DNA from: Iphione sp. A-MEVVRFRX5 | Taxonomy: Eukaryota | Direction of reading: 5' to 3' | Length of the DNA stretch: 64,000 bases | NCBI GenBank assembly: GCA_976226885.1 | Contig: OZ320316.1 | Location: 60,512,001 to 60,576,000, forward strand | Shown here: positions 1-64,000 of the stretch, piece by piece | How the letters are laid out: each line of letters begins with the position of its first letter | How positions within the stretch are numbered: position 1 is the stretch's first letter | The notes under the pieces: model-generated | The model's database searches: none | What the model saw: only the letters and a program-made list of their open reading frames with translations | What the model was told of the DNA's origin: nothing | Program-made: the position numbers and the translations under genes

Positions 1-238
1 CCTAGCGTATCACATATTTGTATGTCAAGGAGAGTCCAGAGGTTGAATAACATTTAACCAGCACTTGACTGTTAGTTTTACTGCTTGATTCCGGTGAAAC
101 ATTTATATGTGGCAATCAATGACAAGAAATTTCTATTTATGCACATGTCCGTATTTTCTGTAGATGTATTCTCTGCACTGCATTTCTGTTGTTCCATGCA
201 CATTTATGGTGACAAACTCTGTACCTAATTATGGAGAC

Positions 239-1450
239 TCATAAATAAACATCTTGAATCTTGAATTGACTGAACCAAGGAAGATGTGGCCATAACACAT
301 TCTTCTGAAGTGAACAATCCTTAGTTTTCACCTCTTTTGGGACAGAAATCCAAACGGCTTCATTCACTTTAGTGTTCTTAATCCAAATAGAATTAGAAAG
401 GGATGGGCAATTCTTCCTGATGTTGAGAAACCCTTCAGAGAAGATCAGAGTAGACAAATATTGATCAATGACATGAACAACTTTAACTGAAGCTGGTGGC
501 CTCAATAAAGGGTCAGAAACCAACTGGAAGGAAGCTGTATCAAGAAAATGCTTCTCTGAAGCATTTTCATATACAGTTTCAGGTGGCTGATCTTCCACTT
601 GAGAAGGACCAGGCTGAGGCTAAGGATCAGAATGAGACTCAAACTGTGAAGGCTCAAACTCCTCCTCGTCAGATACCTGATGATCAGAAGGCTTGCCAGA
701 CTCATCATAATGCAAAGCCATAAATGAGGCAACTGTGTCTGCTATACAGTTGATCCCTTCTCTGAGATATTTTTCCTCAAACTGGCATCTAAGGTACAAA
801 TACCAGTCTCAAAGGAAGTGGCCATAGACGAAATAGAAGAAAGTAAAGACACATGGTGTCCTGTACTGATCTGAATCATTTATTCAAGAAATGTTACATG
901 CATGAGAAGGTCTACTTCAACTGTTTTTCCAATAATTGCACTTATTGTTATCATGCACATTCAACGATGATAGCTCTGTAAACTGGACCGAAGATGTTGA
1001 ATAAACCATTGAAACCAATGAAACCAAAGACTGTAATGTCAGCAAAACAGGATTAGACGCAGTAGACATAGAAGCAACAGGAACTACCAGCACAGTATCC
1101 TGCAGCAGTGTGTCAGGATCACCTGACACAGAAGCCAATGACTGTGGGGTTAAGGTGGGCGGGGGGTTTGGTCAGGTGTATCCTGAGCACTCTTAGCCTT
1201 TTGGGCACTGGCTCTGCAGAACTATCAGTTGCAGGCCTTTCAGGAGACGTGGGCTTTTCTTTGTCTTTATCTTTAGGATCAGCCCCTTTCACCACTTTCT
1301 TTGCTTTTTTCTTGGGCACCCAACCCTCCAAGAATTTGTTTAAGTTAAATCGGACATTAGCCATTGCACTGGTATCACAACATGCTTCACCTACAGAAGC
1401 CTTATGGCAGGTGAGAAGCAGGAAAAATACAGAAATAAGAACATAACAAC
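239..1450 (-). mobile_element. Decayed DIRS-type retroelement gag/ORF1 remnant
   Basis: Minus-strand fragments 'RKNCPSL...KVNEAVWISVPKEVKTKDCSLQK' (ORF 239-598) and basic/low-complexity 'MANVRFNLNKFLEGWVPKKKAKK' preceded by a Cys cluster resemble the ORF1 of DIRS elements (P.NC..L..P.VN..IW......++D..LQ motif, recalled); broken by stops. Confidence 0.55.
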
Positions 1451-2703
1451 CAGTTAGGCCTTATACACAACATGAGAGAATTGATAAAGGTTATAAGAAA
1501 CAGAAAACCTGGCAGGAAAAGCTGTCCAATGTTGGTGTCCTGAGAGAAGTCCTAGGAAGGTCTGGTGTGGTTGATGCCAAAGGCACAACTGATGATTGTG
1601 ATCTGGGGGGCACTGTGCTGGGCTCATCTTACTGTTGCCACCTAGTGGACAATGACTGAGCCAAAATCAATTGTAAACCAGCACTTCTTCAAAATATTTA
1701 GCAGTTTCAATCAATATTGCCCGAGTAGTAGTAGGAGTCCAACCAATTTACCCACCAGTTTCAATAGAAAATGGCAACAGTCAATAATGGTAGCAAACAG
1801 GATTTTGAGTTTGTTCCATGAAAGTACTTGTTAGGAGTGACCAGGGTTGTGCCTTGACAAAAGTTCTGGGCTATCTACTGGTACTGGTAGTGATGATGTG
1901 AGTCTGCCCACTAAGATTCCCTAAGCATAATTTGTTTGGGGGAAGTGGTATCCAGGAACCCTGGCGTTTGTTTGGCTCTATAGCGAAAATAGTCAAAGAC
2001 CTCAGTTATGCAAGCAACACTTAACCTCCATTCAGTAACTTCGTGTCACTGGCTTCCTGTCAGCATCAAAGCCAAGGAAGCCTTAGAGACCCTTAGCCAC
2101 TTGCAGTTTGACAGGAGCTAGAAAGACTAAAGGTGTGTGTTGTATAAGACCTTAATTGTATTGCTATATTGTATAAAAGGTTAAACTTTATTTAACTTTA
2201 GAAGTGGGCACTGAAAGAACGTGATATATATTTGTTAACTATACTGTGCGTTTGTAACTTATTCTTGATGTAGGACTAAATTTAAATGGCCTTATAAAAA
2301 ATGTTTCCTGTAACCCGACCAACCCGGATCACTGAGTAGAGGCCGGTGGCTGGTCCTTGCCAGATCAGCCTTATTTGATCTGGACCGATCAATACCATCC
2401 AGGAGGGGCATGTGGCTGGTCCTTGTATAAAGCACTAAAAAAACAGGGATCACTAATTCTGATTTCCACTGATAATTTTTTCTTACTTTTGTATAAAGAG
2501 GGCTATGGGAATATATTGATAGAAACTTTCATTGGTAACACAGTCTTGAACTTTTATTTAGTTATGTGACAGCAAGTATGAGCTTTTCTACTGCTTGGAT
2601 GTCACATGCCTTCCCCTTCTTTGTAATAATCCCCTAGACTTACTACTAGGCTTTAGTATACTGTATGGCTTCAGTATACTGTATGGCTATTCAGATGGCA
2701 GTA

Positions 2704-2888
2704 CAGTGGAGTCTCTATTTCCAACCACATCAATTTCCAACCATTCATGTCATTGCAACCAGTTGAGGTGTGAACTAAAGTAGGCCTATTATTTTCTATA
2801 ATTAACAATTAGTGACTTCTGACCATTCTTGCTATTACAACCATTTGAGCTTGATCCCAAGTGGTGGTCGGAAATAGAGACCCCACTG
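2704..2888. mobile_element. pogo/Tigger-type MITE (185 bp)
   Basis: 23-bp TIRs CAGTGGAGTCTCTATTTCCAACC / GGTCGGAAATAGAGACCCCACTG (21/23 complementary), TA on both sides; TIR related to the autonomous Tigger element at 22908. Confidence 0.8.
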
Positions 2889-3394
2889 TATATAATTTTA
2901 TCTATTTGACCATTAATTTTATCTATTACTTTTAATGAAGGTGAATTATAATAGCTAGATTACTGTCAACAACCATTCCTATATACATGTACTTATTCAC
3001 TTGCTAATTACATTAATACTATGCCCTTCTATTTGTATTTTTACTTTTAAATTAACCAGTGCTATTTCTGCCTATTTTTCACCCTACCTATTTCAAACTA
3101 TTCCCTGTACACACGAATAACATGCCATCTGCATACACCACTATTTCTGAGTTCTCAATGACTAGCTGAAATATTGTACAATATAATATGCATATATATG
3201 TACAAGTTGGTCATGTTTTTGTTGGACAATGGCATAAATTTTATCGAGTATTCTTTATTGTGAGATTTCAAGTCTACAGGGCTGAAAATATTTGCTGCAT
3301 TAGAGAATCGTCTTACACCTATACACATTATATTTTTATTGAATTCATAAACCTTTGTTTACGTCTCTTCTACTGGATACCCTCGTGGGGAGCA

Positions 3395-3495
3395 CTTCAG
3401 ACTCCTCGGCATGCCTTCTTGACTGTGTGCTCAAGAAACCTGTTTGACGGTCATCTCGGCTTCGCCTCGCCAGACCCAACCTTCTTGCCAGGTCC
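3395..3495. repeat. Dispersed repeat fragment (second copy ~11830-11960)
   Basis: 'TTGACGGTCATCTCGGCTTCGCCTCGCCAGACCCAACCTTCTTG' closely matches 'TTGACAGCCGTCTCGGCTTCGGCTCGCCAGACTCAACCCTCTTG' near 11905-11950. Confidence 0.6.
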
Positions 3496-6400
3496 GGAAA
3501 ATTTAAATCAGATCGAGATATGCATAGCCTCCTCTACTATCTACAATAGCCTCTGAAACGGGGTTACCCAGACTCTTTCTACCATGTAAATTTCAACCCA
3601 CTAGTATGACGATTAGCCATGAACCAAAATAGAGCATTCAACATTCTAGAAATATTCTGGAATCTCATTGTGACCTCAGAAGGACACATTATCTTTGGTC
3701 TACGTTGGTTCCAGTCATCAATAAAGAGAACCATGTTTATCCAGGACGACTTGTCTACGTGTTGTGTGTCAGGTGTGTGCGTGTTCTTCTCCTGCCACCA
3801 TCTTTCTTCTTGTTATCCCCTTCGACATAATAGATATCAATATTCTAAGTAAATTCACGTCGCATGTGTAATGCTCATCATAAAAAACACAAAAAACCGG
3901 CATTGTACTCCTCACCTTGTCAATTACCTCAGAAATAAAGAACAGGCAAGTGCCTTTCCAAAAAAAAAAAGACATAATAGATTCACGGAAGTAATTTGCA
4001 GGTTTGCGAGCCTAACACGGCAGGGCACGCAGTGGTCGCTGATACTACTAAACAAAAGAAATCAACGACCTACAGAGGGCGACAACGCATTAAAAATTTA
4101 CCCGCCGCGCATCTGACATGAGGCTCTAACGTGAGTTGGATTACTGCCCATCAAAGAGGCCACTTTTACATGCGCCTGTGCACGAGACTATTTTCCTGTA
4201 TAGTTTTGGTGATTTAAAGATCATCACATTCATTGTCATATATATGGTGGCCAGTGAATTAAACAGAACGATAAAAGAAACTTCCCTCCTCGACAGCTCA
4301 CTCATTGTCTCGGATAGATGCAGGCATATCGGTTAAGGGACATCCCTGGGAAGTATGCTGACTACGGGTCCTCTGTATAAGAGCATATTACAGTATAGCT
4401 GAATGATTAGACAATAAAGTTATATATTTAACCAAATACCTCCAAGACGGTACCGTATGGCCGGGACCCACCGGGAGCTACACAGGGCGGTCATTGTCCC
4501 TCCAATAACGCGTGGCGCTCATCATCAAGGGCAAATAACGAGTCGCGTTGAAATCTAGAGTGTTAATAGAATTGGCGCTGAATTCTAGTATTAAAAAGCT
4601 CTTCGCGCATCACTGAATATGGGATCTACGAGAATCAATTCATTGCCATTGTGACCTTAATATTATGGGGGTCTACCTATGTACATGGTGTTGATGAAAC
4701 CATGGTTATTAAAATATAAATAATCTGTGTCATTTGCTTGTCGTTTCATAGTATATACATCGTCCCAATATGTAATTGTTCTCTGACATCCTGAAAATGA
4801 GCTTTTGGAGAAATAAAATCATTGTAACTGTCATTATTACCAGAATTGTTGTACCCCATGTACCGACGCGACGGATGCAGGCCGGGGATGCAGGTCAGAA
4901 CAGAATCAGAAATAGATGAGGAAGAGCGTTGAATTTGGGGGATGAGTGGAGAGGTAGACCAATGCTTATTTTAAGGGGTCGGGGCAGGGCACAGGACATC
5001 CCCCCACATCCCCTTCCACTAGATTCAACCTTGTAACAGTAACCTTGACTGTATCTATTACTAGCCTTTCATATATGTTCATCAAAAGCAATTCCCATAA
5101 ACCTTTCGTTTTGCCTATCAGTATCGCAAGCAGAAAGCCTTTCGATTTGATATTACGCAAGTATTCTACTACTAACCTCTGTTGGCAACCATCAGTTTCC
5201 TGATGTGGGGGTGCACCTGTCCCGCCATGGTTCGCGCCGTCACAGCTCCGCGTTTGATCGAACACTAATGACTATGGTCTACGTGAAGGTTCACATGAAG
5301 AGGATCGAGTTTCGACCGGAAGCAGATTTCTTACGAAAATTGTGGAGAGTTCCACAACAAAAGGTTATGTATATTACTCGACATCTAATCGTTAATTGGT
5401 ATTCGTAATACATCTTAGTTCTCTCACTCAAACACAACACAACGATAGGCATGCGACAAATCATGTGAATCCTATTCAACTAATTAAGGGAGAATGCAAG
5501 GACAGGTAGGCCTTGCTATCTAACGTTATCCACACGCATGAATACTGGTGGCCCCTAGTGGGAGACTGTGGAATTAACAAAAGGAAAATCGCACCAAAGT
5601 GCCTTTACCTCCACACAAAGATAAATATTAGAATAGGCCTGTAATCACCGTCTACAGCTATTCTTAAATCATCTATAGCATACCAGGCTAATAGGCAGGA
5701 ATTGTTTGTGTGTGTGTGTGTGTTGGGGGTATCTGAAAGTAGAGAGGTGGAACTCACCGAACTCCTGGTGAGAATTCTGATTCTGGAGCAGACCACGTCA
5801 GATTAGGCCCGGTTCCACGTGTGTGTGATTTACCCCCAGACACCATGTACCTGTGTCTGGGAAAAACACAGAGAAAGGTTCTTTTTATCTTCAGATATTT
5901 GCGATTCCAAGGAATGGGGATATTTTTGTAGATATCAGTGATAACTTAAAGAAAAGGTGTGTACACAATTAAATGTACATGTATTGATGACTTTGCATGT
6001 CCGTTATAGGGTAAAGGGTACTTTTTTGCTGATTTCAGTGTTTTATTAAAAAGGTGTCCCTTTATTGTTGGCTAGATTTTTTTTAAAAGGTTGTGTATTT
6101 TACTGCTATAAAACCTGTGTTTTTGTTATAAAAACAGCCCCTTTTTCAGAATGAAATCTCTGAAAAGTAGTGTAGATGCAGTAGAACATACATTTATTCC
6201 CTCTTTCATATGAGAGCGCAGGGACCAGGTTTACAGCAGGTCCGGCCGCTCCATCCTGTTTCCATGTGAGCCCCTCATATCTAGCACTGTTGAATCCCTG
6301 TACCCCCTCCCCACAGTCTGTGCCAGTTAGAAGGATGAGCCAAATTAAGTGCATGATGCATGCACCTAGTAGTTGCGTCCAGGCGAAAATGTCGCCCAGC

Positions 6401-8060
6401 AAGCTGATGTGTGAAAGAAACATGACAGCCTTGAGAATAAATTGGATCCTTTGGTTTACAGCAGTGTTCCAGTCGCTCCAGTTTGCTTGTCTCCTGCCCC
6501 AACAGAGGTGTGCGTGCACTCTAGGTACGCTGCTGTGTGACCCCGGCCTTCTGACATTCCATCTATATCTTGTGCAGAGGACAGTTTCCTGTATGTTAGA
6601 CCCTCGCTTATATTAAACAACAGAGGGGACTAAAGGAATATGGTCAGCCCCGCAATCTGGCCGCCCCTACCAACCTTTCATCATATCATCCTCCCCACAC
6701 ACCATGCATGTACACACACGCACACACAGATACAAGCACACGCGGAGGAAACCCCCCCAAAAAACTTTCCACCATAGCAGTCACCGAAGGGAGCCCGAAC
6801 TCGAGAGTTCGGAGCGGAAGACGACGCTACTCCCGTCGCAGTTCCTTCTCATTCGATTTTCTCTGTGGTCACCCGGTGGTATCTATACCGGTATCTATAT
6901 CTCCTTTTGGACCCCCCTCCCCCAAATCAATAATAAATTAGCTTTGGCAATGAAAGCTTGGAATGTACACTTTTTGTCTTTCTCTTGTATTGTGTTATAT
7001 TTTTGTGAGGATCATTCATTCATAAACTAAGCAATTAATGAAAATAATAAATACTGTAACGTGTCTCTTGTCTTCTGAATGGATGACTTCGCAAAATAAA
7101 GAATGTCCACACAGTAGAATGAGCTCGGTGTGTTCTCTTCCAAGTGCAACTGAGAACTGTCTTTATTCAGGAAAACCTGGTCCTAATATACAGATACTGG
7201 CTCTAAAATTAGCCACAATGATGTAACAGGTCTTCCAAAAAGAGTACCAATTCACACCTTTTCCTCCAACTTCTGTCTTGGAGGAGTTTCTAGAATATTT
7301 CACCAGATTTTAAGCATTTCGGAATATTATCCTCTGAGACCCTTCTTGGAGGAATCAACTAAACTACATACTTTATTCCAAAACATCACCTATACGCTAC
7401 AAAACTCACCAGAGAAGAGTGATGTGTGGTAAATAAAACTGTGCTAAATGAAAATAAGTTAAAGTAAAGGTTAGTTTCCTGGAGGGATCATATAAATGGG
7501 AATTAGATGCATGATTGTAGTCTAACAAGCCTAGACTTACACCCTTAGGTTATTGTAAAGTGAATACTGCTCACAGTTGTGTTCTCTCGTATCGAAGTGT
7601 AATTTAGATGATGGCATAAACTTCGATTCAGGAGAAGTGGCTCGTTTTATTGTTTACAATGTTGCTACCAGAGATGTTAGGAAAATCCGGCCAAATGCCA
7701 AATAGATGGTTCCCAGGAGGAACTTGGAAAGGTTGACACCGTAAATTTCTTTTCCTTGTAAGTGGATTGCTACTCAGGTAGTAATTATCAGTGCATAGAT
7801 GCTTTAGTTTGGTTTGAATAATATTTTGAAATAATGGCTAGGGAACTAAAAAGGTGAACTCTCATATACATCTATGGAACATTTATTTCAAACATTTGGA
7901 AAGTGTCTAAAATATATTTTCAAAATATTCGTAAATATGTCTAAAGTATTTCATTCATCTCACTGCCTATTATAAATTTGTTGTTTATTGTAGCATGTTT
8001 TTACATTATGAAGAACTGACTTCCCACTGTGGGATTTTAAACCCACTTTTTCTGATTCAA

Positions 8061-8336
8061 AGATCACGACCAGACAGATTTACTGTAGTCCCAACCCAGA
8101 GTGGTCCACAACTCGTAAAAAGGCCGTGGGTGTATAGGATTCTATCCCCTATGCACAAAAAGATCCCAGAAACCTATTCGAAATAAGAGTAGGGGGCAAC
8201 CCCGGGTATTCTGGTCTCTCAATTCTCAACAATAGATGGTAGTATGCTACCCCAGGAGGATATGGAAGAGCTCTGTCATGTGATGGAGAATATCTAGTTC
8301 CTGGTTAAAGATACAATGAAATGAAATGAAATGAAA
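8061..8336 (+). mobile_element. 5'-truncated copy of tRNA-derived SINE (Nin-like core, (ATGAA)n tail)
   Basis: Body nearly identical to reverse complement of copies at 15080-15430 and 43683-44030; ends in ATGAA repeats; tRNA head missing. Confidence 0.85.
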
Positions 8337-11300
8337 GTCCAACACTAAACCCACCGAGCTATCTTGATTTATTATCATGATAAAAAAATTCGTATTTTCA
8401 TGGTCCAATGGAATTAAACTATAATGTTTGAGTAATATTACTTACCAAGCCATACAAAATTCCAAAAATGCTTCATTCTAACGGTGCCTGAATATTATGA
8501 TTTAACATTTATAGAACATTTGTAAAGCAAACCATGGTGCCTGATGTTCAAATTTATGATCTAATATTTATACAACATTGTCTTTTCATGTTTTTTTAAA
8601 ACCTAGCCAAAACTTCAACACTGATGAGTGGCATGGACTGTATTACAATCTGATTAAATTGAAAAAATTAACATTTGATTCCACATGCTCACGGAGCCCA
8701 GGGCTAAGGTCATGTTTCCATAAACATGCTATATGGGTATTTGGCCTATCATAACTATTAACTAGAATATTTTCATGAATGTGTTGCATGCTCAAACACT
8801 TTTGGTGGATGTATTTTTGATGTCCAAAACATGCAATACCATAAATTACATGTATTGTGCAATATACTCTTATAAGAAATAGATTAGGGCATGGAAGTGA
8901 GGCTTAAGATCAGGTACATCTATACAATTGCTAAATTTTCATATTAATTGCGTAAAAATGACAAAGATTACACAAATATGGGTCAATTTCATAAAAAAGG
9001 GAAATTTGCACATATATATGGCGAAATTTCAAGTAATCTGCACAAAAATGCCAAAATTTACACACTTTGCAAATTACAGACAGGTAGGGTCTTATAATCA
9101 TAAACCTGAGTCTTAGAGACATGCGGGGACTTGCATGCACATATTATGTAAATACTCCATCTAAAAGGGTCTGGAAAAGGCTCATAGTCCCCACATGCTC
9201 TCTGCATTCACGCACCAAAATTGCATTAATGGAAACATGGTCTGTAATGCTTAGACAAGTAGCAAATTGTAAAGTCTTCTTTTTATATCGAAAAGTTCAG
9301 AGCACATTTAGTTAATTTAAATATAACAAGATAAATACATAATCCCTTAAGCCCATATGACCTAATATCCTAAGGGTATGCCATTTGCAGCTACTGTGTG
9401 GCCTGAAGAAGTCAATTCATAAAATAAACGGATAGTTCAAAAGCAGGCTATTTCGATTTAGGGAAGATAGGGTGTCTTTTGTATGTCGTTTCCACGAAAA
9501 TAAAATTAAAGCTTAAACTACAATCACACATGATACAATGGTTAATGCTGTTTGTTTTGTCTCATAGAGATTTGGGGTCTTAACCCTCAAGTCCAGCCTA
9601 CAATGCTGTTTTTTCTAGGACTGGTATTTTGTACACACATGCATCTATGGGTGACACGTCTCTCAAGTATCATTCCGTACGCATGGGACTGAGCTAATTG
9701 TGTCCTGCTGGGTAAGAAAGATTTACTTCCTGGAATAATGAATTTCGTGGGTTGGGAGTTCGTGAATATTTGAACAACGGAGTGGACAAGAGTCATACAC
9801 ATGCCATTCCACTGAATGGGATACATCACATCTCTATGCAAAGACTCAGACAGGCAGGGCATAGCTGTTGCACTAGACTGTGCGTTTTCATGTTGATAAT
9901 AGTTTCTGTGACGATATTGTCACGAAAAATGGAAGCTCTTTTTCATGAAAAGGAGGTTTGGGTCAATTGCTTCCAAAAATATTGTTCCATAGTTTTAAAT
10001 CTCAGTATAGATAATTAGTGCAGCCTATACAGGAAGTGTTTGCCAAATTACTGCGAATTAGCTTCATGAATGCATGCAGGAGGGGACAGGAACACAAAAA
10101 ACACATTTTTATTGCAGTTCCTAAAACAATAAATCACATTTACGTCAGACATTGCAGAAAATACTCTTAGAAACAGTGTGCTTCAAGTCTTCCATGTATA
10201 TTTTAAGGAACATTGAAAGAAAAGTACATAATTTTTCACACCAGAGCAACATACCACATCTCTCCTTTACTGATCGTGTTAGTCACTAAAAAGAAAAGAA
10301 ATGTAACATACTATACAAACAGCTGTACATACAGTCTTCCTATGTAGGCTATCCACGCATATAAGAGATCTTTCCGTAAAACCGCCTCTGCGAGGCGACA
10401 GACAGGATGAATAAAATGGTTCCGTCTTACCAGCTTAATTTAGTGTGACTATCTTTCTCGTAATCAGCAGAAAGCATCACATTGAGCAGGTGGAGGACTT
10501 GGTGCTCCACAGGACTCTCTCTGCTGTGCACTGTTTGATGATACTGGGCTTGCTAGCCTCATGAGACCTCACCACAGCGAGGGTTGGACGCTCCGTGAGA
10601 GCCAAGATCGAACGCCCTAGAAGTAGGAGCTTTGCACACAGCATGCGATACAGGGCACTGCGAAACTCGAGCAGCCTACCTGTAGAAAAGAACAGCATGG
10701 AAAGACCAAATTTGAAGCGTTGGATTTGAACTGCCGCCACACGCCCACCAGCTCTGCAGATGACGTAGCAAAGCCATACAAGGACTCTGGTAGCAACACC
10801 TATGATCCAAGACCGCCGGACCAGTGTCTCACCTATGCATGCTGTAGTCACATGGGAAAGCGGCACGAACAGGCAAGCCAGGTCTGTGATCAGAGGAAAG
10901 AGAGTAACTCACAGACGAATTCAATTATTCCTCTATATCCCCATACTGTATTGCACCCCCATACCCCTTACCATACCACCCTACATACCCCTAATAAAAT
11001 TCCCTCCTGTCCAAGTCCCCACACCACTACTGTGTCCTGGGGCCATTTCCCGTTCCACTCAAGGGACTAGGCTCTTCCCCCCACAGGGTCCACCACCCTC
11101 CCAACACTTCTAATCAGTAGCACTCTTATAATGGCGAGCAGTTGTTATATGGTATTAGACCAGCCAATCAAATCTCAGCAGTCATTTTGTGAGTGTGCAC
11201 CCAGTGCACTCTTCACAATAGCTAACATTAAACCACCCCTGCGTCCTCTCTCTCTATGTTCCTATCATCTCCCCGAGTCCATTATATCCAGTAATCATCT

Positions 11301-11357
11301 TGTTGATATTTTGTTATAGTATTTTGGTGACTCTGACGAAATCTAGTCTTGACAGTA

Positions 11358-11436
11358 TGTCCCAGAGGGGACTCGAACCCACGCAGATCCCTTCTGGCTG
11401 TCTGCCCAGCGCTCTTATCCACTGGGCCATAGAGAC
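11358..11436 (-). pseudogene. Degenerate tRNA-like sequence (tRNA-Arg-like), pseudo-tRNA or SINE head
   Basis: Minus strand GTCTCTATGGCCCAGTGGATAAGAGCGCTGGGCAGACAGCCAGAAGGGATCTGCGTGGGTTCGAGTCCCCTCTGGGACA: A-box and B-box (GGTTCGAGTCC), partial acceptor stem, but anticodon loop is 8 nt and T-stem is mismatched. Confidence 0.6.
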
Positions 11437-14400
11437 TGGACAATGGATAAACTCTGTGAATGCGAGTTGAGACAGCCGCCGAATGGGTTGGCCGCTGCAC
11501 AACTCGGCCACCAATCAACTAGGCTGCGGGGGTAGTTACACTACCTATATAAAACGTTGCCTGAAAGTAGTCCGGCCATGGGAGCTGACATATGTGGCCC
11601 TATTTTCTACACAGAGAGGTGTATCCCTACTCCCCTCTGTTCACTGAAGCAGAACCAAGGCTGTAAAAGGCCAAATGAGTCTGTACATTGACCCTTACCC
11701 CGTCCATCTCTGACACCCCCCCCAAAAAAAAAACTACACACACACTCTAACCAACCAGTGCAGGCACCGAAGGCGCTTGTATATATTTAAGGAGGGCGGC
11801 TGTGGTCAGTTTAAACCTTCTGGACTGTTGGGGGGTGCTTGACGGCCATCTCGGCTGTCACCTCGGCAGCCTATAAACCTTCTGGACTGTCACTCTTTCT
11901 CTCACTTGACAGCCGTCTCGGCTTCGGCTCGCCAGACTCAACCCTCTTGACTGGGTCGGCACATCGCTCAGTTGTGGGATGGGGTGGTTTAAATTAGATA
12001 ATATCCTCGTCCTTGGATTACGTGTTTATAAACACCTCGGCTGTCGCCTTGGTCTTTATATCATGTAATCCTCGGAACTCGGACCTTATCTACTACTTAC
12101 AGCCATCCCACTGGCAGCCATGTAACTTGTTGTATTTGTATGCACTATTTGAGTAATAACAGCATAATGCGTCATGTTGACCCATAACAATTCCTTAGAA
12201 AATCATAGTTTCTTTCATGAGAAGTTATTTCTGGCTGATATTTTCCCATAAATTATAATTAAATCCATTTCAGTACTATCCCATGATGCACCAAATCTGC
12301 ATTAGTGATGCTAATTAAATGCACATGGTGATGCACTATTTTTGCATGAGACATGTACATGTACATATATACTTACAGGTTATGAAAAAGATGTGTTTCA
12401 GATTACTTACAGAGAAAAATTAGGTATCAGCACACTGGAAATCACCTGCTTAACACTTTCTTAATTGGAAATTTTCTTTTAGGATGAATATTTTTCAATG
12501 TTCGCCTGTCACTAATGGAAATAACAATAAATTCAATGTACTTTTTGGAAATTATATCATACTTTCAATCTTATATTGTTGCCATGGTAATCCAAAATAT
12601 AAAATGACAGTGTTCATAAAATAGCATGCAATTCAAGGGCTTTCACATGATATATAGCATTATCAGGTATCTCTTGCAACTAAATAGGTTAGGTGAAATT
12701 GCAGTCACCTGTTCAAAAAGTTTCATTTTACGTGGTCTGGAAAGGGTTAAGACTCGTTTGGGTGAAAGATACATGGCCCTGTGTTTCCAACGTCCAATTT
12801 TTGTTTGCCATCGTAGCCAGCAGGGTAGGGCATAGAAATGTAAATGATACATGATCTGGCCAGTTTTCACTGCATGAACTCCAAAGAAGGTTGGTCCCCC
12901 TCAGAATACACGTGGAGCCCTAATAAGCAGCTTAACCCATACCCTCCCCAGCATAGAAGGAAGGGGTAATTTTATCCTGTTTTCTAGATGCCATCTTATA
13001 ACATATATGTATGTCAATAATTAGAGATACAGGCATTACATCTAAATCCATAGAACCAATCAGAAAGAGAGAAGAAAGCCCTCACTCATTATCAGAACTA
13101 AATTCTACTTTCCTACGTTTAAGTTCTCAGGTTCGTTGTTAATTCTTGCTCTGCCCGGTAAGGTCAAGGTCCTCCTCAAATGGTGCAGGCAGATCTAAAA
13201 AATTTTTCCAGGATAAACGCATGTGAAACTGTACTTAGGCACTGTCTCAAATCGGCTGTAAGTTTTGTACCTTTCTAAAGAAAAAGGCCTCAGATGAAAG
13301 TCTTTACGAAAACAAAATTCCTTCAGGGTATAAATTCCGCTCTCATGCATCTGGGACACATCAAAGTCACGTCGCGTAACTTAAAGACTGTTGAAGGCTG
13401 AAACCCACACTGACGAAAAGGGGGCGCAATGAGCAACTAGCATACATTGCCAACTGGTAGACCCATTTTGGAGCCATAATCAAAATACACATTCAAATCA
13501 GGAATCAGTCTGTAACAGCTCCGTTTGAAAAAGACTTCCATCCAGTGCAGTGAAGGGCCCTGGAAGTATCGAATATCTGGGACTGATTACATGGTTATTG
13601 CTGCCTGCAGATAACTACAAGGCAAGAAAAGCTGCAGCTTCATCGTAGGATCTACGTGCAAGCCATAGGCAAGATTTCATGTTACCAATTCATTATCAGC
13701 CAAATTTAATTCATATCACAAAGATATACAATACTGTTCGTTTTTAATGTAGTAGAGAAACATCGTCCTGAACACCACCACTAACATGTGCAATTATGTG
13801 ATCTTATAAATGACTTTACGATCCACTGTGTACAATTGCATTATAACTTTGTTTGAGCCAAGAAAATATATTTGAACACTATGTAGAACAAATGCCAAAA
13901 CAGCCTGAAATACGGCAGTGGAATCATCCTACCATGCACATTCTACTGACGTTTGCATATAGTCTTTAATTTGCTTGCCATATAATGTAAACACGTGACA
14001 CGCAAAACAGGTAGGAAATTAGTTTATGTATAAAAATAGTATTCGTCCTCTAATTAATTTCTACATAGGACAATAAACACGTAAATGACAAGCCAACAGT
14101 TTATACTATGACTGGCGTAACTTTCCACGGAACTCGATACAGTATGCATCTTTTATCGTCTAGCCAATAGTACAGTTTAGCTTTTCTCCATATCATACAC
14201 ATAGCCATGTACCGTCCACGTTAACAAACTCCATCCACGTTTGTGCCATTCAGTATTAATGGCTTATGCCCAAGGGTGTCTTCTTTCAATCTTTTTAGGA
14301 ATCTTCAGTGTCCCTTTGATTCTATTGTGTGCATATAGGCTCCGATATTACCCAAGGGAACCACGCAGGTATGTCCTCTAGCAATGCCACCTGGTCCCTC

Positions 14401-15079
14401 ATGGGGGTTTACTTAAAATATTTTGACGTGATTCATGGAAACTAAAACTTTAATCTTTTATCGCACTTTTCCTAACAAATATTTTACGCGCAATATGAGA
14501 ATATCTATGTGATGGAAACAATCAGATGTGCTATTTGCTTGTTTTTTGTGTCATCATTTAAAAGCTTATTCTTTCTTAAAATTATTCTCCCAAGTCAAAT
14601 CAGTCAATTCTTGATAGTAACACAGGTTCTTCTATCCATGAAACCCATATCAAAGTATTGCTTTTAACTCCTGTATGTAAGTACGAATATAGTTTATTTT
14701 GAATTCTATTAATGACAGTACTCTTAAAGCACGGCTGCCCTTTAGCATAAAGGATCTATTGTTATCTTGTGAATACCATCGTGCAGTTCTCCACAGAATT
14801 TCGCAATAACATACATACAGTGGAATGTCCCCTTGTGGACATGCCTGCAATATGGATGCATCCCAATAGCGGGTGACTGAGCTTAGAACGGTTCGTATTC
14901 CATAGTTAACCAAAATAACAAGTGGTCTCTAATCAGCAATTTTCGTGCAATGTCCCCCTGCGGACACAGTGTGGTCAAATATCACACTTCTGTTACTGCT
15001 CAATGGGGTTAAAGAGAGGGAATTCACTTTATTAATCGAGGTGTCAATGTACATTTGGCTGAAAAATCGCAAAACTTTT

Positions 15080-15430
15080 TTCATTTCATTTCATTGTATC
15101 TTTTACCAGGGACTATATATTCACCTATCATATGACAGGGTTCTTCCATATCCTCTTTGTGTAGCATACTACCATGTATTATTGAAAATTGAGAGACCAG
15201 AATACCCGGGGTTGTCCCTTAGTCTTATTTCAAAAAGCTTTCTGGGATTTTTGTTTACATAGGGGACAGAATCCTATACACCCGCAGCTTTTTTTACAAG
15301 TTGTGGACCACTCTGGATTGGAACTACAGTAAATCTGTCTGTTCTTGATCAAGAGTCCCAGGTCCAGAATTGAACCTGTGACCTCTCAGTCAGTGGACCA
15401 GTGCTCTACCACTGAGCTAACACCCCACCC
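15080..15430 (-). mobile_element. Full-length tRNA-derived SINE with Nin-like central domain
   Basis: Head with A-box TAGCTCAGTGG and B-box-like GGTTCAATTCT, a body shared with the other copies, (ATGAA)n tail; core of the family (GCACAAAAAGATCCCAG...TTCGAAATAAGAGTAGGGGGCAACCCCGGGTATTCTGG in the 8061 copy) resembles the Nin/MESC SINE domain from memory. Confidence 0.85.
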
Positions 15431-15994
15431 AATGTAACTTATGCAAATTTGCCCCCCCCCCCTCAAAAAAAAACCAAGTGAAATTCATGCAAATTTGTCC
15501 GAAGAAATGGCAGAATACTGTGCAACTCACGTGAATTCAGCAAAAATGGGAAATTCAAGTGAATTCAGCCAAAAGACAGCAAAACTCACCGTTTTTATTA
15601 TACATATGGTCTTAAGTAGCCACATATCTTTTACAATGGTTGTATATTTGTAAATGCCGGTGTGGGAGATGGCTTTTTGATTCAGTACCAGAACTCGGCC
15701 AACTGATGCTTCTGTTGGCACAAAAAACTTATATAGCTGTACTGAGTTACCCCCTAACGTATATAAGTATGCACTATCCAGTGCGGAACCTATCACACAG
15801 GCAACATCATATAGCTTGTGGCAGTAATAGGGAGTCTATTTCTTTCTCCTCATGAATCATTTCTGGATGATTTTCATTATACATATGGAATTTAGTAGAC
15901 ACCCATCTTATACAATGGTTGTAAATTTACATGACAATCATTTCAGGCAGTCGCCGACTGGGCTGCTTCTCTAAGTAGAGAAGCCGCCTTCTAA

Positions 15995-16212
15995 GAATCT
16001 TCTTCCTTCTATGTATAGACTAAGACATAGGGAGTGGAAATCCATGTGCCCTCGGCCATTATTTGGGAGATATAAGCCCTGAATTTCTGTAGAGCCACAG
16101 CACATCGCCTTCTAAAGCTGTGGAGTGAAAAGCTTTCATGACCGTAGCCTAGATGCTTATATATGACTGTAAGTGTATCAGCCAGCTGTTTTGTTGTTAT
16201 AGTGTAGAACAT
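15995..16212 (-). mobile_element. Ngaro/DIRS-type tyrosine recombinase, C-terminal fragment (pseudogene)
   Basis: 'TITTKQLADTL...LGY..ESFSLHSFRRRCA....I.AEGTW.S..Y' contains the YR HxxR and GxWxS..Y catalytic boxes; continues the reading frame interrupted at ~20405. Confidence 0.8.
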
Positions 16213-16639
16213 GGATTAATCATGTGGTTAGTGACATCATACCAAGGGAAGAGCCGTGCGCGCTTCTCGTCATTCTGTGCTTATTGTTTGAAGCGTGCAG
16301 ATGTGTCCACGATGCTCCAGATGTTCTAGTCTGTCTTCTTCTTTAACAAGTGTTACTGAAGGGAGGACGTTGTGAGTATGTAATGATCACATAAGGCTCC
16401 CCTTCTGGCAAATTGTAGCCCTGGCATATTTGTTTCCATTCAGATAGGAGAGACTAATCCTTGCCAGATTGGCTCCTTCCCCGGTCACCCCGGTCTTCTT
16501 GGGAGGTGTTGAATTAAATGATTTAACACATTAGTAACATCACTAACCTTTTTCAGAAAGTCTCCTTGAGGTCTTCTGGTAAAAATCAGATATAAATCCT
16601 CAGAGCTAGGTCTGGCCTTGGCCCGCACCTGAGTTCTGT

Positions 16640-16930
16640 ACTGATCCTGAGTCTGTGGACATGTCTTGGTCTAAGATTTCAAAATGGCTGCAGAATGCTC
16701 AAACTTGGCAAGAACAATGCAGGCCTGGCCCACAACATTCTGTGTAAATCCTGAGGGGATCAGGGCTGGTTTGGGTCTAGATTTCTCACCTGGTCAAAAT
16801 GGGCTGAATCTTGGTACATATGTTGCAGGCCTGGCCCACAACGCCCCATGAAAGTCCCATGAAAATCGTGGCCAGTTCAGGCCCACATTTTCAAAATGGC
16901 TACAGGATGCCAAGAAGTAGGTCACATGCA
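16640..16930. repeat. Short diverged tandem repeat (~100-110 bp unit, 2-3 copies)
   Basis: Recurring CAAAATGG...GCAGGCCTGGCCCACAAC blocks at ~16680-16740, ~16795-16845, ~16890-16930. Confidence 0.55.
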
Positions 16931-17540
16931 GCACGCCTCACCTACAGTATCCTGCATAAGTTTTAGCGCTAACTGATGCTAACTCTAGGTACAATGGTCG
17001 CTCACTTTTGTGGGCCCACCCATGAGTCCCCATCTCCCTGTGACATCATAGTCATGCAGACCTGAGTGTAAGTGCCTGAGCATGTTTATACCATTCCCCC
17101 GGATGCACACCACAAAGCTTGGTGCACACGCCAGAGGGAATACTCCCTGGAGCTCTGGGTAGGAGCCAGGACTCCCCTACCTATAAGTTGGCCCGCTATG
17201 CGCTCATCAGACTGAAATTTTCACAGCACCTAAGCCTGACTCAGGGCTACATGCATACCAAAGATTGTATTGATACAACAAGTATAACCAAAATTATAGC
17301 CAGACCTAATTCAGCAAGTTTGCCACACTCCAGATCTTCGAATCCAGGTCAGGTGGACCTAGAGCCTTGGGGTTCTAAGTTCACCGACACCTGGGCCTGA
17401 GCCTCAGGCACATGCATGAGGCAATTTCAGGCAGATAGCCTTAACCATTTCCGAGTTAGTGGTGAAACTATGGAGATGCCCCCATGCCTGGGCATTATGA
17501 CTAGGAAATGTGACAGATATTGACATTTCCAGCTAACAGG

Positions 17541-18025
17541 GGATCCTTATAGATCTCTTGGCTTGCAACAAGATGATGAAAACCATTTTGCTTTATGAGG
17601 CTTCATTGCAGTGCTATGGGTGGTTTTGTGCAAACTCGCGAGGTCTCTAGATCTCCACCAAACTCACCAGTCCTACCCTTGGGGGTTCTGTGGATATCCT
17701 GAGTGAGTTTGTAGGTGCCAGAACCACCAAGGATGGCAAAAAGGACATTTTTGTCCTGTTAATTTTCTTAGCGGATCTGTATAGATCACTTGGCCCGCAA
17801 CACAATGGTGCAAACCGTTTCTTTCTATGAGCCTTCATTGCAGAGCTTGCGACCCGCACGGTCTCCAGATTGCCACCAAACTTGCCAGTCCTACCCTCGG
17901 GGGCTCTGTGGATGCCCTGAACAAGGTTGGAGGTGCCACAACCACCGATGGATCAGAAAACACTGGTTTTGTCCCATTAATTTTTTCGGTGGATCTGTAT
18001 AGATCACTTGGCCTGCAACATGACA
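17541..18025. repeat. Tandem duplication, ~220-230 bp unit, ~2.2 copies, inside the DIRS-1-like element
   Basis: GGATC(C/T)(T/G)TATAGATC(T/A)CTTGGC..GCAAC starts at ~17541, ~17773, ~17991 with homologous downstream sequence. Confidence 0.75.
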
Positions 18026-19278
18026 GGGATGTGCCCACCCAGTGGCTACCACCAGGGGGGCCTGTTCGGCTTCGGGTGTTGCCCCTTCAGTCTAGCTGAC
18101 TCTAGTCTTCCACTGTCTTCAGGCCAGTCAGCCCTTACAGCCTCAGTAATGACCCAAGGTGCCTAGCCGATTGCTGGGGGTTCGTTGACAATGGGGATGA
18201 CCCATATCATCTAGCAGGGATGATCCAAATCATCCAGCCAACCACTGGTAGTGCATAAACAGTGAGGATGATCCAAATCATCAATATGCTTGAAGGGTCA
18301 AGCCTTTGCTGGATGCCTTTGGAGATGACCCAGAGGTGACGATGCCATGGCACTGCAGCACAGGCAGCCAAACCATGACTTCTGCATGAGGCCATCATGG
18401 TTATGAGGAGATGGGATCCATGATCTTATATGCCAGCAAACCTCTGGGAAAAAAAGGGGGGGCCACAGGTAGCCGGTAGGGCTACTGGAGAAGCACTAGA
18501 GAGGGCAAGATGGCCTACCTCATTGGAAGAGTGCAAAACAGTCAGTACTAGTTTCCATGCCCCAAGAACCCGTGGAACGACTGGGACACTTCCTAGCCAC
18601 TGCCAATGCCATGGCATCCTCTCCAGCTCCATCACCCCAGAGGGAAACCTCACCTCTGGCACGCCGCCACATATCACAAGGTCTATGCATGGGGCATGCA
18701 AAGCCAAGCCAGTTGCAGCTAGATTCAAGGAGATCTGGGATGTCGACCGAGTCCTCAGGTGACTAGCCATTTTGGGTGAGGCCCACACCTTCAACAGGGA
18801 GGCCCTCACCAAGAAGACAGTGACACTGTGCCTCTTGGCCTCCGGGCAGAGGATGAAGACTCTGCAGATGACAAAGTGAGCCAACATCCATTTTGACTAG
18901 GATGCTGGTACAATCTGGGTCTCTGGATGTCTCAAACATTCCAGAGACACTTTCGACAATTTGACTCTAAGCTTCTGACCTCTCAAGGACAAGATGCTCT
19001 GTGGTTTTGAGCACTTGGAGACAGACAATAGCCGCCATGGACACCTTCACCCACAAGGGAGTATTGTTGGTGGGGCATTCTCACAAAATGCCAATGACCA
19101 GCACAATGCTTGCAAAATACACCAAAGACACTCTCAAGGCCTTTGGCCTAGACATGGTCATCTTCACCCACAGCATCCCCTTAGCTTCCACCAGCAAAGG
19201 GCTGCAGATGGGCATGCCTCTGAATTGTGACACAGTACCAGAATGAGTTAAGAATATATGCATGAGAGAAGGGCATAC

Positions 19279-19703
19279 TGTGTTTTGTATAGTGTACAGA
19301 TATACGCAGTTAAAGAAAGACCTTTTACTGGAGACGCAGTTAAAATTTTTGATTGACGTACATGACGCCTAACTTGTAAACAGGTTGTTCCTTATCTTGT
19401 TAACGAAGTGACCATTGCAATTAACGAGGTATTATCAGTAGACGCATGCGATACTGTAGCTAGTTGGAGTCGACACAATGGGTGATCAATCGTGTGCTGT
19501 CTAACGAGACTTCCGCTGGTGATAGCGCGGCAGGCTTTGCATACTTTCGTTAGCGTTGTTTACGTCATTGCTGGGTATATAAGGATTGAAGTGTGCGTCC
19601 CTAGTTGGGATCCGCCAGAGACGACCGTGTAACCTGTGATGCTGTGCTTCAGAAATAAAGGCCGGACGATTTGAAGAACCTGCTCGTGGTGTCTTTTGTT
19701 ACA
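19279..19703 (+). mobile_element. Solo LTR (TGT...ACA), probably BEL/Pao- or Gypsy-type, inserted in the DIRS YR gene
   Basis: TG...CA ends; TATATAA 19576-19582; AATAAA 19654-19659; flanked by GCATAC/GAATAC (6-bp TSD, 1 mismatch); removing it rejoins YR sequence 'GHTIPKAGRW'. Confidence 0.7.
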
Positions 19704-20404
19704 GAATACCATCCCGAAGGCAGGCAGATGGGCAGATGGGCAGATGGTTCAACCATTACCCGGGCCTATTGATGACCCATCAGACAGGAAGATGCCTTCT
19801 GCAGTATGATCCTGGAGAGTGCTAAGTCAACTTAAGTTGTACAGAGACATCCAGTCACCCCACTTTGTAGCTTGGGTGTCGTATATTGATCTTATTTTGA
19901 TTGCCAAACATGTCTCCTATCATGCTCATTGAGAAATAAAGGGCACTTGACCAAATATCTTTCTTAATTTGGGCCTCATGGTGCCTTTATAGGGGAGGAG
20001 GGATGCTTGCTCCTGACTCCCCTTGCCTTTGGGCTTCACCTCAGGCCTTGTGGTGACTCTTCAGAGAGCCTAGCAAGAGTCCAGGTGCCGGGATACTGAT
20101 GTGGGACACTAATCTTCCCTTGGTATGATGTCATTGACCACATGATCAATATGCTAATTAAATGATTTCATGACATTTGATTAGGATTAATCTAGTGGGA
20201 AGAGTGACGTCATACTAAGGACCCACCCTGGGTAACCTCAAATCCACATTGGCGTAAGACTCGGTTCCCTCCTTACCCAAGTCCACCAGTATCCCAGCAC
20301 CACATATGGCAAATAATGACTAGAAGTGTGCATGGCTCTTCCCTTAGTATGACATCACTCTTCAGACTAGATTAATCCTAATCAAACATCATTAACTTGT
20401 TTAA

Positions 20405-22000
20405 TTATTGTATCAATAAATAATGGTTGTGAAGGTGACATACATGGGACTACCTTAAGCATTGTCTTAAACACCTTGTGTGGGTAGGTCATGTAGCTTT
20501 CTTTGGAAGAAAGAGAGTTCTTTTATTATTTTTATCTAGTGTCTCCCACCATTTCACCATTAGCTTTATTGAGTCCAGGCCAATTAATATGTCATCTAAT
20601 GTGAGTTGCTTCTTTGGGTCAAACATATGCACTTGTCTCAGCGCTAGGTTAGACTGCCAATGCAACGTAAGGTGTTGAGTATCTACTGCAGTATTTTCTG
20701 TCAATTGTATGAGATTGTTTTGTTAATCAGTTTGATAGCTGACTGGACATATGCTTTGTCTGTTACCTCTTGTCTAAAACCCTAGCCTTCCTAAGCCTCT
20801 CCTAATGCTCGATAGGTATTGTGAAATGACACTTGGCGATATGTCTTATACGACAAGATATTCTAGGAAGACGACGATGACATAAATGTTGATATCTGGG
20901 CGCAGTCTTCTTTTGAAGGTATCAGCTGTAATGCCTCCTGCTGTCTCCCGCCTGCCCTCTCTACCAGTGAACATAGCCTGGTGTCTGTAAAATACTCAAG
21001 AATTATGGATCTCGAAGGTGAAACCCTTTGTTGGGAAGAGTCTGGTTAGGTGAGCATTGTTCTTTAGAAATGACTGTACGATAGCAAAGTGCTTTTTGGA
21101 CCTGTACATATGAGATAGAACACCTGGTACAATTAGGCATTTCCCAGGGATATGAGTGAATTTCAGGTTGATTTGCATCTACATTACTGTTAACCAGACA
21201 TAGTGAACAGAGGCTGCTAGATCAGGATCCCTCAGAGAGAAGGAAGACATAATGCATATTGTGGCAATATTACCCGGACAGACCTCTACAGTTTTACCTT
21301 TGACGGCATTAGCCATTATACTTATGGCCATTACTGGATTGATGGCCTCTTACTTGGAGACAGAGAAATGTTTGAGTACTTGGTTTCATGTTGCATAATG
21401 GAAGTTGGATGAGGTAGCTCTAAACCCTTCGAGACATGTGTCTACCATGACGGTATCTTGGGTAACTGTACTAGGAATTGGCCATAGAACACATGAACTT
21501 TTTCATGTCTTCCTTTACTCTTGGTATGATGCTTACAAGCTTGAGACCTTGTTTTATAGCGAGGCGATATTGATTCATCAATTCATATGCAAGGAGCCTA
21601 GCATGTATAGAGCACCTAGACACAAAGTTCATGAAACCTACAAATTACTCAACCTGCTACATAGGAATTGACATTGAGTTACATAATGCAGCGGCCAGTT
21701 GTTGTGCCCACTGCACCTTGTCGCATGGAATATACATTATTCTTTGTTGTGCATCTATTGTCATGCCTAGCCATGTGGCCTTATGTGATGAGGCTGTACG
21801 TTATTTCTCTGCTACCTGAAGACCCAAAGTGTACATCCTGAAATCTGGTGGATACAAAGGAAGCAATTTTTGTCTGAAAGCATTTGCAATAGTAAGATGA
21901 CATGCTTGTTCAACAACAACCCTCTTCTTACCTGTTTGGTTTGGTTCGTGTTTGGGATTGGTTAGGATTCGACTACATGAACTATGGGAGTTAAGCACTG
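20405..22000 (-). mobile_element. Ngaro/DIRS-type retroelement remnant: RT, RNase H and YR N-terminal part
   Basis: Minus-strand fragments: 'RLLAYELMNQYRLAIKQGLKLVSIIPRVKEDMKKF' (RT thumb), 'VMVDTCLEGFRA', 'KGKTVEVCPGNIATICIMSS...RDPDLAASVHYVWL..MQINLKFTHIPGK' (RNase H), 'SNLALRQVHMFDPKKQLTLDDI...VKWWET' (YR). Confidence 0.8.
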
Positions 22001-22244
22001 TAAAGTAATACTACAGTGCCTCACGAAAAGAGTTTGGAACCTGGTTTCAACAAATTAAAATTCTACTGGGACAACAGTTGGCTCAACTTGTTAGCACACT
22101 GGCTGTTTGGGAAGAAACAGTAGGACTTTCCTGAAGCTTCTCTATACGGAAACAGTATCTGAGGGAAACCCACCTACACAGGCCCAAAATCGGCAAGATC
22201 ACATAATAAATTTGTATTATACGTCATACCTAAGAAATTGATTA

Positions 22245-22574
22245 GGCCTAGAAAAAAAAAAGTTCTGTGTTTCCGGTAACAAGCTAAAAAATACAGGGTC
22301 GGTTGGTAGGTCCTGTTTTTTTTTATTTTTATTTTTTCTTCAATGCTAAAAGCTCCTAAAAACAACAGATGTGTAGGCTACTGCAATAGCACTTATAATG
22401 GTTAGATCTTGTGTTAAATGAAAGCTAGGAACCTAAGGAACAATTTGATGTATAGAACATGTCTCTATCATGATTCATGCTGAAGTTATTTTAAGAACAA
22501 GAAAAAAAAATAACAATTAACTCTAATGTAAGGTCGGTCGGTTTACCAGAAACACAGAACTTTTTTTCTAGGCC
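22245..22574. mobile_element. PIF/Harbinger-like MITE (330 bp)
   Basis: TIRs GGCCTAGAAAAAAAAAAGTTCTGTGTTTCCGGTAAC / TTACCAGAAACACAGAACTTTTTTTTCTAGGCC with TTA duplicated on both sides; further family ends near 2290 and 41285. Confidence 0.75.
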
Positions 22575-23117
22575 TTAGGGTTGACTATAGCAATCATAGA
22601 CAGCCAACCCTCCCGGCGACTAGGTTCTACTTAATGCGGTACATGTATGTATAATTATCACAGTGTGGTTGTGATTTCTGCTCGGAAAAATAACATCTGA
22701 TCTGGATATATAATCATACTTCAAAGTACATGTATATAACATTTAGAACTAGTTGTGCATCTTTCTTCTCCACAGGAATAAATATCAATCAAGACTGACT
22801 TAAATTATCTGCACACACTCACTCTTCTTCTAATAGCGAAATGTAGTCATGTACATGTAGTTATAAAGGCGATGCATGTACTGGACTAAACAGGAATTAT
22901 TCATATACAGGAGAATCTTACTTTCCGACCTCATCACTTTGTGCCCATTCTGCCCATTCTGACCATTTTGGGTTGGAACGGAAATATTCTCAATACATAT
23001 TCTATATGATAGCATCTTACTTTGCGACCATATTGCTTTCCGACCATTCTCAGCCTCCGACCACTCATCTTTGGGTCGTTTTCAATAGAATTTACTATCA
23101 CATTGCGACCGCCCAGC

Positions 23118-23595
23118 CCAGGAGGAGTATTCGAGAGTGGTCGAGGGCATCAACGGCGACTTCTTTGATGGTCTCTCACCCTGGAGGAGTATCCCGGGAG
23201 TGGTCGAGGGCATCAACGGCGACCTCTCTGAAGTTCCTCACACCTTGGAGGGGTTGACCGGCAGTGGTCGAGGGCGTCAACGGCGACCTCTCTGAAGTTC
23301 CTCGCACCTTGGAGGGGTTGGCCGGCAGTGGTCGGGGGCATCAACGGCGACCTCTCTGAAGTTCCTCACACCTTGGAGGGGTTGGCCGGCAGTGGTCGAG
23401 GGCGTCAATGGCAACTTCTTTGATGGTCTCTCATCCTGGAGGAGTATCCCGGAAGTGGTCGAGGGCGTCAACAGCAAAGTCTCTGAAGTTCCTCGCACCT
23501 TGGAGGGGTTGGCCGGCAGTGGTCGAGGGTGTGAACGGCGACGTCTCTGAAGTTCCTCACACCATGGAGGGGTTGGCCGGCAGTGGTCGAGGGCG
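23118..23595. repeat. 63/64-bp tandem array (~7.5 units, two subtypes) in the Tigger 5' subterminal region
   Basis: GACCTCTCTGAAG recurs at 23221, 23285, 23349 (64-bp period); variant units begin GACTTCTTTGATGG (23158, ~23413). Confidence 0.9.
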
Positions 23596-23702
23596 GTCCC
23601 CTCCCTCTATCATACATAAGGAGGTCCAGACAGCACCAGAAATCACTCTTCTCCTGGATTCCCGTGAAGACACACCTCCAGACCACTCCAGACCACTCCA
23701 AG

Positions 23703-25238
23703 ATGCCCAGAAACGAACTGTCCCTTGGTGACAAGGTGAAGCTCCTCAAGGTCTCCACTGGAAGAAGCCAGAGGAGCCTTGCTGAAGAGTTCAAGATAGG
23801 GAAGACCCAAGTCCAATGCATCCTCAAGAGAAAGAGGGAAATCATGGAGCAGTATGAGAAATCACCAGACCCCTCAGTCAAGAGGCACCGCTACTCCACT
23901 GACCTCTCTGACCTGGATGAAGCCTGCTACAAGTGGTTCTGCAGGATGAGGTCACTGAACACCCCCATCTCAGGGCCTGCCATCCAGAAGAAGGTCCTGA
24001 CCCTGAGCAAGGAACTCAACCTGCCAGACTTCAAGGCCTCAGTGGGGTGGCTGCAACGCTTCAAGATCAGGCACTCCATTGGGGCCTTGAAGGTGTGTGG
24101 GGAGAGTGGTGGTGTTTCTGAGGTGGCAGTGGAGGATTGGCTCCAGCAACTCCCTGAGAAGCTCAGGGGATATGCCCCCAGGGACATCTACAATATGGAT
24201 GAGACCGGGCTCTTCCATAGGATAATGCCAGACAAGACCCTTGCCCAGAAAGGATCATCAGCCAGTGGATTCAAGAAATCCAAAGAAAGGATCACTCTCT
24301 CTCTGTGTTGCAACATGGAGGGAGAGTTTGAAAAGACCCTGGTGATAGGGAAGGCCCAGAAGCCCCGGTGCTCCAGATATGTGGACATGTCTGCACTCCC
24401 TGTCACTTGGAAGGCAAACTCCAGGGCCTGGATGACATCCTACATATTCCAGGAGTGGGTGCACAAATTCAACCAGAAGATGAAAAGGCAAGGGAGAAAG
24501 GTTCTCCTCCTCCTGGACAATGCCCCCTCACATCCACATGATATGAGGCTCAGCAATGTGGAGATGGTGTTCCTCCCTCCACATGCTACCTCAAAGCTCC
24601 AGCCACTGGATCAGGGCATCATCCAGAACCTGAAATCACACTACAAGAGCAAGCTCCTCAGTTACTTCATCCAGAAGGCTGACTCCACTGAGGGGCCCAT
24701 AGACCTTCAGTCCCTGATGAAGTCTGTGGATCTTCACCGGGTGGTCTACTGGGTGAGGGACTCACTCCAGCAGGTGAAACCAGACACAGTCAGGAAATGC
24801 TTCCTCAAAGCTGGAGTGAAGATTCCTGATGAGCCCAGTCCAGTGGAGGAGGAGGAGGAGGAGGAGGAAGAAGATGAAGAAGCAGAGTTGGTGAGGAAAG
24901 CACAGAGAGTCCTCCCTGTGGTAGATCCATGCCTACCAGATGATTACTGTGGCATGGATGCAGGTCTCCCAGCCCACAATCAGGATGTGGACTCAGACCT
25001 GCTGCCAAAGAAGGATCATGAGGAAGAGGAAGAAGAAGAAGAAGAAGACACATCACCACCTCCAATCACCCATGCAAAGGCCATGGACATGATGGAGCAG
25101 CTGAGACATCATTTTCTCCATCATGGTGCCAACACCCTCCTGGAGGCCCTATTGACCACCATGAACTCTTTTGACAAGCATGTACAACAATCCAGGAAGA
25201 AACAAAGCACTATTGACTCTTTTTTTAAACCACAGTGA
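23703..25238 (+). CDS. pogo/Tigger transposase (511 aa; HTH/CENP-B-like N-terminus, DD30D catalytic domain)
   Basis: MPRNELSLGDKVKLL...(HTH), 'WFCRMRSLNTPISGPAIQKK...FKASVGWLQRFKIRH' (CENP-B-type HTH), catalytic NMDETGL / LLDNAPSH / QPLDQGII with 30 residues between the last two Asp, C-terminal PIP-box-like QSTIDSFF. Confidence 0.95.
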   Translation: MPRNELSLGDKVKLLKVSTGRSQRSLAEEFKIGKTQVQCILKRKREIMEQYEKSPDPSVKRHRYSTDLSDLDEACYKWFCRMRSLNTPISGPAIQKKVLTLSKELNLPDFKASVGWLQRFKIRHSIGALKVCGESGGVSEVAVEDWLQQLPEKLRGYAPRDIYNMDETGLFHRIMPDKTLAQKGSSASGFKKSKERITLSLCCNMEGEFEKTLVIGKAQKPRCSRYVDMSALPVTWKANSRAWMTSYIFQEWVHKFNQKMKRQGRKVLLLLDNAPSHPHDMRLSNVEMVFLPPHATSKLQPLDQGIIQNLKSHYKSKLLSYFIQKADSTEGPIDLQSLMKSVDLHRVVYWVRDSLQQVKPDTVRKCFLKAGVKIPDEPSPVEEEEEEEEEDEEAELVRKAQRVLPVVDPCLPDDYCGMDAGLPAHNQDVDSDLLPKKDHEEEEEEEEEDTSPPPITHAKAMDMMEQLRHHFLHHGANTLLEALLTTMNSFDKHVQQSRKKQSTIDSFFKPQ

Positions 25239-25648
25239 TTTTTAAACATTGACATCTATTTATTCATAACATACTATCTATTGATTTCTTAATCTTATTT
25301 TTACTCTTATCTATATGCTAGAATAAATGGGCACTTCAGTTTGAATTATTTTGCTTTGTTTTTTATTTTCTTTAATTTTTTTATATCATTATTTTACTCT
25401 CTTGAACCTTTAATATGTATTATTGAACACTAAACCAATTGATTTCTTTATATCATATGTATTTTTCTCTATTGAACCTTTAATGTGCATTATTGAACAC
25501 TAAACCAATTGATTTTTGTGGTAGGGGAGTCAAATTATTGCTTTCCGACCATACTCACTATTCCGACCATCACTTGGGTCGGCCCAAAATGGTCGGAAAG
25601 TAAGACTCTACTGTATATACTTGTATGAATGTAAAAGTCTTCTTTCAG

Positions 25649-25763
25649 GGGAGGGTCCATTAATCATCATGGTGGCCGAGGAGAGACTCGGAATCATTAT
25701 TGGAAGCATCATTGGAGGCATGTTGCTCTTTGTTGCAGTCATCATACTTTATGTATTGTGCCG
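25649..25763 (+). CDS. Transmembrane-coding exon of a type I membrane protein (host gene)
   Basis: Acceptor TCTTCTTTCAG, donor CG|GTAAGT; phase1/phase2; encodes GEGPLIIMVAEERLGIIIGSIIGGMLLFVAVIILYVLCR (~23 hydrophobic residues). Confidence 0.75.
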
Positions 25764-25926
25764 GTAAGTTTACAGAAATCATACATGCACGTGTGTTACA
25801 TCACGGAGCAGGGGGAGACAGGCTTTTAAAGGGCATTGCCCGTGTGTGGGGGCGATGGTGGTGATTTGCTGGTCCCGCGGTCTGCAACCAGAACCCAAGA
25901 AGCAAATCATCTGAGATCATACATAT

Positions 25927-26353
25927 TATAGTTTCTACTTGGGTTCAATAAAGAACTGACAACTCTGAGTCCTGATTCAAAACTGTCTTTATTCAGGTTC
26001 CCTCTCATATTTATATCTTTTCTCCAATCAAGGCACTAGCCAATCATCTGTCAGTATCAGAGTAAGAGAATACATTGTTACCTTCTTTAACAGTCCTTTC
26101 AACTAACCTACCAATCAGGAGAGGGCAAAGTATCACTTTTGGGCTGTGGGACCACAGCCGAGTGCTGCCGATCCAATCACAAGAGAGCTTTGAGACTCCA
26201 GGGTAGTTTGTTTTAAATCCAGGGGTGGCTGTGGTACCACAGTGACCCTTAGTGCATGTGCACCGAGTCCAGTACTCCTGCACTTACAGGGCGTGCGCCC
26301 GTACCTCCACCTGTGGCACCACAGCTCGAGGCCGGCTCCTGCATACCACTACA
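25927..26353 (-). repeat. 3' LTR (427 bp)
   Basis: Matches 35863-36338 except ~6 transitions and a 49-bp deletion; one terminus mutated (TA instead of TG on the + strand); three CTGTGGnnCCACAG palindromes, CCAAT boxes, minus-strand TATAAA and AATAAA. Confidence 0.97.
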
Positions 26354-26366
26354 CTCTCCCCTCTTT
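26354..26366 (-). promoter_or_regulatory. Polypurine tract (PPT)
   Basis: Minus strand AAAGAGGGGAGAG immediately 5' of the TGTAG start of the 3' LTR. Confidence 0.9.
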
Positions 26367-26603
26367 AAATTACACCCACCTCTGAGAGATGGGGCGAAGT
26401 ATTACACCCTAGAAGATCAATCTAGGAACAGCAATTCTAACTCAATCTCCCGACACTATAGCCACTAGGTAGCTTCCTTAATTTTAGCACCAATGAAATT
26501 TCTCTCGCCGTCACTACTTAACACCTGCTAAAGTTTTACAATGCGTCTAATCCCAAAAGTATCTGAGTGTCCCTGAGCATGCAGTCTTATAAGCCTGAAA
26601 TAC

Positions 26604-26785
26604 GGCTTACGGCCGTGGTAGTTCAGTAACACAGTCATATCAAATGAACTAAGGCTTACGGCCGTGATAGTTCAGTGCAACAGTCATATCAGATGTGGAG
26701 GTATGTAGTCCTCTGAATGTGAAGTAAGGCTTACGGCTGTGGCAGTTCAGTAAAACAGTCATATCAAGTATGGGGGCTTAAGGCC
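26604..26785. repeat. Three and a half spaced copies of a 39-nt unit in the Gypsy 3' untranslated region
   Basis: GGCTTACGGC(C/T)GTG(G/A)(T/C)AGTTCAGT...ACAGTCATATCA at 26604, 26653, 26728; partial at 26775. Confidence 0.85.
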
Positions 26786-27053
26786 GCAAAAGTCCAACCA
26801 ACCAATCACATAAAAACACTATCATACTTTGAATTCAACAACGGAGAAGCCCGTGTTGGGCGAAACTTGACCTCTACGTAAACTCTGAATCTGGCCTCAC
26901 TCTCTTGGAGGAAAGTTTGATCACCGGGATGATATCAGTCTCACGTGGAGTTTGAGGCCCGAGCAACGACACCAACTCAACAAAAAAAACATTCTTTACC
27001 CGCTCGGGCCCCTACTCACCACCCTGTGGAGGTCGGCTGTTCTACTCCTCCGT

Positions 27054-28502
27054 TCACATCACGTCAGTGTTGGTGCGACGCTGCTGAGAGGGGCGGGCCT
27101 CCAGGAGGTCCCACACAGTGGGGTCCTCCGCTCGTTGTTGGACCCGTGCCGCCTGTGCCTCCCGCTCCCAGGTGTCGAAGGCCTCGCGCCTCGAGGCCGC
27201 CGTCGCCGCGTAGGCCGGATGCGGGTCTTCGAGGAGGTTGGTCGCTGCTTCGATCGATCGGTTGTGCCAGCGGGTGACACGTTCGCAGTCGCCCCACTCG
27301 AGCCGGTCAGGGATCCGCATCCCTTCCAGCGCGAGGACCGACCGCCTGACCAGGGGGTCGATGAGGTGTTGCGGCGATGCCTCTGACTCCGCCAGGGCCA
27401 GAACCCACGCCAAGGAGGAACTGGCGATGAAGCGCGAGGTTGGGCTCATCTCCATCCAGCGGGGAGGGGGCCATTCCAGCCGCAGGGGAAGGCGTACCAT
27501 AGTGGGAACCATGACGGCTCGCCGTACCGCCGGGTAGGGTGGCACTCGGCCGTCCAGAATCTCCCGGACTAGACGGGACAGTGGGCCGAGCATGGGCGTG
27601 GTGAGTTCCCGTTCTGCCAGTCGTTGAAGGTGTCCTGGCGGGAGGGCTGCCTCCCGGGGCCGATCGCTTGATGGACCTCGAGAGGGTCCAGAGGCCTCCC
27701 AAGCCGTCAGGGTGTCGAGGAGGGCGGCCAGACTCCAGTCAGGGGTCAGGAGGGATGGCCCCCCCCTCGCAGTAGACTGGCGACTGACGTGGGCGTCCCT
27801 GGAGTGGTGCTGCTGCTTCATCGTCCACCGCTGCCGGCTCTGGTTGACCTCCCCGGGCCTCCGGTGACGGGGGATACACCCCGGCCCCACGCATAGGGCA
27901 CTTGTGGTGCATCCCGGAGATACCCCCGCCCAGCAGGAGCTGGAGGCATGGGCGGAGTGCGGTCGCTCCCTACGCTGCCCTCCCCAGAGTCGGAGGGGGA
28001 AGCGGGACGTCCAACGGCGGCAGCGGCCGGTGAGGTGCGCCAGCGGGCTCGGCCAGAAGCATGGGACGGCTGGGACTCCGGCGGGGGTGTGGACTCCATT
28101 GCCGATGAAGAAGATGGTCCGAGAGGCCCGGGTGGAGGCCTGGTTGCCGGTGTCCGAGGTGCACCGTGCCCAGGCAGGAGAGAAGACGGTTGCCGCCCCC
28201 AGACGACGCGCCGCTCGGGGAGGCTCGGCCGAGGCTCCAGGATCTCGTCTACTTCCGCCGGACCCATGAAGGCGCCGAGAGTGGCGGGTGCCCGGCTCGC
28301 CTAGGACGCTGCGACAGAAGAGGCAGTCCATCTGTCGGTGTCGACGGCCCCCATGCTGCTCCTTCTGATGACACTCCAAGGACTCCCCCGCCCAATACAC
28401 CCGGTGGGGTGTGCAGAGCTCACACCAAGCTGTACCAGGGGGCAGGGGTTCTCCCTCCTCCACCTGGGGTGCCGGGGGACGTGCCACTTTCTGCCGGGGC
28501 AT
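27054..28502 (-). CDS. Gypsy accessory ORF: two atypical C2H2 zinc fingers, Pro/Ser-rich linker, helical C-terminal domain (probably frameshifted in this copy)
   Basis: ATG at 28502 right after a pyrimidine tract + CAG acceptor; CELC-x14-H-x4-H and CLFC-x10-H-x4-H; alternative frame 28267-27818 looks like the true linker; C-terminal 'LEWPPPRWMEMSPTSRFIASSSLAWVLALAE...' block; no signal peptide or TM. Confidence 0.65.
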   Translation of the reverse strand: MPRQKVARPPAPQVEEGEPLPPGTAWCELCTPHRVYWAGESLECHQKEQHGGRRHRQMDCLFCRSVLGEPGTRHSRRLHGSGGSRRDPGASAEPPRAARRLGAATVFSPAWARCTSDTGNQASTRASRTIFFIGNGVHTPAGVPAVPCFWPSPLAHLTGRCRRWTSRFPLRLWGGQRRERPHSAHASSSCWAGVSPGCTTSALCVGPGCIPRHRRPGEVNQSRQRWTMKQQHHSRDAHVSRQSTARGGPSLLTPDWSLAALLDTLTAWEASGPSRGPSSDRPREAALPPGHLQRLAERELTTPMLGPLSRLVREILDGRVPPYPAVRRAVMVPTMVRLPLRLEWPPPRWMEMSPTSRFIASSSLAWVLALAESEASPQHLIDPLVRRSVLALEGMRIPDRLEWGDCERVTRWHNRSIEAATNLLEDPHPAYAATAASRREAFDTWEREAQAARVQQRAEDPTVWDLLEARPSQQRRTNTDVM

Positions 28503-29039
28503 GCTGCTTGCCACAGAGAAAGACGGCCAGCCAGGGTGGTTGTGGAACCACAGGCTTGTTGACAGTACAGGTTAGGTCAAGACGTGGGGCCACAGACTAC
28601 AACACACAGAGATGAACAGTCAGCGGCAGACAATCACTGTGGTACCACGGACAACAAGCTGACTGCACTTGGGGTGGTCACTCAGCCGCCCTTACCTGTC
28701 GTCGGAGATGGAGGTGCGAGGTGCGGCGAGGCCACAGCGCGGTGATGGCGACTGCCGCTCCTCGCCCAGTCACCCGATCCTTCTGCAGCGTCTGCCGGAA
28801 ACCGTGGTCTGTGGTTCCACGCTCACGATCAGCTTCCTGCTTCTCAACGCCCCGTCGGATGTGTCCACGCATAAAGACTTATTTTTGGCACTGTCCCCCG
28901 GCGTCCCCGCTGTTCTTCTCAGCCTCTTCTCTCCCTCACGTGGCCAGCTGTGGTGCCATGGGCCGCCATTGATCACGTCTCGCGAGATCACGGGTTCTCT
29001 CGCGCCCCGTGAGATCCCGCATCTCGCGTCCGTATCTCA

Positions 29040-29445
29040 TCTGTGGGCCCACAGCGAAACTGCTTACTCTACGACTGCTGAAGATTCATTCTTTTTGTAC
29101 TATAGGGGACTGGTAGGGATAGGACAAAAACTGTGCTACACCACTCTATTTCCCTTCCTTCGGCTGTGGCACCACAGGCACTTTCGCTGCGTTCTCCCTC
29201 TAGAGGGCGACACCTCCTCCCCGCCTGTGGTTCCACAGCCCATTCACCTGATACGTTGTATCGGCTATTTCCCCTGATTCCACCAATCACTCGTTACGTT
29301 GGATTTCTGTGGCACCACAGTACGAGTGGTTACCCTCCCAGCCAATCGCTCGAAAGCCAATGATATCTGTGGCACCACATACATGATCTTCGCTGCCCGC
29401 CGTAGCCAATCATCTTGGCCCACTGCGCCCCCCCCAATATAAATG
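29040..29445. promoter_or_regulatory. Putative bidirectional internal promoter of the Gypsy accessory region
   Basis: CTGTGGnnCCACA(G/T) palindromes at 29041, 29164, 29225, 29307, 29367; CCAAT at 29283, 29342, 29357, 29406, 29434; TATAAA at 29438-29443; flanked by divergently oriented spliced ORFs. Confidence 0.6.
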
Positions 29446-29677
29446 AGATGGGCTACGGCCAGCCTGCTTCATCTGGACTCTTGCTGCACCCCACCAGGCT
29501 TCTCTATCCTTCCAGCTACCCCTTCCAGCTACCCCAGCTCAGGTACCCGTCTTATGTAGGAATGGCAACTGTTTAACATCTTTGAACTAGCTGAACCAGA
29601 GACAAATCATAGTTTTTTTTTTGTTTTGTTTTGTTTTTTTTTAACGGTTTTCTCCCTTTTTCAGCCTAAACCCAGCC

Positions 29678-30547
29678 ATGACCAATCAAGGGACCGCGTT
29701 TGGGCACCTTCCTGCTGCGGTTCTTCGGCCTTATCGCCTGTGAGTGTTTGGATAACTCTTCCTCTACTTCCACTCGTTCTAAGTGTTATCCAACATCGCC
29801 CCTTCCTGAAGTTTAGTGTCAGCCAGATCCATCTTCATTTTTCCTGCCTATTTTCTCTTCCATAGGCTCCGCTATCGACCCACCCTGCCCGGGTCAACCC
29901 CCTCCGGCGTGAACATTCACACAGAAGGGCCGGTGGTACGAGTTTTCGGCACCCATGAGATCATAGATGCCCCCTTCATCTTGCCTGTTCCGGGCCGTCT
30001 GATCTTCCTTGGGCCGCTTCACGTGATTGACCTGGTGGTACGCCCTGTCGCCCCTCCTGGCTCGGCGCGACCCCCGCCAACGATGCCCGCCCCATCAGAC
30101 TGGGCCGCTTGCTACACCACCCCGTTGCTTCCACCGGCCTCTCCCTCCTCCAGTGCTTCCGGGTATGGCACCGACAGCCCTTCATCCCTTACCAGCAGTC
30201 GTCTGGACCCCTGGGGGTCCCACCAGGACCTTTCCGCGATGGGCGCCTCACCACCCCCGGCAGACGGATCGGGTCGCTCCTCTCCAAGCCCACGGCCGTC
30301 ACCCACCCCGTCGGGAGAAGACTCTGTACCGCCTCCGTCTCCGGCCGTCACGAGGTCAGAATGCACTACCCCCGAGACAGGCGATGACATCTCCTGCAGC
30401 TCCTCACACCTGGGGACTTCCCCTCCGGGAGGCCATGTGCCCTTCGCGGCGATTTCGACTCCCGCCCTGGCAGCCTGGTATCGTCAGTTTCGTTGGGGCG
30501 ACGCTCCCTTCTGCCCTATCCTGGTATCTTCCTCCGATGAGGAATAG
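29678..30547 (+). CDS. Antisense spliced accessory gene of the Gypsy element (CDS join 29678-29739, 29866-30547; ~247 aa, Pro/Ser-rich)
   Basis: Non-coding exon 1 ~29470-29542 (CAG|GTAC); acceptor TTTTCTCCCTTTTTCAG|29665; gccATGa at 29678; donor CT|GTGAGT 29739; acceptor TTTTCTCTTCCATAG|29866 in matching phase 2; stop 30547; AATAAA 30614-30619. Confidence 0.75.
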
Positions 30548-30613
30548 GACCTTAATCAGTAACTACACTCCCCATGCTAAGTACTCTGTAGCTGCGTGGC
30601 TGACATACCTTGA

Positions 30614-30619
30614 AATAAA
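30614..30619 (+). terminator. Polyadenylation signal of the antisense accessory gene
   Basis: AATAAA ~67 nt after the TAG at 30547. Confidence 0.6.
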
Positions 30620-31024
30620 TTTCAACTAACTAATTTGTCCCCCGTGTTCGTTCTATGTTCTGTTCGCTCTCAGACTTAATTATAAACACCCTTCCCGTCG
30701 TCCCGCCGCAGCGACCAGAGGACATAACCCGACCAGGTTCTAATTCCTTCGCCCTGGTCCGAGTTGGCTCCACCCCTGACAGTGTGCCGGCTTGCCCAGA
30801 GGACAAAGCCTGGCCAGACCTCCGTCTCCTTCTGGCCCAGGCCGGCTCCACTGTCAGTCCCACCTCCGTGGTCTGTCGACCTCTCAGCTACCACCAGCCT
30901 ACACTGCAAGCGGCCGTAGTGCTGCCCTCCCTAACGGGAGCTTCCTTCGCACACTATGGTTCGCCCTCCGACAACATCTCCGGAGCTGCCTAGGTCCCCC
31001 CCCGGAGGACGTGCCCCCACTCCT

Positions 31025-31355
31025 CCCCCTAGAGCTTTTGGGTACCGCACCCGGGGATGTCCAGCCTCCCCCTCTGGAACTTTCGGGTCCCGCACCCGAG
31101 GATGTCCAGCCTCCCCCCCTGGAGCTTTTGGGTCCCACACCCGAGGATGTCCAGCCTCCTCCCTCTGGAGCTTTTGGGTCCCACACCCGAGGATGTCCAG
31201 CCTCCCCCCTCTGGAGCTTTTGGGTCCCACACCCGAGGATGTCCAGCCTCCCCCTCTGGAGCTTTTGGGTCCCGCACCCGAGGATGTCCAGCCTCCCCCT
31301 CTGGAGCTATTGGGTCCCGCACCCGGGGATGTCCAGCCTCCCCTCCCTGGAGCTC
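31025..31355. repeat. ~45-bp minisatellite (~7 copies) in the tail of pol
   Basis: GGAGCTTTTGGGTCCC(A/G)CACCCGAGGATGTCCAGCCTCCCC units; give 15-aa repeats in several frames. Confidence 0.95.
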
Positions 31356-31365
31356 TCTGCTCTCC

Positions 31366-34300
31366 CTAGTCCGACCTCCACTGGAAGATTTTTATCCTTT
31401 TGTTACGAGCTCCCTTCCTTATTCGCGCGCCGCCGCCATGACTTGATCCAACGAGGTATCTACCCTCGATACAGTCGTAGGCGATTCCGATGCACCACCT
31501 TGGGGCGAGCCGGGCTGCCCGTTGGACCACCAATCGCTCTGGGTCCAGTACCTTAGTAACGAGCCATGGACCCGTCCAGGGCAAGTATACTTTAGGGCTC
31601 TTCCCTCTGGGTGGTTGAGCTTCGTGTAACCACGCCACGTTCCCTTCCTGTAGGGGTTCCCCTTTTGCCCGGCGATCGTATCCTCTAGCCTGCATCCGTG
31701 CAGCCTTTAACAAGTGTTCCCGGACCGTCTGGTAAGCCCTCTTCAGCTGACGTTGAAGGCGCTGCACCCACTCTGGCATAGTCACCTGTTCCTTCCCCTC
31801 CCACTCACTAAGAGGGAGGCCATCCATCGCATGCGCTGGCAGGACCACCTCCCGACCGAACATCAGGAAGTTGGGTGTGAAGCCAGTACTGGCTTGGGGG
31901 GAAGCTCGGTAGGCCATCATAAGCAGTGGGAGTGCTTCATCCCAGTCGTCGCCGGTATCGTAGCAGTGGGCTTTAATCATTTTCCCTAGCGTGCGGAAGC
32001 TCCTTTCGATAAATCCATCCCCCTGGGGGTGTCTAGGGGTCGTCTTGGTTCGCTGGATTTGCAGGAACTCACACAGAGCAGAAACAACTTCACTGCAGAA
32101 GTTGGTTCCTCTGTCGCTGTGGAGCTCCATGAAACATCCATAACGAGAGACCACCTCCTCCACTAGTACTTGTGCTATCCGGGTTGCCTTCTGATCAGGC
32201 AGTGGGAAGGCCTCTAGCCATTTAGTAAAGTGGTCCCCCACCATTAAGATATAACAATTGCCCCGCTTGGTATGGGGGAACGGACCGGCCACGTCCATGG
32301 ACCATCTCTCCATTGGCTCCCCGGACATATAAGTGCGCAGCGCCGTCTGTGGACGGAAGGGATTTACTGTGAGGAGAGCACAGTGACATTTCGCACAGAA
32401 GGTTTGTATAACTTGTTGCATCCCAGGCCAGTAATACGCCAAGGACACCAGGAAAGTGGTGCGGTCTACCCCTAAGTGGCTACCCATTCGGCCTTGGTGG
32501 ATTTCCTCGATAGCCTTGACTCGTCGCTGTGCAGGGAGTACCAGCTGCAGGCGGGTTCTTGGGGCTTCGAGCTCATGCCACTGCCGGTATAGCAGCCCCT
32601 CTTGTACCACCAAACGGTCCCACTGCTGCCATAGTTTCTTGGCCGCCCTCGACAAGGGGGAAATATCCTCCCACTCTGGCCTACCAGATGTATCCTCCTT
32701 CAGCATCAGGATAGGTCCAATATCTGGGTCGTCCAGCTGCGCACCCCGAAGGGCCCGATCTGTCGCCCCCTGAGTGCGGCCTCGGGTGACGACTCGTACC
32801 TCCACCCCATGCTCCTGCTTACACTGTTTACAAGGCATTCGGGATAGAGCATCTGCGTTACCGTGCAGGCGCCCTGGTGGGTGCTGAAGGTGGAGGTGAT
32901 ATTGACCGATTCTCTCCAGCCATCGAGCTAACTGCCCCTCAGGGTCCCGGATACGGCTCAACCAGCTAACCGCCCCATTGTCCGTCTGCACCGTGATCTC
33001 CTGCCCGTATATAAAAAAATGAAAATGTTTCAAAGCAGCTACCACCACCAGCAACTCCCTCCGCATCACACAATACCTCCGTTCCGGTGGCGTGAGACTG
33101 CGGCTAAAGTACGCGAGGACTACTTCCTGGCCTTCCTGCTCTTGGGAAAGCACAGCTCCTAGCCCCACATTGCTGGCATCTGTGTCCAAATAAAAACGTC
33201 CCTTAGGCATCGGGTAGCCCAGCACGGGGCTGGCCTGTAATGCCCGTTTCAGAGATTCGAAGGCCTCCTCTTCTTCGGGGCCCCAATAAAACCGGGTCCG
33301 GGGGCTAGTCAGCCGGTGTAGGGGTGCTGCTAGATCGGCGAAATGAGCCACCAGACGGCGGTAGTAGGAGCAAAGTCCGAGAAAGGCTCTTACGTTGGTA
33401 GTGGAGGTCAGCCTTGGCCATTCCTGGATACACTGCACCTTCCCGGGATCCGCTGAAATTCCCCGATAGGACACCCGATGCCCCAGGAAAGGAACCTCCT
33501 CAAGGAACAAACGGCATTTAGCCGGTTTCAATTTTAAGCCAGCAGCCTCAATTCGAGAGAGCACCTGATCCAACCGGGCTAGCGTCTCCCCAAAATCCCG
33601 CCCAAATACCAATACGTCGTCCAGATAGACTAGGCATTGCTCCCAGGTCAGTCCCCTGAGCACCGTGTCCATTAAACACTCAAACGTAGCAGGAGCGTTG
33701 ACCAACCCAAACGGCATCACTGTAAACTCATACAACCCAGAGGATGTGGTGAAGGCCGTCTTTTCCTGGTCCCGCGGATCCATCTTAACCTGCCAATAGC
33801 CCGATGCTAAGTCTAGCGAACAAAAGTACCGAGCTCCCGCCAGTGCGCTTAACGAATCATCCACTCGGGGTAGGGGATACGCGTCAACCTTCGTCTGTTG
33901 GTTTAGTCTCCGGTAATCGACACAGAAACGAGTAGTTCCATCCTTTTTGCGTACCATGACTACGGGACTTGCCCAGGGGCTCTGGCTCACGACAATGACC
34001 CCGGCCTCTGCCATTTCCCTTACTAGTTGCTGCTCTTCCTGTCTTCTTGACAGGGGCAGGCGCCGAGGTTGCTGTTTAATGGGACCTGATTCCCCCATGC
34101 AAATACGATGTTGCACCACGTCCGTACAACCCAAGTCACCTTTGTGTTGTGCAAAGGCCCCCCTGTGCCGTTCTAGCACCACCCGCAGCTCTCCTTGTTC
34201 CCCTTCAGTGAGATGAACTGTCTTAGTGGCCATCAACTCATCTATCAAGGTCCCTGTCCCCACCTTTGTGGTAGCCACTTTCAGGGGGTGGTTCTGGAGG

Positions 34301-34986
34301 CAGTCAGTAACCTCCTCCCTCTGCGCTGGCGAGCCAAGGGCCAGAGACGTCCCCTGTTGGATCAACAGTTCCCTCTCCCCAGTGTTCCACACGGGCAGCA
34401 CCTGGCTTACAACGCAACGCACTCCTACCACCCCTTGTAATAACTGATCCTCCTCTAAGCCCTCTACCAAGAATGGACCCTCTCCACTGGGAGACACTGG
34501 GATCCCCACCCCTTCCCCAGGGGGAACCGTAATATCGGAGGCTGCCCTCAGTACCTTAACCCCCCTGGTCTGTTCCTTCCCCCTAGGGGTCCCTCCAAAC
34601 AAAACCTCACCCTGTGCCAAGTCAATGACAATGCCATGCTGGGTCAAGAAATCTGCCCCCAATATCCCATCCCCTTCTATCTCTGCTAACAGGAAGTGGT
34701 GTTTGAATTCCTTTCCAGCAATCCCTACCTGCACCTCCTCTCTCCCTACCGTTGGCAGGATATGGCCCCCTACCCCCATAACCTTTACAGCAGCCCTCTT
34801 AACAACTGGGCCAGGGACCACACAGGGATTCATAATGGAAACTTCAGCACCCGTATCAATAAGCAGTAGGAGTGTCTTCTCACCACAGCTTACCTTGAGA
34901 TGTGGTCCCTGGCCGTATTCCATTATCACCTCCCGGTGGACAAATGCAGTCGGTGTCCCCTGGCCTACTGAGCCGACTGCTGTGTG
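31366..34986 (-). CDS. pol: Gypsy pol polyprotein (protease, RT, RNase H, integrase); C-terminus disrupted
   Basis: LIDTGAEVS (AP), YLDD (RT), DASNVGLGAVL...NADALSR (RH), H-H-C-C region, MDVAGPF / LHSDRGTNF / GFIERSFRTL (IN DDE), WTGPW (GPY/F). A 1-nt shift near 31520 restores 'RPKVVHRNRLRLYRG', followed by an in-frame TAG at 31460-31462. Frame is -1 to gag. Confidence 0.95.
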   Translation of the reverse strand, partial: HTAVGSVGQGTPTAFVHREVIMEYGQGPHLKVSCGEKTLLLLIDTGAEVSIMNPCVVPGPVVKRAAVKVMGVGGHILPTVGREEVQVGIAGKEFKHHFLLAEIEGDGILGADFLTQHGIVIDLAQGEVLFGGTPRGKEQTRGVKVLRAASDITVPPGEGVGIPVSPSGEGPFLVEGLEEDQLLQGVVGVRCVVSQVLPVWNTGERELLIQQGTSLALGSPAQREEVTDCLQNHPLKVATTKVGTGTLIDELMATKTVHLTEGEQGELRVVLERHRGAFAQHKGDLGCTDVVQHRICMGESGPIKQQPRRLPLSRRQEEQQLVREMAEAGVIVVSQSPWASPVVMVRKKDGTTRFCVDYRRLNQQTKVDAYPLPRVDDSLSALAGARYFCSLDLASGYWQVKMDPRDQEKTAFTTSSGLYEFTVMPFGLVNAPATFECLMDTVLRGLTWEQCLVYLDDVLVFGRDFGETLARLDQVLSRIEAAGLKLKPAKCRLFLEEVPFLGHRVSYRGISADPGKVQCIQEWPRLTSTTNVRAFLGLCSYYRRLVAHFADLAAPLHRLTSPRTRFYWGPEEEEAFESLKRALQASPVLGYPMPKGRFYLDTDASNVGLGAVLSQEQEGQEVVLAYFSRSLTPPERRYCVMRRELLVVVAALKHFHFFIYGQEITVQTDNGAVSWLSRIRDPEGQLARWLERIGQYHLHLQHPPGRLHGNADALSRMPCKQCKQEHGVEVRVVTRGRTQGATDRALRGAQLDDPDIGPILMLKEDTSGRPEWEDISPLSRAAKKLWQQWDRLVVQEGLLYRQWHELEAPRTRLQLVLPAQRRVKAIEEIHQGRMGSHLGVDRTTFLVSLAYYWPGMQQVIQTFCAKCHCALLTVNPFRPQTALRTYMSGEPMERWSMDVAGPFPHTKRGNCYILMVGDHFTKWLEAFPLPDQKATRIAQVLVEEVVSRYGCFMELHSDRGTNFCSEVVSALCEFLQIQRTKTTPRHPQGDGFIERSFRTLGKMIKAHCYDTGDDWDEALPLLMMAYRASPQASTGFTPNFLMFGREVVLPAHAMDGLPLSEWEGKEQVTMPEWVQRLQRQLKRAYQTVREHLLKAARMQARGYDRRAKGEPLQEGNVAWLHEAQPPRGKSPKVYLPWTGPWLVTKVLDPERLVVQRAARLAPRWCIGIAYDCIEGRYLVGSSHGGGARIRKGARNKRIKIFQWRSD

Positions 34987-34992
34987 TTTTCC
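34946..34992 (-). promoter_or_regulatory. Putative -1 programmed ribosomal frameshift signal (gag-pol)
   Basis: G GAA AAC in gag frame (34992-34986), 5-nt spacer, then perfect 8-bp stem GCAGTCGG/CCGACTGC; pol frame is open from just upstream of this site and is -1 to gag. Confidence 0.7.
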
Positions 34993-35831
34993 GACGGTTT
35001 AGGCCCTGCAGTGTTCGATGCTTGCTGTGGGGCTTTCGGGCAATCTCTCTTCCAGTGACCCGGTTGCTTGCAGATGAAACACAAATTGTCCCTGGGCCGT
35101 GACCTCTGAGGTCGCATTTCCTCCCGTAGTTTGGCAAACTCCTGCATTAGGACTTCCACCATGTCCTTGGGTGCTGGGCTGTTAGCATCCTTGTTGCCAC
35201 TTGCTTGTATGGCGTTCACCCTCCTAGCCGGGAACCGTTCTTTGATCTCCACTACCTGTAGTGCAGCCTCCATGGTCTTGCATTGTTCTTCTAGACATTT
35301 CAAATGCAGGTCATCAGGGAGCGCCCGTTGAAAGGCCGACACTGCCGCTAACTCTCGCGTCTCCGCACTCACATCGGGGTACGCGGTGCGTACAAGTCGT
35401 CGGACTTTATCAGCAAACCCCTTGGCATCCTCCCCTTTCTGTCTGCGGATCGTGGACAGGCCTTGCATAGCCGTCACTGGATTACGTCGACGTCCAAACC
35501 GCTTTTCCAAGGCGGCTACCCTGGGCTCAAAGTCAGCCTTGTCCTCCGACGGAAGGTCTCCAAAGTACATTCGGGCGGTGCCAGTCAACGACAGAGCCAG
35601 TGCTGAAGCTCTTGTGTTCAGACTCCACTTGCATGCATCTGCCCATTCGACAAACTGGACAATCCAACTGTCCCAGTCGACTACGTTGCCATCGAATCGT
35701 TCAGGTTTCATGGCATTGGTGCGCAGTGGCTCCTCTGGGGCTAGCACGTAAGGCTCAGCTTCTTCTTCATCGTCCGCATCCGGTACGCGTAGCTGTACCT
35801 CGTCGTCAACTGCCACAAACTTGGTAGCCAT
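34965..35831 (-). CDS. gag: Gypsy gag (288 aa) with CCHC zinc knuckle
   Basis: 'KPERFDG...WDSWIVQFVEWADACKW...LALSLTGTA' capsid-like region and CFICKQPGHWKRDC knuckle; ATG 13 nt after PBS. Confidence 0.95.
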   Translation of the reverse strand: MATKFVAVDDEVQLRVPDADDEEEAEPYVLAPEEPLRTNAMKPERFDGNVVDWDSWIVQFVEWADACKWSLNTRASALALSLTGTARMYFGDLPSEDKADFEPRVAALEKRFGRRRNPVTAMQGLSTIRRQKGEDAKGFADKVRRLVRTAYPDVSAETRELAAVSAFQRALPDDLHLKCLEEQCKTMEAALQVVEIKERFPARRVNAIQASGNKDANSPAPKDMVEVLMQEFAKLREEMRPQRSRPRDNLCFICKQPGHWKRDCPKAPQQASNTAGPKPSENTQQSAQ

Positions 35832-35843
35832 GATGTACAGTGG

Positions 35844-35861
35844 ATCCCACTTCTGACACCA
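35844..35861 (-). promoter_or_regulatory. Primer binding site, tRNA-Leu type
   Basis: Minus strand TGGTGTCAGAAGTGGGAT 1 nt from the 5' LTR end; this PBS sequence is the common tRNA-Leu-complementary type. Confidence 0.9.
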
Positions 35862-35862
35862 A

Positions 35863-36338
35863 TGTAGTTTCTACTTGGGTTCAATAAAGAACTGACAACT
35901 CTGAGTCCTGATTCAAAACTGTCTTTATTCAGGTTCCCTCTCATATTTATATCTTTTCTCCAATCAAGGCACTAGCCAATCATCTGTCAGTATCAGAGTA
36001 AGAGAATACATTGTTACCTTCTTTAACAGTCCTTTCAACTAACCTACCAATCAGGAGAGGGCAAAGTATCACTTTTGGGCTGTGGGACCACAGCCAAGTG
36101 CTGCCGATCCAATCACAAGAGAGCTTTGAGACTCCAGGGTAGTTTGTTTTAAATCCAGGGGTGGCTGTGGTACCACAGCGACCCTTAGTGCATGTGTACC
36201 GAGTCCAGTACTCCTGCACTTACTTCGTATAGCCAGTGCACCCCGACTGTGGCACCACACACTTCTGCGCACAGGGCGTGTGCCTGTACCTCCACCTGTG
36301 GCACCACAGCTCGAGGCCGGCTCCTGCATACCACTACA
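35863..36338 (-). repeat. 5' LTR (476 bp)
   Basis: TG...CA ends; four CTGTGGnnCCACA palindromes; minus-strand TATAAA 35946-35951 and AATAAA 35924-35929. Confidence 0.97.
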
Positions 36339-37374
36339 ATATATACGTGCATATATGTCAGAAAAACACGACAATTGAATGGGGGGAAAAGACACACCTT
36401 TAATACAGAGTAACAAGTAAAATAAACATAAAAACAAGGTAAAAATTTCAATGTGGAGTGTCGTTATAGAAGAACTACCATGGAGACGTATACACAGTTG
36501 CTTGAAGACAACAATACAACCGTTTTGCGACATATATATATAATATCTTATATCGATATATATATATATACGTAAGCCTATGAACCTCACGAGGTGGGGG
36601 GCAGGCCTGGGAGCATTGATCATGAGCCTGTATAGTGATGCATTCCAGTAAAATTTGGAAAACAATTACATACATGTAGGCTATGCTGTACGGGGGCTGT
36701 ATTTCACTATAGGCCCAATAGGTACATCTGTCCAAAATGCAGGCAAAAGGAGGAAACGGTAGTGTTTCCGCATGTCCATTGACGGATTCTGGTAAGAGAC
36801 TGCTAACAAACCAAAAATACTGGTATGTGGACATCGTCTCTGATTCACACAAAAAAACGGGCCCGGCACTATTTGAATGGTTGTTGGGGGTGGGGTGGAA
36901 CTCTTTTTTGTTTCAAACAGAAATCCTGATTAATTATATTATTTTTTATTATTGTAATCCCTTCCAGACCGACTGTGTGCCACTTTTTCAGATCAGTCTA
37001 TGGGCGGTCTGGAAGAAGTTAAAGGTATCTCTTGCGATAAATCATCCACGAGTTCTGTTTTTACTATTATTTGTGATAATTTGTAAAATAAAATGATAAT
37101 AAAGCATAAAAGCCAACCAGTCATTACAAGATGCAGCTACCTTGTATCTCGGTTGAAGTCAACCTTTCGGGGGGGGGAGGAGTTGGTTCGGCAGAACATC
37201 CCTAGTTACGGGAATACGGACAAACATGTATGTGCTCCTGTAAACAGAAATCTGGGACTATAAAAACAGCGGCTCCCTATGTATTTGAAAAATGTGTCTT
37301 TACATATATGATGTAAATAGGATGTTTTTTTGTTCCAATTCATGGCCGTCTTTCTTTTCGACTGACCCATGAAG

Positions 37375-37561
37375 AACAATGAAAAGATCGACAGCTGAGC
37401 CTCTTACACAAAAAGATAGCTCTGCGGTATTGCGGAGGAACGAAACTGATGCAGCACCAATGTTTTGGATGACGAATTCAGCCATGACACCTGCAGTGGG
37501 CAACAATGGGTTCACCCACTGGAACCCGTGCGTCTGTGGGCCTGCAACCCCGCTCTCCATA
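37375..37561 (+). CDS. Candidate juxtamembrane exon of host membrane protein
   Basis: Pyrimidine tract then AAG| acceptor, phase 2 in (matches TM exon), open frame RTMKRSTAEPLTQK..., donor ATA|GTGAGG phase 0. Confidence 0.4.
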
Positions 37562-38024
37562 GTGAGGCATGTGTGTATGTAATTTTTATGTATTTTTAAT
37601 ACCAAAAGGACAATGGTTAGAAATCTGGAAGTTTATCTTCTCAGGTACATTATCTTCAGCTTCGTTGTTCTAAATTTGTTTATTTTTTGGGGTGGGGAGG
37701 GGGTCTACTTTCTAAGACTGGTTAGCACAACCAACTGATCGTACGTGTATTGAATTTGTGGAGGAAATCTTTTGTTACTTCAATCTGAATATATAATATA
37801 ATGCAGTTGAGACTCACACAGGAAACAAAGCTTGGGAAGCACGACATTTTGCATTTTCTATGGTTTGGTCGTATTAGGCAACATTTATTGATGTAATGCA
37901 GCCTTTTTGGTTCTTATATTCTTGGTCCTTCCCTCGGATTTGTCGCGTCTGTGATCTTTCCTTTAACTTGTCTAGAAATGGGAGTGGCTTTGTATATGCA
38001 TGTATTCTGGCGAGCATGCCTTAG

Positions 38025-38292
38025 TTTGGTTATGCATGTCTGCCTTTATCAAGTCCGTATCTGTACCTACCATCTATAGCTACTGGGCAGTGCCAGAGAC
38101 CGTCTCTCAAACGTGCCGCAAGTGCCACCCAGCGGCTACCACCCATTGTCCGCGCCCGCCGCACAAACTCCTTCCCTATTGGAGAGAGGCCACTGCCCTT
38201 CAGCACCATCTGTGAGCAACAATATGCCACCGACCGTGAACGAGGTCCTATTTTCTTTCCTAATATAATAATTTATCGACAACCTACCACAG
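38025..38292 (+). CDS. Candidate cytoplasmic-tail exon of host membrane protein
   Basis: Open frame ...RPSLKRAASATQRLPPIVRARRTNSFP...; strong donor ACAG|GTAAGT phase 1; acceptor uncertain (38025 or 38080, the latter in another frame). Confidence 0.45.
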
Positions 38293-38848
38293 GTAAGTGA
38301 TTTTATCGGCATGATATACAGGAATCGCACATTTCACATCTGTAGCAACGTTTACAGTCTAGTTACATAGGACAGTACCACATATCTATAGAGGGTGTTT
38401 TTTTCAGGTCACGAGAAAGCATTAGAACGTCAACTTCAGGCCAACAATGGTTCCTTTCGATGAAAAACCGTACTTAACCGTTTAAATTGGGTGGGGGATA
38501 GGTCTTTGGTTCAAGAGGAACCCTTAAATTACAGAAATGTATTATTTACTAGAAGTTCTAAAATGGTTTAGACTGAGAGATATATTGAATATAGAGACTA
38601 AAAAAACATGCTTAAACGGCAGACTAATCACGGTCCAGTTAAATGTGTGTCAATGCGCATGCTTAGGAGGTCAAGATCATGCGCACTGCAGTCATCCAAA
38701 ATGGTGGCAAACATAAACAGACCATTGGGGTACCAACACACTGAGAATATGGATAAATAAAGCTATGCAGAAGGTCAGTTATAGTTCGAAAATGGTTTAG
38801 ATTGAGAGAAATATTAAATTTATTGTAAAAAATCATTTTAGAACCGCA

Positions 38849-38972
38849 TTTAACGACTCCATTTCGTTCCTGGTGGGATGTTTACACACTCAATCCCTCG
38901 GGGTTGGACTGCGTCCAACCCCTCGGTTTCGTGTGTAAACATCCACACCAGGAACTCAATTCCTTCGTTAAA
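38849..38972. repeat. 124-bp near-perfect palindrome / small MITE with TTAA ends
   Basis: GTTCCTGGTGGGATGTTTACACAC ... GTGTGTAAACATCCACACCAGGAAC arms plus inner GGGGTTGGAC-TGC-GTCCAACCCC hairpin. Confidence 0.7.
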
Positions 38973-39112
38973 CCCGACGCTTGTTGATATCATTTAATTT
39001 CTAATTGCTATTCGTCATTAACTGGGACATCATACACAATTGGCTGGAATGAAACACCTCCGTTTAAATGGTTGCATATTGCCAACACCTATATAGAACT
39101 CAACTATACTTA

Positions 39113-39739
39113 GGCCTAAAAAAAATATCTGTGTTTCCAGTAACCCGACCGACCCTACATTTTAGCCATTTTCTACTTTTTACTTTTTTATTGTTTTGTG
39201 TATAACTTCAGAATAAATCATAATAGAGACATATCCAATATACCATTTTTACACTACCTATATAAAACGTTGCCTGAAAGAAGTCCAGCCATGGGCAGGA
39301 ACTCTCATCAGTGTGAGACATATCTCAAGTGGTGTAACTTCAATTTTTTCATATGTTAGTGTTAATAGTTTTTATATTCATAGAAGACTGCTTATATTTT
39401 CTACCACAAAAGAGGATACAAAGGAAAACATACAATAAACACGGTCCTACTTTTTCAGATTTATGTATTCCTTCACTCCTGTGTGTGCAGTCAAGCATGA
39501 CAGTCTGGGCTTTGGCCTGTTAGGGTGGGAGGGGGATCATGAGTGTCTGTGTCAAGTCGCCAAAGGCGCTTGTGTTCCTTACATTATTAGTTTCATTAAG
39601 ATCTAAGCAGTACAACATATGATACTATTTTCATTTGTTTCTTTGAGCAAGAATTAACAGAAAAAAAACATTTACCACCAACCTACCGACCCTACATTTT
39701 TTCAGTATGTTACCGGAAACACAGAGCTTTTTTTAGGCC
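39113..39739. mobile_element. PIF/Harbinger-like MITE, longer copy
   Basis: Same TIR family as 22245-22574; flanks TTA / TCA. Confidence 0.7.
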
Positions 39740-40689
39740 TCAGTGGGAAGGTTCACGCAAATCCTCCCAATGCTCCCCTAGCTACCTGAAGTGAAATTGA
39801 AGTTCGATGAGATTCACTGGATTTTGTGTTGTAATGTCGGATAATGCCTTGTGGTTTGGATAAAGATTATAATAAAAGCTCATGCAAATTATCATCAAAC
39901 CTGGCGTTCACTTGCGGCATAACGTCCGAATGGAACTACTCTGTGTACACGTCTCCCCGAAGAAGGGTATCGCTTCATACACTGATGTTTCTGGCTGAAC
40001 CAAAACGAATTCTGCCACGATATTATCCCCTTTTGGAAACAGATTCCATACGGACGTTTATGCCGTATATACATGTGCGAACGCGCAATGAATATGGGGT
40101 AGGCAGGGTTGGATGGCCACAGGGTTAGGTTTGAATTCTTCTCGACTACAAGAAATCTTAACTGTGGCTTTGTTTTTCATCTGATATACCGCTGCTATCG
40201 CTGAACAAGGTGTCAGTACCATTGCATGCTTTGTCATAGATATACAGTGCACAAACTATTTTAATGTAAGGTATATACACCCATATCGTAATATCGTCAT
40301 ATGGAAATCAAAATGAGGCCAACTGCGTCAGAACCCAAGTATCTGTAGGAACACGGGAACCATGTCTGGGGTGGCAAGCCAAGAGAACTATAAAACCACT
40401 AAAAGTCATTGTATTTACTAAAGGAATGTGTAATTCTATGATTTTGAAGATAAACTAGCCTCAGAATCAAGGAAATAGTTGAAGGACATGACGGGTAACA
40501 ATAGAGTTAGTATTCTCATCAATGGCTTACAGCGACGTACTATCGCAGCTGGCCTCATTCTCAGTTACTGTGTGAATAGGGTGTATTCCATAAGTATGAA
40601 ACAACCATTTCAAAGCTACTCTAGATGCCCAAAATGAGTTTTATTGTAACTTATGGAGGTATGAAAATATATACCAATACTGCTAGCTG

Positions 40690-40955
40690 GATATAGTCCA
40701 CCACTAAGATGTAACCTGTATCTGACTCAGCAGGTACTTGGGTTACAACCACTGGTTCAGCCCAACGGAAGTCATGCATGGGATGGTGTTGACATAGCTC
40801 ATCCATACAGGTTGTCAGCATCCAGATACATAATGCACTTCGATGGGTTTGATTGATCAAAGTCTGGAAAATAATGGATGGTGGCTTTGGATTATCTATT
40901 AGAAATCATGGTCATACCATCACTGAAGCCCCTTTCCATGAACAAATGCATCTCC
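40690..40955 (-). pseudogene. Fossil fragment of protein-primed family B DNA polymerase (Maverick/Polinton-like)
   Basis: Minus strand EMHLFMERGFSDGMTMISNR*SKATIHYFPDFDQSNPSKCIMYLDADNLYG*AMS-(fs)-HDFRWAEP...ESDTGYILVVD matches the pPolB motif 'YLDANNLYGWAMS...F.W...GYILEVD'. Confidence 0.85.
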
Positions 40956-42016
40956 TGCCATGCTCGCTAAAATATATTATTCGACTATGAATATTGTCTT
41001 TATTCAGTGTCTGCATTTGGGTGAAAGAGAGGGAGAAGAGGATATCATTTCCAGGTTTAACCCCCCCCTACTGTCTGAACCCCCCCTCCCTACTGTCTGA
41101 AACCCCCCCCCCCCGCTACTGTCTGAACTTTGGTAAGAGAGAGGGAGAAGGGGTAGCTTGCATACAGCAAACACCCCCTATTACGGACACTTTGAGTAAA
41201 GTGACGCCGATGTCCGGTGTAGAGGGTTTTTACTGTATTCCTCTTCTCATCAAGTGATCGTGACCTGCCTTCACCATGCTATTAGGCCTAGAAAAAAAGT
41301 TCTGTGTTTTTGGTAACCCTGGACTACCTGAGACAAAAGCAATTGCTAAAAATAGCAAATTTTGTCCCAACCAGCAGCAGTCTCTCCCACATGTACTTAC
41401 ATATATTGTTTTCTGATTAACCTCTTCAGTGTATCTATATCTACGTGTATATGTATTGTTGCATATGAGTTTGTCTTCTTAGATGTGAAGCTCACAAAAT
41501 TGTACGTTTTGACTTTTTAACTATCGCAAACAGAGACTCGACATTACGGAAGATCTTCGCACTTACAAGGGATCGCCGATTCGAAAACGGAATACCTCAC
41601 TCCCGTTTCAACGAAGGATATGGATAACAGTGTGAGCACATTTGAAAAAAAAAAGATATCAATTGGCAAATTAAAACACTGTTTACCTAAAGTTTACTAT
41701 ACATGTACTACCTTTTGTCCCGAGACTGTAATATGAGTTTGGTCTCGAAGAGAATTTAGGTTTTCAGGCCCATAGCTAGGACGTTTTCTGGGGGGGTATC
41801 GGACGATAGCCCATTACCACAGAGGTGGAACTATTTTTTTCCCCTATCGATGCTTATAGCATAAATGTCTAGGGGGCTATCGGCTGACACCCCCGATACC
41901 CCCTTACCTACGGGCCTGGTTTTACACAACTGGTCACTTATAAAGCAAAATTAATGGTGCTCGACTCCTAAATGGTAAGCCATATTATGACAGGTTATAT
42001 TCAACATTCCAGGCAG

Positions 42017-42721
42017 ACGTTCCACTGAAATCAGTCAATGAGCCATACCTTGATATTTCAAACAAACTAAGACATGGAGACGCCAATGACTCTCATGAGA
42101 GAAGGATGGGTTTATATAACTCCCCCAATACACAAACTCCTGCAAGAACTGGGGAGCAACGAATTGCCAGGCAGAATTCACGAACTGTCCATGACTATGT
42201 GCCCCGCATACTTGGACATCCCACGGACAGAACAGCGCTAGGTGGGCAGGGATTCAGCCAGACTTCCGGAACAAAAACGAAAAAGAATTTCGTAGACTGT
42301 AAAATGGTGACAGATGCAATAAAACATATTGCTAAGATGGATCCTCGACAGGCAAAGACCGGTGCCTACGGGCTTGATAATATTGATAACAGAGATAACT
42401 GTCCCAGAAAAAGCAGACGAGGCCTACGTCGTGCCGTAAGCGACACGTCAGCCACACCCAATGTTCAAAGTGCCACAGATATTTATGCCATTCCCATGAA
42501 CGTAGTCAAAGGAAGGCGAAAGATCCAAGCAAAAACGGGGAAAGACGCTTATGAAGAATCCCACCTTTCGGAGTCCCCTCCCCCTCCGCCACTCCCACCG
42601 CCTATCCTAAAATCTGACCAGGATCCACCTGATATAAAGACTGAAACTGTCGCCGGTCTGGAGGTACATTCAGCATCCCGCCAGCATCCGGAACTCCGCA
42701 CATCGGCTTATGATCATACAG
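42017..42721 (+). CDS. Large cytoplasmic-tail exon of host membrane protein (could alternatively read to stop at 42750)
   Basis: Open frame of 235 codons from acceptor CCAGGCAG|; Tyr motifs (DIYAIP, EPYLDI), PPPPPLPPP; donor ACAG|GTATAT phase 1. Confidence 0.6.
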
Positions 42722-43301
42722 GTATATCAAAAATGAGTTGGCATAAATGACTAATGTGGATTAATTTGGTATAAAGGGAACAGACCATAACGACTAGGTC
42801 ACCCACAACTCATCGATGCCATCTTAACTCCCTAAACATAGGAATTACTAACTAGAAATGTATAAAATTTCATTGAGTTTCGTGTACTGTTTCCCGGACA
42901 CCTCTCTCTGTCTCCCAGTCGTTCGATATCTCTCTCTCCAATGACCCACTACCAGCTACTTTTAGCCACGTCTCAAACTTGGCAGCTCTTACTCCAGCTA
43001 AGATTTAAGACACCATTGGCAGTGTCGTGTGCATTATGTAGATATTGGGTATATACCTTAGGCCTGTGAAGCTTACTATGGGATAAAATGGTAGAAGCCT
43101 TAAATGATTATTGAAGCCATTAACATACCATGTGCATGAACATCGTACCAAATGGTCCCCCTCCAGTTCTGTAGCTTAGTTAAAAATTCCTAAACTGCAG
43201 AAATGTTCCTAGTCTATGTAACTAGTTCATTCATTTCAAATGTTTGTGATGCATGGTGCTGACATTATTCACTGTCATGGCTTCTGCTGCTCTTCCTGCA
43301 G

Positions 43302-43520
43302 ACTTGGAGGTGACACGCAGGGCATTCCGTTTCCTTGATCAGTACAGTGTCTCACAGCGGAGTGCCTCCGGCATGGGATCAGTAAGGACCCAAATGTCTG
43401 CTAGTTCAGGCCTGGCCTTCGCATTTTCTTTAAGAGGAGAACAGACTCCCTCCCGTAGGCTGGCAAGGAACGACAGAGGACGATGTCATGTTCGACCGTT
43501 TTCTATAGGAGATGCAGCAA
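43302..43520 (+). CDS. Candidate exon of host membrane protein
   Basis: Strong acceptor CTGCTCTTCCTGCAG|, strong donor A|GTAAGT, phase 1/1, open frame of 73 codons. Confidence 0.55.
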
Positions 43521-43682
43521 GTAAGTCATTCAGGTTTATAGTACATCTAGGCCCTATATGCATACATGCATACACTACATTATATGTAAATGGAAGTTTT
43601 ATTCCTTATGATGTGCCAAAAGGATACATTGAGTCAAATCCTTAGATTTGGACACCAGGAAGCAGGTTGTGTTGTCATTTTA

Positions 43683-44030
43683 TTTCATTTCATTTCATTG
43701 TATCTTTTACCAGGAATATATTCACCTATCATATGATAGGGATCTTCCATATCCTCCTGGGGTAGCATACTACCATCTATTATTGAGAATTGAGAGACCA
43801 GAATACCCGGGGTTGCCCCCTACTCTTATTTCGAATAGGTTTCTGGGGTCTTTTTGTGCATAGGGGATAGAATCCTATACACCCACGGCCTTTTTATGAG
43901 TTGTGGACCACTCTGGGTTGGGGCTACATTAAATTTGTCTGGTCGTAATCAAGAGTCCCAGGCCTGGAATTGAACCTGCGACCTCTCAGTCAGTGGACCA
44001 GTGCTCTACCACTGAGCTAACTCCCCACCC
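43683..44030 (-). mobile_element. Full-length tRNA-derived SINE (same family as 15080-15430)
   Basis: A-box TAGCTCAGTGG, B-box GGTTCAATTCC, shared body, (ATGAA)n tail. Confidence 0.88.
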
Positions 44031-44254
44031 CTTGTCTTGTTATAAAGGTGGCATATACTTCTTATATGTACACAATATGTTTAGTGCATGGCAGCCATCT
44101 TTAATTCTGTTTGTCCTCATTTCAGTGTGTCATATATCACATACAGCAACTCGGTGCTAAGTTCTTAAGTTGTGCCACCTCCTCTTCATGGTTGAGTGGT
44201 CCCTGATAGTCATAGGTAAGGTGGGTTAAGTGATAGACAACAAGTAACACCCAC

Positions 44255-44610
44255 TTCTACAGAGGGTTATAAGTGACACACAACATGTAACAGACACCTA
44301 TACAGAGGGTTGCATAGAACACACAACATGCAGCAGACACCTCTAACAGAGGGTTACAGGGACACACAACATGCAGCAGACACCTCTAACAGAGGGTTAC
44401 AGGGACACACAACAGGTAACAGATACATCTATAGAGGGTTACAAGGGGTACACAACAGGTAACAGACACCACTACAGAGGGCTACAGTAGGCACCCAACA
44501 GATAACAGACAATCTTAGAGAGAGTTACAGGTGACACATTATAGGTAACAGACAGCTCTACAGAGGGTTACAGGTCACACAAAAGTAATACACACCTGTA
44601 GAACAGATTA
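44255..44610. repeat. ~43-bp minisatellite, ~8 diverged copies
   Basis: ACAGAGGGTTACAGGGACACACAACATGCAGCAGACACCTCTA-like units. Confidence 0.85.
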
Positions 44611-44736
44611 CAAAGTTTGGACTAAGTGGTACGAAGTACTATCCAGGATTGGGGACACCCCCTAAATGGGGACGGTGGCATTAGGAAATATGGGTGTCCT
44701 CAGTTATCCTATTCTACACTATGAGGGAAGCATACA

Positions 44737-44738
<2 letters not shown>

Positions 44739-44792
<54 letters not shown>
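44739..44792. repeat. (GA)n microsatellite
   Basis: Pure GA dinucleotide run followed by purine-rich sequence. Confidence 0.98.
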
Positions 44793-44796
<4 letters not shown>

Positions 44797-45440
44797 AGGG
44801 GGGGGGGATATTAGGGAGGGGAGAAAGCGGCAACAAAGAATATGAGGAAGATAGAGGACAGGTAAAAGGAGAGAGATGTAGTGAGAGGGAAGGAGGGAAA
44901 AAGGGGAGACAGAGCACGACAAGGAGGAAGAGAGGAACAGAGAGAATGGACCAAGTGAAAGAGAACAATGATAAAATAGGAAGACTGTAAAGAGAGAGTA
45001 AGAAAGGCGAGGGAGAGGTTGGTAGGAAAGGTACAGAGGGAGAGATGGTAAAGGGCAGGAGACAAAGAAAGACTCATCCCGGACTTCTACACAATTTTCA
45101 TGCTTCTGTTAACATTTTGTGTGTGCCTTCAGATTTCACTTTATTGTTAAATTAGTTAATTACAAACATTACATGTAAAGTTGCCTTAGGTAAAGCTTTA
45201 CTCAGATAGCCAACTTCTTCATAAAGAGGTCTAATTCTTAGAGGATGCGATTTTAATGGTGGCTATTTCTTGTCCACAATCAAAAAACAATGTGACAAGA
45301 TTCTGAGACTATTGGGTTTTGATCCTTTCATTTACAGCAAGTCTTGTATTCTTAAAAGCGGTTTAATACATTTAATTTAACTTTTACACGTGCAGGTTTA
45401 AGTCAAACGTCATTGGACGCTATCAACATGTACATCTCAG

Positions 45441-45574
45441 ACAGCTCTGTGGAGACAGACAGCTGCAAAGACAGCCTTGTCGTCATAGGGGATGACGTGG
45501 CCAGAAATTCAAACACAGCTTCAAAAAAGACTGACACTGATGTTAGGTGGAAGGGAACCTCCAGGTACAGGTGA
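45441..45574 (+). CDS. Candidate terminal coding exon of host membrane protein
   Basis: Acceptor TACATCTCAG|, phase 1 in, NSSVETDSCKDSLVVIGDD...GTSRYR-TGA. Confidence 0.45.
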
Positions 45575-47149
45575 TCATTCCTTTATCCCAGCCGTCCTTT
45601 CTGATGACCCATCACCTAGCTTCCGGAGTTAAAGATTGTAGGAAAAATCACTGTAAGCATGTCGAGCGCGGAGTGTAAAAATGACCTTGTCCCGTCTCCC
45701 GCGTCCTTTTGAACGTGTGGAACATCCTCCACCAATACCCATTGGAGTCGTCAAAGAAAGAGCTATACTGTTTCTTCAATACTCGTGACGACCGATTTTC
45801 AGCTTTCAGATATTTAGGCTTGCATTTTTCATAATTATTTTGTACATTGCACTTACTGAATAATTGGCCATAGGTTATTTAATGCTATTGTATGTTTAAG
45901 GCTTCAATATTAATCAATATCATTATCCCAGGGGACCTTTTTTACTTCTATGGATTTGTTAACACGGATCAAATCACCTGTCTTGCCGACTTGAGTACGA
46001 GCATATGAAACGTTTGTATAAATTGTATATGAGACGCCTGTTTACGTGTTGAATTTTGCTGTTTTATCATCAAGAAAACTGAAAAAATCCAACGTGACAC
46101 CCGATCATCAAGTAGACGGTACATTTGCTTGAAAGTATGATATTTCCTGTAATACATGCCATAATACCAGAAAGGTGCACAGTATGGTCATTGTAGATTG
46201 GCATGCAGATGATCCTTTTCCCAAATTTGTTCCCTTATCTACTCTGACTCCCTACACAGACGAATTTCTTCTTGAGAGACGTTCGACCTGCAATATTTAA
46301 GCCAACGAGAGCGCGAGAAAGAAGTTTTGAATGATTGTCTGTTGCGTGAAATTTCAAGGTGAATTAGGCAAGGAAATAACCGTTTCCATACTCAATATTT
46401 CTTTTTATCAACCTTTACGGCAGGGGCTGTAATAATAAGGGTCAGAAAAGTGGAAAAACAGTAATTGTGAAAACTTTTTAATTTTATGCATAGTAAAGCT
46501 AGGATTAAATCTAAGAAGGTGAATACTGGGGTTGTGCGAACTGATGGTGAAGTTCCACGGTGTGCTTGTCACAGAAGTGTATTGTAAATGTTTCTAAACT
46601 AGTCAAAAACTAGAATTCTTTTGTCCGAACTTTCCTCATGAAATGGGTATTAATGAATGTGTATTAGATGTGTGCCTGCGGAAATCATGTGGGAAACCCT
46701 TTCTGCACCCTACCACATTGGGTGTTTTCATGAGTGAGTGTCTGTTGTCCACCTCCCTCTGTCTCTTTTCCTGGTTATGTTTATGTTAGTACACACGGCC
46801 CTATCTGTAAGTTTTGCAGTTTTTTTGTGTATGTCTCTAGAAACTGAACCAGAAGTGTAATTTTTTTCTTTTCTGTGCAAATTTCTTGATGCTGAGCCAA
46901 ACGTGTGTAAAATGTACAAATGATGTAAATAATATGCAAATCGTTTACATTTTATACATGCATCTCCTAACCTGAGCCTAACTTTCACTACTGATGTGTC
47001 AGTGCGTATATGCATGAAATTTGCTCTTTCTCGTTACTTCAAAATGCATGCACCAAAAACGCGCATGTACAAACAGCCCTCATAGAAATGCCACAGTCTA
47101 TTCAATATAGTACAAGTGAATAGGTGCAGTGCATGTGGCATGTGGACGT

Positions 47150-47500
47150 CACTAGCACTCTCTCCCTCTCTCTGTTCAAACTCACAACTCATGATTTTAC
47201 TGTTCAAACTTACTACAACTCAGGTTTTACTCCTCAAACTCACTTTAACTCAGGTTTTAACTTCATATGATTCTTTAAAAGACATTTCTCTCTGTCTTTT
47301 TCTCTCTCACTCTCTCTGACTCTCTGTCTCCCTCTCTCCAGCAGGCCTGTACCGGCCAGACCAGCTGAGCATGGCTCAGAACCAAAGGGTGAACCTGATG
47401 GCCCGGCAGCAGGCGGGTGGAGGCTGCACTGGATGAGCACGTGTCAAGATTGATAGCTGACAAGCGCCTTTGGCGCTTGCACTGGTAGTTGATACAGACT
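47150..47500. repeat. Dispersed repeat with internal ~28-30 bp tandem units and terminal hairpin (second copy ~48640-48860)
   Basis: AACTCAGGTTTTACTCCTCAAACTCAC units and CATATGATTCTTT...ACATTTCTCTCT shared by both copies; perfect hairpin CAAGCGCC-TTT-GGCGCTTG at 47461-47479. Confidence 0.65.
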
Positions 47501-50500
47501 TGATGGGATTCCACTGTAGCATCTTAAAAAGAATCAGTCTCTCCCTTCACTCTCTCCCTCCCTCCCTCCCTCCCTCCCTCTCTCTCTCTCTAGCTGTGAT
47601 GGCTAATAGTTTTTAGGTGCCATAGATTTTAGTGCAGAAATGCAAAAGACATATATCCTTCACCCTCATGAGTAGATTCGGCCGCTGACTGTTAGTGGCT
47701 TAGTCCAACCCAGATCTGTCTGACACTGAGCTGACCTAGATGTGTAACTGGGATAATATCACTACTCCAACTGAAAACAGTGCCCCTCTCCCATATTCCT
47801 TTTCTTATTGCTGTATTCTTATAATATATTACAGTCTTGTAGTACATAGTTTTCTGAAAGAAGCCTCTGTGACAGTCAAATACAAATAAATAACTTTTTT
47901 TCAAAATGAAGGAAGGAACTGCTTGACCGATCTTCTTTCAGCCCATTTCCAGCAGCCGTTTTAAAAGAGGGAGTGTAATAACTGGGGGGGGGGCGGTAGT
48001 GGTGAGGAATGCCTGCCATCTTGACTGACAGGGTGAGAGGGAGAGGCCCTGTCCAACTTGGCACCTAGCAGCAGCAGCAACGCACCTCAGCCCGTGTAGC
48101 CGCCACAGGCCTGCTGACACTCCAACCTTCATCCCTCCCGCTCTAGCCCCCTGCTCCAGCTTTCCTCCCAACTGAAACCCGAGCTGAGGAACCCCCCAAA
48201 AATGGTATAACACCTTTTCATGCCAGCTCAGACATCAAAGAAATAGAGCACATAGATTTCTCAACCCAGCTAGTCCTTGCATATAGTGGTCATATCACCA
48301 CCATAATTTAAACAGCACTATAAGCAGATATTATCTCCACTGAAAATGCCGCATGCATGCATGCGACATTAATGAAAAACTACCTTTTAAAAACACCCTG
48401 GCTCATTCGTTTCACTCAGATATGTATCACAGCCCAAGGCTAAGAACATGCCTTTTAGTGCAGCAATGCATGGGTTTGTCAGAAGCAGGACAGAACTGAA
48501 TTCAAATCCGTACTACTGTCGACATATATTTCAAAAATGACATCTGGTGGTGAGTGGACTCCTGAAAACGCTCGTGGGATTTTGTGTCCACGGAATTATT
48601 GCAAACAAGTGAAATGGCTGCAGGTCACTATCACTCACTCACTCGCACTCTGTTCAAACTAAGGACTAAGGTTTTTACTCCTCAATCTGACAACAACTTA
48701 GTTTTTACTCCTCAACCTCACAACTCAAGCTTTTGCTCCTAAAACTCACCACAACTCAGATTTTTACTCCTCAAACTCACAACTCAGGTATTTATCCTCA
48801 AACTCACTACAACTCAGGTTGTACATTCATATGATTCTTTGAGAAACATTTCTCTCTCCCTCCGCCACTTCCCTCCTGCAGGGGGATAGCAGCCAACCTA
48901 AGTGAGCTCTGATCCCCTCCCTCTCCCACCCTACCCCCTGCCCTGTAGTTAGGGGAGACAGTGGCCAGATCAACTGAGCTCTGACTAGAGTCGGGGTGAT
49001 AATGGTTGGGGGGAGGAGAAGGATGTCCCTGGCAGTCAGTTAGTGGCTGACTGGCCGAGTTCAAGTCAATGTCCCCCTCCCACTCTATCCTGTCCTACCT
49101 CAAGGGGTAGTGGCCACGGAGCGGGGGGTGGAGTGGTTTGGGAGGCTTAACTGACTGCAGCAAGCAGGGGAGCTGCCAGACCAACCTCCCACCCTTATCC
49201 CTCCGCTCTTCCCGTCTAGTGGCCACAAACTCCCTCCCCCAAATCCTTAGTTAGAATTTGATGTAACTGGTCTGATACAATCTAAAACTTCTAAGAGAGG
49301 AATTACCCCCCCCCCCCACTAGTCCTTGTATATAGTGGAAGTCATACCACTGCTGTAATTTAAACATCACTGTAGACCTCCACTGATAACAGTTCCTTTC
49401 TGAATGGCCAAATCACTGTGCGTGTACTGTAGAAGCTGCAGCGTCATATCTGTTATAGAGTTATTAACATTGAAAGTAAATTTATATTTTTTGCAGAAAA
49501 GAACAGGAATCACTTGAACCTGCAAAGGAAAACTACTCACGCTAGCTGAAAGGATGCAGCAGGATCACATCTTATCTTAACTGGCTCAAGTCAACTTTAG
49601 TTTGTACGAATCGACAGATGTGTCTATAAATAGGATGAATTTCAGGTAGAAAATCCCATGTTGGTACTTAAGTACATGTATGCAGATACATAAAAAAAAT
49701 GCAGATATCTAGAAAATGTTTTCCTGTCAGACCTGTCTGACAACAACTGACAGGCTATCAACTTATTTCTTATTTATGGACGATGGGATCCAGCAGAAAA
49801 TCATTTCCACAACTCTGCTATAAAAGTCAGTACTGTGAGGCAAGACTGACATTTTCACCTTATCAGCTTGTAAATGACAAAGTAGCAATATCCCTTTTAT
49901 TTGATGCAACATGACGTTAATTTGATTTTACATCATGGCAGGTTAACTCAGATGAATCATTAAATACCATCAACATCACTGATAATTCAAATGCAGGCAA
50001 AGCATTTCGCACGCAACACTTTCAATACAGCACGTAGAGCATCAGTGCTTCACCGAACCACCGCTATGTGTTCAACTAGGAATAAAGGCCTAATTTACAC
50101 CTTGCTGATAGTAAAATATATTGTAATGAACTGGAACCTAGCTTGTCATACTGCACTGCCCAGTCTGTTTTACTTTCTGTCTTTCACACCTAAAACTATT
50201 TAAACACATGTTAATCTACGTCATGATCAGTTTAGAGGACTGTCGGAATTGCGTTGGCCCTGACTACTTCATAGCACTAGTCATGGATGAAATTGGCATA
50301 GCGCTCACCTTTTGGTTACATGGGTTGCGATTCATAGAAGCTGAACAATAATTCTCAAAGCCACATCGCTCAATTCGACGATTTTTGTTTGACTTTAAAT
50401 GTAGCTTGTGGCAGGGTATGCGGCATCTTTCAGTGCCGTAAGGTGGAGTACATAGAATTTGTTTCAATATCACGAGGTTATATCCTCTACCCACTCTTAC

Positions 50501-51615
50501 GTTCTGATCATCACATTGTCGTAACATCGATAATTTGGAGATAAAGGATACTTTATCATGTCAGCATAGTGGCAATATATCAAAGTCACACCTTCGAAAA
50601 ATCCATACGTACCAAAATCCTCGCCAGAATAATACTAGGGCAATCTGGTCTATTATTTGAGAATATCTGGGCGGATCTGAGATGTCCTGGACCGATCCAG
50701 CTGACCTCTGACAGCAATATCACGCAAAACGCATCGTTCTGAGCTTACGGTTTACATCACGTTATGTATTTAAAAATAAACTGATTTACCCATCAACTGT
50801 AATCCTGAAATAAAAATAGGCGTCTCAACAGCTATCTTTTTAATACATATAACTAGAACTAAGCACTCAGTGACATGAAACAGCATTACAATAGCCACTG
50901 CTTTATACTACCACCCACGATTGTCAACCCTAGATTCTACAACATGGGGACTACCAATCCGCCAGTACAACGGAAGTTTGCCAACAATACACATGAGATC
51001 AACGGATCAGTTTTAAAACCATGGCATGTAAAACCTACGTTACAAATTTATTGCTTGGTTTTGATCCAATATCTGAATGTAGCATTTTTACCTAGTGTTC
51101 ACGACATCACATCAGGAGTCTTTCCTATTTCAACTAGCACAACCGAGTATTGAAAAGGCGTTTTTCATGGAATGAAACTGAAAATCGTGTTGCAAAAGTA
51201 CATATACATGTAGTATGTTGCACATGCAACTGCCTTATGTGAATTATTCTTTTGTAATTCTTTGGACAGGTAAGGTATTATAGTATCAATATTCAAATCG
51301 TCACATGCTCAGTTCAAACCGTAATATAGACAATCTCATAACGTACGGAACAAACACCGAACAGAGTAATCAACGTGTGGATTCTGATCAAAACAGATAT
51401 ATCGATTCGACCATATTAACGGAGGATTCCGGAAATTTCCATCGCTACTCGGACCCTTGTACACTTGACTTCTCTTAAATAGGTGAAATTCGTAATAGTA
51501 TATCTCATAACCCCCTTGCTGTAACTGTCGAATATGACAAAACGGGAAATGTTGGCAGTAAGTTATAATCACGACGGTGAGAAGATACCGAGCAACCTGA
51601 CACGGCCTGGCCTCC

Positions 51616-51864
51616 TCACTCGATGGTAACGAGCAGGTCATCACCCTCCAACTTCATGCCTGGACTCACGCTGATGTCCTTGATGACCCCACTGACCGGA
51701 GCGCCAACCACCATCTCCATCTTCATGGCACTGAGGATAACGAGTGGCTCGCCTTTCTCCACGGTGCTGCCCACCTCCACCCGTACACTGAGCACCTCAC
51801 CGGGCATTGGGGCGCCCACCGAACCCCTCACTCCTTTCAGGGCCTTCGGGTGTAAGTGTATCTC
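51616..51864 (-). CDS. PC: Pyruvate carboxylase, last exon (biotin carboxyl carrier domain)
   Basis: EIHLHPKALKGVRGSVGAPMPG...LSAMKMEMVV...EGDDLLVTIE-TGA; biotinylation motif AMKM; acceptor TTTGTAG, phase 0. Confidence 0.97.
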   Translation of the reverse strand, partial: EIHLHPKALKGVRGSVGAPMPGEVLSVRVEVGSTVEKGEPLVILSAMKMEMVVGAPVSGVIKDISVSPGMKLEGDDLLVTIE

Positions 51865-52075
51865 CTACAAATGAAAGGGTACGCAAACGTACGAGAGAAT
51901 CAACTAACTGGCCTAGGCACACTCCACTGAATTTTTAAAGGAACCAGATAGAATCATCCCAAGCTAGTGAACATATTGGGAAACAACCAAAGTATCAAAA
52001 GACCATAAAATCCGTTGATAGTACATGTACCGATTTCCTTGAATGTGCTTATTTTAGTTGTCCAGAATCAATTAC

Positions 52076-52219
52076 CTTAGCCGCCTCCTTGTCCTTGACA
52101 AGAACAGAGCGTAGCTGGCCATTCAATTCGAAGTACACCTCTCTCTCACCAAGCGCGGTCAATTTATCTCCTTTGGCCATTGTCTTGATATGCAGCGTCT
52201 TTCCCCGCTCGATCTCGAC
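52076..52219 (-). CDS. PC: Pyruvate carboxylase exon
   Basis: [12 protein letters not shown]...[22 protein letters not shown]; AG/GT boundaries, 144 nt, phase 0/0. Confidence 0.96.
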
Positions 52220-52369
52220 CTAATCACACAATAATAATTGTAATAGAAGAATTCCTACCCTTTTTCGAAATATGGAGACAATTCTAAACTGAGACTGAAG
52301 AGAAGGATGATTGTAACTATGTGGTAATAGTTACATAACTATTGTCGTCCTACAGCATTCAAAGAAACG

Positions 52370-52431
<62 letters not shown>

Positions 52432-52522
52432 AGACTAAAACAATCACTTTTCGTTAAGTATTTTAACCACAGAACATGTGCTATGCATATACAGCGAACT
52501 GGTGGTGAAGATGATTACTCAC

Positions 52523-52771
52523 TGTTGTTTCCTCTGCGATTTCCGGCCCAACTAAGAACGTCTTGGTGTCCAACTTGTCGACGGGGCCATAGGTCTCACG
52601 GAACTCCACGAAGTCGTCAAACACCTTCGGGTAGAGGGCAGCACTCACGATATCCTGGTCACTGATCTGCACACCGTGTTTCTCCTCCAGGTCCTGACGC
52701 ACCTTCTCGAAGTCAAGGGGCTCCATGGTCTCTCCAGGTCTGCCTTCCACAGTGGGAGCGCCTTTCAAGAT
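52523..52771 (-). CDS. PC: Pyruvate carboxylase exon
   Basis: ILKGAPTVEGRPG...SAALYPKVF...FLVGPEIAEETT; 249 nt, phase 0/0. Confidence 0.96.
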
Positions 52772-53177
52772 CTGGATAAAAACAAACTTATTATGGGGGA
52801 CTTTCGCCAGGTAGATAGACATCGTTGATATATCTTTTGACATTTAAGACGATTTGACATTTAATAGACATATAAGGTGCGACATCTATGTACACGATCG
52901 ATTTTTTTCCTCATGCATTTGTGAAATATGCATTTAATGGATCACAAATGGTCTTCAATATAGAAAAGTGAACGATGCTCGTTCTTCAGTTTGAAAACCA
53001 AATCGGGTCCATGTGTATTACATAGTTGCACAACAAACAAGCAGCCATGAATGTCCGGCCTTAGTCGACATTCATTATGGATGTGAAGATGTGGCGTTAG
53101 AAAATGCAGAACTTTCTTCCTAATTGTTCTGCCTTGTCGCCTCCTAGCGGACTCGATGAGAACGAAAAAGAACTGAC

Positions 53178-53357
53178 CTTCGTGCGAAGTGGCTCTGGGA
53201 ATCCTCCGGGTGGTATACCAATGTAGCCCTGGAAGTACTCAATGACAGAGGACGGGAATGACAAGTCCTCAGCTCGGTCCAGAAGCATTTCAGCGTTGAG
53301 CTTGTTCTGTACCATAAATTGTGCTAAATCGCCAACAACTTTAGAAGAAGGTGTCAC
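53178..53357 (-). CDS. PC: Pyruvate carboxylase exon
   Basis: [18 protein letters not shown]...[10 protein letters not shown]; 180 nt, phase 0/0. Confidence 0.97.
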
Positions 53358-54219
53358 CTGGAAATGGATTCGGGGGGAACATTAAAATTACATGCATTTA
53401 CATATTTGGCGTCTAGTGTTGAGGCATTTATCATTGGTGAGGGGCTATTCACATGCGTGCATATTTTCCTATGTCTTTTGATCCGTGGCCATAGAAAAAT
53501 ACTTTTCAAAGAGCCATTTAGATGAGACCGTGTGCATATTTTTCTGTCTACGGATCCATAGATGTAGATGACGATCAGTCCAGGACCAATTTTCTATGAC
53601 TACTGATGCATAGGTCATATACTTCCATAGTAAAGAAACATCTGGTTCACAAATGGAAGCAATTGAAATGCTATGTGTACATGTGTACAGCCCCTTAGTA
53701 TTGACAGTGGTGTCGACAGACCTGTAGAGTCTCTCCTGTCAGGCATGTGGAGAAATGGAGAATGGGAAATCATTACGGCAGGGTTTCTTTCTACATGAAT
53801 GTCAGTTTGTACTTGGGACTGGTTCAGGTAACAGTATCTGAAAAAACCTTGCAAAAATTTGAAACCGCTGATAAATTTGATATGATTAATCATTGGGAAC
53901 ATAAGGGAAAAAATTCACATATCCAGCAACCCCAAACCATCTCATAGGATCTTGATGGTTAAGAATGATCCGGCCAACCGACTGAAGGACAGAGATACCC
54001 AGAGGGTCTAGTTAGGTCAGTTAGATACTAATATTTTCAGGTCGGTAGACTGATATGACCTCCGAGAGAGTTCGAAGGCAAAAAAGGAGCAGATTTCGAA
54101 AGAAAAGAAAAAACTAAAAATAAAGGTGAACGTAAAAGTATTCAACCACATTCGAAAATATATTAAAGTTGCCGGCATCGGTCTGATCAATATTCAAGAG
54201 GTAACTAAGACCTACTGAC

Positions 54220-54335
54220 CTTAATGATATCTCCTAGTAACATGTTGGCCTGCTTGTACATTTTCTTGATCTCCTCAAATTGGTCAGCAAGACCCAAGCT
54301 GAACGCTTGGAATTGCAGGTTTGTATACTGGCCTC
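54220..54335 (-). CDS. PC: Pyruvate carboxylase exon
   Basis: [16 protein letters not shown]...LLGDIIK; 116 nt, phase 1/0. Confidence 0.96.
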
Positions 54336-56228
54336 CTGATAAGATATGAACGTCACAACAATAGGGTACACTTATGAATAAATTGAATTGTCTGAATCCT
54401 CTACACATTGAAATGCTGATCAAAAATCAGCATCACCAGACCAAATCTTTACACTTCAGCAAAGGCATTAAAAGTATGATGGTCAGACAGATCACATGGT
54501 TTCAAGAATTCCTCATTTCAAAAACAGAAAAATATCCATGAAGCAGTAGACAATGGTAGGCATTTTGGCTCAAAGTTAGACTACGTCAAACGTATTTGAT
54601 GAAATTACGACTTAATCTTAAGAAACTAGTCACTGCAGGGTTAACAAAAGCAATGATATATGCTGCTTCCCATCCCACCTGAGAGGGAGAAGGCGATTTG
54701 TACTATGGGGTAAAGTCATGGGGTAAAGTCACCTCTTATATCAGTAAAGTATGGGGTACCTAAGGGTAGCCTGATACGACCCATTTTCTTCACAATTTTG
54801 ATTAACAGACTGCCACTCTCTTTACCAGGCAATTCTTACACAGCCGACATAACCCTCTACTGTACTGCTGCTAACTTGATGGTTGTGTATCCCAAAATAC
54901 AAAGGAACTAAAAGATATTGTAAGCTGGACCAAGTAGGATGGACTGCTAATCAACGAGGAAAAAACTACATACATTGCGTCTGGCAAAAGTAAAGACTTT
55001 GACCTTGGTCTAACTCTGAACAACAAATCATTGGCTAGGGTTATTGATTGTAGTTTTCTAAGGTATCTGTTACACAATAAATCGAGCTGGGTGCCCATGA
55101 TCCAACAGGTAGGGAAGCGGGCACATGTGAGAAAATACGTTCTAAGTTACAAGTGCCAAAGGCGCTTGCAATGGTTGTGTGTGTGCATGCAAAAATCGGC
55201 AGGTTTATACTGCGAATCGGCGGGTTTATACTGCAAATCGGCAGTGTCTAAGGTGTGACCTGAGATGTTACCACAACGTCTTAGAGGTCCATGCTCAAAG
55301 TATGACTCAGTCAGCGGCCAACTCCACTTGCATTCAAAGGGTGGCAGGAGGCGGCAGGGGACAAAGGGAGGTGGCGAGAGGTGTCTGGAGGCGGCCAGGG
55401 ATGAGGGGAAGCGGCCGGGGGTGAAAGGAGGTGGCCAGGGATGAAGACAGGTAGCTGTGGCTGGTAAGAATTATCACCTGTACTGGCATTGTGTGTGTGT
55501 AGATGTGGTTGTGGTTGTGTGTGCATGCGTGTTTGTGGCTGCGTGTGTGTGCTGCAGTGAAAATCAGCTGAATAGGGCTGCCATTTTGTTTGTTTACTAA
55601 TCAGTGCAATGATACATCCCTTGCCAGTGTGAGAAGGCTGAGAGACTGGTATCCATGCCCTCACTTCGTAGAGGGGGGGGGACTTGAGGACAGGGTACCA
55701 GTCTACAAGGCTGATAGGAAGGAAGCAGCTGACAGATCCACTTTCCATTCTACTTTCGGCAGCCACTATAAATAAGGTCGTTTAAAAAGATATTTTGCCT
55801 TTCAAAGAAATAATTAGACTACTCAAAGCCTTCATTCATCCCATCTTAGATTATGGTCTATGTTTCATGCTATGTTGCCCAATAAAAGTTTAAGAGGAAC
55901 TTCAAAGAGAATTCAACCCTGCACTGAAGATAGTAATAATTAAGCTCATCATAGATTTTCTGAGGACCCTCAAAGGGTCCTCTACCAATTAGGCCGACTA
56001 CCTGCAATGCCCTCACACGCGGTATGAATAAAAAACACACAAATACGGTTCTGGTGATGCTAGATTATAATGTGTTACGGTGATGATACAGAGATGTAGC
56101 TCTTATGTAAAGCTTTGCATGATACCAATAGAAACGTAAACGCTTGTCAACAGCATAATTACAAACAAATGAAACTGTGATATTGTACGTCTTTCTTAAG
56201 TAGCTGATAAAACAAGGTAATACTGTAC

Positions 56229-56357
56229 CTGGTATTTCATTTTCGTATATATCAGCGTTTCCACTCTTCATTGTCACTGTACATTCAAAAGGTCCGTACA
56301 ACTGCCTCGCTTGTTCCCAGTATGCTGAGAACTGAGATACTGCCGAAGAGCTTACTC
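56229..56357 (-). CDS. PC: Pyruvate carboxylase exon
   Basis: [34 protein letters not shown]; 129 nt, phase 1/1. Confidence 0.96.
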
Positions 56358-57989
56358 CTACACAATTAAACAGAGTGTATCATTCACATAATGATCATTA
56401 CAAAAAACATGTTTTAGGAGTACTTTTAGTCTTTAGACTTATATGTGATGTCCCTTGCCCAAAATACTAGATTATAATACTTTCATACAAAATAGATACG
56501 ACTTACTGATGAAAAACAAATATGTCACTATTCCAGTTACTAAAGCAGAGCTATTTCGGGATCACACATGATCATATACGCCATACTGATACAGTGGCAA
56601 AATATCAGTTGACGTTTCCTTACAATGGTGTTAATAAAACGTCTCTGAAGATTTATGAAATATTCTACAGTTTGATAAATTTGCAGAATCTAGCATCATG
56701 TAGCCAGGCAAAATTCTCATGGAGAAAATTAGTGGATTACATGAACTTACAGTGAAAAGTGATCATGACTTTGTACCAGGACGTGGACACAGGTATGTGA
56801 GATATAGTATAGGTGGTGCAACTGTAGCTAAAGCCACACACATTCACATTTTTAAACAGGATGAAAAGAGAAACCTAAGAGACTGAATAAAGCTAAATGG
56901 CCAAAGGGAGGGAGAGGTGGGCAGTTTGACACCTTACACAATGAACAATCCCTTGAATGACTCTGTTAGGGAATGACTTATCATGCTAACAACTCTACTC
57001 ACATCTTACAGAATGAATAACAGAGTGAAACATTCCACTGTCTTAAAATGGTGGTATCCAGCAAGAGGTGATTGCCCCCGGCAGTGAAACATGCCCTGTT
57101 GTTCTTCGCATAGTAGTCTTAATAGGCAAAGGGTCACCCTGGGTGGCTGGTTGCCGTCAGCATTGAGAGTTAAATAGTAAATGTACAGAGAATCAATCGG
57201 TTCTGGGTGAATGGTCACCCCAGGCAGCCGGTCGACTAGTGAGAGTCGACTGTATTTGCATGGCTCAACATGCCCTCTTCATAATTTCCAACAAAGGCAT
57301 AACCATCCTAGCCAAAGAAGAAACAGACCTAGTGGAATAAACAGAAAATACCTACATGACAATTCCAGACAATGTCTACCTAGTCAAAGTGGGTGTAGAG
57401 ACAGACTTATGGCAGTCTGTAAACGAGATAAAAAAAGAATCATCCCTTTGCTTAGCTCTGAATGATGTTGTCCTAGTGATGTACTCCTTGAGACATCCGA
57501 CAACACAAATACTCAGTTGATGTAGACTTAAAAGGGTTTCTCAGATGGTCCAGGGTGTTGAACCTGGATTTCCAAAAAAAATAAAGGGGAGCACAGGACA
57601 ATTTGTTATTAGTAATAAAAACTAAGCTTATTTCAACTGTTTGATATGGTTTTTGTATGGAAAAATCCTCAAAAAATCAAGAAACACTTCAAGAATGAAG
57701 ACATCATTCAACTTTTACAGGGGAATGCCTTCAGGCATCACCAGGCTTTTGCGTGGGAATGCCTAGAGGCATCACTCACCCTTATAGCATTAATGTGAAA
57801 TCTGTCCTTAACAAACCAAACTCCTTAACACTAACAAAACATCCTTAGTCTCTAGCACATTAATGTAAAACACTCTCATGCATCTTCCATCTGCCACCAA
57901 AAGTGGAACCATCAAACCATGCACCCTAACCAAACTCAGAGGTGTTAATATATAAAACATAAGTGAACATCTGAGTCACCAAAAGCTAA

Positions 57990-60900
57990 CAACATAAGGC
58001 AGATTTACGTACCACCACCTTACATCTTGTTAAAGCAGTACAAGATGTCATATACCCCTCATATTGAGCCTGTCCAGTTTGACCAAATCTTGATTCTTTC
58101 TATACAATGAAGCCCTGGTAAAGTCAACAACCTTTCCCAAGACTGAAGCCACACCGTAAATGACATTGACCTGTTGACCCAAGACAGACTCAAGACAAGA
58201 AGTTACTTTAGTCACCCTAGACTCAGTGGGAGTGACCACCAAGTCAACAGAACTGATGGTATAACCTAGGAAAACAACAGACTGGGCTGGCTCTAAAGAA
58301 AACTTATCAAAATTAATGAAAAACCCTATAAACTGTAACAGCTTGACAGTCTTTAAGACAAACAAGGAACACTCCCATGCATCTCTACCAATTATAATGA
58401 TATCATTGAAGTAAGAAGCCACTACCACCCCCTCCTCCCTATGACAAGCCAATGGTGTAGTCATAATCTTCGTAAAGATTCTATGTGCAGATGACAAAAC
58501 GAATGGAAACACATCATACTGATTCACCTTGCCCTGCCAAGGGAATGCTAAATATTTCCTATGTAAAGACCAAACTGGCAGTATGATATGATGCATTCTT
58601 TAGCTCCACAGATGCCGTAAAACAACCCTCATATAAAAGAGGGTGTTTATTCTCCAAGGTTTACATTTTAAAGTGCTTGTACTCAATGGGCTTGTTTAAC
58701 TTAGACAAGTCCAATATCATCCAATAGTAACCATTGGGTTAAGGCCTCAGGAAGATATTGGACAAGAAAGCATCAGAGGAAACTGCTTCCAAAAGAGAAA
58801 TAGTTTTAATCTTAAGGTTAGACAACTCCTTCTATATAAATTGTGATTCAGCCTTTGAGAAAGGAATTGGCCTAGGCCTTACCTCTTGGCAGGGCAAGGT
58901 CAAAAGGTCAAGCTTATAACCTGACACTGCTTCTTGAACTTCCCTACCTCAAATGAGCCCAGGCCATTGCCTTCCACAGGAAAACAAGTCCCTGGCTAAG
59001 AAAGTGATTTTCTCCCCTAAGCCTGCACCTGCTGCTGTGCCTGCTGCACTGCCTTGTGGAGTTGCTGCACAGGAGTAAGGAGGTTGTCCAACAGAAACTT
59101 AGGAGAAGGAGGACAATCTTCTGAAACCAGCCTCTTAAATATGGCAGGGAAACTGAACCTCGTCCCTGTGCACTTTAACCAAAGTCTGAAAAGTGGACCT
59201 CCCCTCCAGAATGAGAGAGGACCAAAAGCTGTTGATCTTTTGCTACCCATAGACTTCCTCCCACATGGCACATAACAGGCCTGACTGCCCTACATGAAGC
59301 AATTAAACCTGTGCATGAGGTCCTGACTGACCTTCTGAAGGACACGTTTACATTCCTGCCCTCCTAGGATAGATTCATAAAAAGAACCTCCTTGAGGCGA
59401 CAGACCTGATGGCCATCAATATTTGAAGGGTGCTAATGACACATCTGTGTGTCCCCCAGAAAGTCTGCCTTGAACAGCTGAAGCAGTTTCTTGGCCAGAG
59501 GGATCACTGCCTCAAATAAAAGAGGCCCAACTTCCACATCGGTATCCATCCTCTCAAACAACACCAGAGAACTAGGCTCTGGCTCCTGCAATGCTACTGA
59601 GGACACAGAACCTGGGTCATTAACCTGTGGGTTCTCTTTTTCCTCCTCGTCCTTCCACTCCAACATTATGTTGAAGCCATGGGCCATATTCTGGCCAAAA
59701 GATGTTAACCATCTTTAACGTCCACAGAAAAAGAAAGCATTAGCTGCTGCTGTGCTCACATAAGTTGCTCCTGCGAGCTTGTCACCTGTTCTTGTGATGA
59801 CCAAACTTGCAAAGGTGCCTGAAAAATTGGCACTATTCCCCTAAAAATCATATATGCATGTGTATGTCTTTTTGCAAAGGGACCCCACAGAAACAAAATG
59901 TTGCTTCCTTGAGGAAAAGGTTAGGAAAAAAGGAACACAACAAAAATTTTCAACTTAACTTGGCTGAAAAAGATTTGTCAATGATTTTTTACCTCAGGGG
60001 TCAAAGATGGAATGTTGGGTGACTTTAAAAGTTTCTGAATGCCTTCATGTCAAATCAGACAAAGCTGATTGAGCTCGGCCAACAACTTAAGTCATACCTG
60101 CCAAACAATGTCATTAGCCCAACTTGAAACAATGTCAAACTTGAACTGGCATGGGTCAGAGATCAAAGTCATCGACCTCCACAATGATGGCCGAGCTAGG
60201 TCAACCACCAAAATTGTTGGCAAGGAATGGTTGAGTTTGGCTAAAAAAAGTCAAACCCAAGGATGCTTGAAGTTGTCCTGGCTGAGCTTCATTCACCAAT
60301 GCAGACCCCGACTGAGCTTGGGCCCTCCATGATAGTTGATGTTATCCTGTCTGAGCTTAATCAACCAACACATATTGACTGAGCTGGCGCTGCCAAGAGC
60401 GCTTGAAATTGGTCTGTCTAAGCTTGATCAAGGATGCTTCCTCCATGACCCCTGCTACAGACTTGATCACCCGAGCTGGAACAACCAAGGTTCTTATCAG
60501 CGTGATAGAGCATACCCCAAGCAGGGGGACACTTCCACAGCTGTTACTAACAATTGCATTCTGTCCTTGAAGTCAGATGTCAACAGACGAGGCTGACCTT
60601 GCTGGCTGTATGGACAACTGCATAACAATCAACCTCTCCAGTCTTTTCATACTAAGACTATCAACTGACTCATCATGTCTAGTTTCAGCATCCAAGGAGG
60701 CATTTAAATGTTTTGTGGATGTAGATAATGTGCGAGTCATTTTGGTATGCTTTGTTAAAGGAGTAAGGTTGACATGATGTGGATCATGCTTACTCTTTCC
60801 ACAATGAGTAGGGTCGACTGAATCATCCCAAGCACCCTCCACAAACAAGATTCATAAGATCAGAACAGAATAAACAAAGGGAGGGGTGATCCTGCAATGT
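57990..60900 (-). mobile_element. Decayed DIRS-1-like retroelement (gag and RT) in a PC intron
   Basis: RT remnant 58048-58596 'HRKYLAFPWQGK..Y...PF.LSSAHRIFTKIM...YFNDII...GFFINFDK..LEP.Q..FLG'; gag-like 'EVGPLLFEAV', 'FKRLVSEDCPPSPKFLLDNL' at 59000-59700; no YR seen. Confidence 0.8.
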
Positions 60901-61259
60901 TATTCATGATTCTAGAAGAGTTAACTGTGATTCTAGACAGAAAGCAGCACAGGAAAGTAAGGAAAAATACGTTTAACTAAGACATAAGTGTGTGGACATC
61001 TGAACACAGTGACTGCAGAACTAAAAGTGGAAATGGAATGTGTGTGGCTCTGGCTGCAGTGGTGCCACCTGTACTATATCTCAGGCAGACAACTTGTATC
61101 CAATCCTAGTACTTAAGTTTTCAATTTCAGTTTGAAAGTTTGAAAGATCATTATGTGATAACAAAGGGATATATATCTGCAGAATAAGGACCTGCACATT
61201 GTTTCACTCCTATCAAATAACAAATGTTCATAGGCAAATCTGTGATTTCACACACTTAC

Positions 61260-61509
61260 CAGTATCTAAACTGCTTCTTTCTAAGGATGACACAATGGCT
61301 CCCATACTTGGCTGTGATGTCATTCCTGACATGGAATCAACAGCAACATCAACTACATCAGCTCCAGCTTCTGCACATGCAAGCATAGAGGCAACTCCTG
61401 CTCCTGCAGTGTCATGTGTATGAACATGAATTGGAATGTCTGGATACTTTTCCCGTAGTTCTCCAATTAACATCTTGGCAGCTTGTGGCTTCAGCAGGCC
61501 AGCCATATC
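61260..61509 (-). CDS. PC: Pyruvate carboxylase exon (carboxyltransferase domain)
   Basis: DMAGLLKP...[12 protein letters not shown]...[13 protein letters not shown]; 250 nt, phase 0/1. Confidence 0.97.
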
Positions 61510-61895
61510 CTTGACAATGAAAAGTAATAAAGATGACATTATTTTGTAAACAACTTAGATTATTTGTCAATTTACTGCTTAGGAATGTTTTTAAATATAT
61601 TTTCAGGAAATACTCCCTCAGAATACCTAATGGCACATCCATGCATGACTGCTTTAAGCGCAAGACCGGGCTGACAGTTTTTCAAAACACCTCTGAGGGA
61701 ACAATCTATTGAACTATGAAATACAATTTATTTATAATTTAAAATATATGGCTAGAGACATCCATGTAAACCTTGAGCCTACAGAAAGCACAACACAGAG
61801 CCCTGCCATGTATATGAGCTGCTACGGACAACTTTCTGACTCATTCTTTGTTTTAGGTTGGACAAGTTATCCCATTTAAAGTAATCATAACGTAC

Positions 61896-62029
61896 TTTGA
61901 TACCAAGAACGTGTGTACCAGCACTGACAAGTTCGTCTGCCAGATTTAAGTAGTAATTCATGTCGTATTTCTTTCTCTCTGGATTCGATACATCTCCACT
62001 GTAGGAGATCGATGCTTCAACCACACCAC
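61896..62029 (-). CDS. PC: Pyruvate carboxylase exon
   Basis: [14 protein letters not shown]...AGTHVLGIK; 134 nt, phase 1/0. Confidence 0.96.
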
Positions 62030-62472
62030 CTGCAGGGTAAAAAACATAACACATTAAGACATCTCTTTATTGACACCGTCCTTTTTAAACCGCCGTTTGG
62101 CTTCTTTCTGGTGTAAACAGTTTTCTTTGATGGGAACATAGGAATCTGACCCGTAACAAAGTCGACCTTGGTGGATGTGACTTTAGACAAACTCCAACTT
62201 TGACAAAAAGGCTACAGAGTCAGCACTAGGGTTACCATTACAGGAAGTGATAACGTTAGCTCAGTTCGAAATCAGGAGATACGCTGGTGAGAAGTCAAGT
62301 TTGGTCATGGGTTGACTTCATCAAACTTCACGCTGTCTCATTTCTACTGATTTCAACAAAATTGGAGGTCTCGTGGGACTAAGCTCCGGTGCTGCAACTT
62401 AGCAAAACATCACTAGCTACTGTGCGATACAATCTTCCTTAAGCACTGTACAATATCGATTAAGTACTATAC

Positions 62473-62579
62473 CTGCATTCCCTGCGGCTTCCATGCCAAG
62501 GAGAAGGTTTGGTAAGTAATTGAGAGAATCAAACACTCGGAAGACGTCCATGCCAGCTTCAACTGCCAGCTCACAGAAC
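62473..62579 (-). CDS. PC: Pyruvate carboxylase exon
   Basis: [35 protein letters not shown]; 107 nt, phase 2/1. Confidence 0.96.
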
Positions 62580-62825
62580 CTGATGTGAAGTAAGTGAAAC
62601 AGGCGCTTAACTAAGAAAGGAAGCTGCACTGTTAAAACATGGACGGTTCTCGTAGAAGAGCAAAGAATCAAAGTGAGTATATTGAGAGACAGACAAACAG
62701 GCTAGTAGGCCAAGATGAAAACATACAAATACTGCAGCATTTAGATAACAACATCATTGATCGGACACGTGCATTACAGGGACAACATTTAGCTGTTAAA
62801 AGAACTGCCTGAGACAGATGTTTAC

Positions 62826-62982
62826 TTGTGGACAACATTATCTGGATAAGCAGTATATCCAACTGCATTAGCTCCTCGTAACAGCATCTGGAATGGTATG
62901 TTGGGGATGAGGCCTCGCAGGGTTTCTAGTCGCTCCCATGGATCCTCGTGCAAAAAGCGCATTGCTACATCAAATGTAGCCC
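62826..62982 (-). CDS. PC: Pyruvate carboxylase exon
   Basis: [19 protein letters not shown]...[21 protein letters not shown]; 157 nt, phase 1/2 (not in supplied ORF track in this frame). Confidence 0.96.
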
Positions 62983-63263
62983 CTGGAAAATACATATAAT
63001 ATCAATGATAAAGTAAAGAGGATTATATCAGACAGATATAATGGCTAATTTGTGTTTGATTATTAATTTCACTCACTATGGACAGAGCACCTCTTGACTT
63101 TCACGTGGATTGGGGGGGGGGGCACAGACCCACTTTCTCTACATTTCTTATGAACTATTGCAACTATTCATGAACAAAAGACCTACAATTTAGGATACAA
63201 TCACAAAACCAACTGCGAACTATAAAGATACTTTAAACTAGGAAAATGGTGATAATGACTCAC

Positions 63264-63488
63264 CTCCCCAGTTTTCTAGACTGAAGAGATTGTTGAAATT
63301 ATGCGACACAAATGGTGAGATCCTCTTTAGGTCCATTGTACGGACTCGAGTGGCAAGCAATGATTGATGGGCATCTCTGAAGGTAGTATCCATCAACAGA
63401 AGCCCTGGATGGTTGCGCACAGCCTTTGCGAAGCCCTCGGGGCCCTGTTCCAGTAGAATATCCCTCCATCCCGTGGGATGCTTGGGCG
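63264..63488 (-). CDS. PC: Pyruvate carboxylase exon (start of carboxyltransferase domain); upstream exons lie outside the window
   Basis: [45 protein letters not shown]...ENWG; 225 nt, phase 1/1. Confidence 0.97.
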
Positions 63489-64000
63489 CTGTGCACATGA
63501 ACAAACGAAAACAAAATGGTCAGTTCTAGATAAGTACAAATATATGACTTCTCTTGGGTTTATCAACATTGACTGATTACGTATATAGAGGATGATGGGA
63601 TTTTAATCCAGTACATTGTTTTCACTCATTATCTGTAAAATACTGTGTGAGACTCTGTCACATTTTTGACTGAGAAACGTTAACATTTCACAAATTGAGG
63701 TATAAGAATAATGCAATCACACAAGACCAGCATATGAAAATGACACAACAAGTACATTGAGGACTCTTCATTCTCGCATAGAAACGGCTAAACTTGTTTA
63801 ACACTGAGGGATTCTTAGCTAGGAAACTAAAGCTCTGGAAGAAATTTGTTAAGGTTATTGCGGGGTACAAAATACCAAAGTATTTTCTCTAGCATACACC
63901 CTTCCTTTATATGGATGAGGCTTTTCTTAAAGCTGAATATAACCATGGAAAGGGAAAGCGGTCACAAGCGAGCGCAAGTTGAATACTTAAAATGTCATTC

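Follow-up and report, generated by a model that had tools for sequence, protein, structure and literature searches.

The window, i.e. the whole stretch of 64,000 nucleotides that was analysed, carries a young Gypsy element on its minus strand. The two LTRs differ by 4 substitutions and one 49-bp indel, and the element is flanked by a 4-bp TSD, ATAT; a 4-bp TSD is also present in 11 of the 13 siblings examined. The composition is that of a Ty3/Gypsy element, with gag then PR-RT-RH-INT as well as LTRs, PBS, PPT and TSD. From the 5' to the 3' end of the element, the following features are found, dyads being the palindromic sites discussed below:

35863..36338, minus strand: 5' LTR, with 4 dyads in U3 (36081, 36166, 36248, 36297)
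35844..35861, minus strand: PBS, 12 nt ahead of the gag ATG
34965..35831, minus strand: gag, with one CCHC knuckle
31366..34998, minus strand: pol (PR-RT-RH-INT), in another frame and overlapping the end of gag
30975..31399: tandem repeat array of 45-46-bp units, behind pol
29438..30619, plus strand: predicted antisense gene B, from TATAAA (29438) through AATAAA (30614)
28503..29445: putative divergent promoter block between genes A and B, with 6 exact dyads (28541, 29042, 29165, 29226, 29308, 29368), 4 near-dyads (28583, 28638, 28810, 28949), TCTCGCGAGA (28978) and two words that we take to be YY1-like (28962) and CTCF-like (29200)
27054..28502, minus strand: sense gene A, damaged copy, with two C2H2-type fingers and a helical C-terminal domain
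26579..26767: degenerate short tandem repeats in the 3' untranslated region
26354..26366, minus strand: PPT, adjoining the 3' LTR
25927..26353, minus strand: 3' LTR, with 3 dyads (26145, 26230, 26312)

In the 5' LTR, 4 CCAAT boxes lie upstream of a TATA box (35946) and an AATAAA is located at 35924; the 49-bp segment that holds the fourth dyad is missing from the 3' LTR. The PBS, presumably for tRNA-Leu, is the same in a foreign relative, L245. The extreme C-terminus of pol is frameshifted in the window copy compared with siblings. An earlier note on this DNA had placed the pol tail at about 30680 and had counted 13 nt between PBS and gag ATG; pol ends at 31366 and the measured gap is 12 nt. 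The short leader had been taken to favour an internal promoter, an argument that is weak alone since a splice donor could lie elsewhere, but a simple scan of R/U5, leader and gag start did return only one candidate donor. No envelope family of Pfam was matched by the third ORF, gene A, and no env was found between pol and the LTR. An errantivirus, an env-carrying Gypsy, was rejected, as this ORF opens with two zinc fingers and not with an envelope glycoprotein. A search of positions 25000-37000 against Rfam gave no match.

Two divergent ORFs are present behind pol, as the earlier note had described: A on the minus strand (28502-27054), sense to the element, and B on the plus strand (29678-30547), antisense to it. 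Gene A is a genuine conserved two-zinc-finger gene. Its product starts with two fingers of the C2H2 type and a helical extension, followed after a disordered linker by a helical C-terminal domain that bears a WPP motif. In the window, the ORF of 482 aa is damaged. A deletion near 28287 removed the second half of finger 2 and shifted the frame; by chance, another small indel near 27770 restores it, so that about codons 73-245 differ from those of siblings. The 482-aa ORF was therefore rejected as the true protein, finger 2 being cut and the middle third out of frame. Across 26 A proteins, the zinc ligands C27, C30, H45, H50, C60, C63, H76 and H81 are invariant. The fingers display the C2H2 pattern (C-x2-C ... 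H-x3/4-H, beta-hairpin plus helix, in tandem), and a profile search with A retrieves C2H2 proteins at exactly the finger positions. AlphaFold models residues 11-140 and much of 341-500 with a pLDDT of about 80-95, and zinc finger-DNA complexes head the Foldseek list, as weak matches. The best Pfam finger score was 15.8 bits (zf-C2H2_4) against a cut-off of 27, and neither A nor B matched a Pfam family. In the same way, single-sequence protein searches with A and with B gave no matches, Atlas searches weak zinc-finger leads at most, PDB sequence searches chance-level rows only, and the A alignment no matches among viral and metagenome sequences. For the C-terminal domain of A, no meaningful fold match was obtained (best Z 5.5).

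Canonical splice signals had been noted for both ORFs, which holds for B. Its predicted structure starts at TATAAA (29438) with a non-coding exon to 29542, followed by an intron (29543-29664), the ATG at 29678, a second intron (29740-29865), the stop at 30545-30547 and AATAAA at 30614; both introns are GT-AG. The last acceptor of B is kept across other families, unlike that of A, where a possible 5' intron (28695-28507) ends in a weak acceptor just ahead of the ATG that is absent from most other families. Splicing directly before the A ATG was thus rejected as a trait of the clade. The product of B, about 247 aa, consists of a beta-rich N-terminal domain and a Ser/Pro-rich tail. A fold search with a low-confidence model (pLDDT 47) gave no meaningful match (best Z 3.1), and TRP28 (PF04195) was not matched in B in the Pfam search.

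Hundreds of relatives in the same genome keep this layout at 30-50% protein identity and under purifying selection. B and both A domains were found in the same order and orientation in 55 of 60 sampled relatives; a B match was present at 40/40 loci selected by A, and an A match at 20/20 selected by B. By pairwise Nei-Gojobori estimates, dN lies below dS for both genes, with dN of 0.02-0.53 for A where dS is >1.1 or saturated except in one comparison (0.07/0.43), and for instance 0.016/1.04 for one pair of B beta domains. Of note, A is swapped as a cassette between near-identical elements, which unlinks it from the block and the LTR, and B then travels with pol and not with A.

By RT, the window element is 72-73% identical to a sister clade and 60% to L245. 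An unrelated ORF replaces B in the sister clade, homology of B to that antisense ORF being rejected (0.3%). Outside this genome, homologs of A are found behind integrase in mussel Gypsy elements, and unannotated Mytilus proteins such as CAG2256847.1 and CAG2236996.1 contain two N-terminal fingers and the WPP domain (hhalign 92.7-95.5%), one gene model being fused to a piece of Gypsy integrase. They differ from A by a coiled-coil linker and are about 20-27% identical to it. These multi-copy proteins are probably retrotransposon genes. L245, the sole full foreign locus seen, has gene A, no room for B and no repeated dyad that could be found.

The palindrome-rich block reported at 29040-29445 and the palindromes reported in each LTR are both real. 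TGTGGNNCCACA occurs 13 times in the element, including 3 and 4 copies in the LTRs and 5 in 29040-29445, and 0 times in the remaining 53.6 kb of the window, for a chance expectation of 0.03 on average and 1 at most in 300 Markov resamplings. This interval also holds 5 CCAAT and the TATAAA at 29438. An 18-bp dyad is present in a variant particular to each family (CTGTGG, TCGTGG, TGGCGG, CTTGGG and others), located in both putative promoters and almost never in pol. The dyad was recovered at 47 of 51 loci, where the block carries 2-12 sites and the 3' tail 2-16; on the pol side, 40 of the 47 have 0. Cross-matching between families is mostly absent. Six of seven mapped 5' LTRs carry dyads in U3 upstream of TATA, the seventh having no matrix. 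In distant copies, the dyad arms have diverged at 12/240 positions against 408/2194 in the rest of the block. Across the genome, CTGTGGNNCCACAG has 2481 copies against 66 for a reversed control, and a second family word has 2808 exact sites. The sister clade, whose finger residues differ, has YTCCGA as its word.

The family-specific variants covary with residues of finger 2, which suggests that the dyad is read by the protein of the element itself. In a test on 23 representatives, which form about 11 motif classes with shared ancestry, T72, G71 and A75 (positions +3, +2 and +6 of finger 2) rank 1, 2 and 4 for motif tracking among 213 variable A columns. The six variable canonical contact positions have a mean r of 0.21; none of 20000 randomly drawn column sets attained this value at a precision of four decimals. 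The recognition region has a partial r of 0.35 against at most 0.28 in 66 control windows. The window family was represented by the protein of locus L053 and the motif of the window; L209, whose finger region is frameshifted, and four loci of the L173 type were left out. At L186, the A N-terminus groups apart from its pol family, yet the DEQS helix and the TCGTGG word of that family are retained. Rules written in advance hold for seven further A lineages (50-79% identity to the closest training protein), which are predicted equally well by the nearest neighbour. An informal prediction for the L173 family, which carries a largely non-dyad word, was wrong at one base. The two inner variable bases showed no significant link with contact positions (p 0.09 and 0.82), and a linker code drawn by eye, in which residues ahead of finger 2 determine these bases, did not hold for L173 and lacked significance at the level of single bases.

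What A does at these sites can be read in several ways. We hold, with reasonable but not high confidence, that this is a large Gypsy clade with a conserved A and family palindromes in which A likely binds its own palindrome and likely activates transcription. The evidence for binding is identical if A mainly represses, as a control of copy number or latency acting on LTR and internal transcription. Sequence by itself gives neither sign of the effect, and sites that extend through the block to a few bases before the A ATG are expected of negative autoregulation; those within the presumed leader of A suit repression as well as activation. A repressor is nevertheless unlikely, as the sites are amplified in tandem in U3 (4-9 per LTR), high-copy young families keep the A frame open, and an element would presumably benefit more from amplifying activator sites. 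The readers might instead be host factors, RUNX-type for the TGTGG families and host zinc-finger proteins for the others, with another job for A and a covariation due to linkage. The window family has TGTGGT, which we take to be the RUNX core, on one strand in 12 of 13 sites, the block, A and the 3' LTR are physically linked, and L245 has A without the dyad. The arm that is not RUNX-like is conserved too, however, at least eight words at one common spacing would call for as many host factors, cassette exchange breaks the linkage, and the signal sits on finger contact positions and not protein-wide. This makes such an explanation quite improbable.

An anti-silencing factor like the plant protein VANC, which would bind the word and keep the element free of methylation or heterochromatin with no recruitment of polymerase, is equally hard to favour. 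In its support, VANC words are family-specific, in tandem in non-coding DNA and evolve with the protein (PMC5735166), the CpG observed/expected ratio is 0.78-1.33 in the block against 0.68-0.84 in pol (10 families), and the sister-clade word is scattered over the entire element. Main-clade sites are confined to promoters, though, LTR CpG is depleted in the window family, and reduced CpG decay in the block was rejected, CpG transitions in that family reaching 0.20 in the block core against 0.13-0.15 in pol. Finally, C2H2 fingers can bind RNA and the palindromes could be RNA or cDNA hairpins serving export, packaging or recombination, with A as an RNA-binding factor like Rev or CERV. The precedent is CERV of Cer1 (PMC10309623). 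With arms of 6-7 bp around a 2-4-nt centre, the palindromes are too tight to form hairpins well, many of them are imperfect, and they are concentrated in U3 upstream of the TATA box, so that this is the least likely of the readings.

A is thus best read as a self-encoded, family-specific transactivator that may work like foamy-virus Tas. Basal transcription from the internal divergent block would yield A, two copies of which would bind each dyad; the outer variable bases would be read by finger 2 and the invariant G by the invariant Arg of finger 1. Bound A would raise transcription of A and B in a positive feedback, and then that of gag-pol from the LTR through the 3-9 U3 sites upstream of the TATA box. 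With a different word in each family, crosstalk between families would be prevented, and co-activation, co-packaging and exchange of the A cassette would be limited to elements that have the same word. The zinc-finger half of the proposal in the earlier note is in line with these data, the dyad lying in both U3 and the block. The other half, B as a cofactor of A, is unsupported because B segregates with pol, is absent from L245 and is replaced in the sister clade. Most likely, B would be regulated by A and have a function of its own that is linked to pol or to the host, perhaps as an adaptor rich in short motifs, and its antisense orientation may allow its introns to survive reverse transcription.

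LTR retrotransposons are generally considered to depend on transcription factors of their hosts, and DNA-binding transactivators of their own are characteristic of complex retroviruses. A retrotransposon clade appears here to have independently evolved its own transactivator and diversified it into many protein-site pairs. Each family likely encodes a private on-switch, judging from the predicted DNA-reading residues that change in step with the site. More tentatively, and with a little less than an even chance of being right, this could be an ancient animal Gypsy lineage with phage-like specificity groups, in which exchangeable transactivator cassettes form dozens of orthogonal, co-evolving protein-site pairs that decide co-activation and recombination and seed thousands of element-controlled host sites. 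Several questions thereby become testable: by what means a transposon family activates itself while its relatives stay silent, in what way the recognition code of two fingers evolves along with the sites, and whether dispersed sites, of which two words have 2481 and 2808 exact copies, let element proteins influence host genes. A full-text literature search found no paper describing such a system; its scope was outside subscription papers, Repbase reports and supplements, which could mention the ORF.

Among known systems, HTLV-1 Tax/HBZ, the comparison made in the earlier note, also has one sense and one antisense accessory gene. Tax, however, relies on CREB of the host, and transcription of HBZ starts in the 3' LTR, whereas A has its own fingers and B a predicted internal TATA promoter and first exon 3 kb from the 3' LTR. 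Foamy-virus Tas fits better. It is element-encoded and binds directly to response elements in the internal promoter and the LTR U3, the same two places in which the dyad is found here, and a similar feedback from internal promoter to LTR is proposed (PMC3798896). In contrast to foamy virus, the host of A is an env-less Gypsy element, the fingers are C2H2, the internal block is divergent and would drive B in antisense, a single genome holds dozens of specificities, and activation is inferred; Tas was absent among the sequence and fold matches of A. VANC of the Arabidopsis VANDAL transposons shares short, tandem, family-specific words in non-coding DNA that co-evolve with the protein. VANDALs are nevertheless plant DNA transposons (Mutator-like), VANC acts by removing methylation and has target words other than dyads (PMC5735166), and no protection from CpG decay was seen in the window family. 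CERV of C. elegans Cer1, also from an animal LTR retrotransposon, is a functional accessory protein that acts on RNA export, with no DNA dyad described in the portion of the paper available (PMC10309623). Additional ORFs between pol and the 3' LTR are known from plant Grande, RIRE2 and Retand/TRP28 (PMC7264820, PMC11963269) and from rotifer ORF3s (PMC5408684). Like the genes described here, they are conserved, often antisense, as B is, suspected of a regulatory role and found together with tandem repeats close to pol and the 3' LTR, but the accessible text of these sources describes no divergent pair, C2H2 fingers or identified cognate site.

The window carries on its minus strand a Ty3/Gypsy element of 10.4 kb, flanked by a 4-bp target duplication and provided with PBS, PPT, gag and a pol in the domain order PR-RT-RH-INT. 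From pol to the PPT there follow a tandem array, the antisense ORF B, the sense ORF A and, between the two ORFs, a block some 950 bp long. As claimed in the earlier note, A and B are two oppositely oriented ORFs behind pol, the end of which lies at 31366 and not at about 30680.

Features of the element
35863-36338, minus strand: LTR
25927-26353, minus strand: LTR
ending at 31366, minus strand: pol
29678-30547, antisense to the element: ORF B, two predicted introns, TATAAA at 29438, AATAAA at 30614
28502-27054, sense to the element: ORF A
28962-29210, in the block: YY1-like word, CTCF-like word and TCTCGCGAGA, kept in diverged copies

The palindrome TGTGGNNCCACA occurs 13 times within the element and nowhere in the remainder of the window (resampling expectation 0.03), its LTR sites lying in U3, 5' of the TATA box; a palindrome common to the LTR and the internal block, as first noticed in the earlier note, is borne out. 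The element stands antisense within the intron after a probable host exon encoding a transmembrane helix (~25650-25765, +). About 700 bp from it, an uninterrupted pogo/Tigger-type transposase ORF (23535-25238, +; CENP-B_N, HTH_Tnp_Tc5, DDE_1) is preceded by a 64-bp tandem array (23136-23594), and an ORF fragment at 58051-58599 (-) resembles, by eye, the reverse transcriptase of another retroelement class.

Two DNA searches retrieved 13 further copies at 74-96% identity. The two LTRs of a copy are 97.7-100% identical in the 10 of 13 pairs in which both were complete and matched, and in one further complete pair; the stretch retrieved for one copy held no 5' LTR, and another copy was misplaced. 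Compared with these copies, ORF A of the window has suffered a deletion near 28287 that truncates finger 2 and shifts the frame, to which a small indel near 27770 returns by chance. The 482-aa protein of the earlier note, although A is present as an ORF, thus owes part of its sequence to decay and was rejected as the true product. Read from its ATG, A is open to its normal end in one of 14 loci (L053), and B has an open last exon in 8 of 15. An alignment of six copies, reaching down to about 69% identity, shows that they keep the TATA, donors, acceptors and ATG of B, the upstream donor of A and most of the repeated dyads. In the three most divergent of these copies, differences fall at 12 of 240 positions in the dyad arms and at 408 of 2194 in the rest of the block. 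One sibling copy has an inverted piece of pol inserted into its promoter block (L044:4608-4979).

Protein searches of the host genome gave, at first look, 1040 candidates for the N-terminal domain of A, 4812 for its C-terminal domain and 1279 for B, and all of the 150 scored for each query matched. Of 60 sampled loci, 40 had been chosen through A and 20 through B. In 55 of them pol is followed by antisense B, the block and sense A with both of its domains; 50 of these also contain RT (75-87% identical to the window) and integrase (71-81%). A single open frame spans both A domains in 51 sampled loci. A proteins share 30-44% identity with the window family, and B proteins about 28-35%. Both genes are under purifying selection, and the ORF conservation that the earlier note asked to be checked is seen across the loci sampled in the element's own genome. 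Conservation of splice sites was confirmed for the last acceptor of B, whose position ahead of the conserved domain is, judged by eye, identical in the 25 families inspected; it is not general for the acceptor of A. Throughout the clade 9-14 nt separate the PBS from gag; two different PBS sequences are in use (L225-L244, base of the 5' LTR). In addition, nearly all families (L165-L219) have a run of 15-60 T in the last intron of B, which on the genomic RNA strand looks like an internal poly(A) tract. Derivatives that lack RT or integrase (L166, L178, L189, L206, L215, L220) retain B and, in most cases, an open A; they are non-autonomous elements in which the regulatory module is kept.

In 47 of 51 loci a de novo search recovered an 18-bp dyad; each of its arms has two invariant G and is family-specific at the other bases. 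Every family word (CTGTGG, TCGTGG, CCGTGG, TATGTGG, TGGCGG, CTTGGG, TTTGGGT, TYGGGG, TSGTGT, TTGTGA) recurs in both the block and the 3' tail and is nearly absent from the pol side; the larger exceptions, with 3-6 sites, are pol-less derivatives, in which the stretch counted as pol side probably takes in the 5' LTR. Cross-scans of the family motifs were mostly diagonal, with overlap between related words, and genome-wide counts of two words were 2481 versus 66 and 2808 versus 43 for reversed controls. In the L173 family, TCGGGCCC is repeated in the block and LTR instead of the dyad. A sister clade (RT 72-73%, A 27-33%) differs in its finger residues and carries an antisense ORF unrelated to B; its word YTCCGA occurs about 6 times per kb across the whole element, including gag, pol and A, full dyads being mainly in the LTR. 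Of the sister-clade copies sampled (L258, L259, L263-L267, L291, L292, L296), the majority are without most of pol and keep gag and an open A.

In A, a basic linker connects two invariant C-x2-C/H-x4-H units; behind them come a helical extension that runs to about residue 147, a disordered middle part and a C-terminal domain that is conserved. The AlphaFold models of the N- and C-terminal domains have good confidence. The top Foldseek rows were CTCF and ZBTB7A finger-DNA complexes at a weak E of ~0.7-1, and the fold search gave no convincing structural match for the C-terminal domain. Searched against 1.8 billion proteins, the A profile had 31 hits, of which most are C2H2 proteins matched at profile positions ~20-83 and three match the C-terminal domain, two of these three coming from Mytilus. 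These mussel proteins are multi-copy and share the two-finger plus WPP architecture, one gene model has a Gypsy integrase piece ahead of the A-like part (E 3e-34 to the window pol), and reciprocally the mussel domain retrieves the window family (E 1e-4). A metagenome contig (L245) holds a complete Gypsy element that shares the PBS and has gag, pol and, past a 600-bp spacer, a gene A preceded by a splice acceptor; neither B nor a repeated dyad was found in this element. The structure model of B is poor, with a beta-rich start, and its Ser/Pro-rich tail keeps short motifs (SPDL/SPEV, LDPW, PRSPSP, DTP, an acidic end); the searches run found no relative of B outside the host genome.

A is a cassette. 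Its dS can be saturated between elements that have a dS of 0.004-0.2 in RT-integrase and B. Nucleotide identity of 91-98% drops to 66-74%, or too low to align, in an interval that starts a few hundred bases ahead of the ATG of A and ends several hundred past its stop, and then recovers. Because of this exchange, the linkage of A to the LTR is broken. In a covariation test on 23 representatives that controlled for overall A identity, motif similarity was best tracked by columns T72, G71, F62 and A75; T72, G71 and A75, three of these four, are the canonical positions +3, +2 and +6 of finger 2. The signal concerned the two outer variable bases of the dyad (p ~0.005 each) and was not significant at the two inner ones. 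The invariant R44, at +6 of finger 1, fits the invariant G. Finger-word rules fixed in advance of fetching 40 more loci fitted all seven new dyad-carrying A lineages below 80% identity. Since nearest-neighbour guessing does equally well on these seven, the fit shows that the recognition helix is conserved within a motif class and is no evidence of an independent code.

The most economical reading of these sequence patterns is that A would bind the dyad of its own family. Bound there, it may activate transcription of the element in the manner of foamy-virus Tas (PMC3798896), activation being favoured because the sites are amplified in tandem in U3 5' of the TATA box and clustered around the internal TATA and CCAAT boxes. 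Less probably, A is instead a repressor, or the dyads are bound by host factors. An anti-silencing role like that of VANC (PMC5735166) is likewise less probable; a CpG-decay proxy did not favour it. B is a real gene but follows pol, and so is more likely a target of A than its partner; the cofactor role first proposed for B is not supported.

Extra sense and antisense ORFs between pol and the 3' LTR are already known (PMC7264820, PMC11963269, PMC5408684, PMC8220671), and CERV is a functional accessory protein of a retrotransposon (PMC10309623). No zinc-finger ORF was found in passages of surveys covering annelid elements and errantiviruses. There is a real chance that the A-dyad system is a distinct class of retrotransposon regulation.

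Follow-up and report, generated by a model that had tools for sequence, protein, structure and literature searches.

A two-finger accessory gene of Ty3/Gypsy retrotransposons accompanies a lineage-specific palindrome that it may bind

LTR retrotransposons are generally taken to rely on host transcription factors, and self-encoded transactivators mark the complex retroviruses. Some elements carry extra ORFs, and the plant Gypsy element Grande reportedly has one in antisense orientation between pol and the 3' LTR. Retand, also a plant Gypsy element, combines an antisense ORF at this position with tandem repeats and non-autonomous derivatives, and a regulatory role has been proposed (PMC11963269, in part). 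The ORF3 of bdelloid LTR retrotransposons is not an env and encodes GDSL esterase, DEDDy exonuclease, CC, or TM products (PMC5408684, in part). The functions of extra ORFs are described as mostly unknown in the available parts of two sources (PMC11963269 and PMC8220671). Element-encoded regulators are known elsewhere. Tas/Bel1 of the foamy viruses (Spumaretrovirinae) binds and activates response elements in both the LTR and an internal promoter (PMC517496, in part). VANC of the Arabidopsis VANDAL elements is an anti-silencing protein encoded by the TE, and its family-specific targets accumulate in noncoding tandem repeats (PMC5735166, in part). TnpA and transposase regulators are treated in a preprint whose available text contains neither "retrotransposon" nor "LTR" (bioRxiv 10.64898/2026.08.24.746577).

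The window analyzed here, a 64-kb stretch of an Iphione sp. genome, contains a 10.4-kb LTR element on its minus strand (25927-36338), flanked on both sides by an ATAT target-site duplication (Table 1). Its two LTRs have 6 mismatches over 427 aligned bases and a 49-nt gap. A primer-binding site, which we take to be of the tRNA-Leu type, follows the 5' LTR, and the genes have the Ty3/Gypsy order, with gag followed by pol as PR-RT-RH-IN. These features, together with the LTRs and the target-site duplication, identify the element as a Ty3/Gypsy LTR retrotransposon (Metaviridae). The remainder is laid out as antisense ORF4, a palindrome cluster, sense ORF3, and the 3' LTR. Elsewhere the window holds a Tigger/pogo-type DDE transposase ORF of 567 aa (CENP-B_N, HTH, DDE_1; 23136-25238, plus strand) with a 64-nt tandem array ahead of it, another dispersed repeat (8062-8284, 15115-15435, and 43716-44035), and an RT remnant with a weak Pfam match (RVT_1, E 0.003; 58048-58599).

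Table 1. Window coordinates of the element's parts, its two accessory genes, and their predicted signals
Feature	Position	Strand
5' LTR, 476 nt, four palindromes	35863..36338	-
5' LTR signals: TATA-like TATAAAT; AATAAA; TCAGT	35951; 35929; 35895	
Primer-binding site	35844..35861	-
gag with CCHC knuckle	34965..35831	-
pol, PR-RT-RH-IN	31366..34998	-
45-nt tandem repeat array 3' of pol	30975..31399	.
AATAAA-type signal of ORF4	30614	
ORF4 main exon: conserved block of ~55 aa, Ser/Pro/Asp-rich middle, conserved C-terminal motif	29866..30547	+
Predicted ORF4 intron, GTGAGT donor, pyrimidine tract and YAG	29740..29865	+
Predicted first coding exon of ORF4, in phase with main exon	29678..29739	+
Candidate 5'-leader intron of ORF4, weaker donor, T-rich acceptor	29543..29664	+
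TATA-like box, predicted ORF4 promoter	29438..29443	+
CTGTGG-NN-CCACAG cluster between ORF3 and ORF4, 7 sites if one mismatch is allowed in each arm	28540..29380	.
Candidate sense intron, 192 nt; donor conserved, acceptor not	28504..28695	-
ORF3, accessory gene with two fingers; this copy broken	27054..28502	-
Zinc finger 1, C-x2-C-x14-H-x4-H	28353..28424	-
Zinc finger 2 remnant, cut by deletion	28287..28325	-
Conserved helical C-terminal domain of ORF3	27063..27653	-
3' LTR, 427 nt, three palindromes	25927..26353	-

In the preliminary description, ORF3 was an accessory gene on the sense strand, encoding a protein with two zinc fingers and not an env, with decay or an assembly error suggested for this copy. 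Sister copies and open relatives support a decayed accessory gene of this kind. A DNA search of the 1.18-Gb genome gave 13 sister copies of the window element. The start ATG at 28502, reading MPRQK, is present, as is the first finger, and the folded-looking C-terminal domain of about 200 aa was borne out. Read from 28502, the ORF has 482 aa rather than the 486 aa first given. The proposed second finger, CLFC-x10-H-x4-H, spans a deletion junction; the sisters have C-x2-C-x12-H-x4-H. Relative to the sisters, the long ORF is indeed off-frame in its middle part, and the frame of the Pro/Ser linker is 28300-27818, with a TGA at its end. Two compensating indels and a TGA had been invoked for this. 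The TGA stands, and the G run near 27766 does differ from the sisters, but in place of the supposed small indel at about 28270, about 160 nt are deleted near 28287. The gap is clean and measures 161 nt in the comparison with 10 of the 13 sisters; against one more it comes to 160 nt in two pieces, the other two not aligning cleanly. The alignment of family copies thus places the deletion, the altered G run, and the linker-frame stop (27818-27820). The conserved frame is fully open in one sister (538 aa), and we used this naturally open frame, unaltered, as the query. The other sisters are broken at various places, so the breaks in the window fit family decay. The window ORF3 is a decayed copy of a conserved gene. 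A donor-like GTGAGT lies about 35 nt past the ORF3 stop (about 27012-27020, minus strand).

The two ends of ORF3 each match at least 150 scored places in the genome (1037 and 4797 candidates). We took 40 loci for their differing open frames, a choice that favors openness. In every one of the 40, pol sequence lies upstream in the same orientation, and ORF3 is on the sense strand with a length of 463 to 665 aa. The protein plan is two C2H2 fingers, a variable linker, and a helical C domain. The eight Cys and His residues are invariant in 32 aligned rows, and the conservation on which the zinc-finger reading had been made to depend was thus found; both fingers are present in 40 of 41 proteins. 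The predicted model of residues 1 to 150 (pLDDT 82.7) has two beta-beta-alpha units followed by helices. A fold search with the finger model returned C2H2 proteins at weak scores (best Z 3.3, rmsd 3.4, 64 aligned), and a finger profile matched the tandem C2H2 proteins ZBTB17 (E 0.018), CTCF, and ADR1. Of 32 members, 10 matched Pfam zf-C2H2_4 (best E 2.6e-6). The top PDB match of the finger profile was vimentin (E 0.002), which we set aside because it aligns on the His tag. The ligand spacing and the predicted beta-beta-alpha fold suggest that the N-terminal part of ORF3 is a C2H2 pair. ORF3 is under purifying selection. The dN/dS values are 0.04 to 0.15 for the finger domain and 0.07 to 0.14 for the C domain (5 and 9 of 14 pairs, respectively, being estimable with unsaturated dS), and 0.18 to 0.51 for the linker.

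An env or errantivirus-type fusion protein was considered and rejected. As had been noted for the window copy, neither a signal peptide nor a transmembrane anchor is found, here in any of the 40 open relatives. No 19-residue hydropathy window reaches 1.6 in any of these 40 frames, and the N-terminal maximum is 0.57. The C domain is modeled as helical, with a best pLDDT of 78.8 and values of 61 to 68 in the other four models. It had no match in Pfam, among PDB sequences, or in the fold search (best Z 4.9), which does not establish a new fold. The full ORF3 protein, its alignment, and the C-domain alignment gave nothing at E 0.01 against protein databases, and an Atlas search gave no usable match. 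A C-domain profile run against 1.84 billion representatives produced four weak matches (E 2.7e-5 to 7.2e-4). One of the four matching clusters, P0004 (P0007-P0012), consists of uncharacterized Mytilus proteins that have the C-domain core of ORF3 in common; among them, P0009 carries no finger and contains a long charged repeat. Mollusc relatives of this one domain, together with splice and promoter signals, point to an animal host. Searches of the literature gave no description of the element family; Repbase, GyDB, subscription journals, and supplements may name these elements.

A 192-nt intron ahead of ORF3 had also been proposed, and regulated alternative splicing or export of unspliced RNA had been deduced from it. 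The donor, CAG/GTAAGG at 28696/28695, is present and is kept in 13 of 14 copies. The window has the CAG ending at 28504, but just 3 of 14 copies keep this acceptor. All 14 copies do have an AG three bases upstream of it, and in 12 of 14 an in-frame ATG stands 12 nt upstream; this ATG would place both AGs within coding sequence. Because so few copies keep the acceptor and so many have the upstream ATG, the sense intron is unproven. The deduction about splicing and export loses its support with it, since an intron with that acceptor is unsupported. In the leaders of 18 lineages, we counted 4 pyrimidine-rich acceptors on the sense strand versus 37 on the antisense strand. A donor-like GT[AG]AGT lies within 450 nt of the ORF3 start in 12 of 20 lineages on the sense strand, versus 1 of 20 on the antisense strand, and some leader splicing or U1 binding ahead of ORF3 is possible. 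Ahead of ORF3, the sense strand of the lineages compared has no recurring TATA or Inr pattern. The ORF3 transcript may be either an LTR-driven spliced RNA or the product of a TATA-less start.

The well-supported introns are in the antisense gene ORF4, which the preliminary description had overlooked. A homologous antisense frame, head to head with ORF3, is found in 36 of the 40 loci and in the window. A pyrimidine-rich acceptor precedes the ORF4 frame, in the same phase, in all 21 lineage representatives; the distance from acceptor to conserved motif is 43 nt in 20 representatives and 55 nt in the window. Twelve lineages besides that of the window have a TATA box followed about 25 to 30 nt on by TCAGT (10 lineages), TCATT (1), or CCAGT (1). 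In these 12, the predicted promoter mostly precedes an ATG that opens a similar short peptide, together with donors. Of the 13 sisters in the window family, 12 retain the ORF4 ATG, donor, and acceptor, and the acceptor alternates between TAG and CAG. ORF4 is thus a conserved and apparently spliced antisense accessory gene. It is under purifying selection, with dN/dS of 0.10 to 0.41 in 9 of 13 pairs (three others are saturated, and one is nearly identical). Its product is mostly acidic and low in complexity and has no recognizable DNA-binding domain. We found no Pfam or PDB match for it (four frames against Pfam at E 0.1). Such an acidic, low-complexity product would fit a co-factor. One sister, L094:7826-8194, has a piece of pol inverted within the ORF4 leader.

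The palindrome TGTGGNNCCACA occurs at 13 sites in the 64 kb, versus 0.19 expected, and all of them lie in the LTRs or between the two genes (28541-29379). Other lineages have other half-sites, all in a 6-2-6 arrangement: CTGTGG, TCGTGG, TCGTGT, TCGGGG, TGGCGG, and TTGGGT. The spacer is 2 nt at 341 sites, versus at most 9 for any other spacer. We compared 23 representatives with less than 80% identity. In 21 of them, the dominant motif upstream of ORF3 is that of the LTR/3' region, and shuffled pairing gave a mean of 4.4 and a maximum of 12 in 20,000, the motif list being derived mostly from these same loci. The mismatched representatives are L104, which has few upstream sites, and L111, whose group has the non-6-2-6 motif GGGCCCGA in 9 to 13 copies upstream and 0 to 3 copies downstream or in the LTR. 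Across 41 elements, no match between the upstream region and the LTR exceeds 25 nt. Therefore, the palindromes are not a copied block. The LTR arrays are tandem and regularly spaced, with up to 15 copies. In the internal region, the final palindrome lies 17 to 73 nt upstream of the antisense TATA box, and several sites lie past the candidate donor of ORF3 and less than 150 nt from its start. In the window family, several ATTGG (reverse CCAAT) boxes interleave with the palindromes at 29281-29443, a pattern that is not general in other lineages.

We propose that the ORF3 product binds, as a predicted dimer, the 6-2-6 palindrome of its lineage and activates its own family, and we give this explanation as a whole slightly better than an even chance. 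A C2H2 finger covers about 3 bp, and two fingers cover about six bases. Two fingers would thus read one 6-bp half-site, and a dimer would fit the 6-2-6 site. In this scenario, the ORF3 protein would bind its lineage's palindrome at U3 and in the internal divergent region, and its linker and C-terminal domain would recruit co-factors. For ORF4, the sites ahead of the TATA box would serve as upstream activating sequences; for genomic RNA, the U3 arrays would do so. The ORF3 protein would raise transcription of genomic RNA, of ORF4, and probably of ORF3, and a positive feedback loop would result. That ORF3 is the palindrome binder is, in our judgment, probable; that it binds and then activates or de-silences stands at about even. 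In proposing this, we infer binding, dimerization, the direction of the effect, and splicing.

Alternatively, ORF3 may bind the palindromes but repress or buffer transcription as a form of copy-number control, or it may only shield the element from chromatin silencing. The distribution of the palindromes would serve this reading equally, the sites close to the ORF3 start and past its candidate donor would fit negative autoregulation, and the C domain resembles no known activator. However, sites stand directly upstream of TATA boxes, and arrays that expand to 15 copies in the LTRs would be expected of sites that benefit the element. We consider repression or shielding unlikely.

It is somewhat more doubtful still that host transcription factors, differing by lineage, read the palindromes while ORF3 acts otherwise, for instance by binding RNA or chromatin. 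U3 commonly holds enhancer arrays for host factors, and arrays there would be normal. The TGTGGT within the window motif resembles what we take to be a Runx site, and the finger-2 helices are acidic or hydrophobic at some positions. However, the six half-sites drift stepwise within one fixed 6-2-6 geometry, unlike a switching among unrelated factors, and the motif tracks ORF3 where pol is the same. The RH-IN sequences of L110 and L141 are nearly identical to those of L111, L112, and L114, but ORF3 and the motifs are different; therefore, the accessory module travels apart from pol. Most of pol is missing from four loci (L115, L117, L118, and L132), which still have gag and protease as well as the palindromes and an open ORF3. 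They are non-autonomous derivatives that keep the putative regulator. Because the motif follows ORF3, and because pol-poor elements keep both, RT/IN in cis is not the reader.

A further candidate is the ORF4 product (or Gag) as the sequence-specific binder, with the ORF3 fingers making protein contacts. ORF4 is conserved and linked to the same module, and the distant clade described below shows neither an ORF4 match nor arrays. L103 and L125 have a nearly identical pol, a nearly identical ORF4, and a shared motif but divergent ORF3 proteins. Taken with the L110/L141 and L111/L112/L114 comparison, this suggests that the accessory module has been exchanged at different break points. Against ORF4 as the binder, L103 and L125 have finger-2 Q-S residues in common, and the ORF4 product is mostly low-complexity and acidic, with no recognizable DNA-binding domain; we rate this candidate a little lower again, as improbable. 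Finally, retroviral RNA dimers can start from short palindromes, but a role of these palindromes in RNA dimerization or packaging, unrelated to ORF3, is very improbable given their many imperfect copies, their varying spacer bases, and their location in U3 and an internal promoter-like region, not near the PBS.

In the finger domain, position +2 of the finger-2 helix is the best of 126 columns at tracking motif class (AMI 0.64), which speaks for ORF3 as the binder. A linker column comes second (AMI 0.58). The six motif classes require six changes on the tree. Because ORF3 and its upstream region are physically linked to U3 of the 3' LTR and inherited with it, the co-variation of ORF3 and motif is largely descent. 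A simple finger-to-base code was sought and only partly found, and CTGTGG accompanies two unlike finger-2 helices, one in the window family and L104 and the other in the L123 group.

We fixed three predictions before examining 34 further loci, 20 from the near clade and 14 from a distant Gypsy clade that this genome also contains. Among the 20 near-clade loci, most of which are close kin of the first set (only four representatives are new at the 80% level), the finger-2 helix rule held in 18; one exception has residues outside the rule, and one has no upstream motif. ORF4 was in place in 17 of the 20. A 6-2-6 motif common to both regions was found in 15, the GGGCCCGA type in 3, and failure in 2. 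The 14 distant-clade loci (L143-L146, L150, L152, L153, L155, L156, and L158-L162) have a homologous two-finger ORF3, and pol is about 45 to 59% identical in 4 of the 12 examined. This clade showed no ORF4 match and no 6-2-6 arrays. By raw count, CCTCCGA occurs two to five times in both the upstream and the 3' regions of 11 of 12 distant-clade loci.

Taken together, it is possible, at a little under even chances, that an animal retrotransposon clade evolved its own transcription factor and a circuit like that of complex retroviruses. Such a circuit would comprise dimeric two-finger proteins and palindromic operators that have diversified in step into orthogonal pairs, each lineage activating only itself through its LTR and a divergent internal promoter for a second, antisense regulator, with the module swapped between pol backbones. 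In these elements, the candidate target of an extra ORF is legible from the DNA, in at least six variants in one genome. Because that site can be read in the DNA, the function of such ORFs is directly testable. If the proposal is true, these elements offer a natural series in which to follow the joint evolution of a two-finger domain and its site. Two new protein families, the ORF3 C domain and ORF4, would be added as well.

The putative regulator can be set beside several known systems. ORF3 resembles the tandem C2H2 domains of ZBTB17, CTCF, ADR1, and Tramtrack in ligand spacing and predicted beta-beta-alpha fold. Unlike them, it has only two fingers, a long first loop, an appended helical part, and a 9-residue basic linker in place of the usual TGEKP. 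Like the bdelloid ORF3, it is a sense third ORF of an animal element and not an env; however, the bdelloid products are enzymes or membrane proteins, and "zinc finger" is absent from the available text of PMC5408684. With Retand, the element shares a long region between pol and the LTR, an antisense ORF, tandem repeats, and non-autonomous derivatives. Retand is a plant element with a TRP28 domain, a domain without a Pfam match here (four ORF4 frames gave none at E 0.1). The present element differs in having two divergent genes, and the available part of the Retand source describes no cognate binding site. Like the targets of VANC, the motifs here are lineage specific and lie in regularly spaced arrays. 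VANDALs, in contrast, are plant DNA transposons, VANC carries DUF1985/DUF287, which Pfam scans of 32 and 33 members did not find in the ORF3 family, and its motifs are not 6-2-6 palindromes. As in the Tas system, one motif occurs at both the LTR and an internal region, a likeness at the motif level. Pfam and PDB searches gave no Tas match for ORF3. Unlike the foamy viruses, this is an env-less Ty3/Gypsy element with a C2H2 pair, a lineage-variable palindrome, and a second, antisense gene, and its activation is proposed where that of Tas is described. By analogy, the element would work like foamy virus Tas or plant VANC, yet it is a member of neither.

Follow-up and report, generated by a model that had tools for sequence, protein, structure and literature searches.

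We analysed a 64-kb stretch of DNA (the window) that contains a Ty3/Gypsy LTR retrotransposon on the minus strand. The element has two LTRs, a target duplication, a primer-binding site, a polypurine tract, gag, and a pol with the protease, reverse transcriptase (RT), RNase H and integrase order; no env domain was found in it. The region between pol and the 3' LTR is about 5 kb long, and in it an array of short palindromes fills the gap between two divergent accessory genes.

25927-36338 (-): Gypsy element, 10.4 kb
25923-25926 and 36339-36342: target duplication, ATAT, 4 bp
35863..36338 (-): 5' LTR, 476 bp, with palindromes, CCAAT, TATA and AATAAA
35960, 35976, 36047 and 36109: the four CCAAT boxes of the 5' LTR
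35951-35946: TATA of the 5' LTR
35929-35924: AATAAA of the 5' LTR
35844..35861 (-): primer-binding site
34965..35870 (-): gag ORF (stop to stop), with a CCHC knuckle
31366..34998 (-): pol ORF (protease, RT, RNase H, integrase, in Gypsy order)
29678..30547 (+): accessory gene 2, predicted to be spliced, antisense to gag-pol (ATG 29678, donor 29740, acceptor 29865, stop 30547, AATAAA 30614)
28504..28695 (-): predicted 5'-UTR intron of gene 1 (donor 28695, acceptors 28597 or 28504)
27054..28502 (-): accessory gene 1, encoding P0001 (482 aa), sense to gag-pol
26354..26366 (-): polypurine tract, adjoining the 3' LTR
25927..26353 (-): 3' LTR, 427 bp

The two LTRs differ by six substitutions and a 49-nt gap, and one terminal base of the 3' LTR is unlike that of the 5' LTR. 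Four of the six substitutions are CpG-type, and the CpG observed/expected ratio is 0.33 in the LTR versus 0.83 in the internal promoter described below; on these grounds the LTR looks methylated. In the LTR (35924-35951, -) the AATAAA follows the TATA by only about 20 nt, and hence stands upstream of the expected start. This arrangement would imply a very short R and so spare the 5' LTR premature cleavage. The primer-binding site is presumably tRNA-Leu-like. The closest relative of pol is the P0003 cluster (777 members), with 63% over RT-RNase H; no relative came up when viral contigs were scanned with pol, and Rfam and tRNA scans gave no match. Immediately behind the pol stop (31020-31354) stand 7.4 copies of a 45-nt unit, like the post-pol arrays of plant Retand. 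Three 49-nt repeats stand in the 3' UTR before the polypurine tract (26596-26768), one of which contains a single CTGTGG arm.

The flanking DNA is that of a host genome, with introns, a LINE-type RT remnant, CpG depletion and a pyruvate carboxylase exon (52538-52780, -; E=1.5e-20 to the human enzyme); together these features identify the host as an animal. An open Tigger/pogo-type transposase ORF (23535-25238, +) lies about 700 bp from the 3' LTR and is preceded by five 64-nt repeats (23136-23594). The window also holds three copies of an interspersed repeat (8062-8345, 15079-15435 and 43669-44035) and a 43-nt minisatellite (44230-44584).

Gene 1 encodes a protein, P0001, with two divergent candidate C2H2 fingers (aa 27-79) and a C-terminal half that is predicted to be helical. 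The chance of its open frame is 6e-5, and its coding signal is weak in codons 61-300. No homologue of whole P0001 was found by a word-index search, by phmmer over 1.84 billion representatives, or in Pfam/PHROGs. In the Atlas search, aa 15-95 returned unnamed clusters and minor C2H2 leads, and aa 245-482 returned nothing usable. A single-sequence structure model of P0001 had a pLDDT of 36.6, too low for use, and a fold search returned nothing at E<=0.001.

Gene 2 has a predicted phase 2 intron that is frame-compatible, with a donor (29740) under the score threshold; the splice scoring of both genes is crude. Its product would be about 247 aa long and Pro/Ser-rich, with a hydrophobic-then-acidic tail. 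Exon 3 has no homologue in our searches, Pfam/PHROGs included. The tail (30509-30547, +) resembles what we take to be a phospho-SUMO-interacting motif, although a 4-residue regular expression was not matched. A post-pol ORF in a related element (L039, about 9350-9392) ends in much the same way. No long hydrophobic segment was found in either accessory gene, as in non-env genes.

Palindromes shared by the LTRs and the internal region

The motif CTGTGG-NN-CCACAG has 10 exact matches in the window versus 0.00 expected, and none of 100 shuffles reached 10. With at most two mismatches there are 19 matches versus 3.16 expected. Seventeen of these are the sites given here, all of which lie in noncoding parts of the Gypsy element. 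An earlier note on this DNA had named the same 17 positions, and a motif search of the window found every one of them to be correct.

28540..29380 (no strand): array of ten dispersed palindromes, 14 bp each, from motif search and shuffles (starts 28540, 28582, 28637, 28809, 28948, 29041, 29164, 29225, 29307 and 29367)
36080..36309: four palindromes in the U3 of the 5' LTR (starts 36080, 36165, 36247 and 36296)
26144..26324: three palindromes in the U3 of the 3' LTR (starts 26144, 26229 and 26311)

The pattern was picked from the data themselves; in an unbiased search for palindromes of the dispersed, spaced kind it was nevertheless the top match in the element. Four of the ten internal copies are exact, three have one mismatch and three have two. 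Against 300 local dinucleotide shuffles, the array holds 10 palindromes versus 0.13 expected and the 5' LTR holds 4 versus 0.06. The 3' LTR lacks a 49-nt stretch that contains one site, and so has three sites to the four of the 5' LTR. The motif is missing from gag-pol, as previously noticed, which is unsurprising because only 0.36 copies are expected there from the same shuffles. Sites in the array are spaced 42-172 nt apart, with no fixed helical phase.

The palindromes are not copies of one another in any wider sense. We analysed 14 independent sites, the ten internal ones and the four of the 5' LTR, and excluded the three of the 3' LTR as duplicates. Flank identity between copies is 8.9/30, the same as for random pairs (8.9/30). 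Once the motifs are masked, the sequence shared by the LTR and the internal region is down to a 13-mer CCAAT word and a single weak 15-mer. None of the arrays reported by Tandem Repeats Finder covers a palindrome site. The unrelated flanks indicate that the copies are neither tandem nor LTR-derived duplicates and, with no tandem array over them, that they have been maintained separately.

The anatomy of the sites is that of a paired half-site. The inner TGG is invariant (28/28 half-sites), and mismatches are confined to the outer three arm positions. The spacer is 2 nt in 13 of the 14 occurrences of TGYGG..CCRCA in the element. It had been described as varying while the arms are kept. Variation there is, extending to GG and TG, but the spacer is not free: half of the 28 half-sites (14) have a T right after TGTGG (p=0.0017), and a T first or an A second is found in 12 of the 14 independent sites (p=0.0007). 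Of the 28 half-sites, 17 have a G two bases beyond the arm (p=0.0002, without correction for about 24 tests), and from this enriched outer G the full site may be about 18 bp long. Neither the array nor the 5' LTR contains a lone CTGTGG, TGTGGT, ACCACA or TGCGGT; lone CCACAG occurs twice in them. The palindromes are free of CpG.

The fixed spacer, the invariant TGG and the absence of lone Runx-type half-sites suggest that the palindrome has been selected as a binding site for a dimeric protein. This agrees with the original proposal that one such site is common to the LTR and an internal promoter; the unrelated flanks and the restriction of mismatches to the outer arm fit it as well. We therefore regard the palindrome, whatever its origin, as very probably a cis-element for a dimeric protein.

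The internal array also spans a predicted bidirectional promoter, which was absent from the earlier note. Its two halves are of different kinds:

28937..29028 (-): predicted TATA-less, CpG-rich promoter facing gene 1, with a putative start site
28978-28987: TCTCGCGAGA of the (-) promoter, the sole copy in the window
28998 and 29022: TCTCGCG
28962: YY1-like GCCGCCAT
28937: E-box
29283..29444 (+): predicted CCAAT/TATA promoter facing gene 2
29283, 29342, 29357, 29406 and 29434: CCAAT boxes toward gene 2
29438: TATA toward gene 2

TCTCGCG words directed toward the sense gene 1 number four versus 0.10 expected, a count reached in none of 1000 shuffles. At 28966-29035 these words make up a nested inverted repeat, which folds into a long hairpin. 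For vertebrates, TCTCGCGAGA has been described among the elements of TATA-less CpG-island promoters (PMC10813206), and we assume that it acts likewise in the present host. Toward gene 2 there are five CCAAT boxes versus 0.77 expected. Alternation of the palindromes with CCAAT boxes upstream of a TATA had been proposed for both promoters. It holds beside the TATA, but not for the distal sites: the seven internal sites from 28540 to 29164 and the two most distal sites of the 5' LTR have no CCAAT between them and their neighbours. We regard the palindromes as a real, selected cis-regulatory array that links the LTR to a predicted bidirectional internal promoter.

Candidate binding proteins

The binder may be one of the element's own two accessory proteins, with P0001 as the first candidate, a tentative reading that we hold at somewhat below even chances. 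The array brackets the accessory genes' own promoters, which counts in its favour. The TGTGGNNCCACA core was found neither in 53.6 kb of host flank, around the one element copy sampled, nor in 98 related Gypsy loci, only 45 of which have at least 500 bp after pol. Absence from the host is a weak observation because one family copy and 53.6 kb of host DNA were sampled, and the Gypsy relatives compared are distant ones from other hosts, with 29-55% pol identity. Two-finger C2H2 proteins can read CTGTGG, as described for yeast Met31/32 (PMC2926612).

The fingers of P0001 appear, from sequence, real but divergent. All eight zinc ligands align with those of two-finger post-pol proteins of related elements, with an hhalign E=0.0014 and a probability of 17%. 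Pfam did not recognise the P0001 fingers, while it recognised those of the relatives in three of three cases. Finger 1 models as beta-beta-alpha and has Ala/Ser/Cys at what we take to be the usual base-reading positions. Finger 2 did not model as a finger; it is two residues short and has Gly-Pro at the expected helix.

C2H2 post-pol ORFs occur in 9 of the 45 relatives with enough downstream DNA, and no comparable dispersed palindrome array was found in 24 LTR or noncoding regions from 18 relatives. Relatives can therefore have finger genes without arrays, and the finger gene and the palindrome are uncoupled. Both this and the divergence of the fingers speak against self-binding. Motif arrays in LTRs are, moreover, usually host-factor sites, which also counts against an element-encoded binder. 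Sense-strand C2H2 ORFs just after pol are found in several Gypsy families from different samples (L023, L039, L099-L105, L178 and L180). A literature search, which left subscription papers mostly outside its range, returned no report of post-pol C2H2 genes in animal Gypsy elements and, within the same range, none of a shared palindromic operator in such elements.

A host dimeric transcription factor is nearly as plausible, although still below even odds. One possibility is a lineage-specific zinc-finger dimer of BTB or ZAD type that is active in the germline or embryo, and the element would have gathered sites in both promoters for expression in those cells. Such a dimer fits the same geometry, with its fixed spacer and invariant TGG. 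Both promoters are otherwise made of host words (the enriched CCAAT and TCTCGCG), the element's fingers look ill-suited to base reading, and relatives carry finger genes without palindromes. Against it, the host flank has no core site in its 53.6 kb, and our literature search found the motif strings in no relevant paper. We know of no animal factor with a CTGTGG-NN-CCACAG site. Nor is the motif enriched in another animal-like assembly (G004; 32 versus about 26 expected). An apparent excess in that assembly (32 versus 3) was rejected, as the matches are single copies in repeat families and about 26 are expected from dinucleotides. On the sequence evidence the two readings are close, with an element-encoded protein narrowly ahead.

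Host Runx/CBF is an improbable binder, whether as one Runt domain on the TGTGGT-bearing side or as two on the full palindrome. The earlier note had read the palindrome as two back-to-back Runx sites. The T bias agrees with that reading, in that a T first or an A second in the spacer (12/14 sites) completes TGTGGT where the arm is intact. TGTGG is the Runx1 core, and Runx can dimerise on palindromes (PMC2952845). However, in the dimer palindromes described there the TGYGG cores are 4 bp apart, and a palindrome with cores 3 bp apart bound only one Runx. The Runx1/CBF dimer palindrome of the GM-CSF enhancer (PMC2952845) has inverted TGTGG cores, at that 4-bp distance, whereas the cores here are 2 bp apart. 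The element contains no four-spaced palindromes and 13 two-spaced ones. Only 2 of the 14 independent sites are TGTGGTACCACA, the preferred TGTGGTY appears in only 4 of 28 half-sites, and the array and 5' LTR lack lone TGTGGT/ACCACA or TGCGGT. A Runx monomer, for its part, would not need the second arm.

It is very improbable that the palindromes serve as RNA hairpins or self-pairing signals in genomic RNA, for dimerisation, packaging or strand transfer. As minus-strand RNA the array does fold better than shuffles (z=-2.89, 0/20 shuffles), but any palindrome-rich stretch folds well, and the 3' LTR folds at only z=-1.57. Self-complementary spacers are found in only 3 of 14 sites, the stems have no consistent extension, and wobble-compatible changes favour the plus strand by 5 to 1, while genomic RNA is the minus strand. 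The sites also match nothing in Rfam and occupy promoter positions. Least credible of all is a neutral relic of tandem amplification or of an internal LTR fragment, with no current function: the element has other tandem arrays and its U3 varies by a 49-nt unit with one site, but no Tandem Repeats Finder array lies over the sites, the flanks are at random identity and LTR homology is gone after masking.

Similar motifs at other loci were recorded as well. The 5' region of the related element L039 (1-250) has about ten tandem ATCCGCA/AACCGCA words, presumably GCM- or Runx-like. Unrelated phages have TGTGGNNCCACA repeats (L003, 442-520; L005/L009), which in L003 lie inside a probable replication-initiator gene and are iteron-like. 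Paired-motif scans of viral contigs (18 loci) and of prokaryote genomes (11 loci) yielded tandem or phage repeats; these show no similarity to the element proteins and were rejected. Gypsy elements also turn up on eukaryotic contigs within several prokaryote MAGs (L099-L116; G001, G004), and the megabase contigs of G004 look animal. A literature match for GTGGNNCCAC was also rejected, being a coincidental library oligo in the passage concerned (PMC1488866).

A proposed circuit and its known counterparts

Beyond a selected palindromic site in promoter positions, we infer the following steps, in which the identity of the binder and the sign of regulation are guesses. The palindrome would act as an operator, bound as double-stranded DNA by a homodimeric protein whose subunits would each read approximately G-n-CTGTGG, with the inner TGG essential; the 2-bp spacer would fix the geometry, with a weak preference for T in it. 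Ten internal copies and three to four U3 copies would put the LTR and the two-way internal promoter under one switch.

If the binder is the element's own P0001, host housekeeping words (TCTCGCGAGA, the YY1-like word, the E-box and the CpG-rich context) could give basal transcription of gene 1, whose product would dimerise on the CpG-free palindromes. Together with host NF-Y/TBP at CCAAT/TATA, this dimer would activate the methylation-prone LTR and the antisense gene 2, and the acidic SIM-like tail of gene 2 may counter silencing. Gene 1 transcription could also receive feedback from the sites that lie downstream of its predicted start (28540-28948). As a whole, it is a speculative and rather unlikely reading that an env-less animal Gypsy element runs its own circuit, in which a basal internal promoter supplies a dimeric accessory protein that acts through a private palindromic operator to turn on a methylated LTR and an antisense anti-silencing gene. 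Such a circuit would be Tas- or VANC-like and would have evolved independently in invertebrate retrotransposons.

Complex retroviruses (Tas) and plant DNA transposons (VANC) are established cases of sequence-specific self-activation, and our literature search found no self-encoded, sequence-specific activation described in animal Gypsy elements. The candidate operator here is explicit and high in information, with 14 independent repeats, and there are only two candidate proteins, which makes the question open to direct test. Should a host factor be the binder instead, the motif would remain a dimeric site that has apparently not been described before. Post-pol zinc-finger genes seem to be widespread in invertebrate retrotransposons, and the C2H2 genes that recur after pol in several Gypsy families are an accessory-gene class worth surveying.

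If the element-encoded reading holds, the circuit would resemble those of foamy viruses and VANDAL transposons. Foamy-virus Tas/Bel1 acts on an LTR and an internal promoter upstream of accessory genes (PMC7390438), an arrangement that resembles the predicted promoters here, and in both a basal internal promoter could start an LTR-activating loop. As described there, however, Tas targets in the LTR and internal promoter share little sequence, whereas one palindrome is common to both in this element. The present element is also an env-less Gypsy and not a spumavirus, its internal promoter looks bidirectional, and no Tas homology was found for P0001 or gene 2.

As with VANC of Arabidopsis VANDAL (PMC5735166), a protein of the element would read a short, family-specific motif that is dense in noncoding DNA and absent from coding DNA; here the motif is missing from related families, although these are distant. 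VANDALs, according to the same source, are plant DNA transposons with a non-palindromic motif in the same orientation, spread in tandem. The element here is an animal retrotransposon whose motif is palindromic, with unrelated flanks and no tandem unit. Without env or Tas, and without tandem spread of the motif, it belongs to neither the foamy nor the VANC class.

Two other LTR elements share parts of this organisation. Oikopleura Tor, also an animal LTR element, has an internal promoter behind pol, where it drives env as a third gene according to the account cited (PMC4402516); the present element has two non-env genes of opposite orientation, and a shared operator array in addition. The plant Gypsy elements Retand and Grande (PMC11963269) have a long region from pol to the 3' LTR, an antisense ORF proposed to be regulatory, and tandem arrays beside pol or the LTR, as this element does. 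They are, however, of a plant lineage with a TRP28 domain, and the passages cited describe no operator shared by the LTR and an internal region, the feature that links the LTR of the present element to its predicted bidirectional promoter.

Follow-up and report, generated by a model that had tools for sequence, protein, structure and literature searches.

The element and its surroundings

The window, by which we mean the whole 64,000-nt stretch of DNA analyzed here, contains a Ty3/Gypsy LTR retrotransposon on the minus strand (25927-36338) that carries two additional genes, arranged head to head, besides gag and pol. Its assignment is based on a pair of LTRs, a primer-binding site, a polypurine tract, a target duplication (ATAT on both flanks), the order of the pol domains, and a CCHC gag. 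From its 5' end, the element comprises the 5' LTR (35863-36338, minus strand; TG...CA, with four palindromes, four CCAAT boxes, TATAAA, and AATAAA), the adjoining primer-binding site (35843-35862), gag with a CCHC zinc knuckle (34965-35831, minus strand), and pol with protease, reverse transcriptase, RNase H, and integrase in Ty3/Gypsy order (31366-34998, minus strand), both identified with Pfam. A tandem repeat of a 45-bp unit (31020-31354; 7.4 copies here, with the copy number differing among copies of the element) separates the antisense gene from the end of pol. The other end is formed by the polypurine tract (26354-26369) and the 3' LTR (25927-26353, minus strand), which has three palindromes and a 49-nt gap relative to the 5' LTR. 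Alignment of the two LTRs yielded 422 matches, seven mismatches, and this 49-nt gap, and the left LTR end of the window copy reads TA, not TG. No env-like frame was seen between pol and the LTR of the window element. The nearest Pol proteins among the 120 matches listed were at most 63% identical and name no clade. The genome as a whole yielded 41 Wnt matches, which marks it as that of an animal.

Among close copies of the element, private C>T/G>A changes were found at 51 of 206 CpG sites vs. 57 of 854 other C/G sites, a 3.7-fold excess, from which we conclude that the host likely methylates these elements.

The flanking DNA contains other repeats. A Tigger/pogo-type transposase frame (DDE_1, HTH_Tnp_Tc5) is located on the plus strand at 23535-25238, preceded by a 64-bp tandem repeat at 23136-23595. 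A short interspersed repeat occurs in three copies that are 86-95% alike and present in both orientations (8062-8284, 15115-15435, and 43716-44035). Finally, a possible host exon encoding a transmembrane segment is found on the plus strand at 25649-25765; its GTAAGT donor lies 160 nt ahead of the element. Should this exon be real, the acceptors and AATAAA of the antisense gene, which point in the same direction as the host gene, could trap its transcript.

Anatomy of the antisense gene

The gene on the plus strand is preceded by four CCAAT boxes (29283, 29342, 29357, and 29406) and a TATA box (TATAAA, 29438-29443). Exon 1 (29465-29542), predicted to be non-coding and with a start estimated from the TATA box, ends at base 29542 in CAG/GT, where the slash marks the splice site. 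Intron 1 (29543-29664, 122 nt) combines a weak donor, GTACCC, with a long T tract and an acceptor AG at 29663-29664. Exon 2 (29665-29739) consists of a 13-nt leader and, from the ATG at 29678 (GCCATG), 62 coding nucleotides, its last base being 29739 in the donor CT/GTGAGT. Intron 2 (29740-29865, 126 nt, phase 2) ends in CATAG/, and exon 3 starts at 29866. The coding part of exon 3 (29866-30547) terminates in a TAG stop at 30545-30547 and is followed by a polyadenylation signal (AATAAA, 30614-30619) with a U/GU-rich tract downstream. By these signals, the gene appears complete, its transcription, start site, and splicing being predicted. An in-frame stop directly after the donors was discarded as a signal, as it is a trivial outcome of phase 2 combined with GTRAG.

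The first-pass annotation of this DNA had placed the TATA box, introns, ATG, stop, and AATAAA at these positions, and a check of the sequence bore all of them out. The product of ~247 aa that it proposed agrees with coding parts of 62 + 682 nt, i.e., 247 codons plus stop. It was also correct in stating that the six-frame track misses the real start: the stop-to-stop frame spans 29810-30547 and has no ATG before residue 74 of the last exon, and the start is missed because this first ATG of the unspliced frame falls past the conserved domain. The central proposal, an antisense, intron-containing gene within the Ty3/Gypsy element, is supported by the anatomy described above, by selection, and by the family copies. 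That gene call stands; the annotation missed its context, in particular ORF3, the palindrome common to LTRs and intergenic DNA, the conserved tail, and the occurrence in several families.

Conservation and selection among close copies

A DNA search returned 19 matches at 17 places, and 15 copies, the window included, were aligned (69-100% identical) with the exclusion of a 33-base hit, copy L017, and duplicate pieces. The annotation had named conservation of splice dinucleotides and frame as a check of the gene call. The dinucleotides are conserved: donor 1 is GT in 15/15 copies, donor 2 is GTRAGT in 15/15 (GTGAGT in 13 and GTAAGT in two, so that changes stay canonical), and acceptor 2 is YAG in 15/15 (TAG in eight and CAG in seven). 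The AG of acceptor 1 was present in 14/15 copies by column, the AG of the 15th copy being shifted by one column. The ATG, stop, and AATAAA were conserved in all 15 copies and TATAAA in 14. By comparison, 95 of 160 columns in intron interiors were variable, and intron 1 harbored 18 distinct indels, four of them multiples of three. As to the frame, exon 2 has 62 coding nt and no indels or stops in 15/15 copies and an unchanged length in L017, a 16th, more distant copy. The last exon is open in nine of the 15 copies and broken in six; the five frame-breaking indels in exon 3 are each private to one copy.

Selection on the last exon was estimated by comparison with four copies, yielding dN/dS values of 0.22, 0.46, 0.27, and 0.23 (bootstrap upper bounds 0.33-0.78), next to 0.11-0.19 for pol and 0.09-0.10 for gag. 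The last 39 codons reached 0.03-0.24, and the other two forward frames of the exon yielded 0.94-1.68. A reverse-strand gene as the source of this codon signal was rejected, since the sole reverse frame sharing third positions contains 5-7 stops in the window copy. The antisense gene is under purifying selection, and we are highly confident that it is real.

Intron loss was detected in none of the 15 close copies, and an acceptor precedes the last exon in 20/20 distant copies and in 4/4 elements picked by a promoter motif (see below). This absence of loss fits the earlier proposal that antisense orientation lets introns survive retrotransposition. The explanation itself is plausible rather than observed: introns would persist because the genomic RNA is the opposite strand, on which they would not be recognized. 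Retroviral genomic RNAs retain sense introns as well. In one copy (L015 / L031), ~370 bp of inverted pol sequence is inserted into antisense intron 1.

Spread across Gypsy families

A search with the conserved 65-residue domain gave 150 scored hits among 878 candidates. Seventeen belonged to the family of the window element, and the remaining ones were 33-42% identical. Twenty distant hits (L080-L099), picked to span the types, were fetched. In each of them, a YAG acceptor precedes a GxPGP motif by 13 codons, with the intron phase of the window gene in 19. A homologous exon that carries the ATG, is ~30 codons long, and ends in phase 2 was detected in 19/20. AATAAA follows the stop in 17/17 of the matches listed for these 20 copies, and 19/20 have their own gag or pol on the opposite strand. 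The separate non-coding first exon is absent from the distant families. A stronger second donor (AG/GTRAGT) is located 83-164 nt inside the last intron in 18/20 copies and may serve as an alternative 5' splice site or in recursive splicing.

Overall, the antisense gene was found in at least eight Gypsy families of one animal genome. On an integrase tree, 19 carrier rows representing six families formed one clade (99/99) with respect to six database outgroups; seven copies whose integrase piece was not long enough, and one further outgroup, were omitted from this tree. Gag matches at ≥94% all fell within elements bearing the antisense gene (13/13), and no antisense gene was seen at three weaker gag matches, which were truncated or interrupted.

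Some carriers have unusual structures. Copies L088, L095, L097, and L022 have lost much of pol and kept both accessory genes; they were found via the antisense gene and hence are a biased sample, with some LTR pairs >99% alike. L082/L102 represent two tandem copies with a common LTR, forming a repeat of at least 4.8 kb at 99.9%.

ORF3, the partner gene

ORF3 (27054-28502, minus strand) is oriented in sense to gag-pol and head to head with the antisense gene. The window copy lacks ~160 bases near 28287 that are present in other copies, and its frame is broken there. The frames in two copies encode 556-561 aa, and the frame is present in 20/20 distant copies. The head-to-head order of the two genes recurs in all of the at least eight families. 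The N-terminus of the protein is basic; two C2H2-like fingers, a disordered segment, and a helical C-terminal domain follow, with two C-x2-C...H-x4-H fingers detected in 16 of 18 elements scanned. The N-terminal region of the structural model mostly has a pLDDT of 70-94. Atlas neighbors of ORF3 were C2H2 clusters, and Foldseek rows were mostly C2H2 proteins, with a best E of 0.54, which is below threshold, as is the best Pfam match (E 0.0036). No relative of residues 20-190 was found among 713 candidates, and comparison with viral structures yielded nothing at E 0.001. For a part of ORF3 compared with one close copy, dN/dS was 0.77 (0.48-1.28).

A sense donor (CAG/GTAAGG, 28694-28695, minus strand) is located 193 nt upstream of the ORF3 ATG; among 12 close copies that allowed its placement, 11 retain it. 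We rejected a leader intron on the sense strand as a shared feature of ORF3, as none was seen across distant families.

A palindrome shared by the LTRs and the intergenic region

The region between the two genes (28503-29437) is likely a two-way internal promoter. It contains nine TGTGGNNCCACA palindromes, at 28541, 28583, 28638, 28810, 29042, 29165, 29226, 29308, and 29368. With one mismatch allowed, 18 such sites occur in the window: seven in the LTRs, nine in the intergenic region, none in gag-pol, and two outside the element. The LTR and the antisense promoter share a common order of palindromes, CCAAT boxes, and TATA. The idea that the internal promoter is a copy of the LTR was not supported, since the similarity between LTR and intergenic DNA is only motif-sized.

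The association was assessed in the 12 elements with both an intergenic region and an LTR defined, by choosing the best of 1024 such 12-bp palindromes from intergenic DNA alone. The top intergenic palindrome recurred 2-11 times in the LTR in 12/12 elements, against means of 0.01-0.11 and maxima of 1-2 after shuffling; in pol it was present 0-1 times. Its half-site varies by lineage (TGTGG, CGTGT, TGTGA, CGGGG/TGGGG (YGGGG), and CGTGG), with the LTR and intergenic versions changing together; TGTGG is common to three families. Genome-wide, the paired TGTGG motif was found 1033 times vs. two for the control. In a blind test, LTR elements were picked by the motif alone, and 4/4 had both genes in the same layout and the same phase of the last intron. 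These elements added two further families, and the palindrome therefore marks lineages rather than single families. Within 400 nt of the stop, AATAAA turned up in only two of the four, and the ATG exon pattern likewise matched in two of the four.

The antisense protein and its tail

The product of the last exon comprises a beta-rich domain of ~60 aa, a Ser/Pro/Thr-rich middle, and a conserved tail, with 11-19 SP/TP sites in total. Among 2257 candidates with lengths of 124-396 aa, none was a relative at E 0.01, an 18-row profile compared with 1.84 billion representatives found none at E 0.001, and sequence searches of Pfam and PDB were blank. The best Atlas score was 0.77, a lead at most. The structural model of the domain has a pLDDT of 52, approaching 60 only in a hairpin (43-58), and leaves the first coding exon outside. 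A fold search with this model returned small beta sandwiches throughout, with a best Z of 4.4. Because the model is weak and Z is 4.4 at best, we claim no fold. A resemblance to the nucleoplasmin core domain, an eight-stranded jelly-roll, was considered; a match to nucleoplasmin was sought in the Pfam and PDB sequence searches and obtained in neither, and the values from the model (pLDDT 52, Z 4.4) apply here too.

The tail ends in PILVSSSDEE in the window, a sequence resembling a SUMO-interacting motif (SIM). The pattern P-[IV]-x-[VI]-S-[DS], usually followed by acidic residues, was present in 17/17 aligned rows, with a shuffle rate of 1.6% for a pattern that was written after the sequences were seen. 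The rows represent 15 of the 20 distant copies plus two close ones and only six families; three rows with shifted tails and two near-duplicates were omitted. The motif also occurs in the two further families contributed by the motif-picked elements. The core contains at least three V/I/L residues in the window family and four others (ILV, VVI, IVV, IVL, and ILI) and only two in three families (PIEVSD). According to PMC12751080, a SIM is a loose motif defined as a hydrophobic core plus acidic or CK2-phosphorylated residues. On sequence, the tail appears to fit this definition fully in five families and loosely in three. Alternatively, it could be a strand of a small folded domain. VIDLT-type motifs were detected in six of 15 ORF3 rows, and ORF3 of the window family has no SIM-like motif. 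A full-length intronless SUMO gene was not found in the genome, where the top hits repeat every 228 bases and are polyubiquitin-like.

A proposed regulatory cassette and its alternatives

We lean toward ORF3 as the protein that reads the palindrome. A fuller reading, in which the two genes and their sites form a regulatory cassette where ORF3 binds the palindrome and the antisense protein binds SUMO and blunts silencing, is quite possible and, in our estimation, close to evenly balanced. Under this reading, the intergenic DNA would act as a two-way promoter producing a spliced, polyadenylated antisense mRNA and an ORF3 mRNA. An ORF3 dimer would read the 5+2+5 palindrome and raise both internal and LTR transcription, a loop that would be feed-forward, as with foamy-virus Tas. 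In the most speculative step, the SIM-like tail, probably phosphorylated by CK2, would act on SUMO-dependent repressors at the element by competing with them or diverting them. As the host likely methylates the copies, an anti-silencing helper would pay. On a broader scale, we consider it conceivable, with some doubt, that an env-less animal Gypsy clade evolved a module like those of complex retroviruses, composed of a finger activator and a SUMO-binding antisense anti-silencer; that the activator co-evolves with a lineage-specific palindrome is part of this proposal, and we hold it with the same reserve. If true, an animal retrotransposon would possess an anti-silencing system with sequence specificity.

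The palindrome might instead be read by a host factor, RUNX-like or other, with the two extra proteins doing separate jobs. The antisense protein would then serve in particle assembly, nuclear entry, or integration targeting, or act against a restriction factor. The TGTGG half-site resembles a RUNX site and is common to three families, and its reader may therefore be a host factor; by eye, the finger residues do not clearly track the motif. Roles in nuclear entry have been proposed for plant antisense ORFs (PMC7264820). Against a host factor, the half-site takes at least five forms with the LTR and the internal promoter changing together, which would be hard for one factor to follow, and the element encodes a finger protein directly beside the sites. 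We regard this explanation as rather unlikely.

The same cassette could also work with the antisense protein as a brake that recruits SUMO-linked repressors or ties up ORF3, and the antisense RNA, complementary to the genomic RNA in its 3' part, may add damping. Precedents exist: SIM-bearing proteins such as Daxx are repressors (PMC12434695), and foamy-virus Bet suppresses the internal promoter activated by Tas (PMC13220597). The CpG decay suggests that the elements already face host silencing and thus weakly favors counter-silencing, and we consider a brake unlikely.

It is very improbable that the antisense RNA is the main functional product, its frame being kept for RNA stability or as a by-product. 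Non-coding antisense RNAs are described for Drosophila micropia and TART in PMC7264820, and the weak donor 1 and the second intronic donor of the distant families would allow non-productive isoforms. However, a dN/dS of 0.03-0.24 in the last 39 codons and the retention of protein motifs and intron phase at 33-42% identity speak for a protein. Chance signals or a decaying captured host fragment, functionless for the element, would agree with the lack of a protein-database relative and with the six broken copies out of 15, but are hardly tenable, being largely refuted by selection, the conserved intron phase, and the occurrence in at least eight families.

Comparison with known systems

The antisense accessory gene HBZ of HTLV-1 is spliced, encodes a bZIP protein, and has its promoter in the 3' LTR. 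The gene described here likewise is an antisense accessory gene of a retroelement with introns, the splicing being predicted; in contrast to HBZ, its predicted promoter is internal and its protein is unrelated. An antisense LTR promoter of HTLV-1 is mentioned in PMC7264820.

The same source describes antisense ORFs between pol and the 3' LTR (aORF-3R) in maize Grande (gene23), rice RIRE2, Silene Retand, and PvRetro13, and states that it is unknown what such extra antisense genes do in LTR retrotransposons (PMC7264820). Our gene is likewise antisense, located between pol and the 3' LTR, and conserved in most family copies, with an upstream promoter of its own that is predicted here, and Retand shares a tandem repeat in the corresponding region (PMC7264820). 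Unlike aORF-3R as described there, it belongs to an animal, has two introns (the review PMC7264820 does not use the word "intron"), and is accompanied by a head-to-head sense finger gene and a lineage-specific LTR palindrome. A search for kinship with plant or fungal antisense proteins yielded no hit in libraries that may not contain those proteins. Outside plants, an extra antisense gene in a Gypsy element is also known from brtn of Boty (BcGypsy1) in Botrytis cinerea and Sclerotinia (Zhao et al. 2011, as cited in PMC7264820 and PMC8365987), a fungal element, whereas the present host is an animal. Antisense extra ORFs between pol and the LTR are thus already known from plant and fungal Gypsy elements.

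In foamy viruses, an internal promoter in the 3' part drives Tas and Bet (PMC13220597). The systems have in common two accessory genes, sites in both the LTR and the (here predicted) internal promoter, and splicing, which is also predicted here. They differ in that foamy viruses are env-bearing retroviruses in which both products are sense and derive from one pre-mRNA; here the genes are divergent and on opposite strands. With its Gypsy pol order, its divergent genes, and no env-like frame seen, the window element is no foamy virus.

Countering of silencing by a transposon is best worked out for plant VANC: in Arabidopsis VANDAL, motif binding and demethylation by VANC have been demonstrated (PMC5735166). 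As with VANC, an element protein here coexists with short motifs concentrated in non-coding parts, family-specific in VANDAL (PMC5735166) and specific to a lineage rather than a single family here. VANC motifs often lie in tandem repeats, which here applies to the LTRs of other families. VANDAL, by contrast, is a plant DNA transposon whose motifs are non-palindromic and in one orientation; we describe an LTR retrotransposon with a palindrome, with roles proposed from sequence and no Pfam match to VANC for either protein. By analogy, the cassette may work like VANC; it does not belong to that group. In their logic, foamy-virus Tas/Bet and VANC come nearest to this cassette.

Among animal LTR elements, additional ORFs are also known from bdelloid rotifers, where ORF3 is of env, DEDDy, GDSL, coiled-coil, or transmembrane type (PMC5408684). 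The present genes are unlike these types, and the words intron, opposite, and zinc are absent from the available text of PMC5408684. Our literature searches brought up no animal Gypsy case with this layout; subscription papers, repeat-database entries, or supplements may hold annotated members. The two-gene module is apparently undescribed.

In the eight or more families, each finger protein comes naturally paired with a 12-bp site, and whether each protein reads its own site becomes testable by swaps. The ten-residue tail allows SUMO binding to be tested directly. Neither gene is picked up by standard annotation, given the spliced start, the antisense orientation, and the lack of a database relative, and cassettes of this kind may therefore go unnoticed in the genomes of other animals. 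Host genes close to insertions could also be turned on if the transposon brings a sequence-specific activator with it.

A second Gypsy lineage

The layout may reach a second, far commoner Gypsy lineage, distant from the first (L130/L131, G000:C2:64300800-64309820, and L144-L173), in which the same arrangement was observed. Compared to the window element, its pol is 52% and its gag 39% identical. It has an ORF3 relative at E 2e-20 and an antisense frame of ~306 aa; a comparison of this frame's product with the window antisense protein did not reveal kinship (probability 1.5%). The antisense signals of this lineage included TATAAA in 29/30 copies, the acceptor in 30/30, and a GTRAGT donor in 20/30 by a strict pattern, and AATAAA within 300 nt was found in 0/30. 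The lineage is young and abundant, with 150/150 scored hits at 97-100%.
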